Positions 1 to 64,000 of a stretch of 64,000 nucleotides of DNA are shown piece after piece. Made by a program: the position numbers and the translations under genes. The stretch is from Phoronis australis (Eukaryota; Animalia; Phoronida), in the NCBI GenBank assembly GCA_002633005.1, contig NMRA01000180.1, positions 36,518 through 100,517 of the forward strand. Reading direction: 5' to 3'. The notes below the pieces were generated by a model. It did not search any database. It was not told where the DNA came from and saw only the letters and a program-made list of their open reading frames with translations. Each line of letters starts with the position of its first letter. Position 1 is the first letter of the stretch.

Positions 1-24
1 AAACCTTTTCAAACAACTCACGAT

Positions 25-575
25 TCTTTCTGGGAAATGTATTTTTAAAGGCCAGTATTATTGAATCTAATTGTGCTGTATGTATGTAAATTTATGATGC
101 TTTGAGTAAAAAGGTGCTTGTATAAATGTTTAAAATTTGTGGTTCCATATTCATGTATTCATACAATTGTGATCAGTACGCTGTACAACAGTAATAATCA
201 TATGGAATAAAGTCCAATTTAATCGTCTAAAAACCGTCTTCTGTGGAATGCGTTAGGGTCCCTTAATGGGGAATACTTTGTCAGCATTTTATTACATATA
301 TTCGCCCTTTTAATTATGTATTAGCGCATGTTGCCATCCTCTCTGTCTTAGCATCCGTAGCCCTAGGCGGCGTTCGGGCGTTCGGCGTTCATTGCTGGTA
401 TATCGCCTAAAGCCTTTGCGGGATTTTAACGAGATTTCATAGAAATGATTCTATGGAGCTGATAATAGAGTACAATGATTTTTGGTCCTATCCCCTTACT
501 ACTCTACCCCCTTGTGGCAATTTGAGATTTTACGGTTGCTTGTTGGATGGGTTTTTGTGAAAGTTAGCAAATAGG
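25..575 (+). repeat. Interspersed repeat or old duplication, also present at ~62423-62903
   Basis: Shared blocks such as TGTATGT(A/T)AATTTATGATGCTT(A)TGAGTAAAAAGGT(G/A)CTTGTATAAATGTTT and CGGTTGCTT..GCAAATAG in the same order. Confidence 0.7.
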
Positions 576-898
576 TGTTCATTAAAAAGAGAACGACATA
601 TTGTCACTTCCGGGTGGCTTTGACGATTTTGCGCCATCTGAAAGTCATTTTTAGATCAACCTGTCTGTTGTTTGCCCTTCGCCTTTCTATTTGACACACC
701 AGGATCATTAGGAAATTTGCTGTGTGTGTTCCAGGTGAGGAGACCAAAGCTGCCGTTTATTTCCGGACGGGTTTCAACTCGTTGTTTTTACGTCTACGGC
801 TGTACTCTCTTTCAAGTTTTTGTAGAATCTGTAAGAATTTTGAAGGGTGGGTTCCTATGGAGCTAACAATGGACGAGTATCAGACCCATACGACTACC

Positions 899-977
899 GC
901 TCTGCTTTCTAGTGGTAATTTATTTTGTTACGTTTGCTCTGCTTTCTAGTGGTAATTTAACTTTTGTACGTTTGCTA
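899..977 (+). repeat. Tandem duplication of a unit of about 37 nt
   Basis: GCTCTGCTTTCTAGTGGTAATTTA...TACGTTT occurs twice in tandem. Confidence 0.85.
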
Positions 978-1974
978 TGTGTCTTTGGAGTGCATTGATG
1001 ACTTGTAAAGAAAATTGAATAATACATGTAGGTTACCATCGAAGAGGCGGCGATATTCTAATTTCGGATGTATTAGGTGCATTTTTGCGCCAACTTGGGG
1101 CCATTTTTATTCATAAGAGATCGGTTTTGGCGTTTACATCCACCAAGCCGGTCAAAGGATCATTTTGAAACACGTGTTCCTGATGATCAGACTGCAGCCG
1201 ACCTATTTTCGTAAGGTCTGACAACTGTAGCCTCCCTGGTCGTGATGTCTTTTTGCGTCCTCTGCTGTATCTTCGCAATCATTCAGAGCTAGTCAAGGTT
1301 TTTTCATTAAATCTGAAGGCAATAGCAGAAGAATTCGGCACATTTTGCGCTACTTTGTGGCCACGTTTATTTTTTTTTTTTTCAAGTCGTCATCTTTATG
1401 GGCGACTAGACAAGATCTGACGACTCTACCGTCTCGTCCTAGAAAAAAGACGCTCGATTTCGTAACAGTTTGTCTTCATAAGTGGAATTTGGTCCACATA
1501 CGGCCGACAGTAGACGCACGTACATGTAGACACACTTAGACGCACTGCACCTCATTTTTCTTGCTGACCCAGAGTAACGCAGTCTTCTTACGCTGCTGGG
1601 TTTCGCATATCGTAACGTTGATGTGATCAGCGACGTTTTTCGTTGCATAACGTGGAAAAGAGGAACAAAGTTGACACAACCAATTAGTTAGCCAAAATTA
1701 AGACAAAACACAAACGTTAAAAACTTAAAAGAGGCCTAGAACGCGATATACAGACTAAAATACAATATTGAAAGTGGTTTTCTGCCACTGAAACAGAATT
1801 CAACCTGATCACCAGGTATTTTTAGAGTTTGTTTGTAACGATTTTTATTTCTTTTGATATCAGACTTCTTTCTTTTAGTTTCAATTTTCCAAAAACGATC
1901 TGTCAACTTCTCGCAACTTCGTCGATTTTCTCTCACAAGGCAAAGCACTTCTCTTTATTTAATATGGCAAGACA

Positions 1975-2466
1975 TATGGGCCTTTCATACTAACGTCGAC
2001 GCATCGATGGTTTGGGGAGTTGCGGTCAGTATGAACGCTTATCTCCGGTCCTGGATCGCAGTTAACAGGTGGATTTAATAGCGTCGACGCTGCGGTGCAG
2101 TATGAACGCTTAACTTCGGTCCAATCGAAGTTATCGCCAGGTGCCACTGTTATCGTCAACAGTTACAAGGTAGGCCCAGTGCCGTCACTAATAGCTGATT
2201 ATATTTTACTCTAATAATAACCAATCGATTTAAAAACAAGCTTAATGTCACTTAGCACTTGTAAATGTTTCCAAATTGAAGCATTGAAAAATCTTAGCGT
2301 GCAACACTACCTTGCGATAACTTCGATGATGGCAGCGGCACCAACTGCTTACTTCTATGTTCTTTGACTACCGAAGCCAGTATGAACGGTCCTGTTAACT
2401 GCGCTGTTTACATGTACGTCGACGCTCTGCTCAGACCGAAGTTAAGTCAATATGGAAGGGCCCATA
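1975..2466. mobile_element. MITE, possibly PIF/Harbinger-like
   Basis: Ends TATGGGCCTTTCATA ... TATGGAAGGGCCCATA are inverted; internal repeats CAGTATGAACG and CGTCGACGC. Confidence 0.6.
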
Positions 2467-3367
2467 GTCGTAGCACATTTCCCTTATATGAAAATGTGAC
2501 TTTTGACCTCAAGCGACTTTGAGCAGCCGATTGTGAGCGTATGCGCGTATTTATAATACATTTAAGTGGTAGGGAGATTAGAAATTGTTTTCCCTTCGAG
2601 CGTGTTTCAAAAATCGTGAATTTTGTGATTGTTTTTGGACATTTCCTCAGAGGGGAATGTAAAATATTTTGTACTAGACGTTGTACGAGATGATACTCTC
2701 CTCAGGACTTTTTAAAAGATATTTTTGACGAATTTTCGTGTTCCATGCCCTTTTAAGTCAAACTTAAGATCTCTTGGAACGAACTTGAGATAATGTTTTA
2801 TCTTGAAATTGGTTGAAATTTAAGATATGTCTTAGCCAAGTCAATTTTCTTGGAACGAGCTCCGATTTCTTACATGTAAATTAGGAATGTTGCATGAAAA
2901 GATCCTGCTGGGTTCAAAGCCAAAATTTGACGTAGTCTAAAGATGGATTAGAAGCCTTTGCACAGAGTCTTCAGTAAACAGGAAAACATACCCGAGTCCC
3001 TAACAGACCTGATTCATGAAATTTATACGCTACATGTACTTGGCAAGATAGAAATTCAGTTCTTTCGCCTAACCCAATTAAAATGACACAAAATGCTCCC
3101 CTTTTGAAAAAGCTGGCCATTCCTGTGTTGGCCGTGAACGTTTGGCCTGCTTTTTTATCGGTTATCCTCCGAAGAAAGTGGTTTGTAGTGCAAACCATGA
3201 TAAGGAAAGATTTGAATCATTTTTGCATGCTCAAATGACACGATTTGCAGTTTGAAGGAAACGAGGAAGACTATGTCTTTAAACCAAGGAGTTTTGAAGT
3301 GATATACAAACATTTTGTTGTAGATCTATTTTCTTTAGCCTAATGCGCGGAGAATTTGAAGGAAAGT

Positions 3368-3508
3368 TTAACCAGATCCGCAAACGTATGAACAGTAGTT
3401 GTTACTGTTGGTCCCTTCATAGACCCAGCAGGTGGCGCGGTTGTCCGTGTACCGCCCAATATGAATGTGTTCTCCGCCAGTACAAGTCCTGGAACCGTGC
3501 CAGATGAC
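3368..3508 (-). CDS. SH3b-M15 gene exon 6 (H-I-H motif and stop)
   Basis: Acceptor CGTTACAG, VIWHGSRTCTGGEHIHIGRYTDNRATCWVYEGTNSNNYCSYVCGSG then TAA. Confidence 0.88.
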   Translation of the reverse strand, partial: VIWHGSRTCTGGEHIHIGRYTDNRATCWVYEGTNSNNYCSYVCGSG

Positions 3509-6500
3509 CTGTAACGAAGAATGCAAATGCTAAATTTATTTATACCAGGGTGGAGTCCCAACTATAGACATTTAGACGTGTCACATTAGCAGGCAATGCA
3601 CTTGTGGTAAGAAACTCTTGGTTAGCGAACGGAAACAACGAATTCTGGGTATAGGCCTAATCATGGGCCACGCACCATAGGGGCCCTGGGGGGGGGGGCT
3701 ATAGCCCACCACATTTTTCACAGCTACGTCACCCTTGGTCTGTGGGAGATGCACCACTTTTTTCAGTCTGCACCGCCCATGATAATGCAATACCTCACCG
3801 ATCAAGCACTTAAGTGACCTCTGTTTTGCTGGATTACCCTAGCCCTGAATATTTCCGAAACACTCGTGGTCTTGCATGATCTCATTTCTCACGCTTAAAA
3901 CATGGTATACGGAATGCACTTCAGATATGGAAATGGTACAGCAATAGAAAGGATAGCCAGTGGCTTGCACAAATAAGTCTACAACTGCGGTGCAAACGTA
4001 TTTGAGTACCTATTTAGGATTGTTTCACGTAACCGCTTACTGTTTCCCATAATATGGCTCTTAACTCATCGGATTGGCCAGATCTCTCACCTGGTAGTCA
4101 CGAGCGAGAACACCGCTTGATTTGATCTTCTGAAATATAGCAGCCCCAGAGCTTTGTCCGTCAATCCAGAAGTCAGCCGCCCTTCCGACATCGTGCTATG
4201 GACAGATAGGTGTGGCAATAGCGTGTCAAAGATATACATGTATGAAAAACTGAGTGCAGTGCATCAAATTCGTACATCAGATCAAAAAGTAAAATACAAT
4301 GTAGATCAGTTGCCGTTATAAAACTAGGTTAACTCTGAATAGAATACGAAAACTGTCAGATATTTGTTGCTTGAGGCATCTTGTTCATACGGATCGTGTT
4401 TTGCACCCAGTATGGTCTCAGGAAATAACAAGCACCTGCCTTTCAACGGTGTGACGAAGATCGCCCTCATGTGACCAGAGTGGCGACGCAAATGTCTAAG
4501 TCGTGGCAACAGAAGTTTCTGGTGTGCACACTATAGTGCGCACCCCGGAGTTAACCGCTTGTTGTAAAAATAATCATGGGTCTGTGAACGTAAATTCTAC
4601 GGGACAGCAAATGGCACTATTACCTACAATTTTTTATTGCCCCAGAATAGCGTTACAGGTTCCACCAGGTACTCATACATTGATATGAGGTCAATAAACC
4701 AATGTTTCCTCGAGGCCTGATAAAACACCGATCACTTCGCCACAATATCAACAGGCAACTTCACGTGGAAGTTCGTAATTTCCTTTCAGGAACACATCTC
4801 TGATGCATAATCAATCATGGCTCTCTTTAACAGCTTCCGTGTCAAAAAACCTTCATTTATTTCATTTCACAGGCGAAAGAGACGTAACTGTGATTAAAGT
4901 TCAATTTCAGGGCAATCATAGCCTTTTGGCCCAAAACTAACAAGTCAAAGTTTTATATGCTATGACGGTGCAGTAATTGCAATAAGCCAATTAGATGCTG
5001 CGTAAGAATTGGCATTGACAATGTATCTGGCTGAACCCGGGGGGCATGGATAATGTAAACTCACGTGAGATCTCCCGTTACCATTCCTGTCGCCGCTGGT
5101 TACCCATAATCGGGTGCAGAACAAGTCGGCTATGCGTTGTAGGTCTTGCTTAACTTTGCTGTCGGAGATACGGTAACCACGGTAGTCTACTCTGCCGCAA
5201 CCCGATTTGCCTAGAAGGAAAAGCATTGCGCTGAAGCATTATGTTTTTATTTCCAATACTCGATCACATGTTCGTACATTCCCTATGGAAAGGCAAATTA
5301 ATTCACTAGAAAATTTTCGATTTTTTGCGCCGAGGCTCCAAAAAAAATTCCACTTTTGCACCATACTTTTGAAGTGATTGACTTTGAATGGCAGTCGAAA
5401 TTAGAATGAACTGTACACCGTGACTAAAAGCTAAGAGAGAGAATACAAAGACAAAAATGTCACAGGCATAATGTTTGTAATACAAATAACAAACCGACTG
5501 AGCCACCGGAAGAACACTGAGCGGACGATCCGACTTTCAGGTACTTGCCGACTGTCCAGACACTCTGCAAAAGACAATTACATGTACATGTAGTTGCAAG
5601 GGAATAATATGACTTAAAAGTATCAACAATAAATTGTACAAAAGGATGTACTTTAAGTGAACATTGTTCACACCTGAGCGGATTAGATTGTGTAAATACA
5701 ATTTTCGTTGTTGCTGTTGTCGTTACCTTAGTCCCGTATGTCAACTTGAACCACTGGTATCCGTCTTTGGTAAGTCTGAGCCCAGCGTATTTGTAACATT
5801 CACCCCTGTTGAGCGTTGCTACTACACTTGCCCTGATGCTGGCTGAAACGTGTTTTGACAATAATGTCAGATTTTATTTCGTCGTGAATCGTAGTTAATA
5901 AGAGAGCATATTAGAAAATGTGATCATTATCCGTAGATCATTGCAACATAATTTCATCCCACGGTAAAAGTTTTAACACATCAAGTAGAAAACTTGAACT
6001 TGTAGAGTTTAATGCCGAAATCTGCTCACTGACTAATCTGTCGCCTATTGGGTCAAGTTTTAAATTTCAGTAAAAATGTTTTCGAAAGTAATATCCTAAC
6101 AACCACCAACATGACTCAACATTATAAATATTTACATTGCAGAACAAAATCCCAAGAACGATGTCACAATTTCTAAATTTTATTTCCTTCTTCGAGGTAT
6201 AAATCGGAACTTTTTAAAACTACATATAAGATCCTGTGCTAGAGCGACTTATTTTAAAACAACTCACTATAAAGTACATGTAGTTTCAATAATAGTGTTT
6301 GCACAACCATATATGGTATCAGACGATTGTTTTTGAGCCCGGTCAGCCATTTCTTATATCCGTTGTTCCGAATAAAACGGGGAAAATTTTGACATGTTTT
6401 GGTTTTTTATAGTCTTCAAAGGAGAATATTATTTCATAAGTTTGCATTGCACTATGTTCAAGATCAACGCAAGTTACACACTTTGAGTTTCCAAATCAGG

Positions 6501-7160
6501 GATTGATCGTGGTTTACATTTCTTTATGTGAATATTAATATTTTCTATAGAGGCCTCTAGATGCTCTCATTTTTTCACAATTCTGTTTTACCCACTTTTT
6601 GTCCACCTTTTCATGAGACGTCATGTAAAGCCCGGAACATCTCATCCGTAACACTTCGTATGTCATCTTTTCGTACCCTCAAAATCTCAGAGGCAAATTT
6701 CAACAGCAAGTCCTGTGATCCTTGAATTTGAGGCAACGAAAATATCAATGCATGTATGTACATGCAATATACTTTAATTACGAAATGCTTTGCATGTACA
6801 AAGTTTTGAAGAAGACATTAGAATGTGGTAAGCGTGAAGTTTGCATGCTAAATTTACACGATATACCTGTAAAAGTTGACTTAAACTACATGTACTTCAG
6901 TTCGCAGGACCCCCAAGAAGTGGTCAATTTCAAGTGACTTAGACTTAAGAACGACGTGGTTCAATTGCCCCAATTACTGATTTTGTCTTCAGTATGATTA
7001 TAGAGCAACGATAATGTATAATTGTTTTTCAAATACCTGAGCTTCTGGCATTGACGCCAGTTCCTGTTAAACACAAACAGGTTCCAAATTTCGGGTTGGT
7101 TCCGGTTATATCAGCCTCTGTTACAGCGAACAAACCGGCGAAGACGATGTACAATAGCAT
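3368..7160 (-). CDS. Six-exon gene for a secreted SH3b-like + peptidase M15 (LAS family Zn-metallopeptidase) protein, 233 aa; putative peptidoglycan hydrolase
   Basis: Exons (minus) 7160-7037, 5842-5727, 5564-5495, 5210-5065, 4195-4091, 3508-3368. All introns are GT..AG, phases 1,0,1,0,0 are consistent, total 702 nt ending TAA. Protein: MLLYIVFAGLFAVTEADITGTNPKFGTCLCLTGTGVNARSSASIRASVVATLNRGECYKYAGLRLTKDGYQWFKLTYGTKSVWTVGKYLKVGSSAQCSSGGSVGKSGCGRVDYRGYRISDSKVKQDLQRIADLFCTRLWVTSGDRNGNGRSHHDVGRAADFWIDGQSSGAAIFQKIKSSGVLARDYQVIWHGSRTCTGGEHIHIGRYTDNRATCWVYEGTNSNNYCSYVCGSG. Confidence 0.88.
4091..4195 (-). CDS. SH3b-M15 gene exon 5 (H-x6-D zinc ligands)
   Basis: Acceptor TGTCCATAG, HDVGRAADFWIDGQSSGAAIFQKIKSSGVLARDYQ, donor CAG|GTGAGA. 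Confidence 0.88.
5065..5210 (-). CDS. SH3b-M15 gene exon 4 (peptidase domain N-half, VTSGDR motif)
   Basis: Acceptor CCTTCTAG, ...LQRIADLFCTRLWVTSGDRNGNGRSH, donor CAC|GTGAGT. Confidence 0.88.
5495..5564 (-). CDS. SH3b-M15 gene exon 3 (end of SH3b-like domain and Gly/Ser linker)
   Basis: Acceptor TTTTGCAG, SVWTVGKYLKVGSSAQCSSGGSV, donor G|GTTTGT, phase 1. Confidence 0.8.
5727..5842 (-). CDS. SH3b-M15 gene exon 2 (SH3b-like core)
   Basis: Acceptor TTTCAG, SIRASVVATLNRGECYKYAGLRLTKDGYQWFKLTYGTK, donor AAG|GTAAC. Confidence 0.88.
7037..7160 (-). CDS. SH3b-M15 gene exon 1 (signal peptide and start of SH3b-like domain)
   Basis: ATG at 7160, hydrophobic MLLYIVFAGLFAVTEA, then CLCLTGTGVNARSS; donor CAG|GTATT, phase 1. 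Confidence 0.85.
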
Positions 7161-7233
7161 TTTGCTTAATGAGGCCTCAATACTTGATAATCACTCCAAA
7201 GCACTCTGATATTATTTTAAGGCCGATCGCTGA

Positions 7234-7240
7234 TTTTATA
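7234..7240 (-). promoter_or_regulatory. Candidate TATA box of the SH3b-M15 gene
   Basis: TATAAAA on the minus strand about 75 nt upstream of the ATG at 7160; the equivalent position in the duplicate reads TCTAAAA. Confidence 0.45.
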
Positions 7241-7360
7241 ACGTCGCTGCCATGTGGTCACGCTTTGTATCTTAATCTTACTAAGTTATCTATGGCCCTG
7301 GTGCCGTGGGAATTGGAGCGTTGACGGACGAAAATAATATAAACCAAAACCGCTGTCCGA

Positions 7361-8136
7361 TATGGAATGCCAACACGGAAGAAATTCAACACAAATTGAC
7401 ACAACAAGATCATGAAAATATTATAGTCAACATTTAAAATGTTGACAAAATTTCGAAAATATTGTCGACAATTTCAAAATATCTTGTCAATATTTTAAAA
7501 ATGTTACAAACGTTTTTAATAATATCTTGCCAACAATTTAATTATTAATCTGGTTAACATTTTAAAACCTTCCCAACAGTTTAAACATCTTGCCAACCTT
7601 GTCAAAAAATCTTGCCAACATTTTTAATTTTGCCAATATTTTCAATCTTGCCACCAATTTAAAAGCATCAATATTTTATGCACATCCCCTATTTGGCACA
7701 TCACATGATCACGGATGTCTGCCATTTGTCAGCTGATTCATGTCAAAAACTGCTACAATACAAAGGTTAAAACGTTGATCCGTCTTTACACCTTTGGTGC
7801 GAAATTTCAGACGGCTATCGGCTGCTCTTTAGTTTCCTCGCAAGGCCGCTAGGTGTTATAATGTAGGTCACGTGATATGCGCGAAGTGACTTGATCAATG
7901 AATCTTGATGTGGTGGTAAGATGTTGTCAAGGCTGTAGAAAGTGGACAACATTTAAGAAAATGTTGACAAGATTTACAAGATTTTTAAAATGTTAGAAAG
8001 AGATTTTTTCAAAACGTTGACAAAATTTTTAATACGTTGACAAGATTTTTAAAATGTTGTTAACATTAATGTTAATGTTAATATTATCATGGAGTGTAAA
8101 TCGTTGTTGGAATTTCTTCCGTTTTGGCATTCCATA
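7361..8136. mobile_element. MITE with ~30-bp TIRs and subterminal TTGCCAACA/TGTTGACAA repeat arrays, immediately upstream of the SH3b-M15 gene
   Basis: Left end TATGGAATGCCAACACGGAAGAAATTC; right end reverse complement TATGGAATGCCAAAACGGAAGAAATTC; TA at both ends. Confidence 0.8.
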
Positions 8137-9530
8137 GACCGAGTCCAGGTAATAACTTCATAATTTGGACATTGCCTTGGAAGAACTCGCTTGTTGAACA
8201 AAAGTAAATAAAAGTAATGTAGAACTATGTAGAAAAGACCTATTGTAATTGAATATAGACCGGAGTTCCAACTGGATTGACACAGGTGATGTTTTGCCCA
8301 CAGGTCATATCTCATCCACATGCTGCCAGTTATTAATGGTCATTGTCTATTTTTTCAATGCTCATACTAGAAAAAAATCCTTTAGGTGGAAAATTTACCA
8401 GAGGCGCGTTCACTGACGCTAGTTACCCGTAAGTGAAAGTCAGAGAGATCACAAGCCTCCCATTCAATGCCTGGTGATTTATTTCAAAGACGCCAAGCTA
8501 CAATGTAGCAAATAACGAGCCGAACAAGACAAAATCCTGTCATTACATTGCATAATTTTCTGAAAAAAAGACCGGCTTTCGTTTTCGTGTTTCGAGGTGA
8601 ATACGATACTTTTTAAAAATAAATTCCTACGGATACATGTACCTTGTGCAAAAGTGGCCTATTTTAAAAGAACTGAAGTTACAGATGATAGAAAAATAAT
8701 GTTTGTACCATACATGTACATGGGGCATCTAAACGCATCACAGTATATTTGAACCTGGTCAGTCGGTTCGCAGATCTGCTGTTCTGAAATGAGCGAAATT
8801 TGACATGTTCTAGGTTACATACCGCTTAAAGGACAATTATTCTTTCAACAATGTACTTTGTACTATAATCAACATTAATACAAGTCATAAAATTTAGTTT
8901 TCAAATCAGTGCCTGATCGTGGGTTACATTTCCTTACGTGAGTAATAAAAATTCATGCCGATATGAGTGTTCTCGTTGTTTCACGCTTCTGTTTAACCGT
9001 GTATTTGTCCATGTGAACGTCGTATATGTGACGTCACGTAAACATCACATCCGTGCGTCTGCGTTCCCTCAAGTTTCCTTCGGAGGTGAATTTCAAAAGC
9101 AAGTCGTGTAACTGAAATTTGAGGTAACGACATTAAACCTGTATGTTTGTACGAAACCTAAAGAAATGCTTTGCCTGTACAAGGTTTAATAGTGAAAGAG
9201 ACGACGACGATAATCGTATATGATAGGCGGTTGAGTAAGGGGTGCACATGCTAAATTCACACGGTATATTGTTACAAGAAAACGTGAATTTCTTCAATTT
9301 GTGTACGAACTACACGAGTGAGAACAATAGCAGTTACCTAAGTACGGTGTGTTGTTTTCAGCTGGCCATCCGGCAAATGGTCGTTCAAGTGATTTAACCA
9401 CATGACTAAATGCGGATCAGATTATAGCACAACGATATCTTGAGGGGGTTTCTGATTTTTCATCGTTATCGTACGATTCACAACGTACAACCAGAAAACT
9501 GGTAGAATAACGTTGCTTTGTTTACAATAC

Positions 9531-9644
9531 CTGAACATCTCGTATTGGCGTCAGTTCCGGTTAAACACAAACAGGTTCCCGATTGCGGGTTGGTATCGCA
9601 TATATCAGCGTTTGCCACAGCGAAAAATCGAAGTACCATCGCAT
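9531..9644 (-). pseudogene. Decayed duplicate of exon 1 of the SH3b-M15 gene
   Basis: Homologous to 7160-7037 but 10 nt shorter, so the homologous ATG (9644) is out of frame. An ATG at 9639 gives MVLRFFAVANADICDTNPQSGTCLCLTGTDANTRCS with the GT donor intact. Part of the duplication ~6190-7270 / ~8590-9740. Confidence 0.7.
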
Positions 9645-12600
9645 TTTGCTAAATGATGCCTTTGCAGTTTATAATCAGTTGTTTGAATACTTTTAAGGCC
9701 GAATTTTAGATTTACGTCTGTACAGGTACCATATGGCCAAGACACAATGAGTTGCAAATTACACGTCATTGCATTAACAGCAGATTGATTTCAACTGTCA
9801 ATATTTCACCAATGATTCCTCCCAAAACAAGTAGGTTTTAATAAATGTTCGGTGGTTTAAATGGCCACGTGACCAATCCGACCAGCCCCTCTGATGAGCA
9901 CAGAAACTTCACTCTCTCTTATATTTCCGAAACTTTCGCTCCTACTGAAAATCAAAGTAGATCAAGAAAAAAGAAACGCAAAATCGGCACTTTTCACCCC
10001 AAAACCATCACTTCCCTGTCGATGCTCGACTAAAGCCAATTAGATTCTGAAAGGAAATTTCATACCAATTCCAAAATTGTGCTTCACAATAGCTGTCAAC
10101 CAGGTATATTTTTCTGCAAATCTTGTTTGAGGGCTACCTGAAATCGTAGCCAATAGCGGAGTTGCAACGTCGCCATATTGGAAATGGGTCAGAATGTTGC
10201 ATTGTGGTTAAGCCGGTAAACAAGTACGTCGGCAAGCGTGGGGGCGAACCGGCCACAGGGAGGTTATACGTGTTGTGTGCCTGGCATGCTATAATACCAG
10301 TTAGCGAGATAAAAAATGTAGGAACTACCTGTTTCCCAAGGATCAAAAACTGCGTTAAACATGAGTCAGAGTCATCGGTTGAGCTGGTAGCAAAGGCCGA
10401 CTTCGTGAATTCTTTCCGACTTCGTAGCATAAAATATGCAGCGCTCATTTTGAGGGCGGCAAGAAAACGTATCTTGGAAATTGCCCAACAATATCTCCCT
10501 TCAAAGAAGCAGTAACAAATACTCCACGACGGTTGGTAGTGAAAAAAAATGTTTTCGCTTGACCAGAACCACGCCAACATGAGCAATTTTGAGGATAATG
10601 CCTCTGCCCAATCACCTGTTCTAGGTCAACTCACTTAACGTACGCACACTATATGCATTACGCGCTAAGATAAAGCGTGCAGAATATTATTATTTGCTTT
10701 GTACAAAATTGTGGTGCATTGCTATCAAAATTCGTTGTTAAATTACGATCATTTTTCTTAAAATTATGTTGAAGTCCCAGGGCGAAATCTTGCCGACAAA
10801 TGCTTAGCTACCGGTCTCGCAATTGTCGATAGGGCTTGAATTCGTGAATAGGAATACAGCTACGACTCAGCAAGTTACCTGAAATCCTCCTCAAGTTTTC
10901 CAAATAGCGTCTCTAAGATTTTTAAGTTCTTGTGGAGTCTGGATTAACTGCAGATTAAGTCCAAATCTGCGCTAGATTGTAGCCCGCAACACGAGAAAAA
11001 TCTTTGGAGGAACACACGTTGTTGTCACGTGACGTTTGTTTTAAAGTTTGTATGCGTGTGTGTGAGAGAAAGAGTGCGTGTGCTTGTCATCAGAGTTCAT
11101 TTACCAGAGTAATGTAATGATCTAGGTGTGCATTGTATCCAAAGAAATTAAGTTAAGCAGTCAAGCAGAGCGTTTTTTAATAATTAGCTTAGCACTTGCT
11201 GGCTTCATCTGCTAAAAATGTTCGAGTTTTTTTTTCGGTAAGACCTATATGTCACTCACTGAGTCGCCGGGTGAGTGGATGCGTGACCGTAGTGTAACAG
11301 CTATTTTCCGGAAGATTTGAGGTGTAAAGGTGCGAAGTGGGTCATTTCGACCTTAAAAACACCAATTATGATTAGTTAAATAATTTCTCTTAAAAATAAT
11401 GCAAAAGTGTTTTACGGTATTTTGAAACTTTCGGAAATTAGTGCCAATATTTATTTGCCGATGCTATGTTACCCGTTTCATGAATAGATAGTTCCCGACT
11501 AAATGTCTTCGATGACAGCCGGTACATTATGCAGCGCGCGCTTCTTGGCCGCTTGCTAACACTGGTCGATTTTTTTTTTATTAGTCTTCGATTCACGGTT
11601 TTCACGTGTACAAAGAAGTTTGGATTCCAGTTGAGGCCGGAGAAGATCTGTACCGGAAAGAAACCGTGAATGCAGTCCCGCTGACAAGTACGCTGCGTCT
11701 GTTTTCAAAGTCCAGACCCGCGTAGTGGGGCACATCCCTCGCAAGAGCAGCAAAACTTCTGCGTTCTTTTTGAATGGCGGCGTAAGTTTGAAGTGTATAC
11801 GGACATAATGGTGAGGGTCGTGGTCCACAAATTCAGGACTGTCGGATCTTTCAATTGATAAATTGGAGACGTTAGAACTGTAGGTAAGGGCATTTTTCGC
11901 ATGTTGATGGGCTGGGCGCTTACTTTAGCAAAGTCTGAAAACGCGTTGGGGCACTTGTTGGGGCATGGGCGCTTATTAGGGCGAATAGCGGCAGAATTAC
12001 ATACAGCAGCGTAGTACAATGCACACATATCACACGTCGTGCAAACCAGTCGGTCATTCCATTTACCCTAATCAATCCCAATAGCCTTTGCGCACCCTAC
12101 TTTCCGGACATGCGCAATCGTTAAATCGATTCGGTTGCAACTCCGCTATTTCTCAGTCGCTACCCAACAATGCTCAATTGCAACAGGGGGCCGCCATTTT
12201 GAAGAGGAAGGCAGCTGTAGCCCAGCAAGTGGTCTTTTTATATTCTCATCATGTTCACAAGTACAAAAAAGTCGCATTCAATATTTAACTAAAAATCCAC
12301 TCAAGTCTGGCCTACCCTAGATTTTAGTATTTTGGGAGTGCACTGGCCGCGGCTGCACCTTAACTGTTGAGTGCCACCTAACGGGGAAAACTAGCGTGGT
12401 TCTTTCACTGGCAAGGAGGCTATTCGGAGAATTCTCCTCGTGGTGTCGCTGCTGTACTAGTGGTGATTGAATTGCGTATGTGTCGCTGTCTGCATGCAAA
12501 CAGCTACTGGTAAAAAGACGGAATTATTATCAAAATGCTTCGTCGCTATAAGCCCTATCATTGCTATTTTCCCTGGTGCAAGTCTTCGACAGGTGGTCAC

Positions 12601-14341
12601 AAATTCCCAAAAGACCTAAGGTTACTACATTTGTGGAGAATTGCGGTCAAAAGGGTCAACCAACTGACAAAAAGTGTGTGGATGCCGAAGCCCCGTGTGT
12701 GCTACATAGTGTAACGTTACTTAGTAAGTTTTTTGCAACCAGTTTCTATCGACATCGTTCGGTGATGTTATCCCCACCAGTTACTCCACTGAATAACGAG
12801 TTTATGGAGTGGAACTAAGTATTTCTTTTCGGAAACTCACCCGTGACTTGGATGCCGGCTAGGCTAGCAGCACATATTCATATATTGTCATGGATGGGAC
12901 TGCGCGCAACTTAAGAGGTGTATGTTACGTGACATTCAGAAGTCAAGGGTGACATTTATAGCAGTTTGTCTTCAAAACTATGCTATGTCCAATAAAACTC
13001 TAGATGAGTGAGTTATAAAAATTGACACCTAGAATGAATTTTACTTGTTGAGATTAGAAGCACATTTTAGGTGCCATGAAAAATACAGTGTTAATTCACT
13101 TTTAGCCTTTTTCACAGATTTTAATTCAGATCTTAAATAAGGCTTGGGTACAAAGATCATTAGTTTCTACATATGAACATGAAGATGAAACGTCAAGTAT
13201 GCTCCGCCTTACAAAAGTAGTTTTGTCGTGTGTTTTATTTTATAATTTGCTAATATTTCTCTGACTATTCTGTTACAGGTGAAAGAAAATGACTGAAACC
13301 AGCCGCCTGACGGTCTATTTTACCTCTGGACAAAGTGAAAAGCAATCCTTCAGCAATAACCTAAGAGAATTTAACCTAATTCAGTAACTGATGACTATGG
13401 ACTCCGTTGCATTGGGAAAATTACAATTGTTTTTAACAATGTTGTTTCATTGTATGTATGTGGTTGTTCAGTTTGCCATTTTGTTTTTAAATGCAGTGAT
13501 CATTTTTATTATCGAATCTTGTACTTAACATATTCTTATCCAGCTAGTTACAATTGAAAACATACTTTTCTTGCATGTGGAACTTTTGTTCATAGACAAG
13601 TTAACACAAAACTTAAAATTGTTCAAAGGCCTTCTTAAGAAAGCTCTAAAAATAATTACACACACAAACAAATCAAATGCAAACAAAGGGAGTATTTCAT
13701 TTTGATCGCTGCACATTTCCATGGGTCAACAGGAAAATGACAATTCGCAAGCGTATTAGGTAATCATTTCAGCTTTATAAAGAATAAGCACAACTGCACT
13801 GTATGGGGATTTAAAAATGAAGAAATATTGTGGTTTCAATAATTAGTGACCAACTTGCCCTTTGAGGAAAAATTTATTCGATCATCAAAGTGTAACATTA
13901 ACGGACTTTCTACTGACAATAAGACATTCAATGCAGTCACTGAATGTCATTTCCCCGTAATGTGCGCCAAGTTGAAAAGCATTTACCATTAGTATAAAGC
14001 CTTTTTTCTGAAAGGAAAAGTTAATGTCACTCAGTGAGAAAGGACAGGTATTTGTAACAGATGCTTTCGGTTTTCGTTTCACTGGAATCTATTTTCAATG
14101 GCCAATAGAAGCGCTTGTAAATAAGGTCCAGTTTCGGCACGTGGTTTTCCTTCATGTAACCTCATTCAGCCTCAATAACATCCGCAATTAGATCCTTGAC
14201 ATCAGCATATCACTTGACTCGTTTTGTGCCCAAAATCTGACCCTGAACTACACCAGAGTGTCACTAGGTGTTCTTTAGCTTCAGTCCCTCATGTTTCTTC
14301 CAGGAAAGGAAATAAGCTATTGTCCACACATGACTCATTGC

Positions 14342-14533
14342 CTATGAAATGGCATCCTCACTAATGAGGCTGACTAGTGTAGCAGTCAGATATACTTCCT
14401 CTTCATACACAAACAATCCACTGGCACTTTGTCTTATGGTAACTTGGTACTGCGATTCACATTTCTCCAGGGCAACTGACTTGGGCCATGCAGCACTGCT
14501 GGTGTGTGTAAATGCTTTGGGAAGAAAAAGCAA
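14342..14533 (-). pseudogene. Possible degenerate YqaJ-like exonuclease fragment of transposon origin
   Basis: ALEKCESQYQVTIRQSASGLFVYEEEVYLTATLVSLISEDAI resembles the YqaJ pattern A..(Y)E......V...GL.V......L.ASPDGL, with catalytic residues eroded; recognised by eye only. Confidence 0.35.
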
Positions 14534-15930
14534 AGCTTGTCTGTGTTGGGGCTTGAAGTGGCCTTAATATGTCACTGAAACTCTAACAAATATTGAAATA
14601 TGAATAATTAAGTACTCCAGGTTGGGTAAAAAATGCTACCCCTGTTTTTCAAAAATATGATATAGTGACTGCTCAACAATTTCACACCAAATTAAATAAT
14701 AACTATTTTCAGAAAGCAAGGGTGTATATAATAAGTATTGAATAAAACTTCGTATTTATTTTTCATTCGTAGCCGTAACAATTCTTTAAACGCATCGCTT
14801 GTTTTCAATGCAAAATATGCAAGTTTTTGAGACAACTTCAAACCTTTGTTACCCATTTTCAAGCCTTTTTATTGTTGATACTTTCAGTAATTTTAAACTA
14901 CGATTACAGATTCATGGGTCTGTCAAGCATACTTCTAGTCTAAAGCTGAGGGAACTGTTTCTCATACATGTACTTGATAATTTTCTTCTAATAGAAGATA
15001 CGGTATGAAGACTTGGGTCATTTAAAAAACGATGGATAATCTTTCTGTTGTTTAAGAGTAATTACAAATCGTAAGGCACCATCAAAAATGCAATTTTCAC
15101 AAAAAATGGCAGTCATTTGAATTTATAAACGACTTGCAACATTTAGCAAAACAGTTTCATGAAATATACTTGATAGAAATTCATGAAGTTTAAGAATTAA
15201 CTCACCATGCTCTTTCCCCCAAACATGTATTACCTGTTATTTCCATACATTCAGTTGCACCTAATTTTACAACCCCAACCCCCTATGCCAATCGCCCGTT
15301 AAGGACCTGAATAAGTAAATTAACAAAATAACTTACATCATACATTTCTTTAAAAATAGCTTTTCCTTTTCAAAGGCTTTGTTCGTTGCCTTCAATATTG
15401 AAACTAGGCTTTGACAAAAGATCTGCACTGGATGGGAAGATCTTGCTGGTTAGCTGCAGTCAAATGCTTAAAATCAATTTTTGTCCATTCAGGGACGGTG
15501 CAGAAGCGATGCACTGACATCTCCTTTGCATGGAACAAGCCCTCATACCTAAAAACCAAAGGTCACGTTCCATTTCAACGTGTAATAGATTTTCGGAAGA
15601 CATAGTATAGGGAGTAAACAAATAGTCTAATGGATATTTGCCATGTACCCTTTGCCCTTGGGCTTGGACTGTAATTTTAACTCACTATACCCAATATCGA
15701 GTTGACAGCATAAAAATTCGGCATTGATTGATGTAATGTCACAGATAAACCTGTTAGAAATCATTCCAAACAACAATACTGCTTTGATGTACGAAAAGAT
15801 CCCGTGCTACGCCAATTTGTAAGACTTATCACAACAAAGATTAACCCAACTGGCGACTGCCGCGTAGTCGATATCGGCGAGTACCTCAGTTAACATGCAT
15901 CAGTAGAATAAACATGGAACCGCTGTTAAT

Positions 15931-17798
15931 AGACCCAATTCACGGCGACAGGAGGCGCGTTCCAAAACGAGGCTCGCTACGATAGCTCTGTTAGCTTATC
16001 GGCATAGTTGTATTTCAGTCAGCGTTGCTCCGCGAACGACTAGAAAAATACGAACACTCAACTGTCTGCTTTACAATCCCTAAAGATGTTGAGATTCGGA
16101 AGCGTTGGGTCGTTGCCATACGCCGAGAAGAAGGAAACTATGTCCGTGTAAAATTTATCAATGTTTTCGAAAAGTTAGATCATATTTTGTCGCATCTCGG
16201 TGCCAAGCATCATAGTAACGACAGGAGAATGGGCCACCCAGGCTGTGTTTTCATGACTACGGGCTGAAACATTATAATTTTTCTTTCCAAACAGGACAGG
16301 CCCTCAATCCCTTGAATTTGGGGCCCAATATCGGCCCTATTCCCTCTCAAAAATATTCAATCACGCGAAATTCCCACCACGAGGCATAAAAATTACCCTA
16401 GTGAAAAATTCTCTCTGAGTTCACATCACCACACAGGTGACAATTTTTAAGAGCACAAAAGACTACTTTAAATTTAGACAGAGCCTATGAGAGCTTGCAA
16501 AAGGGCGGGTGTGCTATTGATGGTGATCGGGAGGTAGATTGTTCCCCTCACTCGGCGAAAAAGTCGCCTCTCAGTAGGCACTGGCACCTTTCCCCTCGGA
16601 TGAACGAGGCTCCTGGCGACGCACGATAACTATGATTGCTTTGTCCAGTTAACTGAAGTTGAGTTCTACAACGAAGTTATGCTTTGGACGATAGAATTAG
16701 GTGTTAAAATTCAACTTGGTCCAGATTGATATTTGAAACCTAACACATGAAATAGACGAAAGAATTATTACAACCAAGAAAGCAGAATTGATGGTCAAAT
16801 AGTTTTTATTTTCAATTACGAGCCTGCTTTTTATTTTAATGAAAATATATTTATAACATCAATTATTCTTTCAGATTAATGACAAATCAACTGTTTTTAG
16901 TCCCAGTGAGTGCATAGGATCAGGCTATGATTGGTGTTAATATTCTTGATCAACAAATTAAACCAGGGTCCGGTCTCTAATCTTTGTACTCGAAACGAAC
17001 TCAAAAGTATTTTTCGCAATCTCCCTGCTCCTTTTGTGCGAAATTAAGATAATTGGTTATCAGACTGTGCTCGAATACAATATAGTTTATGCATAGGAGT
17101 TTCTAGTTCAAGTTTTCCCTTGGAGACCCTTATATTCGTGCTACAAACTCGAGTAAAAACTCGAAATTTCGAGTTCAAACTCGAACTTATTGCTTTAATA
17201 TTGGGTTTACAAACTGTGAACTAAGGGCAATAAATTATTTACGTAAGTTATTGTGTACTCGAGCATAGAATAATAGACACTTATCTTGATTCCGCCCAAA
17301 AGTAGAGTAGAAAATGCCAAACCTAATTTCGAGTTCCATTTCGAGTAAAAATATTAGAGACCGGGCCCTGATGTGGCTAATTGCACAAGACAGCCACCAC
17401 TGTCTAATATGTATTCAACTAGTCAACAATACGAGCAGATGACCTGGTTCGCGTGGAAAGTATTTTGATCAACAATTTACAAGAAAAAAAACGTAACCAT
17501 AGCATACTAATCCGTAACACTACGATCGTTGGAATTTGGTCATATTTACTTTTCATGTTTCGAACCTAGTTTTCCGAAAAAAATAAATCCTTTCGTCAGA
17601 CAACTCTTTGGCCCACTAACTTGTTCTCTAATGTAATTTTCTACGTCTCCGTGGTTAATTGTCGACACATTATTAAAATCTAATATCCAGGTTGGACTCG
17701 AAAGACCGGCTATTTAACTCACGCAATTTCAACTTCCGCTTTGTTTATCGCAGTGAGCCTCGCTTTGGATTTTAATGTCCGCCGCTTGAATTGAGTCA
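15931..17798. mobile_element. Non-autonomous DNA transposon (ISL2EU/Harbinger-like) carrying a THAP remnant
   Basis: Imperfect TIRs AGACCCAATTCA..CCAAAACGAGGCTCGCTACGATA versus reverse complement TGACTCAATTCA..CCAAAGCGAGGCTCACTGCGATA, flanked by AT on both sides; internal FTIPKDVEIRKRWVVAIRR at ~16064-16135. Confidence 0.6.
16964..17370. mobile_element. MITE nested in the 15931-17798 element
   Basis: CAGGGTCCGGTCTCTAAT...TACTCGAAA and TTTCGAGTA...ATTAGAGACCGGGCCCTG are inverted; most of the body folds back. Confidence 0.8.
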
Positions 17799-18779
17799 AT
17801 AATCACAAACCTTGCCTTTGAAGAAGGGCGTACTTACTTCCTCTCATAGAAGCACCCTTTTGACACAATCTCAGATTCAGTTGGCACGGCTGCAAGCCAT
17901 TTCACCATGTAATGTATTTAAAGGGCTCACGAAATCCAGGCTGTTTATCTATCACCACTAGTACACGCACGCCCTCTAGTTAATGTAAATTTTCCCAATT
18001 GCCCCAGTGCAGTAGCTCATGCATAATGTATAGCCCGAGCAAATGTTTGTTTGGCCACAGAAGGTATTCTGAAAATTGTAACTGATTATTTTATCTACAG
18101 ATGAGAGACGGGTCTGCTTGAACTAGCTGAACCTGTTTTATGTGTCAAGTCGGTGGAAGCAAAAGGTCAGAAAAATAAAATTGCCATGCATTCAAAACAC
18201 AAAAACACAGTATTACAAAGTTGCTGCACATTGGCTATGATAACGCAATGCTTCAGTGACAACATAGAATTGTTTCATACATGTACATCAAACACGTTTT
18301 CTTACCACCCGACCTAAGAGGTGCGACAGAGCAAAGAAATCAACTTTTTGTTGCCATTCGAATACCTTAATTCGTGTAAAGCATGAAATACATAGTGTAA
18401 CAATGCTAGGAACATTGACGGACCATGCGCTTCACTTTGGAGGTCTCATCCTATATCCGTATGCCCTAAAGAGAATAAAAATGGGCTCGCTTGAAACGAC
18501 TCAGGGTACATCAAGTGTCTGGACTAATTTGCCGTTCGTAAAAAAGACTCACACGAGAATCGCATAAGAGTTTCTCATGATATTGCTCTCACTATGGCTA
18601 CTGGTGTGGCTGCCCTCAATAAATATTAGGTGTTTTTTTCGGAAATACTGTAAGTTGCGGACGGCAAGCAGATAATACTTGATATATGCATAATTAAATC
18701 ACGTATCAGATACTGGAACTTCTTCCAATGAATGGACGAAATCAATACTTGTACCAAGTTTCAAACGAGGTACCCGTCA

Positions 18780-19655
18780 CCTAGGAATTTCAGCGGCACA
18801 TCCTTATAAGTTCAAGTACAGAATGTTTGAAAAGATACTTTGTGTTAGATTGCAAAAATAGGCAGAACGTAACGAGGTCACTAGCATGTCTCAAGCAGTA
18901 ATCAAAATTGTTTCACTTCTTCTTTTACACAAGTTTATTGTTGAGGGTCTTCTTATCCTTCCCCGTCCAAACACTCACGTCTTATCTACAAATATCAGGA
19001 AACTAGCTTTCTAAGTTTTGGATATGGTATCCAGGGTTGCTCAAATCATCTGCAAAAAGAATTTTTGGTGGACCTGAAAGTTTAATTAATTAATCAAGTG
19101 GTCATTAATTAAAATGTGTCTTAGTTTATAACCCAATAATTGTTCATGACTAAGTTGTATTTTTGTTCATTTGAAATAATGTTTTATCCATAGACGTAAT
19201 CAATATTGTTTTACTTCCTCCTTTGTTTATACAAGTTCATTTTTGACGGATTCTTACCCATTCGTGTCCAAAAACCCCATCTTATCTAAGAACCCCCAGG
19301 AAAATCGCGTCTTAGTTGTGGATACGGGGTCCAGGATTACTAAATCATTTTTGAAAGAAGAAGTTTTGAAAGTCTAAGTAAATCGTTTAAGTGTTGTTAA
19401 GTAGTATTGTCTTAATTAATCACTATACGCATTTTCACGTCCTAATTAAATGAATTTCTAGGTCCTTTTTGGAACCAACAGGGACCAAACCCCAGGAATA
19501 TGCAACTCAAGACCCCCCCCTTCTATCATTGGTAGGTGATTTTCAATATAAAAACTCACTCAAACCTTTTGCACTCAAAAGTGTAAATAGAGTCCTGCTG
19601 GCTCTTCAACTAAATAACAGACAAACGACAAACGTCCCTGCCTTAGAGAAGGAAA
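18780..19655 (+). mobile_element. HINE/DINE-like element with ~300-nt internal tandem repeat
   Basis: Repeated block TCTTA.CC....GTCCAAA....TCTTATCTA....CAGGAAA...GGATA.GG..TCCAGG at ~18950 and ~19250; ACAGACAAACGACAAACG tract near the end; boundaries approximate. Confidence 0.45.
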
Positions 19656-19827
19656 TGGTTAAAGTAAAATGACACCCGATTTAATTAGTCTTTTTTGCCG
19701 TCTTAATCGGTCTATATCCACTTTGCATCGCATACGGTCGACCTTACCTTGCCAAGAGGTGTCGCGTTAATCTGTGAGGAAGGTGAGAAACGACGCTAGC
19801 GACGTCAGTGGTTCATATGCAGAGTGA

Positions 19828-19955
19828 ATGCCGCTATGTTGCGGTGCATCATTCCCGCTTGTCCGAACTAAGCAGCTGCGAGGAAACCGGGTATATCATT
19901 TTTCACTTCCTCGAGAGTCCGAAATGCTTAGGAAGTGGCTCATGTTAGTCAAATA
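19828..19955 (+). pseudogene. THAP zinc-finger remnant (transposon-derived)
   Basis: Reads CIIPACPN*AAARKPGISFF then, after a frameshift, PRESEMLRKWLMLVK; THAP C-x-x-x-x-C, F-P and R-K-W pattern with a stop. Confidence 0.5.
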
Positions 19956-22900
19956 TTAAATGTACGCTGTAAATAGCAAGTATGAGGCCGTGAAACATCT
20001 CCGTGTCTATGGCCTGCAGACGTCGACAGTGCCTGACGAATGCCGGCTTACCAAATAACTCCATACCTTCCGTTGTCTGAGCTTGTTCACGGCGCCTCTC
20101 TAGTATTTCTTCATCACTGTATTCCTGTTCGAATTCATAGCCTGTAAAACTTAACGATCCATCTGCGAAGTCGGGACTGATGAGCTCTAGCTCGTCCTAC
20201 GTCGGGATTGCGAGTTGCCATACTCTATCTAAATTGATGCAAATTAGTTTTTTTTGGGTGGCATGCTCCTTCAATGCTACTGATGATTCAGAAACGTTAC
20301 TGAAATTCAAATACAAATGACATTGTTTTTCAAGTTAATCCAAAATACATTTATTTTGTTTTAAGGATTTCGTTTCTTCTTTTTCATCACCTTTTTCGAT
20401 TTTAAACCATTCATCTTTTTCCCAACTCAATAAACAATTGACGCAGTTATTGATGTGCGAGTATATTTTGGTGCACCGTGGAAAAATTTAATGCCCTTCT
20501 GTTGACCTAATAATTTTGGATGTGAATCATGAGCATTTTGGGGTAGCAATAACGTCTTTCAATGTTGATCAGATACAGATTTATTTGTGATTAGTCAGCC
20601 GAATCTTCTAGTATCACGAGAAAGATGATGTTTCAACAGGTGCGGTGGAGCACGAGGTTATTTAATACATTGACAAGTCTGAATTGTTATTACTAATGGT
20701 ATCATCAAGTACTGATATAAAAAGTAGCACAGCCTCCGCGCTGTAGGGCTTGGACAATGCGGGACGTTTGCGAAATTTAAAATAATGCACGTTGTGTTTG
20801 GAAATTTATTTAAGTAATCTCAACAGACAACAAAGGGATGATTCGTCGTTTGAGATTTTTTGTCTTACTCGTGGCAACATTCATAGCTTAGATATGTTCG
20901 TTGGCAGTATATGTCGCTGGAGGCATCGCCAATTGGCATACTTGCCAACAATGGTGAATTAAAATAAGACACCCAGATTGAAATAGCTGGATACCCGGAT
21001 GAAATGCGTGACATCTGTGCCTGCTCTAAATCCAAGAATGAATGGCCCTCCGCAACACACGTATACGGAATCGTCCCAACGGCGTTCATTTCTGGTAGAA
21101 CGCGATATTTCGGGTAATTCAAAAGTCAAAATCGTTCCAACAGGATTTTTAGTCCAACAGATAACTTAGGGATATGTCGCGTGGGAAATCACAGTACATT
21201 TATACCATAAGTCATCTTCCAAAAAGCTGGAAATTTTCAAAAAGCTAGGCGTTTTGTCAGATTTCTGAGATGGAGCAAAAACCTTAAAAAAGCAGAACAG
21301 TCCCTCTTCTGTCCGCCAATAACGCCACTGTTGGCAAGTATGGAAAAAGTCGTTGGAATTGGTAATGTCTTCTGTCTTCATTTTCTCTTGCACAGCGGTC
21401 ACCCCGTCGATCGGTGTCACCCTCAGTTGTTGGAATCCTGCATCGACTCACTGTTATCCAATTGATGTTGGGATTGGTAGCAGCGTCTCTTTCAGTCGTG
21501 GGGTCGTTGGTTTTAGGACATCATTGGTTCTACGGCTAAATAATCTTTGATTAGATATGCTTCATGGACTTGTTATCTCTGGCCAGTCAGATATAAAACA
21601 ACAAAATGCGTTGGGTTTTGCGATTATTTTACCAATCTCCGACCAGTCGTTGTGTCTATCAGACATTTTCTGAAATCGAGGCCAGTGACTTAACTAGTTG
21701 AATATGCTTAAAGTAGTGACTGCCATTTATCGGATGGACTTTGGCAATGAATTGGCTGCCGATGCAGTTTTTACACTATCTTCGCAGAAATCTTGGGAAT
21801 GGATTATACTGCTGCCACTGAAGATGACTGAAGGTCAGGGGAGTGGGGAAACTTGACGCGGCCTCAGGGACCAGACTGCCTTCCCATGTGCACCATTACA
21901 CTGAAAAGAAAATCAACGTAGGCAATTGTCGTTGAAGGGCACGGCGAGGTTGTTGGCCACTACGACATTGGTTGGGATGACTTCGTGGAAGTGGCATACG
22001 GTATTAAAACCTATCGACATTGGCAATGAAGATTGGTATATAAAGTGTGGCCTTTTAGTGAATAAGAAGCTGGTAATGCACGCCAGTCTCATGCTTCTAG
22101 AAGTCGTGATTGTGAAACGACGTTGAGAGGTCCCCTAATGCATTACAGACTGTTGTCTCGGGCAACTCACTCTATCTTGCTCTTGCTCTCTATTACTTCA
22201 GTCATATGCCCCCCGGAATTGGTCCAAATTCTGTGCAATAAGGTGCAATGAAAAAAATGATGCTAGAAAGATGTACCTGAAGAGGGCGCTACCTTTTGGC
22301 ATTTGTTTGAATTGTGGATGAGGAAGTCAGGAACATCGTGTAACAGAGAGTGAGAGTTGTTTGCAACAACAATGACTTTAAGCGTGCGCTGGATTCACAG
22401 TAATGTCCTGGTGATTCGTTTCCGAAGTGGCCGTGTTGTAAAGTTACTTCCGGTTCATTGGCGACCGGACAGAGACGTTTATGTTCGTGCAAGCTGCTCT
22501 CCCCATGCATCTGTATTCATGAGTTAAATATAGATCAAAATTTTGTGAAATGGGTTATTCATTCTCTACGGGGTACTGTGAAAACAGGCCCGTGGATAAC
22601 TGACGCCTTTCATAGCCGTTTGCATACGCAGTGATTCCATTAGGCGAAAAGTGATAAACAACGCGCTTTTTGCCTCATAGATCATTCACTGAGTAGTGTT
22701 ATAACACTTTATAACACTTTGAAAATTCTAGTAATTCCGCTCCAGCTCCTGAAAATTGACACCCGCAGTCATGATACGCTAAACACCGGTCAACAAATGT
22801 TTACTGGTGGATTGTCTATCTGGTACATGGTCAATAAATACACACAGTTTGACTCTCGCGTAGTGTAATGCGCAGTGCCTTTTTTGCATGGCTGTTGTTG

Positions 22901-25268
22901 TAAACACATCCGCTGCTTCCAGATGCGTAATTTTGTTTATGTGACCTTTTGAGATTCTTACTCGTTCATATCTGAGATACCCTAATTCCGATTCGACGCG
23001 TCTATTGTCTAATTGTAATCTGACAAAAAATTGTTTACAAAGTTAATCGATGTTCACGGGAAACTTTGATGCGCGATCATTCTAAGAGAGAACAAGGACA
23101 TGCGGCTGAGAGGATTTTGTTTTAGGTGGATCAGAAATTATATTTTAAGATACATTAAATACAAAGCATTGATCTAGTTTTAATTTTATAGCGTTAGTGC
23201 CAATGCTGAGGTCCAGAAACTACATCAGGTAATAACACGTGAGATTTTTGGCTAATGCATGCTCGAGAAAAACTATACTCGGTGAATAAGTAAGTACTGC
23301 CAGAACAGAAACAAAACAAAACATTAACGGATGTGAATGTGCATTTCATTGGTATAAGTTTATAGATAAGCAACACTATAAATTACTATTCTGACATCCG
23401 CATGAAAACACAGAACGCAGTCTTCTCAGGCATGCTAGTAATAACTTATGAGATTGTGCAAAATGGCGCTCGTTTCATTGAAACTGACGACAACTGCAAC
23501 ATTAATAATAATGATATTAAAACGAATCTAAGCGCTCTGAAGATTGACACTTAACAAATTCGAATAAAAATTTAAAGGTGATTACCCCGACAAAACCGAG
23601 GACACCAACAACTACAAACACAGCGCTTACTACAACTACGCACAATAAATGATAAACCATTAAATGAGCATTGAGGATTCCTTTAATAAAAGACAGTGAT
23701 CAAATCAGAAAAGGTCCAATAACTGGAGAATGATAGGATCATGGTGAAAAACAATTCACGCATTGCAGATAATCCGAAAGGAGATCTACATGTATTTACA
23801 CACTAAATTTGAAAAGGATTGATCAAAGGATAGAAAACGTAACGCAAATAAAACAGCGATCAAGGCGCCACCTTGCGTCCGATTACCCCAAAATCAAAGC
23901 TGGTGACTAGAGAAGCACTGTACATGTATGTAGATTTTATTTGATCAGAAGAAATATGAGACCTCTAACACTAATAAAACAAAGTGCAGTGAGAAAAATA
24001 TCAATAAAAGAACAGAGGTCTAAGCAGTAAATCTCGGAAATTCTCGAGAACGGAAAGTTGTAACGCGAACTGGGTTCAATATCGAACCATTCATTAGGCA
24101 CACGTTGCCTGTAAATTCTACGTTGACCAGATTTAAAATGCGATCTGGACCTGGTGAACAAAGAAAAAACAAAAACGAGCAAATTTGATGGCAGACTGGG
24201 AGAAAATTCATTCTACCAAGTGATAAAAACACTAATAACTTGGACCATGCTTATGGTAATGGCAGCAACGCCATCAACCGATCTCTCTAGATTGTAAGTT
24301 AACAGGGTCACCCGCGAGCATTGTTTTTGTTGTACATGTACTACGTAATTATCCGGAAACGATTCTTGGCAGATTCCAAGGACCACTCGAAACAGTAACG
24401 CACAACTTGACTCCGGCTCCGCGGTATCATTGCGCTTGTTTCTTTCGTTACGGTTACACTAGCACGACGTCTTTAAATTTCCATACGATACGCCGTAAAA
24501 TGTAGAAATTTCGTAAAATGTAACAGTTGTCATTGTTACATTTTACGTTGCTAGACCAAGTTGTTACATGTTATAGTTACAATTTACGTGGAATGCACAT
24601 ACAAGAAATGCACCATTGTTACATTTTACGAAAGCGACGTCATATTTCATGAGTTTGCATGATAATTGTCACACGGAGGAAAACCGTTTACACACTTAAC
24701 GCCTTCTTTCTCAGATTGTGAGAATGAAATTCTATCAAATATGCCACGTCGAATTAGATGTGTCCCTGTGTGCTTTCCAAGGTTTTTTAATATGAGTAGT
24801 TCCACGGTATAATCAAAAACGTACAGCTTACTGTTTCAACTCCACATTAAAGAGTTTCCAAGATCAGGCAAAAAGTTTTTTATTCTTAAGCGTTCTTGCT
24901 ATTTTTGGTGACACTTACAGGTCATAAACCAATTGTGTATCCGGCTTTACAGTAAACATAATTCCCTTGGTAAGGAAAACAATGACATTGTGTTTGGCTA
25001 ATATTTATGATCGCATTTCTCCGGGAACAAACGACAATAACAAACATGTTGATGGAGAATTCAGTTTCGGAAGCCTATTAGATAGAAAATATCACCCGTT
25101 TTAGTCCACGACAGTTTTTTTTATTTCAGCCAGTGTTTTATTGCCTTAAAGTCATCGCTAAGGCAGAAATTGCCCAACTCCACACAAAAGGAGCAAAACC
25201 AAAGTTTCTGAAGCCGGCGGGTTCTGTCTACCACCTTAGTTACAAATGACAATTTATTAAAGGTATTA

Positions 25269-26514
25269 TTACTCTGCGCGTGTAAGCGCAGAGTACTGTT
25301 GTTCCTGAGTTTTCTTCAATTTTATTCTTATTCTTCTTATTCTTCTTATTCTTCTTATTCTTCTTCCGACCAACTTTGAGGCATAATAACTCCAAATTGG
25401 GTGCAGGTACGGTCTTTAAATTCAGTATATGATTTTTGACAGTATATAAATTTTGATTGATTATATAATCATATTCCACATTGCACAGGAAAGGTCGTTT
25501 GGTGCAAAGGTCATATAATTTTCAAAATGCTACTCGTCCTTCAGTTTCAAAGGTATCTTTTTCAAATTCGGTACACATGACAATTAAAAAATTACTTTTC
25601 TAAGTAATCGGGTCATCCAATCAGGTGAAATAGGTCAAAAGTCGTTAGGTGCAAACTAAAATTTTGAGCTAGACACTTCAAATTGACAGGTCTAATTGCC
25701 ACACGTAAATCAAATCGGAATCCAAAGTTTCAGGTCATTTAGTGCAAAATGGGGTCATTAGGTGCATTTTTCTTTTGAAAATTTGACCTTTTCAATCAGC
25801 AAGTACTCTGATGTGTCAACCGTTAGACAACTGGGATTCTCAGCGTTGAACACATTTTCCATGAGCTTTGCAATAATTCTCCTAAAAATGCTTAAAATGC
25901 ACCGGATGAGGTCAATTAGCGCAAAGGTCATGTAACGTTCAAAATGTTATATCTCTTACGTTTTTCAAGGAATTCTTTTCAATTTCAGCAGACTGGTGTA
26001 AGTCAACATGCCAATTAAAAACCCTACTTTACTTTGCAATAGGCCTAACCAATCAGAAAAAATAAGTCAAAGGTCATTGAGTGCAAACTTAAATTTTGAG
26101 CTAGAGACTTCAAAGTTACATATCTGTTTACTAAGTGCGATTGAGTTTGAATTCTAAATTTTCAGGTCATTTGGTGCACCCATGGGGTCATTAGGTGCAT
26201 TTTTCTTCTGAAAATTTGACCAAATCATTCATCTTGTATTCTGAAGTGCTTAAAGTAAAACATCTGTGATTTTTAGCATTAACCACACTTTTAATCAAGT
26301 TAGCATTTACTCCCTCGTCGGGGCTCATAATGCACCGGAAGAGGTCAATTAGTGGAAAGGTCACCAAAAAATTAATATGTAATTTCTCCTACAATTTTAA
26401 AGAATTCCTTTTCATATTGGTAAACGGGTTGCTGTCAGTAACTTCCCATAATAATTCCAGTAATACGCACGCACAGAGTCCGTTATTGTCACGCCGTGAC
26501 AATAATCTTTCTAG
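25269..26514 (-). mobile_element. HINE-like (Helentron-associated) element, copy 1
   Basis: Reverse complement of 27145-28420: ACTAG end with TTGTCACG(G)CGTGACAA palindrome, (AAGAATAAG)n microsatellite, terminal hairpin CTCTGCGC-TTACAC-GCGCAGAG. Confidence 0.8.
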
Positions 26515-27036
26515 TGTTCAAACCTGGTCTAGGTCGATAGTTTAAAGGGGCAATAATCCAAAAAGCTGACTGTCGACCTTTCGGACAATGTTCGTTAGTT
26601 CCAAGTACACCTAAATCAAGACGAGGTTTGGAGATTCTAGTATTATTGGACGTGAAGTCACGTGTCTCATGAGGCGCCATTTTTGTGTTGCAGCTCGCGG
26701 ATTAGGAAATTTGGTACTGCATATTAACCCTTTTGTTGCATTGCATTAAAAGTTCATATTAAACATGCCATCCACTTTCAATGAAACCTAGTTCAAATCA
26801 CTCGGCTAATCACTGTGTTTTTCTAAGAATATTGGCGCCCGTTGCACATGAAATCGTTGCGTGGTTTCTATGTCCGTTACCAACTATTCTAATGACCCTG
26901 TGACCGCAGCCGACTAGTCGTTAGTTCTCGAAAATTGTCAGCCTTCAGAGTTCAACTAAACGCAATTTTCAAATTTACACCTCATCGTGCAACGATCCCC
27001 AGTTCTTTGAAAAGGAATGCTTTCAACAAGAGACAA

Positions 27037-27144
27037 ACTAGAAAGATTATTGTCATATGCTGAATTTAAAGACCGTACCTGCACCCAATTTGGAGTTATT
27101 AAGCCTCAAAGTTGGTCGGAAGAAGAATAAGAATAAGAATAAGA
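27037..27144 (+). mobile_element. Internally deleted miniature copy of the same HINE-like element
   Basis: ACTAGAAAGATTATTGTCA is fused directly to TATGCTGAATTTAAAGACCG (the element 3' part), followed by GAATAA repeats. Confidence 0.7.
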
Positions 27145-28420
27145 ACTAGAAAAATTATTGTCACGGCGTGACAATTACGGACTCTGCGCGTGCGTATTAC
27201 TGAAATTATTATGGGAAGTTACTGACAGCAACCCGTTTAAGAATATGAAAAGGAATTCTTTAAAATTATAGGAGAAATTACATATTAATTTTTGATGACC
27301 TTTCCACTAATTGACCTCTTCCGGTGCATAATGAGCCCCGATAAGGGAGTAATTGTTAACTTGATTAAAAGTGTGGTTAATGCTAATGATCACAGATGTT
27401 TTACTTTAAGCACTTCAGAATACAAGATGAATGAAGTGGTCAAACTTCCAGAAGAAAAAATGCACCTAATGACCCCATGGGTACACCAAATGACCTAAAA
27501 ATTTAGAATTCAAACTCAATCGCACATAGTAAGCAAATACGTAATTCTGAAGTCTCTGGCTCAAAATTTTAGTTTGCACTCAATGACCTTTGACCTATTT
27601 TTTCTGATTGGTTAGGCCTTTTGCAAAGTAAAGTAGGGTATTCAATTGGCATGTTGACTTACACCAGTGTGCTGAAATTGAAAAAAATTCCTTGAAAAAC
27701 GTAAGAGATATAACATGTTGAACGTTACAGGAACTTTGCACTAATTGATCTTATCCGGTGCATTTTAAGCATCTTTAGGAGAATTATTGCAAAGCCCATG
27801 GAAAATGTGTTTAACGCTGAGAATCACAGTGGTCTAACGGTTGACACATCAGAATACTTGCTGATTGAAAAAGTCAAATTTTCAAAATAAAAATGCACCT
27901 AATGACCCCATGTTTGCACTAAATGACCTGAAACTTTGGATTCCGAATTGATGTACTCGGGGCAATCAGACCTGTCAATTTGAAGTGTCTAGCTCAAAAT
28001 TTTAGTTTGCACCTAATAACCTTTGACCTATTTCACCTGATTGGTTGACCCGATTACTTACAAAAGTATTTTTTTAAATTGTCATGTTGACATTTACCTG
28101 TGCACCGAATTTGAAAAAGATAGCTTCAAAACTGAAGGAGGAGTAGCATTTAGAAAATTATGTGACCTTTGCACCAAACGAACTCTTCCGGTGCAATATG
28201 GAATATGGTTATATAACCAATCAAAATTTATATACTGTCAAAAGTCATATGCTGAATTTAAAGACCGTAACTGCACCCAATTTGGAGTTATTAAGCCTGA
28301 AAATTGGCCGGAAGAAGAATATTAAGAAGAATAAGAAGAATAAGAAGAATAAGAAGAATAAGAATAAAATTGAAGAAAACCCAGGAACAACAGGACTCTG
28401 CGCTTACACGCGCAGAGTAA
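27145..28420 (+). mobile_element. HINE-like element, copy 2
   Basis: 5' palindrome, GGACTCTGCGC at both ends, ~434-nt internal tandem unit (TGCACCTAATGACCCC at ~27461 and ~27894), microsatellite, 3' hairpin. Confidence 0.8.
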
Positions 28421-28819
28421 AAATGCTTACACGGTAGATATCCTCACGTTTAGATTGATGTCGCGAGTAAATTATTGCGTTTTGAATTCAGTTCTTCCTG
28501 GCAAACTACAGATGGATATAGTTATATTTACAAACAGTAACAGTACTCTCTGATAGTTCAGAAGTAATCAATGTTTGAAGTTAGTGCACGTCTAAACATG
28601 ATTTTAATTTTCAACATCCTCATTTCCAAAAAGTAGGCCTACTCTGCATCCACAGCTGTCAAGACGTTCCTCACAATATCGTTGAGGCTGTCCACTATGG
28701 AAAGCCCATTGTAAATATTGAACCATAAATGAGATGATTTTAAAATCTTTGAGGACCACGCTGTAATTGCACTTTGCTAAACATGCATTGTGTCCTTGTT
28801 AAATAAATTTAAAAATATT

Positions 28820-28915
28820 AATAATGATGATAACGATAAGGAAAACGATAACAAGTAATAGTAGTGGTAGTAGTAATAGCACTAGTAGTTGTAATAGCAG
28901 TAATAGAAGTAATTG
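28820..28915 (+). repeat. Imperfect (AGT/AAT)n microsatellite
   Basis: ATAATGATGATAACG...AGTAGTGGTAGTAGTAATAGC. Confidence 0.7.
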
Positions 28916-29644
28916 TTGTGTAATACATTCATGTCGTGTCAGCCAGGAGGCCATACCTATAGAAGAAATATACAAAAAGTGCCGCCCAAAAGGTTGTTTT
29001 ACCAAGAAAAAATACTCTCCAAAATGGTATCATTTTCGACAAAATTGTGTCTAAAAGGTACCTTTCCTGAATTTCTGAAACAGACCTGTGCGAAAATATG
29101 AAGTTTTATATGATTAAGTCTATTCAAATTTTTTGGCGGCACCCCTCGTCAAAAATACTCCAGTACCTCCCCCGGGAGTGTCTGATAAAACTTGTTCGTG
29201 ATTTTGTCAATATTAATTGCAAGGTGACGTTGGCTTCGTAAAATGTAAAAATGGTAAACTTCTTGCATGTGCATTCGACGAGAAATGTAACAACTACGTA
29301 AAACGTAACAACTTGTTACATTTTAGGAGAGGCTTAGCAACGTAACATGTAGCAATGATGTAAAATGTAACAACCGGCGTATTAGGGTTTTTCTAATACG
29401 TATGTTGAATTATATCACCGTGATTTTCTTTTCTATGTATTAGTTGTCCAAATTAGGGACTAGGAGATTTTGTTTATGAGCGAACAATGTTTAAGCAAAC
29501 GGAAAGCATACCGATTCGAGTACAATCTCTAAATTAAACAGTATTGCCATTGAAATGTATCGTAAGTATAACTCATTGAGTTTGCTGAGGGTGTAGGCTA
29601 TATTGGACTTACGTGTACAAACCTATTGGCTTGTATTGTGCATA

Positions 29645-30596
29645 CAGCACACATCACGAATTTTTGGCCGACCGGTCGGAAATTGGTCGACGGCCGGCCG
29701 TCGACCGGTCGGCAAATTTGCCGACCGGTCGGCTAAAAATTAGCCGACCGGCAGCCGCCCGCAGTGCCGACTCATAAGGCGACTCCCCAGCCGACCCTTC
29801 AGCCGACCCTTCAGCCGACCGGCCATCAGCCGACCAGCTGGTCGGCTGCTATTTTTAGGCTANNNNNNNNNNNNNNNNNNNNNNNNNNNNNNNNNNNNNN
29901 NNNNNNNNNNNNNNNNNNNNNNNNNNNNNNNNNNNNNNNNNNNNNNNNNNNNNNNNNNNNNNNNNNNNNNNNNNNNNNNNNNNNNNNNNNNNNNNNNNNN
30001 NNNNNNNNNNNNNNNNNNNNNNNNNNNNNNNNNNNNNNNNNNNNNNNNNNNNNNNNNNNNNNNNNNNNNNNNNNNNNNNNNNNNNNNNNNNNNNNNNNNN
30101 NNNNNNNNNNNNNNNNNNNNNNNNNNNNNNNNNNNNNNNNNNNNNNNNNNNNNNNNNNNNNNNNNNNNNNNNNNNNNNNNNNNNNNNNNNNNNNNNNNNN
30201 NNNNNNNNNNNNNNNNNNNNNNNNNNNNNNNNNNNNNNNNNNNNNNNNNNNNNNNNNNNNNNNNNNNNNNNNNNNNNNNNNNNNNNNNNNNNNNNNNNNN
30301 NNNNNNNNNNNNNNNNNNNNNNNNNNNNNNNNNNNNNNNNNNNNNNNNNNNNNNNNNNNNNNNNNNNNNNNNNNNNNNNNAAAATGGTAATTGCCGACCA
30401 AGGACACGCTTAATCCGAATTGGTCGTCTACGCTAGGCGACCATTTAGCCGACCCAAGTGCCGACCACAGAGGCGACTCAGCAGACGGCTCCTAGCCGAC
30501 CGTTGTTGGTCGGCTGCTGGTCGGCTAGACGACCGGTCGACGGCCGGTCGTCGACCAATTTCCGACCGGTCGGCCAAAAATTCGTGATGTGTGCTG
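29645..30596. mobile_element. Young GC-rich TIR element (TA target site) spanning an assembly gap
   Basis: ~65-bp near-perfect TIRs CAGCACACATCACGAATTTTTGGCCGACCGGTCGGAAATTGGTCGAC; TA on both sides; many CCGACC/GGTCGG motifs inside. Confidence 0.85.
29863..30380. other. Assembly gap (518 N)
   Basis: Run of N. Confidence 1.
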
Positions 30597-33500
30597 TACG
30601 TGCATAAGTCCATGGAGTTTTCATCACACATTTTAATGCGTGCTGTCGGGATACGTTTTCCAAGAATCGTGAAATAGAGTTCCGTATATAATTTTTATCT
30701 TGCTTTCTAAAACGGCCGATATCTCTACTCTGCACTTCTTTTTGTACACACTATTGGCATACTTTTAATATGATACAAAGATACTTTAAAAAATGATTAA
30801 TACTTTATCGTAAGTTGCAACGTATCTAGAGGAATATTTGATATGGTGCGTTATGGGGTCTGGAAGAAACTTCAACTATCTCAACACATCATAACAACTG
30901 TTAACTAGTTAGACAGAAATCAGGTCTGGCCATTTTCTAGTTTAAGTACACTTTTTGTAATGGATTAGATTTTCTCCAAATTCAGCTACGGAAAGTTCTT
31001 CCATTATTTCCAAAACCTCGTCCCCGGCCCTCGTATTGTTTTTTTGCTGTAAAGTTATAACAGGCTTCAGCTAAATCGTAGACTAAATTCCTGTCTCCAC
31101 AGCAAATAGAAAAATTAGAATTCAAGTCATATACAGTAGACTTTAAATGCTCAAAATCTGGACTATCGGGTTATCTGTGTTGGAGCCAATACCGAATACT
31201 GATTACGGTCAACAACTATCTCTAAAATAAAGTAGTTGCATCCTGACCACGTGACCTTAGTTTAATTTCATGTTCAAAATTAGTACTAAACAGTGCCCAC
31301 ACCCCTCTTGATCTGTATTACTTATACTATAACACTCAAGACTCAATTAGCTTCTCACAAAATTTAGGTCACTGTCCAGAAGATGCCATCAATTAGATAT
31401 CTGTGTGTCGATGACGAGTCTGACAAGTGAAATTGAGATGACCTGAGGGTGGGACTGGCAAATATGGTAAACTGATGGTCAAGTGGACCGAAAATCCATG
31501 ACGACGATGACAGCAAAAGGACTTTGAGAGAAAATTGCTGTCGTGCTTCCACCGAATGTAGCAATTTCTGATAGAACCTATGGAATCAAAAAATCTACAT
31601 CACCCGTCACATAATTGGCTGAAATTTTACCAGTAGATTCATATCGACCTCAAATGACACCAAACTCCGTAGTACACTCATTGAACTCTCCGTCAATGTT
31701 TTATTAGTCCGTGAATTTTTTACTAGAAACAGGCGAAATGTTCAGCTTAAAAATTACCTATTTTTTGGTATCAGGACTAATCCGTGTACATTAGGAAATG
31801 ATGTTCGATACTGTTTAGGAATGTATAGCATCCATCCTCCCGTCCAAAACTATAATTTTCAATGAAAGTAAATTACCCCCATTCGTGGAGGCACCCGTTT
31901 TGTCGTGCAATCTAATTGACGGATCCTGTAGAGTGCGGTTTTAAAAGGTATTCTCCACGAAAATGCTCACCCGAAGAGGTCTTATTCAAAGTGGGAACCT
32001 GCACAAGAAGAGCAGCAGAGTATTTACGATCTACCTGTAATGTAAGTGAACTAGTGTTCGAATATGAACTCATACTGGCCTGAGTGGGTGTGTTTGGTAT
32101 ATGGCTCCACGCACAAAATGCTGCACTTCCTTGGGTGCAACAAATGCTCCCTTACTCATTGACGGATATACACTATGCGTGTGATCTAGTGAGAGAAACT
32201 GCATTTCATGACATTGCAAGGCAGTAGGTGTCTGCCCCGAATGCATTTGGAGCATCAGCACTACCATTGGCTTCTTATGAAGAGAGCTGGCCACCCGGGT
32301 CCACTTGTAAAGCATTTGAGTCTTGGTGACACTAAACATAGGCAAACGGTGCTTCAGACTTGCTCATGACATGAAAGCCTTCTTCAGGGAAAGTTTGCGT
32401 CTAGACAAAGAACTGGTGTCAAGTGTACCCCTGCAGTGGTAGCTAAAGAAATGACATTAGCAAAAATGGCCGAGAAAAATGTTGGTCAAAAGAGGCCCAG
32501 GTCGGTGGCATGGCTATCTCCTCTAAGGCTGGATGCGGGATGGAGACGCGGAAACGGTGAAGGAAGAACTTTTAAGTTCCGAATTATTATATGAATTTCT
32601 GACAGATCTGGGCTAATAACCAATCCGTTCTACTGGAAAGTTCAGTCTACACCTTTTCTGTTGGTTGATTGTCAAGGTTTAAAGATCCGCAATTCTTTCT
32701 TGATGATGAAGAATAATACATTTTGATTTGTTTAGTACTTTTTATCGTCACATGTGTTTATGCTGCTGTGAAGAGAGGGAAAAATAAAAACAACATTTGA
32801 GCTTTTAGTCGCTGTTACCATAAGTGTTGAAATTTACAGAAGCACCTTTTTTCGCTCAAGCCCACAGGGGGTGAAGTTTCAGATACCAACAAAATACTCA
32901 TCAGGCAGCACGATGTATAGTTTCTAAAAATGGCAAATACAATGTCATAGGAATTAAAAATTACATCCTTCAGCATTTTTATTTATTAGAAGCTCTCACC
33001 ATAGCATCTCATTATATCACCAATCTGTGTAGCAAGGTTTGCTGTTGTGTAAAGAATGTCTCACCTGCAAATGTTTGAATTTAATCATAAGGCCCATTAC
33101 ATGGATGATCATGGTCAAATAAACGGAAAAGGACGTTTTATACAAGGAGACATGTTTTACTTTCGCGGCAGTTATATGAAAATTGTCTAGGACAGGCATC
33201 TTTTTGGTGCCCATTAAACCAGAAAATCCATATCATAAATGGCAAAAAACATGGTTTATGCAGTCAGGATTCTTTCCATGTGGCCACTCTAGCAGACATT
33301 GCCAACAGTTCTTTAGTCTGAATTGTTCTGTAGCTGAACTAAGTACACAAAATCGTAAATAAGAGAAAAGGTCATAACCCATGCCCAACCCTGTTGAAAC
33401 GTAAGTTGTGTCTCAAAAGTCTTGCAAAGTTGGCAACATTTTTACTGAAATAAGAGTCGAAAAGCCATTTTTGCAAGATCAGCAAAAAACGAGGCTTGTG

Positions 33501-33926
33501 TCTAGTAAAAATAAAGTTGACTTTGTTTATATCTAGGGGTACCCAAGCCCTCATAAACTTTCTGGAAAATCAGTGACGATTGCTGTAGAACCACCCGTAG
33601 TGCTCTCACAAACTGCAAATTAAAATTCCACTTTCCGTTATTAGTAACTTGCTACCAGTCATTTGTCTAGTAACTTTAATATAGGTTATCATAGCAGCAA
33701 TCCACCCAAGTGTCTAACTCATTAAGGAGGAATAACTTCTACATGATATGTGACGATTTGTAAAACACTTCCGTTTATGTAATTCGCTTACTTAACCTAC
33801 AGATTGTATTTGCCGCGTTATATGCGTTCACTGTAAATGCAGAAACATTGGTTTGGTACTTTGTTAACTTAACTGTTAACTCTCTTTCGATAATTTGATG
33901 TCGCACTTTCGTCAGCTCGTCCCTAA

Positions 33927-34325
33927 GGCCTTGTCACATCGTTCCGGTAAGCCTTGCAGGCATCTTGCCGAAAGGCAATTTTTTTTGCTCGGAGCTCCCC
34001 GCAGATCACTCGGACCTGACAGTATCGGGCACGAATCTCGCCTGCACTTGCCCGAAGATTCGCACGGAAGTCTGAGGTGCCCGCAGCCAAGTTTTGAGAA
34101 TGGTCCGGGTAAGCTACGTGGGTTTGCCTGCAGAGGTCAACGAAGAAAACCAGCAGGTGGCCCGTAGCGGCCGCAAGTCACCCCCTTGAAGAAGGTAAGT
34201 TGACCGTGAACATGTGCGAGAAAGTGTGGGCGAGAGCCGTGCAAGATACTGCCAGAGGTCTGAGTAAAAACAATTACCGTCCACATTTTGGTCGCACGCC
34301 TTGCCCGGAACGAAGTGACAGGGCC
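33927..34325. mobile_element. PIF/Harbinger-like MITE
   Basis: TAA-GGCCTTGTCACATCGTTCCGG ... CCGGAACGAAGTGACAGGGCC-TTA. Confidence 0.75.
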
Positions 34326-35490
34326 TTAGAAAATTCCTTGTGTTTTGCAAAATCCATGCCCCATTATGCATTCAGACGTGTACAGATTTCAGTTGGATTT
34401 GTGTAGCGACCTGCCACGCTGGAACTATTGTTGAACAGTTGACATGTCAGAATCAGGTTACCCGTACATGTACATGTACATTGTAGCTTCCTGTGACCAA
34501 TCGTTTTTCAAGAGGAACAAAGGTCGATAACGTTTCAAGTGTTTATTGGTAATGCGTAAAATTGCATCATTTCAGTTAGTGTACGAAACCAGGGAGCAGA
34601 GGCGTGATGTATATGGAAGCTCAGCAAATTAAAGCGACATCTTGGAAATTAAGGTAGTAGATCGTACAGAAAATGGAAAACTGGACTATTCTTATTGATC
34701 AAGCATAGTGTATTAGAGCAGGAAAATGTAGCATGCCAATGTTCAAATTTTCGCTGATATCTGAAACAATTTGTTCAAGGATGGTTCTCGCGCATTTATT
34801 TTTTTCTTGAGATAATGATTATGCAGTGACTACTGATATACCCATCGTGGTGAACCCCTCCGAATGCCGTTTGACGGGGTTTTAAAAGTACATACAATAG
34901 TTCTCATTAGTCTGTTTAGGAACAATCTAAAGTGCACATCCTAGCCGCAGAGAACTTATTGATCTTCTATAATTACCAAAAACGTTTCTAAGATCAGCAA
35001 AATTAAGAAATATCGTCAGCAGGAATCGAGACACTCTTTTGATTTTGGCCACACTGGATGGCCCTTTGAGGAGGCAATCAGTCACCTACCTTTGTATACA
35101 GGTACGAGCGTTTCAAGTCACCTATGGTTCATTATTCAAAATGTTGAATCAAGTCAATGGGTGCATTATATTTCTAACTGATGGAAGTACCGGTACTCTA
35201 ATATATTGTCGTAAAATTGTAAATTTAAGGTTTACAAGATTACTGTACAAACATCTCAAAGAGGAGACAGGATACCGTATTCCAAATTCAATAGACTTAC
35301 ATGTATGTAGCATCGTCTTTGCTACTAGTCACGGCACAAAACATTCACGTGTACGTTGTCCAAGAATGAGATCAAATTACAAGTTTACACCAGTAATCGA
35401 GTTGAGACGGTCGAATGAATCTCTAAGTTTTGCATTAGTGCACTAATTGTAACCGGATGTTTGTGAATTGCCAAAATATACCATAGCACT

Positions 35491-36656
35491 CCGAGAAGCG
35501 AAACTTGGCAAAATTAACAGACAAGACGACGGTAGAGATGATGACGAGGATGATGAATATGATGACGATGGTGGCGATGATGAACAATACAAGTAATGAT
35601 AACAATCATATGACGAACGCAGATGTCAGAAATCAGTAAGAAATAGTCTACAGTCTTGTTCAATAGAAGCTAAACTAACATCAATGCACCAAGAGCGCTC
35701 AACAAAGGAACACACAAGCGCTATCAGAAAAATTCAAATAATTCAAAAAGTAGAGACCCAACCCGTCAGTTTCGAAAAATTCCGTTTTCAGTTTTTCGGA
35801 AAATTGAAACTTGCTTTTTTCGAAATTCAAAGTCAAATAACTCAAAAACGGTAAGTCTGAAAAAAATTGTTACAAACCATTTGAAAAGGTATACATGTAC
35901 CTCAAGGAATCCACATGCAAAAACGTCATTTTCTTTTCCCGTTTAAAATGGCACCCTAGCACGACTGAAATTAGGTCAACATGCGCCAGATCCGCCATCT
36001 TGAAAACAAGTTCCAGTTTTTTAACGTTGAATGATAGCTAGTCATAGAAAATTAATACCTGGAAAATTTTGAAGTCATTGGCCCTCTACAGGAGAAAACG
36101 TTTTTTGCCCGGAATCGAGGTGAGCATGCACAATTGCTGATATTTCCGCCATCTTTACCGGGAAGTTAACAATTTCCAGTACAGATGTAGCACTTGCACT
36201 CTTCAATAATTTTACAGATTCTCAGCCCTGTACGTACAAAATTATAGCCTTTAATAGCATTCGAATCTTAAAATGGAAACAAAATGGCCGCCATATCCGC
36301 CATCTTGGATTCGATTATAACGAAAAACAGTAGGCTTCCAGGACTTCCTAAACTACGTGTTAAGTGTAAATTTCGTGATGATCGGACAAAAATTGTGACC
36401 TGTATCGAGCGAACAAACAAAATAAAAATTAGTGACAGAGCAACATACTTGGCGAAATTTATTTCGCGAAATTTATTTCGCCAAGTAATGAAAACGCCCC
36501 GAGGAGCGAAATTTGGCAAAATTAACAGAAAAGACGACGACAGAGATGATGATGAAGATGACGGATATATGAAGACAATGGTGGAGATGATGAACAATAC
36601 AAGTAATGATAACATTCATATGGCAAACGTAGAGGTCAGAAACCAGTAAGAAATAG
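35491..36656 (+). repeat. About 155-nt direct repeats (35491-35646, 36499-36656) flanking a HINE-like element
   Basis: Both copies contain TTGGCAAAATTAACAGA..AGACGAC..GATGATGAACAATACAAGTAATGATAAC..CAGTAAGAAATAG; the interval has CCGCCATCTT repeats and the hairpin ACTTGGCGAAA..TTTCGCCAAGT at ~36447-36486. Confidence 0.7.
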
Positions 36657-37766
36657 GATGCCCAACTACAACCGAAGTTACAACAATCTATTCTTTCCAA
36701 ATGTACCAATTCGCTTTGTGCTTGACTGGGTTCAAAAGTGGTCTGTAATAAGCCTGGTAGATTATTGGCTTGCCTGTTGTGATACCAGACAAAAGACTGT
36801 GCTTGGCAGTTAACAAAGAAGCCAGGTGTTACCACAAGCTCACAACACTCTAGGTCTGGTAAAGTCACTGAACGAGAAAACGCCATCATGTACATGTTCA
36901 CAGGTCGTCTTGGAAACCGCCAAGGTTTACGGCCGTGGAAATATTTCTGATTTCAACCGTTTAAAAGTACCGGGACTAATGTAACTTTCCTGGCCGAATT
37001 ATGGATATTTGTTTAAAGAACAGGCAAATTCACACACTCAGGTAAAAGGCACAAAAATAGGAAACCGGAAACAATGTGTTAGTGGAGCCAGGCTTGGTTC
37101 AACCACACCCTGAAAGGAAGTCCGCGCTTAGATTGATGCCATCTTCACTTTCACAACAGAAAACTGCTTGGAGATATGCGCAAGATTAAAGAAGGCAGGG
37201 CGGCTTGGCGACCACTAGGTTGGTTTTCAAATTCGCAATAATCGCCTAATGGAATTTTATCTAACTCCCCCCGTCGGTGTTGCAGCATATTAAAGAACGA
37301 ACAGAGCATATGGAGCCGAGAAGACAACAACACAAAAACTTGACGGATATTGAGGCATTGTCAGTGGCTAAATACTGAGAGAATTGTGTGTCGCTGTGTA
37401 ATCTGGGACGGAACTATTACGTGTACTTGAGTGGGATCCACGCACATGACAGATGCCCAGTTTTTCGTAAGTGAAGGACAGGAATGGTGTATTTAATGAT
37501 TGCCTGTGAATTTCATCTCTTACGGCCAATGTGCCCGTCAGTTTCACCTATTTCTTTACCAGACATAACTCTAAGGATGGTTCCCTTTGCCCAAACGAAA
37601 ACCTGCGAACCTGTGACAAAAAAGCCATCATTTTGGTTATGTTCGGACCGTCAAACGCAACATATCTGTTTGATTTATTATGTAAATTGTTTCGGATTTA
37701 TTGCTTATTTAACCGATACACAACATCTTTGTTTTTCAGTCCTATTAGTGATGGAGTAATCCAAGC

Positions 37767-37821
37767 ATGAAGCAACACCAAGCTCTAATCTTCGTGATGT
37801 TAACGAGTAGGATATTATTAC
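37767..37821 (+). CDS. PLAT-TSP1 gene first coding exon (signal peptide)
   Basis: MKQHQALIFVMLTSRILL with a phase-1 donor C|GTAAGT; joins exon 2 to give ...LLHAEA/YYR, an A-x-A cleavage motif. Confidence 0.65.
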
Positions 37822-40800
37822 GTAAGTTGACATTGTTATTATACCTGTTCCACACTGTTAGATGATTCCTTTATCCATCTATATTTGTTAATTCCTCTTG
37901 TATTCAATTTCTGCAAAGAACAATGAATTAATCGGTACTATTGGTAGATACGAGAGTGCTGCATTATTGTTTGGTAACGCGGTGATGTTTGCGAAAGTTA
38001 ACTGGATATTTTATTAAAGCAGTATCCAGCTCATGTAGACATACATGTAGACAAGTTGGCCGAAATAACAAGTTTATAGCAAAATTCAATTTTAAAGAGT
38101 AGGCAATTATATTTGTCTTTTTGCAGTAAACCTAAACGAGCATAAATGTTTGACATGATTTCTTGTGGGCCTGCCGGAGCTTCACCTCATGTACACTATG
38201 CGTGGTGCATGTACATGTAGGTGATCGCGGGTTTCAGAACAAAAGTCAGTTGATATTTATTCTCGTGACTTGACATTTGACCAGACCTTTGCAAATACTG
38301 AGCTGCATTCCATAGACATGCACGATACAGTGGGATCGTGTGGATCGATCGTAAAGTGTGGCAAAATTTTGCGAAGGCTTGCGTTGTCAAGCGTGTTGCT
38401 TGCGTCTACGGAACACAGAATATGTCAACGGGATGGTTATTCTTCTGCTAGAGTTGTGGTTCATTCTTTTTCGCACTCGGCTTTCAGCGACATGGAATAT
38501 TGCGTTACCTATTTTTGAAAATATTTTTGGAGAAACTATTGAATAATCTGAATTTAACTAAATATTCATCAAGATAACAACGTGTTGAGAGTATAGACAA
38601 GTTGCACGAGTTTTACCGATAAAAATCAAATAACAAAGGCAATACAATAAGTTATGCTTTATTACTAACAGTTGAACAAATACTGAAACAACCGGAAGGT
38701 ACTTGAAGGTGGAACTGACAACGTTTCAGAAAATGTGAAAACGACTTGAACATCACTAAAACTTTCCAATTTTAATTATTTATTTAGCAGTCTCAAAAAC
38801 GATGTTAGGGTTTTACTTTTAACGCCTGTTTTTTGCGTACCGTAAGATAGACGAATTTCTACTGCTGTTTTATACAAAAATCCCTTGCGTTTAATTTACA
38901 TGGAAGCAAAATAAATGTTTTATAGAACATTCCTAACAGCGTTTTTGAGGAAAATTGTGGAGTTTTCATTAAATCAGGGTTTTATTAAAATCGACCAAGG
39001 GTTATTTAGTTATGAATGTATCTTTCTTAAAAATAAAACTTTGGCTTAAAACACGTGTTAACGTAATAAAAATAACAGCGCATAAGTATAAAACAAAGTT
39101 TGTAGTCTCTGATGTATTTCTTGCAGAAAATATGAAATTTTACTCGTCGACGCAGCTAGATTTTTTGATATTTGTGTTAGATTGAACTTCGGTCACTAAA
39201 TAAGATTTGAGATAACCTTAAGATAACTTAAAAAACTGTCGTTTTTCAACACGTGAAGTTTGAATCGGTGGAGATGACACGTTGTGACAAAATGAATAGT
39301 TCTTTTGTGCTCAAAGTTTTTAACATACTAGATATTGAAGAGACGTTTGTGAAGATACGAAGGTTGAGCTTCCTCGACAATTACAAGGACACAGATCGGC
39401 ACCCTAGTCACACTAATTCTCGTATTCGTTTAATTTTGTAGTTTTCCGTTATATAAAGACAACACATTGTGCAAGTATCAATTCACGCAACTCTCCAAAT
39501 ATGTCCAGAATTCCATTCAATCATGAATTGTCAATACATCTGATCTAATGTCCCCTCTACATGTACATGGTACGCGTAATATGGTGATTTTTTACTTATA
39601 GGCAATTTTACCTTAGATATCTAGCCTGTAACATTCGCCAGTTGATGGAATGAAACTGTTATCGACGTAACATCTTGCAGATTCACAATCCACATCCAGT
39701 GATCTCAAGGGGAAATTTCCCTTTTCCCACACTTATGGCCACCAAGATTCCACACTTCTCATATGAACGGCATGGCATAGACTTACAATATTTCGTATCC
39801 ATCATTTCGACACTGCAAAGGGAAACATTTATACTTGATTTTGAACTTATACATTGCACAAGAAGGAGATTTGTTTGAAAATGAATTCAAATTCCTAGTT
39901 TTCGCTAACGCTGTCCCGTTGGGGCAAAGTTGTGAACATTCGCTACGGATAACGCCTTCTCGCAATATGTTATAGGAACACCTCTCCGTTTGTAAAGTAC
40001 ATCATAGCTCCCTTCAAAAATATATTACACCAATTCTTCGTCCACAATCTGCCTCTTCATTTTAAAGGCAAAAACGGCGTTCCTGAATTTTAAGATTGAG
40101 CTTCCCAAAAATATGCAATCAAAACATGTGCATGATACTACATCTACATCATTGTGTGTGCAGTGAGCCAACGAGAAATTGTGTTTGATTTGTCCCGGGT
40201 TGAACCAAGGCATCGTAAGTAAATAAGGATACTGTTGTCTTGCATTTTAGACCTGTTTAGAGCAAAGTAGCTCGTTTTCCAATTACGCCCATCTCAGGCT
40301 GACAAACCCTTCACAATGTATCCGGGGCCGAAAGATGAATGTCGACCAGCCAGGATTATTACAAATCCAAACAGTCTGATGATAATATGAATGTACTGAA
40401 AATGTTCAACTCCCATTGGCTTTTGCAATCAGTACAGGTTGAACAATTGAAAAAGGCGGGGAAAGAACAACTAGCACACCCCTTCAATCAGAACAAGTGT
40501 AATCTCCATTGACCCTACGAATCTCAAAATCTTCAGCAACCCAGCAGACGCCATTTTTTATGAAATTGGGTGAGGTAAATTTAATCGGTTAATTAAAAAA
40601 TATTGTGTGCCGTCTACGTTCTTGACACGAGTGAGACACATGTAGTACAATATTGTCGTGCGCAGCAAATGCGATTTTAAATTGTTCGTGATGTGATTAT
40701 CAGCTGTCATGCCCGGCCGGTCGTCTACCAGACCGCCAATTCCGTGTACCCCCCCCCCCCCCCNCCCCCCGTCCTCTCCTCCACTGGTTGCATTGGAATC

Positions 40801-41850
40801 AGATACAGAACAATTAGCTTTCCATTTACTACTGTTTGTCATGTGCAGTGGTCGTCAAGTATAGCATACAGTGTATGACCACTGAAAAGGTAAATGCCTA
40901 CTTTTCAGCTAATCAAACTGTCTTCATCGGCGTCAATGACGCAGGTGATATATTGAAAACAAGTTTTGCAGCGTTAAAGGCACGAGTCGCCTGAACCTAA
41001 AGTAATCTAATAAATCTTAGAAGACTGGACATAAATCAAAACTTGTTTGTCGTGGTCTCGTTCTCCAGAAACATTCAATTAAAACTATGGGCTAGAGAAA
41101 TGAATTAGGGCCTGACCGGAGAAATTTCAGCTGGTTGACCATGTTAAATCCTTCGCTGAAAGTTCAGCCATGCGCGGCGCACACCGTTTTACAAATACCA
41201 CCCTATGCAAGACATAGAGACTCCACTAAAAAGTTGGACGCAGAATATTATAACCATTGTTCTACTAGCATTTAAAGCAAACTTGGCGTGATTTACATCC
41301 TATGTTGTGGACTTATTAATCCTTAGTCGGTATACAAAAATATGTTGCTACGGAATCGCGGATCTAGACGATGATGGGGATGAGCAAACACGGTTTAGCC
41401 ACATTCTCATATTTTTGATAAAATGGGGTGCATTTAATTCAAAAAACTAAGTTTGATAACGTTACGGATGTTAGGGGCGGGGGTGGTGATTTAAGAATAC
41501 TCCGATCGTTGGATAGATGCACGTTCTCAAATGACAACAATACGTTACATGTAAAATAACAACAATGGTAACTTTTATTACCATTATCATAAATAACATC
41601 ATCATCATCATGATCATAATCATAATCACCATTATGATTTGTATAATCATGATCATCGATATTATTATTATGAACAGTAGTAGCATCACCCTTGTTATTA
41701 TTATTTGATTGGCATTGTTACTGTTAATATTTAGTATTAATATTAATCACAATTATTTCTTATGTCTGATCTGGCCGCCACCTGTTGGCCACATCTGTGA
41801 TCTAAATGTCGTGACATGTATATTTCCTCACGGTTTCAAAATTTACACAC

Positions 41851-41895
<45 letters not shown>

Positions 41896-44800
41896 CCATT
41901 ATTATTATTATCATTATGAATCATAGTCGTTGTTTTCCTGATACAAAAACCATCGCTGACTTTGATTTTGAGACCGGGGTGACATTTGGTGCGTCCCCTT
42001 GTGAGAACCATGGTTGTATCTCCTTTGACTGGACGTTTGTGAACATTTGCAGGTGTTTTCTTATAGATGTGACAATGGCGGCCAACGACTTTTTGGATCT
42101 CTCTGACCACCACTGTGACCCTGGTGGCATTGTTGTACATGTACCTTTGCCTCTATATCTTCAGAGTTTCTTATTCTTTTTTTCTGAAATTTGTCAAGCA
42201 GGTTTCTGTAATGGAAATGACAGCATCGTTCCAATTTTTGACGTACTTCGCGCCAAAAATGGCTTATCAACACCACGTCGCAGTCGTGGGCGCCTTTCAA
42301 CTCTCCTAATGTTGCTCATGATTACTTTTTGGCGCCCTGCAATACCAATTTGTGGATGCAATTCGATTCTCTTTCTATTCTCATAGGAAAGTTTGTGTTA
42401 TGTTTTCTATGCCTGAGTAACATAGTATGCATACACAATGTATTACTACTATAGATGCTCCTTTAAATGTACAGAGTACTGTAAATTTGCAGAATTAATG
42501 TTTATCATATTAATGCGCAGATATTTTAAAATGTGTTTATGAATTTGTCAATCTCAATATGGCGTGGGAAATATGTTATAAACATGCTAAGTCACGTTAA
42601 CACGCCATCTGTAGGAGGAGAAGAAGAGCCAAATTGTCGTATTTCGAAATTAAGGTTAAAATATGTAGGACCCTGTCGACAGATCTGTGTGTTTTGCCAA
42701 ATATCTAAAAAAAGTACAGATTTTAACTGGGTAGAACTATAAATACCCTGAAAGTATATAATCCAGCAGTAGAATTTTATTTTTGAATTTTCACCAATAC
42801 ATTATTAATTGAGTCACGACACTATGACTTTTTAGTAGAGTTGGTAAAAAAAAACGTACCAGTGACATGATCACCATTATGAAAATCATGTAAGTCCGAT
42901 TTTAACTGTTTCTCATGCAAAAGAGAAACAATTTAAAAGCAATTCCTAACAGTGTTACACAATACCGCCACATATTGCTTGAGTGAATTCCAAGCGCGCC
43001 GTACTTGGCAACTGACAGGTAAGGTGCATTCAGCGATTGCCCGTGATTTCCATTTCTCGTGATCACTGTGTTTGGCAAAGTCACCCAGTTATTTAAAGCA
43101 TCCCAAAGACAGCTTCTTTTTGCCTTTTCGCCTTAGGTGATTTTGCGTTTTTCGTTAGATTAGCGAGTTGGTCACGCGATATTTATAAAGTCTTGTTTCT
43201 ACACACGAGATCATAAATATATTAGATTATTACATGTTCTCAGTCGTTATCCCCCGTTATCTAGGGCTCTCGTGGATTTTGTAGAATTATCACCCTCGTG
43301 GCGTTACTATTTATACCACATACTGAACGAGAAACATTGCAATGAATCGATCTACCTTTCTCGACTCGCCTCGGCTTTGTAACTACTTTCTATGTCAGAG
43401 GCCCGGGGTCGGAGGTCGCGACCATTTAAGAAAAGCCGAACTATTTTTGTCAAATAATGCTTTTACTCAAAATCAATTGAAAATTTAAACAAAACAGAAT
43501 TAAGTGAATATATAAATTAAGGTTTAACAACTATTATAGCTTACTACATATTTTATCACGCTGCGCTTCGACCGGTAAAATATCGTCTGCTAAAATAGAT
43601 TACCAATAGTAACTGAGTATCATGCTCAAGTCAAAGGATCCCGACGACACGATACCCGCATTCAAATTGGAGATCGGTGATTTACACAAGAGAGAACACG
43701 AGAAAAAAATCACAGAATTGAGATATAGTTTTTATGGAAATTATGCGTCTTTTTTCATAGCGTATAAATGTCGGTACAATGTCCTTTGCTGAACATGCGA
43801 TTGTTGCGCGTGTTCATTTAAGTATCTATTTTCACGTTCGATGACGTCAGCCGCTGAGTGGTGTAGTGGTAAAGTCGGCGACTCGAAACTCTTGAAGCCC
43901 GGGTTCAAACCAGGCCTCGGTTTCCCGCCAAAATGATATCTCACTAGTGAGATAACTAAATGGGTTACACGGTTGTATTCGATCAGTCTTCATTACACTG
44001 TATTTGTGGAGTGATCCAAGCATGAAGCGAGTCGGACACCTGGCGCTAATATTCCTGATTTGAACGTGTGGGATAGCATTGCTTAAGCTGCCATTTTTAT
44101 CGGGCTTGTTCCACATTGTTAGCTGGTTCCATCATCCATCTACATGTATGTTTCATAAACTCACTCTCCTTTTCGGCACAGGACATTGAATAAATCTTTA
44201 GAACGACGGCACTACCTGTTGAGACAAGGTTTTATTATTTTATGATAAGGGCGTCGTTCGCGAAAGTTTACTGGCTACTGCCACGTTATTCAAAGCAGTA
44301 AAAGCAAGAAGTAGGCTGATATGAGATGCTCGGAATAAGTTTATATCGAACTTCAGTTTCTTTGGACATTAAACACCACAGAGCATGACGCGATTTCTCA
44401 GTCGTGGGCCAGCTGGAGTTTCATCCCCGTTGTACTGTATATCCTCGGTTTGTGATAACGGGTTTCAGAATACATGTTGGAAACAAGAAGCTAGTTCTTA
44501 TTCTCGTGGCCCTGACTTCTGACCGGACTTTCAAATATTCTGAGCTGCGTTCCGTAGACATGGACGATAGTGTTATCACATGCTTTGATCGTAACGCAGG
44601 GCAATATCTCACAAAGACTTGGGTGATCAAGCCTATTTAATGCATACATGGAACCGACGGAAACCTGGCCATCATATCAAGAATGTGTGTGTGTGTGTAC
44701 ATATATGCTTAAAACCATTTGTGTACAAACACACGAACGCGCACACAATGCACACACACACACACACACACACGAAATTATATATACTTTATTACTGGCT

Positions 44801-47800
44801 AATTAAGGTTTCCAATAGCACTTGCCTTCTACTTTCGGGGAATATATAACTTTATTTCCGTAAACGCAATTGTGTCGTAGATACCTGCCTAAATACGCAG
44901 CTCCATCATGCCTATCACTTTGTTTGCGTGCCCTCAATTTACAAAAAACTTTGTATGAATAACCCATATCCAGTGCCATCCTTTGACAACCATTGTTTTC
45001 TGTCAAGTTCTGGAATGGTATCCCTCGAGAAGCCGAATGCGCGATGGGGGCTGGAATAAGACTAATGCGGAGTTACCACAAAGATTTCATAGTGTACCAA
45101 AGATGTCCGACTGTGACCTAAAATGGTATATAGTATCTTTGGTTACGAAACACATGTTTTTAGGCTACGGAAATTCCCGAATTATTCCGGATGCAGGTGT
45201 TGGCGCATTTGGAACCCTTTAACTATTTTCGTAACTTATTTTTTTAGGTTACAGCAATAGGTGCTGAGACATTCCAGATTCTGTCGATAACGACCCACGG
45301 CCATCCAAACATTGACTCAGGGATCAACTGAAATAGAGTTGACCATATGTTAGCGTTCTGTCGCGCATTCATTAAGGCCTAAGTTGGCAATAATTGACTT
45401 TTTTCTAGAAAACCAGTTTTCACTCAAATGTTTTCTCACAATGTATGCATACTAGCTTAACTTCAAAAAGACAATGTTTCATTCCCTGGGGCATGTGCCT
45501 CTTCTAAGTCTGTCTGTGACAAGTTTTTAATTACATTTGATAAGTTCATTTGTCCTCCTGCTTTGCAGACGCCGAAGCGTATTACCGCATTCACGTTAAA
45601 ACGTCGGATGACTCAGGCCCGGGTGCCCACCACGTGGACATTATGCTCTACGGCCACCTCAGAGAAAAGGGGACAGACTGGATTAATATGAACACGCTAA
45701 ATCACGAAGACTTCAAAAGGGGACGGTACTGTAACTAAAAGACTGCAACTTAAACGTTATTTTCGGGATATAAAACGTTCACTTAAAATGATAATAAGCC
45801 CTGCTTTGAAGACTTTAGCCAAGTTTAGTTCTTTTACTTGCTCATTCCCCATGCTTGTCTTACTTCAGTGGTAAAAGCAGGGTTCAAGGAAAGATAATTA
45901 CTGATTGAGTCATTAAAATATATAATGGTTTTGTGGTGTGTGAACATTCCTCACAGCTGGCATGCAACTCACCAAAAGCGTACATGTAGATATCTCTTAC
46001 CAGTTTAGCATGTTTTGCAAAGTGTTTTCAAAACTTGCTCCGAGCATTTGCCGGTTGACATGTGTTACAGAGAATTATTTTGTGAGAGAAAATTGGATAG
46101 AAAATTTGTCGTACTATTTGTTAATAGGCCAAACCAAGGATCAGTCTCTGTATAAGTTTGCGTGTTGTTTTTTTCTACCAATTCCTGGAGTCGAGTGAAT
46201 TGGAAAGAAATTATCCGTGACATCAACGATTGAGGTACATTAAAAATGTGTCCGAAATTGTATTCGCTTATTTGTTGTTTATTAGTCCGATTATACCATC
46301 TGTTATCTACTTACACTAGGCTAATTGTTATCAATTGCCCATTAAATATCACCTCCTGGCATTTTTTTGCATTCGGCAAGGTACTTTTATGCGCCCACAT
46401 ATACATAAATGTGGTCGTATTTTGTTGTCACTTTGTCCGGGCGTCCAGTTGATCATCTGTTCCGGTGTCCGGTCAATATCTCAAAAACCATTGGTCGGAC
46501 TGTGACGAAATTTGACAATATGGTATCGGGCACTAGAACGGTTCATGCCACTTTTCAATATGCTCGCGTCCTGGTGTAAGGTGGCGTAGCTTTTTCTGTA
46601 TTTCTGGGGGAATATCCTTTCCGGATGAGAATTTTTCATTAACGAATTTCAATCAAACTGATCAAAAAAGTGAAGAATACGCTTGCACGATTGCATTTTG
46701 GGGCGGAATCGACCACTGCAGCACCTCCTGGTGGCCATTTGGTTCTTGACGAGGTCTTTTCAAATGTTGATTTGGGGAGAAGAGAGTTTCCGGGTGATGT
46801 CTAGACAACCGATTGTCAGATAAACTTGCACAGAGGAAAGTGCAGCATGAGAATGCACCGGGCAATATTTGGTTTTCGTCGGACTTGACTATTGCAGTGC
46901 TTTCTAAAGGCAGTTTTCTGTGAGACTGTTTCCAAATGATGAAGCGAACCAATTGAAGGATGTCAATAAAGGTTGACACGAAAGTATGTGATCTCAATGC
47001 GCCGCTACCATTAAATGTTCGTGCAGATCCGACTACTCCAGTACCTCCTAAGGCAGTTTTGTTCCGGACAAGGACTTCTGAAGTGCTGTTTTGGGGTAAA
47101 AGCCTCTCCGGGTGATATCTAAAGTGCCGCTTAACGGATTCCATTAAAACGTGACACAGAGGTACAGTATGTGATGAGATTACCCCGGCACAACTTGATT
47201 TTCGGGCCATTTTGAGTGAGGGGTTTACGTAATATATATAGATAAATGAGTGAAGGATTTCAATGAAAGTTGACAAAGAGGTTTGTACTGCAGTTACAAT
47301 GCGGTGGCATCATTAATTTTTTTCGTGGATTCGACAAATGCAGCGCCTCATAGTGGCCAGTTTGTTTGATAGTGTTACCAGGTGAATATGTAAGAACTAA
47401 ATGAAGGAATTCAATGAAAGCTGACACCGAGGTATATGAGGGCAATGGTGCGGCACCGTGAACTTTTCGGGAGGATTTGACTATTACAGAACCTCCTAGT
47501 AGCCAATTAATTTTCGACATATGACCTTTCAATTGTTGTTAAGGTTAAGAGAGTTTCCGATGATATCTAAAGAACCAATAAACGGGTTTAATTGAAACTT
47601 ACCACAGTGATAAACCTTAAATTGCACCCGCTCCATCTAGATTTTGGGCTGATTCAGCGACTGTAGCGCCTACTAGTGGCTATTTAGTTTGAAAGCGTCT
47701 CAAGATGATATGCAGAGAGCGAGTGGTAGATTTTAATAAAAATTGAAGTCGATGCACGGGCATCATTAACTTTTCGGGCGGATTTGACACTTGCAGCACG

Positions 47801-50800
47801 TCGTAGTGGTCATTTTGATATCTTCTACGGACTATTCAGTGTTGTTTGACAGAGGGACTTTTTTAATAATTGCAGGCGGTTTGGTACACGTTGTTCCAGG
47901 CTGCGCATGTGGGTCCATTGCACTTATCACCTGGAAATATTTTTGTGCTATATGAATACATAGTTAAAACCGAGCTGTTGACTCAAGGGTCTAGCAGTGT
48001 GGCTCGAACCCACGACCTCGAGTAAAGAAGGCGGGCACCATCACACTGGGCCACAATGCCTCCTCCTCAGATGGACGTTTCTGGCTGATATGAACTGAAC
48101 CGACAGACGAATTTTGATAAAACATGACACAGAAGAACACCATTCGATTTTCGAAGGCATTCGAGCACTGAAGCACCTCATACTAGCAGGTATAACTCGC
48201 AGATTTCAATGAAATTTTACTCAACAGTATATGATGACAATACGCCGACACCATTTGATTTTTGGGCTGATTCCATAACTGTAGCACCTCCTAATAAGCT
48301 CTTAGAAACATATCCTATGCGATGCACCATGGGCTCATGTCAACGTCACCGCGTTGCTCCGTTATTTAATACTTCCTGGGGAAGAACATGCACAGATGAT
48401 ACATGTATCTAAAAAGCAAGCAACGGATTACAAGGGAAATTGACAAAGAGGTGTGGAACGGCATAGCAAGGAGTCCAGTCGGGTAATTTTGACCTCTTAA
48501 TTGTAATTCTGTCCTGTTGTCCTCTCAACTGTTAGATAACTCGAACATCTGTTCGTAGTTTGACACAAAGGTGTAGGGCATCGCAAGAGCTGGGCAATTT
48601 TTACTTTGTGTTGCACCCCAAGACAAGTGGGACTAGGATTTTTAGTAATTTGAGGAATTTATTTCCGGATGAAAAAAGAACTCGTCGCTGTACTTCAATG
48701 AAACTTTTGAAAAATGTTAACTCTTATATATTTAAACTACTGTGTGCGATGCGCAAGGTGGGCGCTAATCGACGATGTGCGATGCTGGTCTCCATTTTAA
48801 GACTCTTCTATTTTGCTCTCTTTTGTTCTTCTTCTTAGCACCGACGCCTTTCTTATTCCTGAAGATTGCGGGATCTTATTCAAAATCGCATTAAGACAGA
48901 CGGGCGCAGACTGGAAACTTCAAGCAGTAAGTACGGATTTGACCAAAATGTGCTAGGCGTCTGTAGAAATGTATGTTTTTGTTATATTGTGCATGGTTAC
49001 AGCAGATTTTTACACTTCTGTAAACACAAAATAGTAGTACCAAGTGCAATCAATACTTTTCTTCAGAGATGTTCATCTGTCCGTTTGATAAACGAAGCCT
49101 ATTGGCTCTGACATAAGCAGATGCTATCGCATGTCTTTCGCATTTTGGGCACTCGTTCTCATCTGAATCTCCGCCCGCTATTTGTTTCACAATAAACCAA
49201 ATTATACACTTTCTTAACCGCTTTTTGCATGTCGGGTACGTCTTTTTCATCGCCAGTCGGAGGTTCACGATCAAGGTACATGTACATGTTCATGACCGTG
49301 TGAATTTGCACCATTCTCCTATAGTCAAATTTGTTCTGACAGCATGAACTGTACAGTATGATAAATTCCATTTCAATTCACTGTCACCTCGACCATCTCT
49401 CAATGCATAAGTGTGTGCTCTTGAAGGGTCTGTACAAGAATAAACCAGCAGTATCTAAGCGAATCCGTCATAAACGTTAGATTGCTTCTGTCCTTTCGAT
49501 CGGCATGCATTACAAGCAAAACTAATCTATTAACTTTCGTCCGCCGGTATCCTGCTTTGCGTGCAAGTGCAGACAGGCCAACCAATATTGACACTATTGA
49601 TGTTTCCATATGACAGGTGAAAATTACGGACTACGACCGATCGAACACACAATACCAGTTCCACTGCGATTGCTCGATAAATGAACTGAACCCGTACGAA
49701 ATTAAACGGACCGGTAGGTACATGCACTTCGCTTTGTTTAGCATACTGAAAACAGAAATCATACTTGGTCTTTTCCTCTTATAAAATGATCTTTTAGCAT
49801 GCGTTAATGTTTCCGTTACCAAAACGAAGACAAAACAACCAGTACCTCAAAAAAACGTTTCATTGCGAATTGAAGTTTGAAGAAACCGGGTCTACGCATT
49901 GCCTGTATCTTGAACTGTCTGCTCATTCGGCAACCATCAATTCAAGATCGGATGAGAGTTATATGAGCCCTAAAGAAACACCTCAACACTGACATCGAAA
50001 CAGCGGCAAATGTGTCCCTTTAACATTTAAGAAGCAGTTTGCTTTGCTTCCATCTATACATGTAACACCACTGATCATTTCAGATCTGTGTCTAAAATAT
50101 AGTCTCTTTACTTGAAAATTGACTAGAACGTTCACCAATTTTCTGGTGTATTTTGAATAAACTAACAAAATTTGTTCTCAAATAATGCAGCGCAATTGGT
50201 TTTTTAAAAGCACGAGTCCAGTATGTGTTCGTAGATTACATGTACACTCTAGGGAAAATTTTGCTTTATTTCCTTGCTTCCAAAATCATTAAAGTGTACA
50301 TAAAGAAAATATGTAAAACAAGTACGAAAATCGTTGATTACACCAAACAATACAGCATTATACTTCGTTTTCGACCTGGAATTTATTGTATTTTTAACTG
50401 CAGTGAACGGTGGATGGACCAGCTTCGGACCCTACACTCGATGCTCCACAACTTGCGGCACTGGTAGACGGACCAGACAGCGATCTTGTACCAATCCAAA
50501 GCCTTACAATGGCGGAGCACATTGTAGTGGCCACAGCATTGAAACCAAGTCATGTTTTACAAAGAATTGTCCAGGTATATCCATAATACCAGGAATTTAA
50601 TGCCTTCCTGATAAATATAGATTATTACATGGCGAAGTCGTTATCCCCGTAATCTAGAGCCCGAGTGGATTTTGGAGAATTATCACCCGAGGGGCGTTAG
50701 CCCCGAAGGCGATAATTCTTCAAATCCACGAGGGCTCTAGATAAGGGGGATAACGACTGAGAACATGTAATAATCTATTTGTACCACATACTAAACGAGA

Positions 50801-53800
50801 AACGCTGTAATGAATCGATTTACCTTTCTCGACTCGCCTCGGATTTATAACTACTTTCTATGTCAGAGGCCTCGAGTCGGAGGTAGGGACTTTTTAAGAA
50901 AACCCGAGTTATTTTTGTCAAAATAATGTTTTTACTCAAAACCAATTGAAAATTTCAACAAAACAGAAATAAAGTAAATCTATACATTAAGGTTTAGCAG
51001 CTATTATACCTTAATTAACATTATATTACGCTAAATTTGGACCGGGAAAATATCGTCTGCTAAAGTTAGTTCAGTACCACAGGTTGCTGAGTATAATGCC
51101 CAAGCCAAAGGACGATATCAAAGAACGAATGCTGGTGTCGTGTCCCGACGACACGATCCCCGCATTCAAATTGGAGACTGATCCATGATTTACAAGTGAG
51201 AGAAAATGAGAGGCAATGTTAACTGAATTAAAATATCGTTTTATGGAAATTATGCGTCTTATATTTCATAGCGTATAAATGTCGGTACAATGCCCTTCGT
51301 TAAACATGCGATTGTTGCACGTGCTCATTAAACTCGGACAGCGGTAAAACTCTGACAAGTCTAAATAAACGTCAAATATATTAACAATCAAGATGCCTTT
51401 CCACTAAATGAAAAGATTATTCACTTCATTGAACAATAGTAGGGATTTATTTATCACCTCACTTGAATTACGACAAAGTTTCAACACATATGAGGCATAC
51501 TCAGCACCTTATGTCGCTCTGCCGTCTACTTCGCGTGGTGATTTTGAAAGACTGCGGTACGTACGCTGGCTTTTCCAAGTTTTATTTAGGTCACTTGGTC
51601 ACTTGTCATGTAAATCAATTTGAATTTGAATTTTCTTGATGCATAACTCATCAGTATGCTGTTTTATGTGTTAATTTCAATAGAAGAACGCACAAAAAGC
51701 ACGCTTTAATCAAAAAACGGGTGTCCGAATTTCCCTTCCAACTTTTTGTACGATGCAGGGAATTTCGGACACCATGTTTTCAGGCTACTAGTAAACTTTT
51801 CTTGGCGTTTTCTTGAGAGTTTCCTAATCAGGTGATGACCTTCTGTGTTAAGAGGTCAATTCAAAACTTAATTTGTCAACAACAATGGCGCTGTTTACCA
51901 CATGGGTTGCACACAAATTGGTAATGGCGGATATACTTTTACGTTATTTACATGTATGTACCCAGGACATGATGATTTCTTAAATTTATTATTCATCTCA
52001 TGATAAGACAGCTAAATAATACGTAAATTCATTTTTGAAATCATAATGTTCTATTATGTGCTTTGTCCGAGTTTTACCTATTCAGAATTTGCTGGTCCGA
52101 ATTTCCCCAACAGTCTGTCCGACTTTCCCCACCTGCATCCGAATTTCCCCGATTTTGAGCATTGTTATTATTGTTAAAATTCGAAGGCATTGAAACTGAA
52201 GTACATGTATTAACAAAGTATCTCATTGGATGGTTTCTCAAAAGATTTGCGTATATCCCATTACTCGTCTAATGTTATTAGCTGACACATAAACTTTCAG
52301 TGGCAGGTAAGCAAGTCGAGCTAGGTGGTTTCGTCCGAATTTACCCGAACTTCTATTTTCACGATCGATGACGTCAGCTAAGTGGTGCAGTGGTAAATTC
52401 TACGACTCGAAACTCTTGCAGAGCGGTTTCGAAACCGGCCTCGGTTTCCCACCAACGTGTTATTTAACGGTTGTATTGGCCATTCCAGACTGACATTGTG
52501 GTATACCTTGTATAGTGCAGATAGGTTTTGTCCTGGATGTAACAGAAGAAAAATGTCGTCTAAACCAAACATTAAACGGGCATCTGCAAGTATTCGTGAA
52601 CATTCACGTCTGTTAATTCAAGTCGGGTTATTATAAAACGAATACGTTTGCAAGCTCTTCGGGCGGGTACGAATTCTTCGAATACTGTACACCTCCACCA
52701 AACGTGTGATTTGTTTTGTAATATTGTCACCATCCACTGCCGTAATCAAAAGTTTTGATCTTGTTGAGGCCCAAATGTGAAATTGTGGACTTGAAATGAG
52801 ACGCAACCATGAGGCAATTTGCAATGAACAGGATATCCAAACCCAAATTGATATGAATTGCGACCGGGGAGTATTTTGTGTGATAAACTTGGGTCCACGT
52901 GCCTGTTGTATACCCCATATCGCTTGCTCCGTGGCATCTTCTGAACCTTAAATCGATGTAGAAGATATTTACTTTAAACGAGATACGAGAATCGTCTTCC
53001 AGAGGTATGCGTGAATGAATGGTGTACGTATTTGTTTGTTTGTTTCTGTGATTGTTTGTAAATGATAATAAATACCTTAAAAAAGGATTTATAAACTGTT
53101 CTTCGTTGGTACATTATTCAGTTGACGGAGGCTGGAGCGGTTGGTCAGGTTGGTATTCATGTACAGTGCACTGCGGCGGAGGTACGCAAACACGTGTGCG
53201 CAGCTGTACAAATCCTCGACCTGCTTACGACGGTTCAACATGTCCTGGGTCTGCCAAAGAAGTACGTGACTGTAACACTCATAACTGTAGTGGTAAATAT
53301 TCACTTTCATTACTTGTTTTGATGATTTGAGATTATGGTAATCTTAAAATGTCGTCTCCTTGAAATCTTTATGCAAGAGTACTGTACATTTAAATTTCAT
53401 TCAAGCGACGAATGAAAAACTAGCATTTTATAAACGCAGTGCAGTACTAAGATAACCTAAAACATCATTTGAATAGTGTGCCATTATACAATGTACATGT
53501 AATTATAAAAATTATTTTAGTTGACGGTGGGTGGACGGACTGGAGCCATTGGTCAGACTGCTCGACGTCGTGTGGCAACGGTAATGAAAGTTCAAGTAGA
53601 AGCTGTACCAATCCTGCACCCGCACACGGCGGGCAAGGATGTGTTGGGAACGAGACGAGAATCAGGAAATGCAAACTGGAGGAATGCCCTGTAAACGGCG
53701 GTTGGAGTCATTGGAGTGACTGGGGTCCGTGCTCGATATCGTGCGGGGAGGGTACACAAACCAGCTCGCAAAACTGCAGCAACCCGGCGCCAGCCAACAG

Positions 53801-56800
53801 CGGGCTTGACTGTGTCGGAAACAGAACGAGAACAATTTCTTGCAAACTGAGCGAATGTCCAATAGATGGCGTATGGACGGCTTGGTCTGAGTGGAGTTCT
53901 TGTTCTCAGAAGTGCGGAGACGGAATCCAGAGGAGCTTCAGGAATTGTTCAGATCCAAAACCACAGCATAATGGGCTATATTGTCCAGGAGAAAACCAGC
54001 GAAATCTGTCATGCATAATCAAAAACTGTTCAATAGACGGAGGCTGGAACTCGTGGAGTCAGTGGAGCACTTGCTCCACGTCTTGTGGAGTGGGTAATCA
54101 AACAAGACATCGCAAATGTACCAGTCCTCTTCCAATGTTTGGAGGGCAGGATTGCGTAGGCAATAACTCAACAATCAGAGAGTGTAATGTTAGAGACTGT
54201 CCAATAAATGGGTCTTGGAGTGTCTGGGCTCCATGGACCGACTGTTCGACAACATGTGGTGGCGGAGTGCAAAATCGGACGAGAACGTGTACAGACCCAA
54301 CACCAAAATTTGGTGGGTGGAACTGTAGCGGTAATAATTCAGAAATACGAATTTGTGGATTAATAAACTGCCCCGTTAACGGAAGTTGGGGACCTTGGAA
54401 AGAATGGGGTCCCTGTTCCTCTTCTTGTAGTCAGGGCCTGCAAACTAGGAGCAGATTTTGTGACAGCCCAGAACCGTCGTTTGGAGGCAACAACTGTTCC
54501 GGTAACTATACTGAAGTGCGTTCGTGCATCGTGAAACATTGTCCTGTTGACGGCGAATGGGAATCTTGGAGTAACTGGGGTGGATGTTCTAGAACTTGCG
54601 GTGAAGGTATGCATTTCAGATTCAGAACATGTGGTAACCCTGCGCCACAATACGGGGGACGAAACTGCTCTGGGAACGATACCATGGCACAACAATGTAT
54701 CAAAAAGCACTGTCCAGTCGATGGAGGATGGACGCCATGGAGTGGGTGGGGTACGTGTTCTAGTAAGTGCGGCGTAGGGGTGCAGGTCAGAAACAGAACG
54801 TGTATAAATCCAGCGCCAATGTATGGAGGACAAAATTGTTCCGGCAACAATACTATAACACAGGTGTGTTTCTTAAAAGACTGTCCCGTAGACGGAAAGT
54901 GGTCAGCTTGGAGTAACTGGGGGAAATGTTCCAAAACTTGCGGTTCAGGTGTACGTGTGAGGAATAGAACATGTGACACTCCTGCACCGGAATATGGTGG
55001 AAGAAATTGTTCTGGTAACTCTACGATGATGCAGTCGTGCTTCGTAAAACATTGCCCTGTCGACGGATGTTGGGAGGATTGGAGTGAATGGGGCGCATGC
55101 TCAAGAACCTGTGGTGAAGGGATTCAGGTCCGGAATAGAAAATGCAATCGCCCGGTACCAACGTATGGAGGGCGCAATTGTTCCGGCAACAATACTTTGA
55201 CACAATCGTGCCTCGTAGCACACTGCTCAGTCGATGGAGGTTGGGGGGCTTGGAGTGAGTGGAGTGCTTGCTCAACAAGTTGTGGCGCAGGTGTTCAAGT
55301 CACCAAAAGAAGATGCGATAACCCTGCAGCAGCTTACGGTGGACACAACTGTACAGGTAATGGCACTGACACAAAATTATGCTACGTTATTGAGTGTCCC
55401 GTTGACGGCGGATGGACTTCGTGGAACGGTTGGAGTCGATGTTCACTCTCGTGTGGGACGGGGATGCAACAGAATACAAGAATGTGTTCCAATCCTGCCC
55501 CGGCTCATGGGGGAAAATATTGCATGGGAAGCAAAAGGGTTACCCGGTCGTGTCGTCTTAGACACTGTGCAGTCGATGGTGGATGGACCTCTTGGGCTGG
55601 TTGGTCGTCGTGCTCTGCATCATGCGGCAGCGGTGGACAGGAGCGCAGAAGAACGTGCACAAATCCTGAACCCGCTCATGGCGGCACAAGCTGTAATGGG
55701 AATAATACTGCAACACAAAAATGTTTTCTCCAACATTGTCCAGGTTTGTTTTCGATTAAGTAAATTACGTTGTTTCAAAAGACTGGGTTATTGGATAATT
55801 TAAATGTTGAGTTCCAAGAAGTATTTTTGTTTTTAAGAATAGAATTGTTTTATGCTAATTGAAAGCAAGTCCGAAGGTTGTTCGTCGAATTTTAACCGAA
55901 ACTAATAAAACGTTGGGTTGATGTTGGTGTAAACATTTAACCATCATAATTTTCAGTGAATGGAGGTTGGAACACTTGGAATAGGTGGGGTGCGTGCAGT
56001 GCGACATGTGGTGGCGGTGTGCAGGTCAGGAACCGCACTTGTAATAAACCTGAGCCCCAGTACAACGGAACAGACTGCGATGGTGCTGGTTCCGAAACTC
56101 TCGGCTGCAATTTCCATGATTGCCCAGGTAAAATGTTTCTACTCATCAGTCGAATCAAATCGCAATTTCTTTTTGAAATTGTCTTAACTATGTTGTTAGC
56201 ACACCATGCGCTGTAGATTTTCAACAAAATGACTTCAACTATGCGCTTTTGAAGTGAATGCATTTTTGTATTATACATGTATTTGACGAGGTGGGAATAC
56301 TTGGGGATCATGGGGAGATTGCACACTAAGTTGTGGAGGAGGTCAGCAGTTGCGTACATACAGAAGGATGTGTACATTACAAACCCTACTCCCTCCCATT
56401 ACGAGGAAGATTGCAAGGGACAAATTATCCTGGCTCCGACAAAAACTAACGAGTCTGGAGCACTCTTAACTGTAGATGTAAATATTGGCATTTATTACAT
56501 ATTTTTTAATTTGATAAAATGTTATCTTTTTGCATTTTTATGTATTAGCGTATGGCATACTTAAGGTACATTCATACTGTATGGTGAAGTGAAGAGGGTG
56601 GGATAGAAAAGTTAACTTATAACCTCGTCATACTTAACAAAGAACATGATACAATCAAAATCATTTCAGTTGACGGCGGTTGGGCTGACTGGAGCCAGTG
56701 GTCAGACTGTTCGACGTCGTGTGGCAAGGGTAACGAAAGTTCAAGTAGAACGTGCTCTGATCCTGCACCCGCTCATGGCGGGCGAAGATGTGTTGGGAAG

Positions 56801-59800
56801 GAGACGAGAATCAGGAAATGTAAGCTGAAGGAATGTCCTGTAAACGGCGGATGGAGTCAATGGAGCTACTGGAGTCCGTGCTCTAAATCGTGCGGGAAGG
56901 GTACACAAACAAGCTCCCGAAACTGCAGCAACCCGTTGCCAGCCAACAGCGGGCTTGACTGTGTCGGAAACGGTACGAGAACAAATTCTTGCAAACTGAG
57001 CGAATGTCCAATAGATGGCGTATGGACGGCTTGGTCTGAGTGGAGTTCTTGTTCTCAGAAGTGCGGAGACGGAATCCAGAGGAGCTTCAGGAATTGTTCA
57101 GATCCAGAACCACAGCATAATGGGCTATATTGTCCAGGAGATAACCAGCGAAATCGGTCATGCGTAATCAAAAACTGTTCAATAAACGGAGGCTGGAACT
57201 CGTGGAGTCAGTGGGGCACTTGCTCCACGTCTTGTGGAGTGGGTAATCAAACAAGACATCGCAAATGTACCAATCCTCTTCCAATGTTTGGAGGGCAGCA
57301 TTGCGTAGGCAATAACTCAACAGTCAGAGAGTGTAATGTTAGAGACTGTCCAGTAAATGGGTCTTGGAGTGTCTGGGCTCCATGGACCGACTGTTCGACA
57401 ACATGTGGTGGCGGAGTGCAAAATCGAACAAGAACGTGTACAGACCCAACACCAAAATTTGGTGGGTGGCACTGTAGCGGTAATAATTCAGAAATACGAA
57501 TTTGTGGATTAATAAACTGCCCCGTTAACGGAAGTTGGGGACTGTGGATCGAATGGGGTCCCTGTTCCTCTTCTTGTAACCAGGGCCTGCAAACTAGGAG
57601 GAGATTTTGTGACAGCCCAGAACCATCGTTTGGAGGCAACAACTGTTCCGGTAACTATACTGAAGTGCGTTCGTGCATCGTGAAACATTGTCCTGTTGAC
57701 GGCGAATGGGAATCTTGGAGTAATTGGGGTGGATGTTCTAGAACTTGCGGTGAAGGTATGCATTTCAGATTCAGAACATGTAGTAACCCTGCGCCACAGT
57801 ACGGGGGACGAAACTGCTCTGGGAACGACACCATGGCACAACAATGTATCAAAAAGCACTGTCCAGTCGATGGAGGATGGACGCCATGGAGTGGGTGGGG
57901 TACGTGTTCTAGTACGTGCGGTGTAGGGGTGCAGGTCAGAAATAGAACGTGTATAATTCCAGCGCCAATGTATGGAGGACAAAATTGTTCCGGCAACAAT
58001 ACTATAACACAGGTGTGTTTCTTGAAAGACTGTCCCGTAGACGGAAAGTGGTCAGCTTGGAATAACTGGGGGAAATGTTCCAAAACTTGCGGTTCAGGTG
58101 TACGTGTGAGGAATAGAACATGTGACACTCCTGCACCGGAATATGGTGGAAGAAATTGTTCTGGTAACACTACGATGATGCAGTCGTGCTTCGTAAAACA
58201 TTGCCCTGTCGACGGAGGTTGGGGTGATTGGAGTGAATGGGGCGCATGCTCAAGAACCTGTGGTGAAGGGATTCAGATCCGGAATAGAAAATGCAATCGC
58301 CCGGTACCAAGGTATGGAGGGCGCAATTGTTCCGGCAACAATACTTTGACACAGTCGTGCCTCATAGAACACTGCTCAGTCGATGGATGTTGGGGGGCTT
58401 GGAGTGAGTGGAGTGCCTGCTCAACAAGTTGTGGCGCAGGTGTTCAAGTCACCAATAGAAGATGCGATAACCCTGCAGCAGCTAACGGTGGACACAACTG
58501 TACAGGTAATGGCACTGACACAAAATTATGCTACGTTATTGAGTGTCCAGTTGACGGCGGATGGACTTCGTGGAACGGTTGGAGTCCATGTTCACTCTCG
58601 TGTGGGACGGGGATGCAACAGAATACAAGAATATGTTCCAATCCTGCCCCGGCTCATGGGGGAAATAATTGCATGGGAAGCAAAAGGGTCACACGGTCGT
58701 GTCGTCTTAGACACTGTGCAGTCGATGGTGGATGGACCTCTTGGACGGGTTGGTCGTCGTGCTCTGCATCCTGCGGCAGCGGTGGACAGGAGCGCAGAAG
58801 AACGTGCACAAATCCTGAACCCGCTCATGGCGGCACAAGCTGTAATGGGAATAATACTGCAACACAAAAATGTTTTCTCCGACATTGTCCAGGTTTGTGT
58901 CCGATTATATTAATTGGGATTTTCAAAAGACTGGACACATGGTTCTATAAAATCACGTGGTTAATGAAAATTTTGTTCTTTGATTTTAGCTGCAACCAAC
59001 AATGCGTCTGAAGTCTGCTGGTGTAAACATTGAATCATAATCATATTTTTAGTGAATGGAGGTTGGAACAGTTGGAATGAGTGGGTTGCTTGCAGTGCAA
59101 CATGTGGCGATGGTGTGCAGGTCAGGAAGCCCACTTGCAACAAACCTGAGCCCCAATATAACGGAACAGATTGCATTGGCGATGGTTCCGAAAGTTTCAG
59201 ATGCAATTTCCAAATTTGCCCAGTTAGACTTTGTCTGCTCATTTTTGAAATTGTCTATGTTGTTACCAAACCACGCGCTGTGGGTTTTCAACAAAAATTC
59301 CCAAATGTGTTCTCTTGCAGTGAATACAGGAGTTGTTTTGTAATTCAGTAAACGGGAGTTGAAATACTTGGGGATCATGGAGTGACTGCCCATTAATTTG
59401 TGACGAAGGTCAGCAGCTGAGTAATAGGACAAGTTTATGTATAACTCAACCCCCGCCCATGACGGGGATGATTGCAAAGGACCCAAAGCTTGTTATCGGG
59501 ATTGTCACAGTAACTACTGCCCAGGTATGACCTGGCAAGTGGTTGTCGACGTCACAACGGCTGAGATATATGCTACTCATTTTTCCTATTAAAAGCACCA
59601 AACAATTTGCATTTGAATTTGAATTGCGATAACTTGACAATAAGTGCGCCAACTTTCCATTACGCTCGTTCTTTTCAGTCATGATCGCTCACCTTCGCTG
59701 GCGTCAATCAATACCAAAAATCATTAGGACTAACTCGTGGTCAGGATAAGTTCATAGTACCACCATTGTCGCGACAGATCTTTTTCCTACGTTTCTGGCA

Positions 59801-60996
59801 TGATTCCGACATTTTCATAAGGTTCCCTGACTGGATTTCATCTGGTTTAGATGGGCAACACTCCCAAGACGTCATCCGGTTACGTGAATGGCATGTTTTT
59901 TTTGCAGTCGACGGTCAATGGAGTAAATGGTCAGGCTGGTCAAAATGTAGCCAGTCATGTGGAAAGGGTGAGCAGAAAAGACTGCGTAGCTGTGACGATC
60001 CTTCTAACTCTTCCGGTGGATCGGGTTGCAAAGGAGACAATAACGAAATGCGGGAATGTACAGTTGAAAAGTTTTGCGAGAAGAAAGCGTCTGACGGCAA
60101 CCCTGTCATATCACAGGCTACCCCGCGGGATAGGACGGCCAAAATAATTGCACTATCATCAACTGCTGGCGTGATGTTCGTGGCTATAGTTGTCATTCCA
60201 CCTTGCATTTTTTTCACAAGGTGAGTGTAACGCTGCCGAGAGATACATGCACAGTGAAACCTTTGCCACAGGAGTGAACTTCCTGATCGCTCTCAAACAA
60301 AATCACACTCGCAATAATACGCCACACAGAACCTTCGCTACGAGCAAAAACCTTAACCATGCTCAAATTGCCTTTAACCAAGCGTCAGTTCAAGCGCAAA
60401 AACCTCGTGGTACATGTACTTTTAAAGGTGTGTCTGCGGCGTAGTTTTAGTTCAACTTCCGTTGTTAGTGAAGATGGTGTATTTTTCCTAAAAAGGCCTT
60501 CGGCCTACATGTACATTACAAATATACAATAAACAGAGAGTACGGGATATCTAAACCACCTGTGTTCTTTATGTTGGACACATGTAGGTAAGACTTTTTT
60601 CGTGGAGAATGGCAAGGTTCCGTTGCTGTGACGTCTGCTTCCGCAGTACTTGTTTTCGGTACGTGATAAGGATTCCACTACCATCTCTGAGACTTTATAG
60701 TGCAACAACGTTATTTAAATTTCCCTCCAGTGTCTATTTTAATCATCACGATTGGTGGTTGAATATTTACATGTATGTCATGCTTTAGTTCTGGTTGACA
60801 TGAGTGCATGCTATATTTCAGGAGAAATTCATGGAAACAAAAGATCGGTTTATGCTGCACGAGAAGCCAGCTTGACTTTTCGTCTCACAATACCTCCTTC
60901 GATTCGACATTTGCCAATACCGGTGCACACAGGGAAGACAATGCAGGGCTCGGTGAAACAGGCGACATTCTAAATCTCCCCGTTATAAACGTTTAG
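37767..60996 (+). CDS. Type I membrane protein: signal peptide + PLAT/LH2 + 30 TSP1 repeats + TM + cytoplasmic tail, about 1947 aa
   Basis: Exons 37767-37821, 45569-45725, 48839-48926, 49617-49713, 50404-50574, 53122-53292, 53521-55743, 55957-56127, 56670-58892, 59908-60220, 60822-60996. All introns GT..AG with consistent phases; sum 5844 nt, open to TAG. Confidence 0.85.
41570..41920 (+). repeat. (ATC/ATT)n microsatellite tracts
   Basis: Pure CAT run at ~41851-41893 and an imperfect tract at ~41570-41705. Confidence 0.9.
43213..43990 (+). mobile_element. Interspersed element with a tRNA-like segment, copy A
   Basis: Collinear with 50611-51330 plus 52353-52505 (TACCACATACT.AACGAGAAA, ATAGCGTATAAATGTCGGTACAATG, GACTCGAAACTCTTG). 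Confidence 0.7.
43850..43925 (+). repeat. tRNA-derived segment (not a canonical tRNA gene)
   Basis: A-box-like TGGTGTAGTGG and B-box-like GGTTCAAACC at tRNA spacing; diverged second copy at ~52378-52447. Confidence 0.5.
44005..44605 (+). pseudogene. Decayed duplicate of the PLAT-TSP1 signal-peptide exon plus ~0.55 kb of intron (source ~37750-38365)
   Basis: GGAGT(A/G)ATCCAAGCATGAAGC is shared; the copy reads MKRVGHLALIFLI* from 44022 and the donor GTAAG has become TTAAG. Confidence 0.7.
44684..44772 (+). repeat. (TG)n and (CA)n microsatellites
   Basis: TGTGTGTGTGTGTG and CACACACACACACACACACAC tracts. Confidence 0.9.
45569..45725 (+). CDS. PLAT domain exon A
   Basis: TTTGCAG acceptor; YRIHVKTSDDSGPGAHHVDIMLYG...LNHEDFKRG fits the PLAT pattern Y.I.V.T......G...V.I.LYG...F.RG. 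Confidence 0.85.
46345..48365 (+). mobile_element. HINE-like element with a long diverged tandem array (~140-nt unit) in an intron
   Basis: Recurring TCAATGAAAGTTGACAC...GCAGC(A/G)CCTC.TAGTGGC motifs; GTCCGG repeats and AATATCTCAAAAACCATTGGTCGGA near the start; boundaries approximate. Confidence 0.6.
47998..48056 (-). repeat. tRNA-derived SINE head fragment
   Basis: Minus strand TGGCCCAGTG (A box) ... GGTTCGAGCC (B box). Confidence 0.5.
48839..48926 (+). CDS. PLAT domain exon B
   Basis: Long pyrimidine tract plus TAG; TDAFLIPEDCGILFKIALRQTGADWKLQA; donor GTAAGT. Confidence 0.85.
49617..49713 (+). CDS. PLAT domain exon C
   Basis: GACAG acceptor; VKITDYDRSNTQYQFHCDCSINELNPYEIKRT; phase-1 donor G|GTAGGT. 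Confidence 0.8.
50404..50574 (+). CDS. Single TSP1 exon (171 nt, phase 1-1)
   Basis: VNGGWTSFGPYTRCSTTCGTGRRTRQRSCTNPKP...CP. Confidence 0.9.
50611..52505 (+). mobile_element. Interspersed element copy B, with a ~160-nt terminal hairpin and a nested insertion
   Basis: Palindrome 50617-50778; body homologous to 43213-43990; interrupted at ~51331-52352. Confidence 0.7.
51331..52352. mobile_element. Nested DNA-transposon-like insertion with GTCCGAATTTCCC subterminal repeats
   Basis: Absent from copy A, where TCATTTAAG joins CTATTTTCACG; the motif or its reverse complement recurs at ~51722, 51758, 52065, 52096, 52117, 52138, 52333. Confidence 0.6.
53122..53292 (+). CDS. Single TSP1 exon (171 nt, phase 1-1)
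   Basis: VDGGWSGWSGWYSCTVHCGGGTQTRVRSCTNPRP...CS. Confidence 0.9.
53521..55743 (+). CDS. Giant exon with 13 TSP1 repeats, copy A
   Basis: 2223 nt = 13 x 171, open frame, WxxWxxWxxCSxTCG repeats, TTAG acceptor and G|GTTTGT donor. Confidence 0.95.
55957..56127 (+). CDS. Single TSP1 exon (171 nt, phase 1-1)
   Basis: VNGGWNTWNRWGACSATCGGGVQVRNRTCNKPEP...CP; TTTCAG acceptor, GTAAAA donor. Confidence 0.9.
56283..56430 (+). pseudogene. Decayed TSP1 exon
   Basis: NTWGSWGDCTLSCGGGQQLRT then a frameshift to TNPTPSHYEEDCKG; no AG acceptor at the expected position and the 3' end is lost. Confidence 0.7.
56670..58892 (+). CDS. Giant exon with 13 TSP1 repeats, copy B
   Basis: 2223 nt, offset 3149 nt from copy A, open frame, TTTCAG acceptor and G|GTTTGT donor. 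Confidence 0.95.
59053..59223 (+). pseudogene. TSP1 exon with open frame but defective donor (paralog of 55957-56127)
   Basis: The 171 nt are followed by TTAGAC instead of GT; the adjacent GT, 1 nt earlier, would shift the frame. Confidence 0.55.
59349..59524 (+). pseudogene. Decayed TSP1 exon with intact splice sites
   Basis: TTCAG acceptor and CAG|GTATGA donor, but TGA replaces the first Trp (VNGS*NTWGSW) and the length is 176 nt (frameshift). Confidence 0.75.
59908..60220 (+). CDS. Last TSP1 repeat, stalk and transmembrane helix exon
   Basis: VDGQWSKWSGWSKCSQSCG...; IIALSSTAGVMFVAIVVIPPCIFF hydrophobic segment; donor AG|GTGAGT, phase 2. Confidence 0.9.
60822..60996 (+). CDS. Terminal exon, cytoplasmic tail
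   Basis: TTTCAG acceptor in phase 2; RNSWKQKIGLCCTRSQ...ILNLPVINV then TAG. Confidence 0.8.
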
Positions 60997-62422
60997 CCGC
61001 CATTTGTAAAGGCCGACGTGGCAGTGCTAGTCAACCAGCCACAGTTTCATTTCCAATGCCAACGACGATCTGTGACGAACTTGCAAAAGACGGGACTATA
61101 AATTATCATAAACCTGCGGTACCTACGTGTACATGAAGCCTACATGGGGACATCTTTGTATAAAAAGATAAGGTAGACATATCTGACATTTATCATACCT
61201 TTTTCCATACATGTATATGGTACAATCGTTTCATTCATTTTGACTCGTTCGTTCACTTCATCTTACGTAGTAATGTTTTAACATTACTATTGCTTGTCAT
61301 CTATTTGAGAGAGATTGTTCAAACAAAGACTTGGCCCCAAACATCGGATTTAGTTCTTTAGGCAACTCGTACACTAACACTATTGGCGCTATTGGAGAAG
61401 AATGCGTGCAGCTCTCACCCTTCAGTCACCAGCAAATTTCTCGGCACATCGAAGATTTCACCGTGCCGTCACACATCGAACTGAGATTATAGCTATCCAT
61501 AGGCTTGGCCAGATGTGTACTAGTTTCAAAATCAGAAATGGACGACGGAGTAAGGCAAAGACCTAAGTGACTTTTAAAATATATTGGCCACCATAGAATT
61601 TCCAAAATCAGTCCATTATAAGAGAAGTTATAGTGGTTAGTTATGCGCATTAATTAACTTTTGTGAAACGATGGGTTAGTCACAATCTGGCTTAGGCGCC
61701 CCTCTATCGTTAGTCGACAAAAATGCCAGCGTAGACGAGTTGCCACATTGTAAGCGTCGTACATGTTGCTATTTGGCACTTACATTACCGTACGTGGCTA
61801 TTTCGGTTGAAAAGGTTTTTGTAAACATATATTATGATGATATGCAACGAAAAACTCTGGGCGTCGGAAAGTTTTGCACGGATTAAAAAGGAGATTTGTG
61901 CTGAACAAAAACAACCCAAAACGCAAGAGGTTATTCGTAGAAAGAATAGCGTCCTATAATTACACTATTAAAGATTCCACGCATCGTTGAATTCGGAAAT
62001 CTGAAACTCAAATAAATGAAAATGGCCGAGGTATGAGCAATCAATGAACATATTTGAACAGCGGTGTGTATGTAATTAGCAGCATCAACACGTCGTATTG
62101 AAGAACAGTAAGAAAGGCTTTCAACTCAAAACAATGGCTTCCAAAGATGCCGCTGTTAAGGCTTTTCCTTTGAAGGATCCAATTGGCAACCAGGATTCTC
62201 CAAAATAATCTGTTGATTTTCATATACAGTGTACTTAACAAGAGGATGAAACGAGTCTTTTAAATTTGACGTTCACTTTTGCACCAGTTAGAACAATCGA
62301 CATTAGCACGAGCTATTGTTAACTGACATTTTTGTTATGCGCACACGTGTTAGCTTGCCAATCGGAAAACCAAGAACGTCTATGTACGCAATACTTGATA
62401 AATTAAGAGCAATTGTGTCCTG

Positions 62423-62903
62423 CTTTCAGGGACATCGATTTTTATACAGCTGAATCGTTAGATTTAATTGTGATGAATGTATGTTAATTTATGATGCTTA
62501 TGAGTAAAAAGGTACTTGTATAAATGTTTGATGTTTAGGAAACATGTGGCACCACGCTCATGCATTCATACAATGGCGATAAGCATGCTATACATATGTA
62601 ATGCTCAATGATGCTCGTTTAGCAATACGGTCACAATTAATCAGCAAAAAATGTCCCCTGTGTTATGTGGATGAATTCCCTTCTGGGTAATACAGTGTCA
62701 TCCTTTTTATGCGCACATATCTTTATACGTGAGCGCATATTGCCGCCATCTCTTTTTTGAGCATCCGAAATAAACCGCTTGCAGGATGTTAATGAGATTT
62801 GGCAGATTTTCGGACCGATCCGACTATTTCCGTGAGCCCTTATGGAAATTTTAGTTTTTTCGGTTGCTTCTTCGATGCATTTTCTTGAACTCTTGCAAAT
62901 AGA
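62423..62903 (+). repeat. Second copy of the 25-575 repeat
   Basis: Same collinear blocks as listed for 25-575. Confidence 0.7.
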
Positions 62904-63293
62904 CAGATTTGACTACTGGTGTCCGTTTAAGCCATTTATTTCTTCAAACACTTCATTGCAAATTAAAACTATTAATAGTGGAAGTATATAAACCACGCTC
63001 ATACACCACTTACTTGGTGCAGGTGCCCCCCCCCCNCCCCCAACTAGTTATTGAGTATATGCAACTACATGTACGAATAGATAGGAAAACTAACCACATT
63101 GGTCTCCGCCATTACTGTATTATGGACAGTAGCGGCACTATGCGGGCGCAGGCGATGAGGAAGTACGAAACACGTAGCACATCAATACAATACCTCCACT
63201 ACTGCACCGTAAATAGTATGCTTCTAGGGGTCATTATTTCCATGTATGTACATGTAATTAGATTAATTAAATCAGTTTTTGGCCACAATAAGA

Positions 63294-63564
63294 TTAAAAA
63301 CCGGATGATCGCCGCACAAGTAAAAAAGTTCATGTTCAATTCAACGTTTCGTCTTCATTAGACATAATCAGAATCACATTTACAACAATTTAGGACAAGT
63401 GCCAACAAACAGCTTAGGTAGCATCCATAGAGTGAAGTGAGAGATACATATAATATATTCAGTAGCTGGTTATCACCATAGTTGCAGGGTCACTGAGCAC
63501 TGCATGTTATTCAGAGAATCAGTGGCATGCTGGTTTATTTGTGCGGTGATCGTCCGGTTTTTAA
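63294..63564. mobile_element. Small element with ~30-bp inverted repeats and TTAA ends
   Basis: TTAAAAACCGGATGATCGCCGCACAAGTAAA versus reverse complement TTAAAAACCGGACGATCACCGCACAAATAAA. Confidence 0.6.
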
Positions 63565-64000
63565 TTAGATTAACGACGGACAACAGAAGGCAAGAGGTTG
63601 GCAGTTAATTAAATTTAACTTGTTAAATGCATTTATCGTCATTATGTTGACACTTGTCTCTTTATTTTGATACTAGTCCTTATCGTTTATTTTGCATTAC
63701 TCATCTCTATTTATAGCCTCAATGGCCTACTTTTGTATTCATATGTTTCTCTACGCGACTCCTGATTGGTCGCCAATATTTCCTTTGTTCAGTTCAGTGT
63801 GGTCTCTCATTCAGCCACTTACCTCGTCGTCTACAAGACCCCCCCCCCCCCCCCCCCCCCCGNTCGGTTCCACTTTCTCTTTGCTCATATACATTTCCTG
63901 TTAGGTTTTTTCAAGTTTTGTGTTCATGTTCATGTTCTGTACTTTTCCTTTAAGCCTTTCAGACAGTTCTTTGTTTTGTTCCCTCTTCCAGGGCTATTCA

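What the first reader, a model, noticed from the sequence alone, without database searches (positions are those of the whole stretch)
3368..7160. Hidden spliced animal gene with a bacterial endolysin-like architecture: signal peptide + SH3b-like + peptidase M15
Seen: six short exons join through canonical GT-AG introns into a 233-aa open frame. The ORF track shows only pieces, and the exons carrying the metal ligands are missing from it in the correct frame. Residues ~28-90 follow the bacterial SH3b pattern (vNaRs.as..a.vv.tL..G......G.....GyqWfkl.y.....W....YL). Residues 105-205 carry S-G-D-R145, S151-H-H153-x6-D160 and H201-I-H203. Established: this motif set is the Zn site of LAS-family/MEROPS M15 enzymes (Zn D-Ala-D-Ala carboxypeptidase, VanX/VanY, Ply500-type L-Ala-D-Glu endopeptidases), and SH3b is a cell-wall-targeting module of autolysins and phage endolysins. 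Inference: this is a secreted antibacterial or digestive peptidoglycan hydrolase, possibly acquired horizontally and domesticated with introns and extra Cys.
Basis: partly seen in the sequence, partly recalled or inferred. Interest (0 to 1): 0.92.

Follow-up and report, generated by a model that had tools for sequence, protein, structure and literature searches.

The report
Animal gene for bacterial wall-cutting enzyme
This is a real, spliced and transcribed six-exon animal gene. Its predicted secreted product joins a bacterial-wall-binding-type module to a zinc-peptidase-type domain that is about 50% identical to a rare bacterial family, so it likely cuts bacterial cell walls and likely entered an early worm/shellfish/lamp-shell ancestor from bacteria.

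Summary
Six minus-strand exons join through five GT-AG introns into a 233-aa frame, and RNA-seq reads span all five junctions. The N-terminal domain is an SH3b. The C-terminal domain is an M15A-type (Peptidase_M15_3-related) LAS domain with an intact predicted H153/D160/H203 zinc site.

The gene is not unique. The catalytic domain is 65-73% identical to Owenia, Lingula (3 copies) and Liolophura proteins, and 44-52% identical to a rare bacterial subfamily that often carries LysM or PG_binding_1. Animals plus this subfamily form one clade (100/100, 100/99). The best tree nests the animals inside the bacteria, but the root is unstable (AU p 0.31). A shortened loop and gained cysteines favour bacteria-to-animal transfer.

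The endolysin-like layout was probably built inside animals. None of the 12 bacterial relatives scanned has SH3. The same animal SH3b also carries lysozymes and another LAS family, and Lingula uses Cys-rich repeats instead. Activity is untested.

The three Lingula proteins are already listed in a gene-transfer paper's supplement (PMC7379824). The scan earlier noted a comparable springtail case on other DNA.

The parts
7037..7160 (-). Exon 1 (CDS aa 1-41): hydrophobic signal-peptide-like start, predicted cut after about residue 16, then the start of the SH3b with the Cys-x-Cys pair
   Evidence: hydropathy 2.5 at the N-terminus; same Ala|Asp-Ile-Thr mature start as an annelid SH3b lysozyme (PMC11083476); reads
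7161..7240 (-). 5' UTR and promoter region: many read ends at 7193-7194, TATA-like TATAAAA at 7240-7234
   Evidence: table 6; sequence (promoter role inferred)
5843..7036 (-). Intron 1, 1194 nt, phase 1, GT-AG
   Evidence: 120 (X2) and 108 (X3) junction reads
5727..5842 (-). Exon 2 (aa 42-80): SH3b core
5565..5726 (-). Intron 2, 162 nt, phase 0; open in frame, which produces the 137-aa ORF 5460-5873
   Evidence: 57 and 89 junction reads
5495..5564 (-). Exon 3 (aa 81-104): end of the SH3b and the Ser/Gly linker
5211..5494 (-). Intron 3, 284 nt, phase 1, at the SH3b/peptidase boundary
   Evidence: 90 and 108 junction reads (two rows each; I read the second row as a synonymous allele at 5209)
5065..5210 (-). 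Exon 4 (aa 104-152): start of the M15A domain with SGDR145 (R codon 5088-5086) and S151-H152
4196..5064 (-). Intron 4, 869 nt, phase 0, directly before H153
   Evidence: 134, 81 and 2 junction reads in X2, X3, X4
4091..4195 (-). Exon 5 (aa 153-187): predicted Zn ligands H153 (4195-4193) and D160 (4174-4172)
3509..4090 (-). Intron 5, 582 nt, phase 0
   Evidence: 72 and 79 junction reads
3368..3508 (-). Exon 6 (aa 188-233 plus stop): invariant H191 and H201, predicted Zn ligand H203 (3463-3461), animal-specific C196, C214, C226, C230
8748..9677 (-). Degenerate 5' duplicate of the gene: a copy of the promoter and exon 1 with a 10-nt frameshifting deletion (about 9677-9526, 75% identity) and a copy of part of intron 1 (9187-8748, 66%); no copy of exons 2-6 in the window; no reads at 9548-9788

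Best explanation
The locus is a transcribed, spliced animal gene for a predicted secreted protein that likely acts as a zinc peptidase on bacterial peptidoglycan, with an M15A domain likely acquired from bacteria once, before annelids, brachiopods and molluscs split. Proposed mechanism: the signal peptide exports a basic 23-kDa protein (computed pI about 9.5). The SH3b module would dock it on the bacterial wall. H153, D160 and H203 would hold Zn2+. R145 would stabilise the transition state, and an invariant His (H191 or H201) would act as the base. The enzyme would cut a stem-peptide or cross-link bond, most likely as an endopeptidase, to lyse or digest bacteria in a restricted tissue or condition. 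After transfer, the catalytic domain was likely joined to existing animal wall-targeting modules (SH3b here and in Owenia and Liolophura; Cys-rich repeats in Lingula), lost part of a loop and gained four Cys. SHOWN: exon structure, splicing, expression, homology, motif conservation, domain partners. INFERRED: secretion, Zn binding, substrate, role, direction of transfer, shuffling.
For: Splicing and expression. Animal homologues at 65-73% identity, and 55% for an unnamed JGI protein. Bacterial subfamily at 44-52%; all 12 members scanned pass the Pfam M15_3 cut-off, and 6 of 12 also carry PG_binding_1, with LysM or a GH46-like domain in some. Named bacterial records are Acidobacteriota/Blastocatellia and one 'Clostridia' MAG, with intronless genes among ordinary bacterial neighbours. 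S142, G143, D144, R145, S151, H153, D160, H191, H201 and H203 are invariant in 19 of 19 ingroup rows. The Owenia model's catalytic domain matches 1lbu (Zn DD-peptidase; Z 6.7, rmsd 3.3, 101 aligned), and Atlas structure hits are M15_2/M15_3 YcbK/MepK-type proteins (TM 0.62-0.70). Animals plus the bacterial subfamily are one clade (100/100; 100/99). Animals are monophyletic at 99/99 inside paraphyletic bacteria, sister to the Blastocatellia-like group at 71/92. Polarity: the Arg-to-His loop is 14-16 aa in 28 of 29 generic M15_3, 12-16 in 12 of 12 bacterial, and 7-9 in 7 of 7 animal rows; Cys number 4-6 in animals and 0-1 in bacteria; 28 of 29 generic rows score higher on the bacterial half. The SH3b is closest to animal SH3b modules fused to other wall hydrolases; published parallels are PMC11083476, PMC9570181 and PMC11810698 (passages).
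Against: No activity, Zn binding or ligand geometry was tested; no coordinates were on hand, and the model is of the Owenia homologue (mean pLDDT 71.7; 50-85 per 10-residue block over the catalytic part). No animal member reaches the Pfam M15_3 cut-off: best 21.8 of 23.2 bits, and Owenia has no hit. The root is unstable: one search put it among the animals (bacteria one side at 81/99), bacterial monophyly is not rejected (p-AU 0.311), and the outgroup hangs on a very long branch. Sonic Hedgehog N matches the model nearly as well as 1lbu (Z 6.2 against 6.7). Only 3 named animal species were found, in a word-limited search, so single gain plus many losses is inferred.
Confidence: 0.72

Rival explanations
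1. Same origin, but a non-lytic job: a D,D- or L,D-carboxypeptidase or muropeptide scavenger (or a mostly binding sensor) that trims peptidoglycan fragments to tune immunity or tolerate symbionts.
For: The closest solved structure, 1lbu, is titled a Zn DD-peptidase / muramoyl-pentapeptide carboxypeptidase. M15 members vary in the bond they cut (PMC6403190, passages). SH3b-PGRPs in molluscs are described as recognition receptors (PMC11810698, passages).
Against: Its SH3b siblings are lysozymes. Bacterial relatives are fused to PG_binding_1, LysM and a GH46-like domain, as lytic enzymes often are. The nearest NCBIfam hint for a bacterial member is the endopeptidase MepK (E 0.0013, far under cut-off).
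Confidence: 0.15
2. The domain is an old eukaryotic LAS lineage (a Hedgehog-N or Hedgling offshoot), and the rare bacterial subfamily got it from animals or shares it by deep ancestry.
For: The bacterial subfamily is rare: 3 full-length hits in one pattern scan of the 185,579-species genome collection, and only the centre genome itself among 301 sampled in its phylum. One search rooted among the animals; p-AU 0.311. ShhN ties with 1lbu in Z.
Against: No HH_signal Pfam hit was listed for any animal homologue at E up to 0.5-1. The bacterial members keep the longer, generic-type loop and lack the Cys, and their tree branches are more diverse. Every bacterial member scanned passes M15_3.
Confidence: 0.08
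3. A recent, lineage-specific transfer of a complete phage or bacterial SH3b+M15 endolysin into this animal.
For: The layout resembles endolysins, and SH3b structural hits include endolysins.
Against: Homologues in three phyla at 65-73%; 0 of 12 bacterial relatives scanned have SH3; no viral relative; phage M15 hits to a bacterial member are only about 29-42% identical over part of the domain in the 25 rows shown; the SH3b is closer to animal modules (up to 97 bits) than to the best bacterial-type one held (37 bits).
Confidence: 0.03

Closest known systems
MEROPS M15A / Pfam Peptidase_M15_3 (PF08291): S. albus G Zn DD-peptidase 1lbu, phage M15A endolysins, E. coli MepK/YcbK (M15; prefers 3-3 cross-links per bioRxiv 10.1101/2021.02.12.430937, passages)
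   Same: LAS fold, SGxR arginine, H-x6-D and H-x-H motifs; homologous to bacterial proteins that pass the PF08291 cut-off
   Different: SGDR signature, short Arg-to-His loop, invariant VI[WHRK]HG His, four added Cys, introns, signal peptide, animal SH3b; animal members fall under the Pfam cut-off
Lingula 'lysozyme 1(-like)' proteins A0A1S3IU05, A0A1S3ITZ8, A0A1S3KGF4, listed as Hedgehog/DD-peptidase fold with Cys-rich repeats in the supplement of PMC7379824 (rows seen)
   Same: Same catalytic domain, 65-70% identical
   Different: Cys-rich repeats instead of SH3b; in the passages I read they were not traced to a bacterial subfamily or tested
SH3b-bearing invertebrate wall-acting proteins: annelid and bivalve i-type lysozymes (PMC11083476), mollusc PGRP amidases (PMC9570181, PMC11810698)
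   Same: Signal peptide plus a Cys-containing SH3b plus a peptidoglycan-acting domain; the annelid lysozyme has the same mature start
   Different: The catalytic domain here is a LAS zinc peptidase type, not a muramidase or amidase
Domesticated bacterial wall hydrolases in eukaryotes: Trichomonas NlpC/P60 (10.1101/320382), mite LytFM (PMC4600878), aphid peptidoglycan-recycling enzyme (PMC8689515) (listing only for these three), g-type lysozymes linked to myxobacteria (PMC11576321, passages), dae amidases (recalled)
   Same: Bacterial peptidoglycan enzyme taken up and kept by eukaryotes
   Different: Different enzyme class (Zn LAS peptidase) and an apparent re-coupling to animal targeting modules
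Hedgehog N-terminal signalling domain (LAS fold; PMC6027127, passages)
   Same: Same fold and Zn motif; Z 6.2 to ShhN
   Different: No HH_signal hit, no Hint domain, wall-binding partner domains, about 50% identity to bacterial M15_3 proteins

Membership tests
LAS / M15 zinc peptidases | H-x6-D and H-x-H motifs (PMC6027127) | tested here: met
   H153-x6-D160 and H201-x-H203; invariant in 19 of 19 ingroup rows
LAS / M15 zinc peptidases | LAS fold | tested here: met
   On the Owenia homologue (73% identical domain): 1lbu Z 6.7, rmsd 3.3, 101 aligned; Atlas TM 0.62-0.70 to M15_2/M15_3. The Z is middling.
LAS / M15 zinc peptidases | Three ligands meet in space and bind Zn2+ | not testable with these tools
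   No model coordinates on hand; no binding assay
Pfam Peptidase_M15_3 (M15A) | Reaches the gathering cut-off of 23.2 bits | tested here: not met
   Tested on homologues: Lingula 18.9-21.8, chiton 13.5, P0010 12.8, Owenia none; single window exons none. The joined window protein itself was not scanned.
Pfam Peptidase_M15_3 (M15A) | Clear homology to cut-off-passing members | tested here: met
   44-52% identity and 117.7 bits to a bacterial subfamily whose 12 scanned members all pass PF08291
Pfam Peptidase_M15_3 (M15A) | Hydrolyses a peptidoglycan peptide bond | not testable with these tools
   Needs an assay
VanX/VanY/Ply500 branch (M15B-D) | Conserved acidic base three residues before the third His ligand (motif recalled) | tested here: not met
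   E200 is E/Q/I in animals and P/Q/A/E in bacterial relatives; no VanY or M15_4 hit listed for these homologues
Bacterial-type SH3 (SH3b, PF08239) | Pfam SH3_3 cut-off and SH3b fold | tested here: met
   Owenia homologue 37.9 bits (cut-off 27); Z 9.9 to 9ovi and 9.2 to 4krt; window N-domain 94.7 bits to the Owenia domain
Bacterial-type SH3 (SH3b, PF08239) | Binds peptidoglycan | not testable with these tools
   Inferred from family
Hedgehog / Hedgling N-domain | HH_signal profile match; Hint or cadherin-type partner domains | tested here: not met
   No HH_signal hit in Pfam scans of the homologues; the 233-aa frame ends after the peptidase domain
Horizontally acquired gene | Host-integrated, intron-bearing and expressed | tested here: met
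   homologues on 35.8-Mb (Owenia) and 58.4-Mb (chiton) scaffolds
Horizontally acquired gene | Nested within the donor group with support | tested here: inconclusive
   Nested in the best tree (71/92) but not; p-AU 0.311; indel and Cys polarity favour nesting

The most novel reading that the evidence does not exclude
Marine invertebrates carry an untested arsenal of secreted zinc peptidases that cut bacterial wall peptides, a counterpart to the c/g/i lysozymes. It would have been built from at least two, perhaps three, separately captured bacterial LAS domains plugged onto interchangeable SH3b or Cys-rich targeting modules. This gene marks one capture, from a rare Acidobacteriota-associated M15A subfamily, kept at about 70% identity across three phyla.
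Probability: 0.45. Interest if true: 0.78.

Novelty: new variant of a known kind. Interest (0 to 1): 0.6.

Why it matters
Animal enzymes against bacterial walls are usually described as lysozymes and PGRP amidases (own knowledge), and my searches found no paper that tests an animal M15 zinc peptidase on peptidoglycan. This gene gives a small, secreted, probably disulphide-stabilised candidate with a traceable bacterial sister group and clear mutants to test. It also shows how a transferred catalytic domain may be domesticated by swapping targeting modules. Since Hedgehog shares this fold and has itself been proposed as a bacterial import (PMC6027127), repeated capture of LAS domains by animals bears on that question.

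Tried and rejected
Searches with single exons:
- No Pfam family (0 of 6).
- Exon 4 alone found nothing in the 5.8-billion protein search (8 candidates, none scored), the Atlas, PDB sequences or metagenomes (0 of 596). Its one phage hit (E 6) was chance.
- A back-translated HHxxGRAADF scan of viral contigs gave 9 loci, none in a convincing M15 frame by tblastn.

Alignments and folds:
- A pairwise match of the window domain to one generic phage M15_3 was not significant (63 of 1000 shuffles as high); profiles were needed.
- Aligning exons 4-6 on P0001 or on a phage protein misaligned them.
- Folding P0001 without an alignment gave pLDDT 47 and was not used.
- The second SH3b-fused LAS family (P0001 type) is not the same family: 4.6 bits on the bacterial-subfamily HMM, and hhalign matched only the SH3b part.
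- Foldseek listed only SH3-like matches.

Other:
- No whole genome is held, so genome-wide paralogue counts and the organism's name are open.
- The run search listed no indexed RNA holder; the evidence comes from the laid reads.
- laid mostly repeats, so it is only a rough control that X4 is the same organism (870 reads against 1342 and 1246).

Literature: eight searches found no study of this family's activity or donor, and 0 papers held any of six accessions in the main text. The supplement of the metazoan gene-transfer compendium PMC13342648 could not be read and may list these genes.
Full report
1. Observation. The gene lies on the minus strand in six exons (7160-7037, 5842-5727, 5564-5495, 5210-5065, 4195-4091, 3508-3368). 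Two stranded RNA-seq runs filed under the same species label span all five junctions with 57-134 reads each in about a fifth of each run. One 713-nt contig of a third run covers all exons. A fourth run shows 2 junction reads, although it lays a comparable number of reads on repeats elsewhere in the window (870 against 1342 and 1246). Expression therefore looks restricted to a tissue or condition, but that control is rough. Read ends pile up at 7193-7194. Of 13 exonic differences listed, 8 are synonymous (28% expected, p 0.012); 11 further differences were not shown by the tool. A frameshifted, silent copy of the promoter, exon 1 and part of intron 1 lies upstream at about 8748-9677.

2. N-terminal module. 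Exon 1 found one protein, P0001, which is 46% identical over 110 aa. A profile of P0001 and exons 1-3 found 1451 proteins at E up to 0.001, of which the best 150 were returned. Among the 174 proteins held, the 13 best single-domain matches to the window's SH3b (45.6-97.4 bits) all have the Cys-x-Cys start, and the best bacterial-looking one scores 36.7. Their partners vary. Three carry the same M15 domain (Owenia P0018, chiton P0164, unnamed P0010). Several carry a second LAS-like family (Dreissena, Biomphalaria, Mercenaria, Pinctada). One carries an i-type lysozyme (Dreissena P0128, Destabilase 87.9 bits), two carry an SLT/g-lysozyme-like domain (P0046 over the cut-off, P0083 under), and two carry an unassigned domain (P0021, P0038). 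Papers describe SH3b on annelid and bivalve lysozymes and on mollusc PGRPs (PMC11083476: passages and section 2.6.1; PMC9570181 and PMC11810698: passages). I infer that this SH3b is a mobile animal module, whatever its own ultimate bacterial origin.

3. Catalytic domain. A profile of Owenia, part of P0010 and exons 4-6 gave 15 hits among 2167 candidates. They are Owenia, three Lingula proteins, Liolophura, P0010, two ENA fragments and seven bacterial-type proteins, one of them named Acidobacteriota. The window domain is 73% identical to Owenia, 65-70% to Lingula, 68% to the chiton, 55% to P0010 and 44-52% to 13 bacterial-type domains. DNA scans added three full-length genome loci (Blastocatellia, 'Clostridia' and Acidobacteriota MAGs; 5 of 30 pattern matches passed, two of them short), 3 of 47 in metagenomes and 0 of 23 in viral contigs. 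These genes are intronless and sit among ordinary bacterial genes. All 12 bacterial-type proteins scanned pass Pfam M15_3, 6 carry PG_binding_1, and none has SH3. The subfamily is rare: besides the centre genome, only one generic M15_3 matched in 301 genomes of that phylum. The animal proteins stay under the Pfam cut-off, which may explain why they are annotated as 'lysozyme' or uncharacterised. An HMM of bacterial members alone gives the window domain 117.7 bits against 5.3 for the best shuffle. An AlphaFold2 model of the Owenia protein (pLDDT 71.7) matches SH3b at Z 9.9 and, for the second domain, the Zn DD-peptidase 1lbu at Z 6.7, with ShhN tied at 6.2. The Atlas's own model matches YcbK/MepK/M15_3 proteins at TM 0.62-0.70. 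SGDR, S151, H153, D160, H191, H201 and H203 are invariant in 19 of 19 ingroup rows, while E200 is not. I assign H203 as the third ligand from the H-x-H pattern described in PMC6027127; MAFFT placed the outgroup's His against H201, so this register is inferred.

4. Origin. Tree 1 had 42 rows: 7 animal, 12 bacterial (L143 left out as a near copy of L137) and 23 of 59 generic phage M15_3. Animals plus the subfamily were one clade at 100/100 on a very long branch, with the root falling among the animals. Tree 2 had 31 rows, with the 12 closest of 29 generic rows and a more careful alignment. There the animals were monophyletic (99/99) inside paraphyletic bacteria and sister to the Blastocatellia-like group at 71/92; bacterial monophyly was not rejected (p-AU 0.311). 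Kinship is thus firm, but the tree alone does not give the direction. Character polarity points one way. The Arg-to-His loop shortens from 14-16 (28 of 29 generic) through 12-16 (bacterial) to 7-9 (animal), four Cys are animal-only, and 28 of 29 generic rows score higher on the bacterial half; this last count is not independent of the loop length. The simplest reading is one transfer before the annelid, brachiopod and mollusc lines split, followed by losses. The searches were limited by shared words and length, so absence from other animals is not shown. Intron 3 is phase 1 and falls at the domain boundary, where Lingula has Cys-rich repeats instead of SH3b. That fits exon shuffling, but intron positions in the other species could not be checked.

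5. Function. By family knowledge and partner domains, the protein likely binds peptidoglycan through SH3b and cuts a stem or cross-link peptide bond with Zn2+. MepK, the E. coli M15 enzyme, is an endopeptidase preferring 3-3 links (bioRxiv 10.1101/2021.02.12.430937, passages), while 1lbu is labelled a carboxypeptidase, so the bond is open. Defence and digestion cannot be told apart here.

6. What is known. PMC7379824 (passages and supplement rows) lists M15_3 or M15_4 domains with Cys-rich repeats in Trichoplax, Ciona, Oikopleura, Branchiostoma and fungi as likely transfers. It also lists the three Lingula homologues as Hedgehog/DD-peptidase fold. Eight literature searches found no test of activity and no donor subfamily; one relevant compendium's supplement was unreadable. 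An earlier scan note (e1-9780543) describes springtail genes for a LAS family said to be mainly actinobacterial; I did not check it.

7. Verdict. The gene is real and expressed. It is a new variant of a known kind (a domesticated bacterial wall hydrolase), with a newly traced bacterial sister subfamily and an architecture probably assembled in animals. Interest 0.6.

Noticed in passing
window 8748-9677 (-): Silent, frameshifted duplicate of the gene's promoter, exon 1 and part of intron 1; no later exons found in the window.
   Followed up: yes
window 53451-60224 (+): Two near-duplicate, very large single-frame blocks (about 770 and 807 aa) of tandem TSP1 repeats, followed by further TSP1 exons and a transmembrane-like end; Pfam TSP_1 with 13 stretches in the first block.
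   Followed up: partly
proteins P0001-P0004, P0011, P0014, P0016, P0039, P0093, P0126: A second, unnamed LAS-like family with invariant His/Cys motifs in bivalves, gastropods and the sea star Patiria, fused to SH3b or Cys-rich repeats, with a relative in Actinoplanes; weak M15_3 hits only. Possibly a separate transfer.
   Followed up: partly
proteins P0021, P0038: The same SH3b fused to a domain with no Pfam hit that by eye may be a third LAS-type family; perhaps related to the springtail note e1-9780543. Untested.
   Followed up: no
L136:3002-4369, L147:445-2073, L137/L138/L142/L143: Bacterial members sit in large, low-GC MAGs (6.3-10.3 Mb) and are multi-domain wall hydrolases (LysM, PG_binding_1, GH46-like); G007 has two copies. 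The 'Clostridia' label of L137 looks doubtful given its closeness to the Acidobacteriota copies.
   Followed up: partly
window 43220-43310: Reads from all four runs join opposite strands here, suggesting a transcribed inverted repeat or MITE-like element.
   Followed up: no
window 45622-45724 and 48838-48928: One low-depth X1 contig joins these through a 3113-nt GT-AG skip, hinting at another spliced plus-strand gene.
   Followed up: no
window 4098-4152: All five non-synonymous differences listed fall in exon 5 (codons 167-185), including two changes at codon 185 among reads; this may mark a variable surface patch.
   Followed up: no
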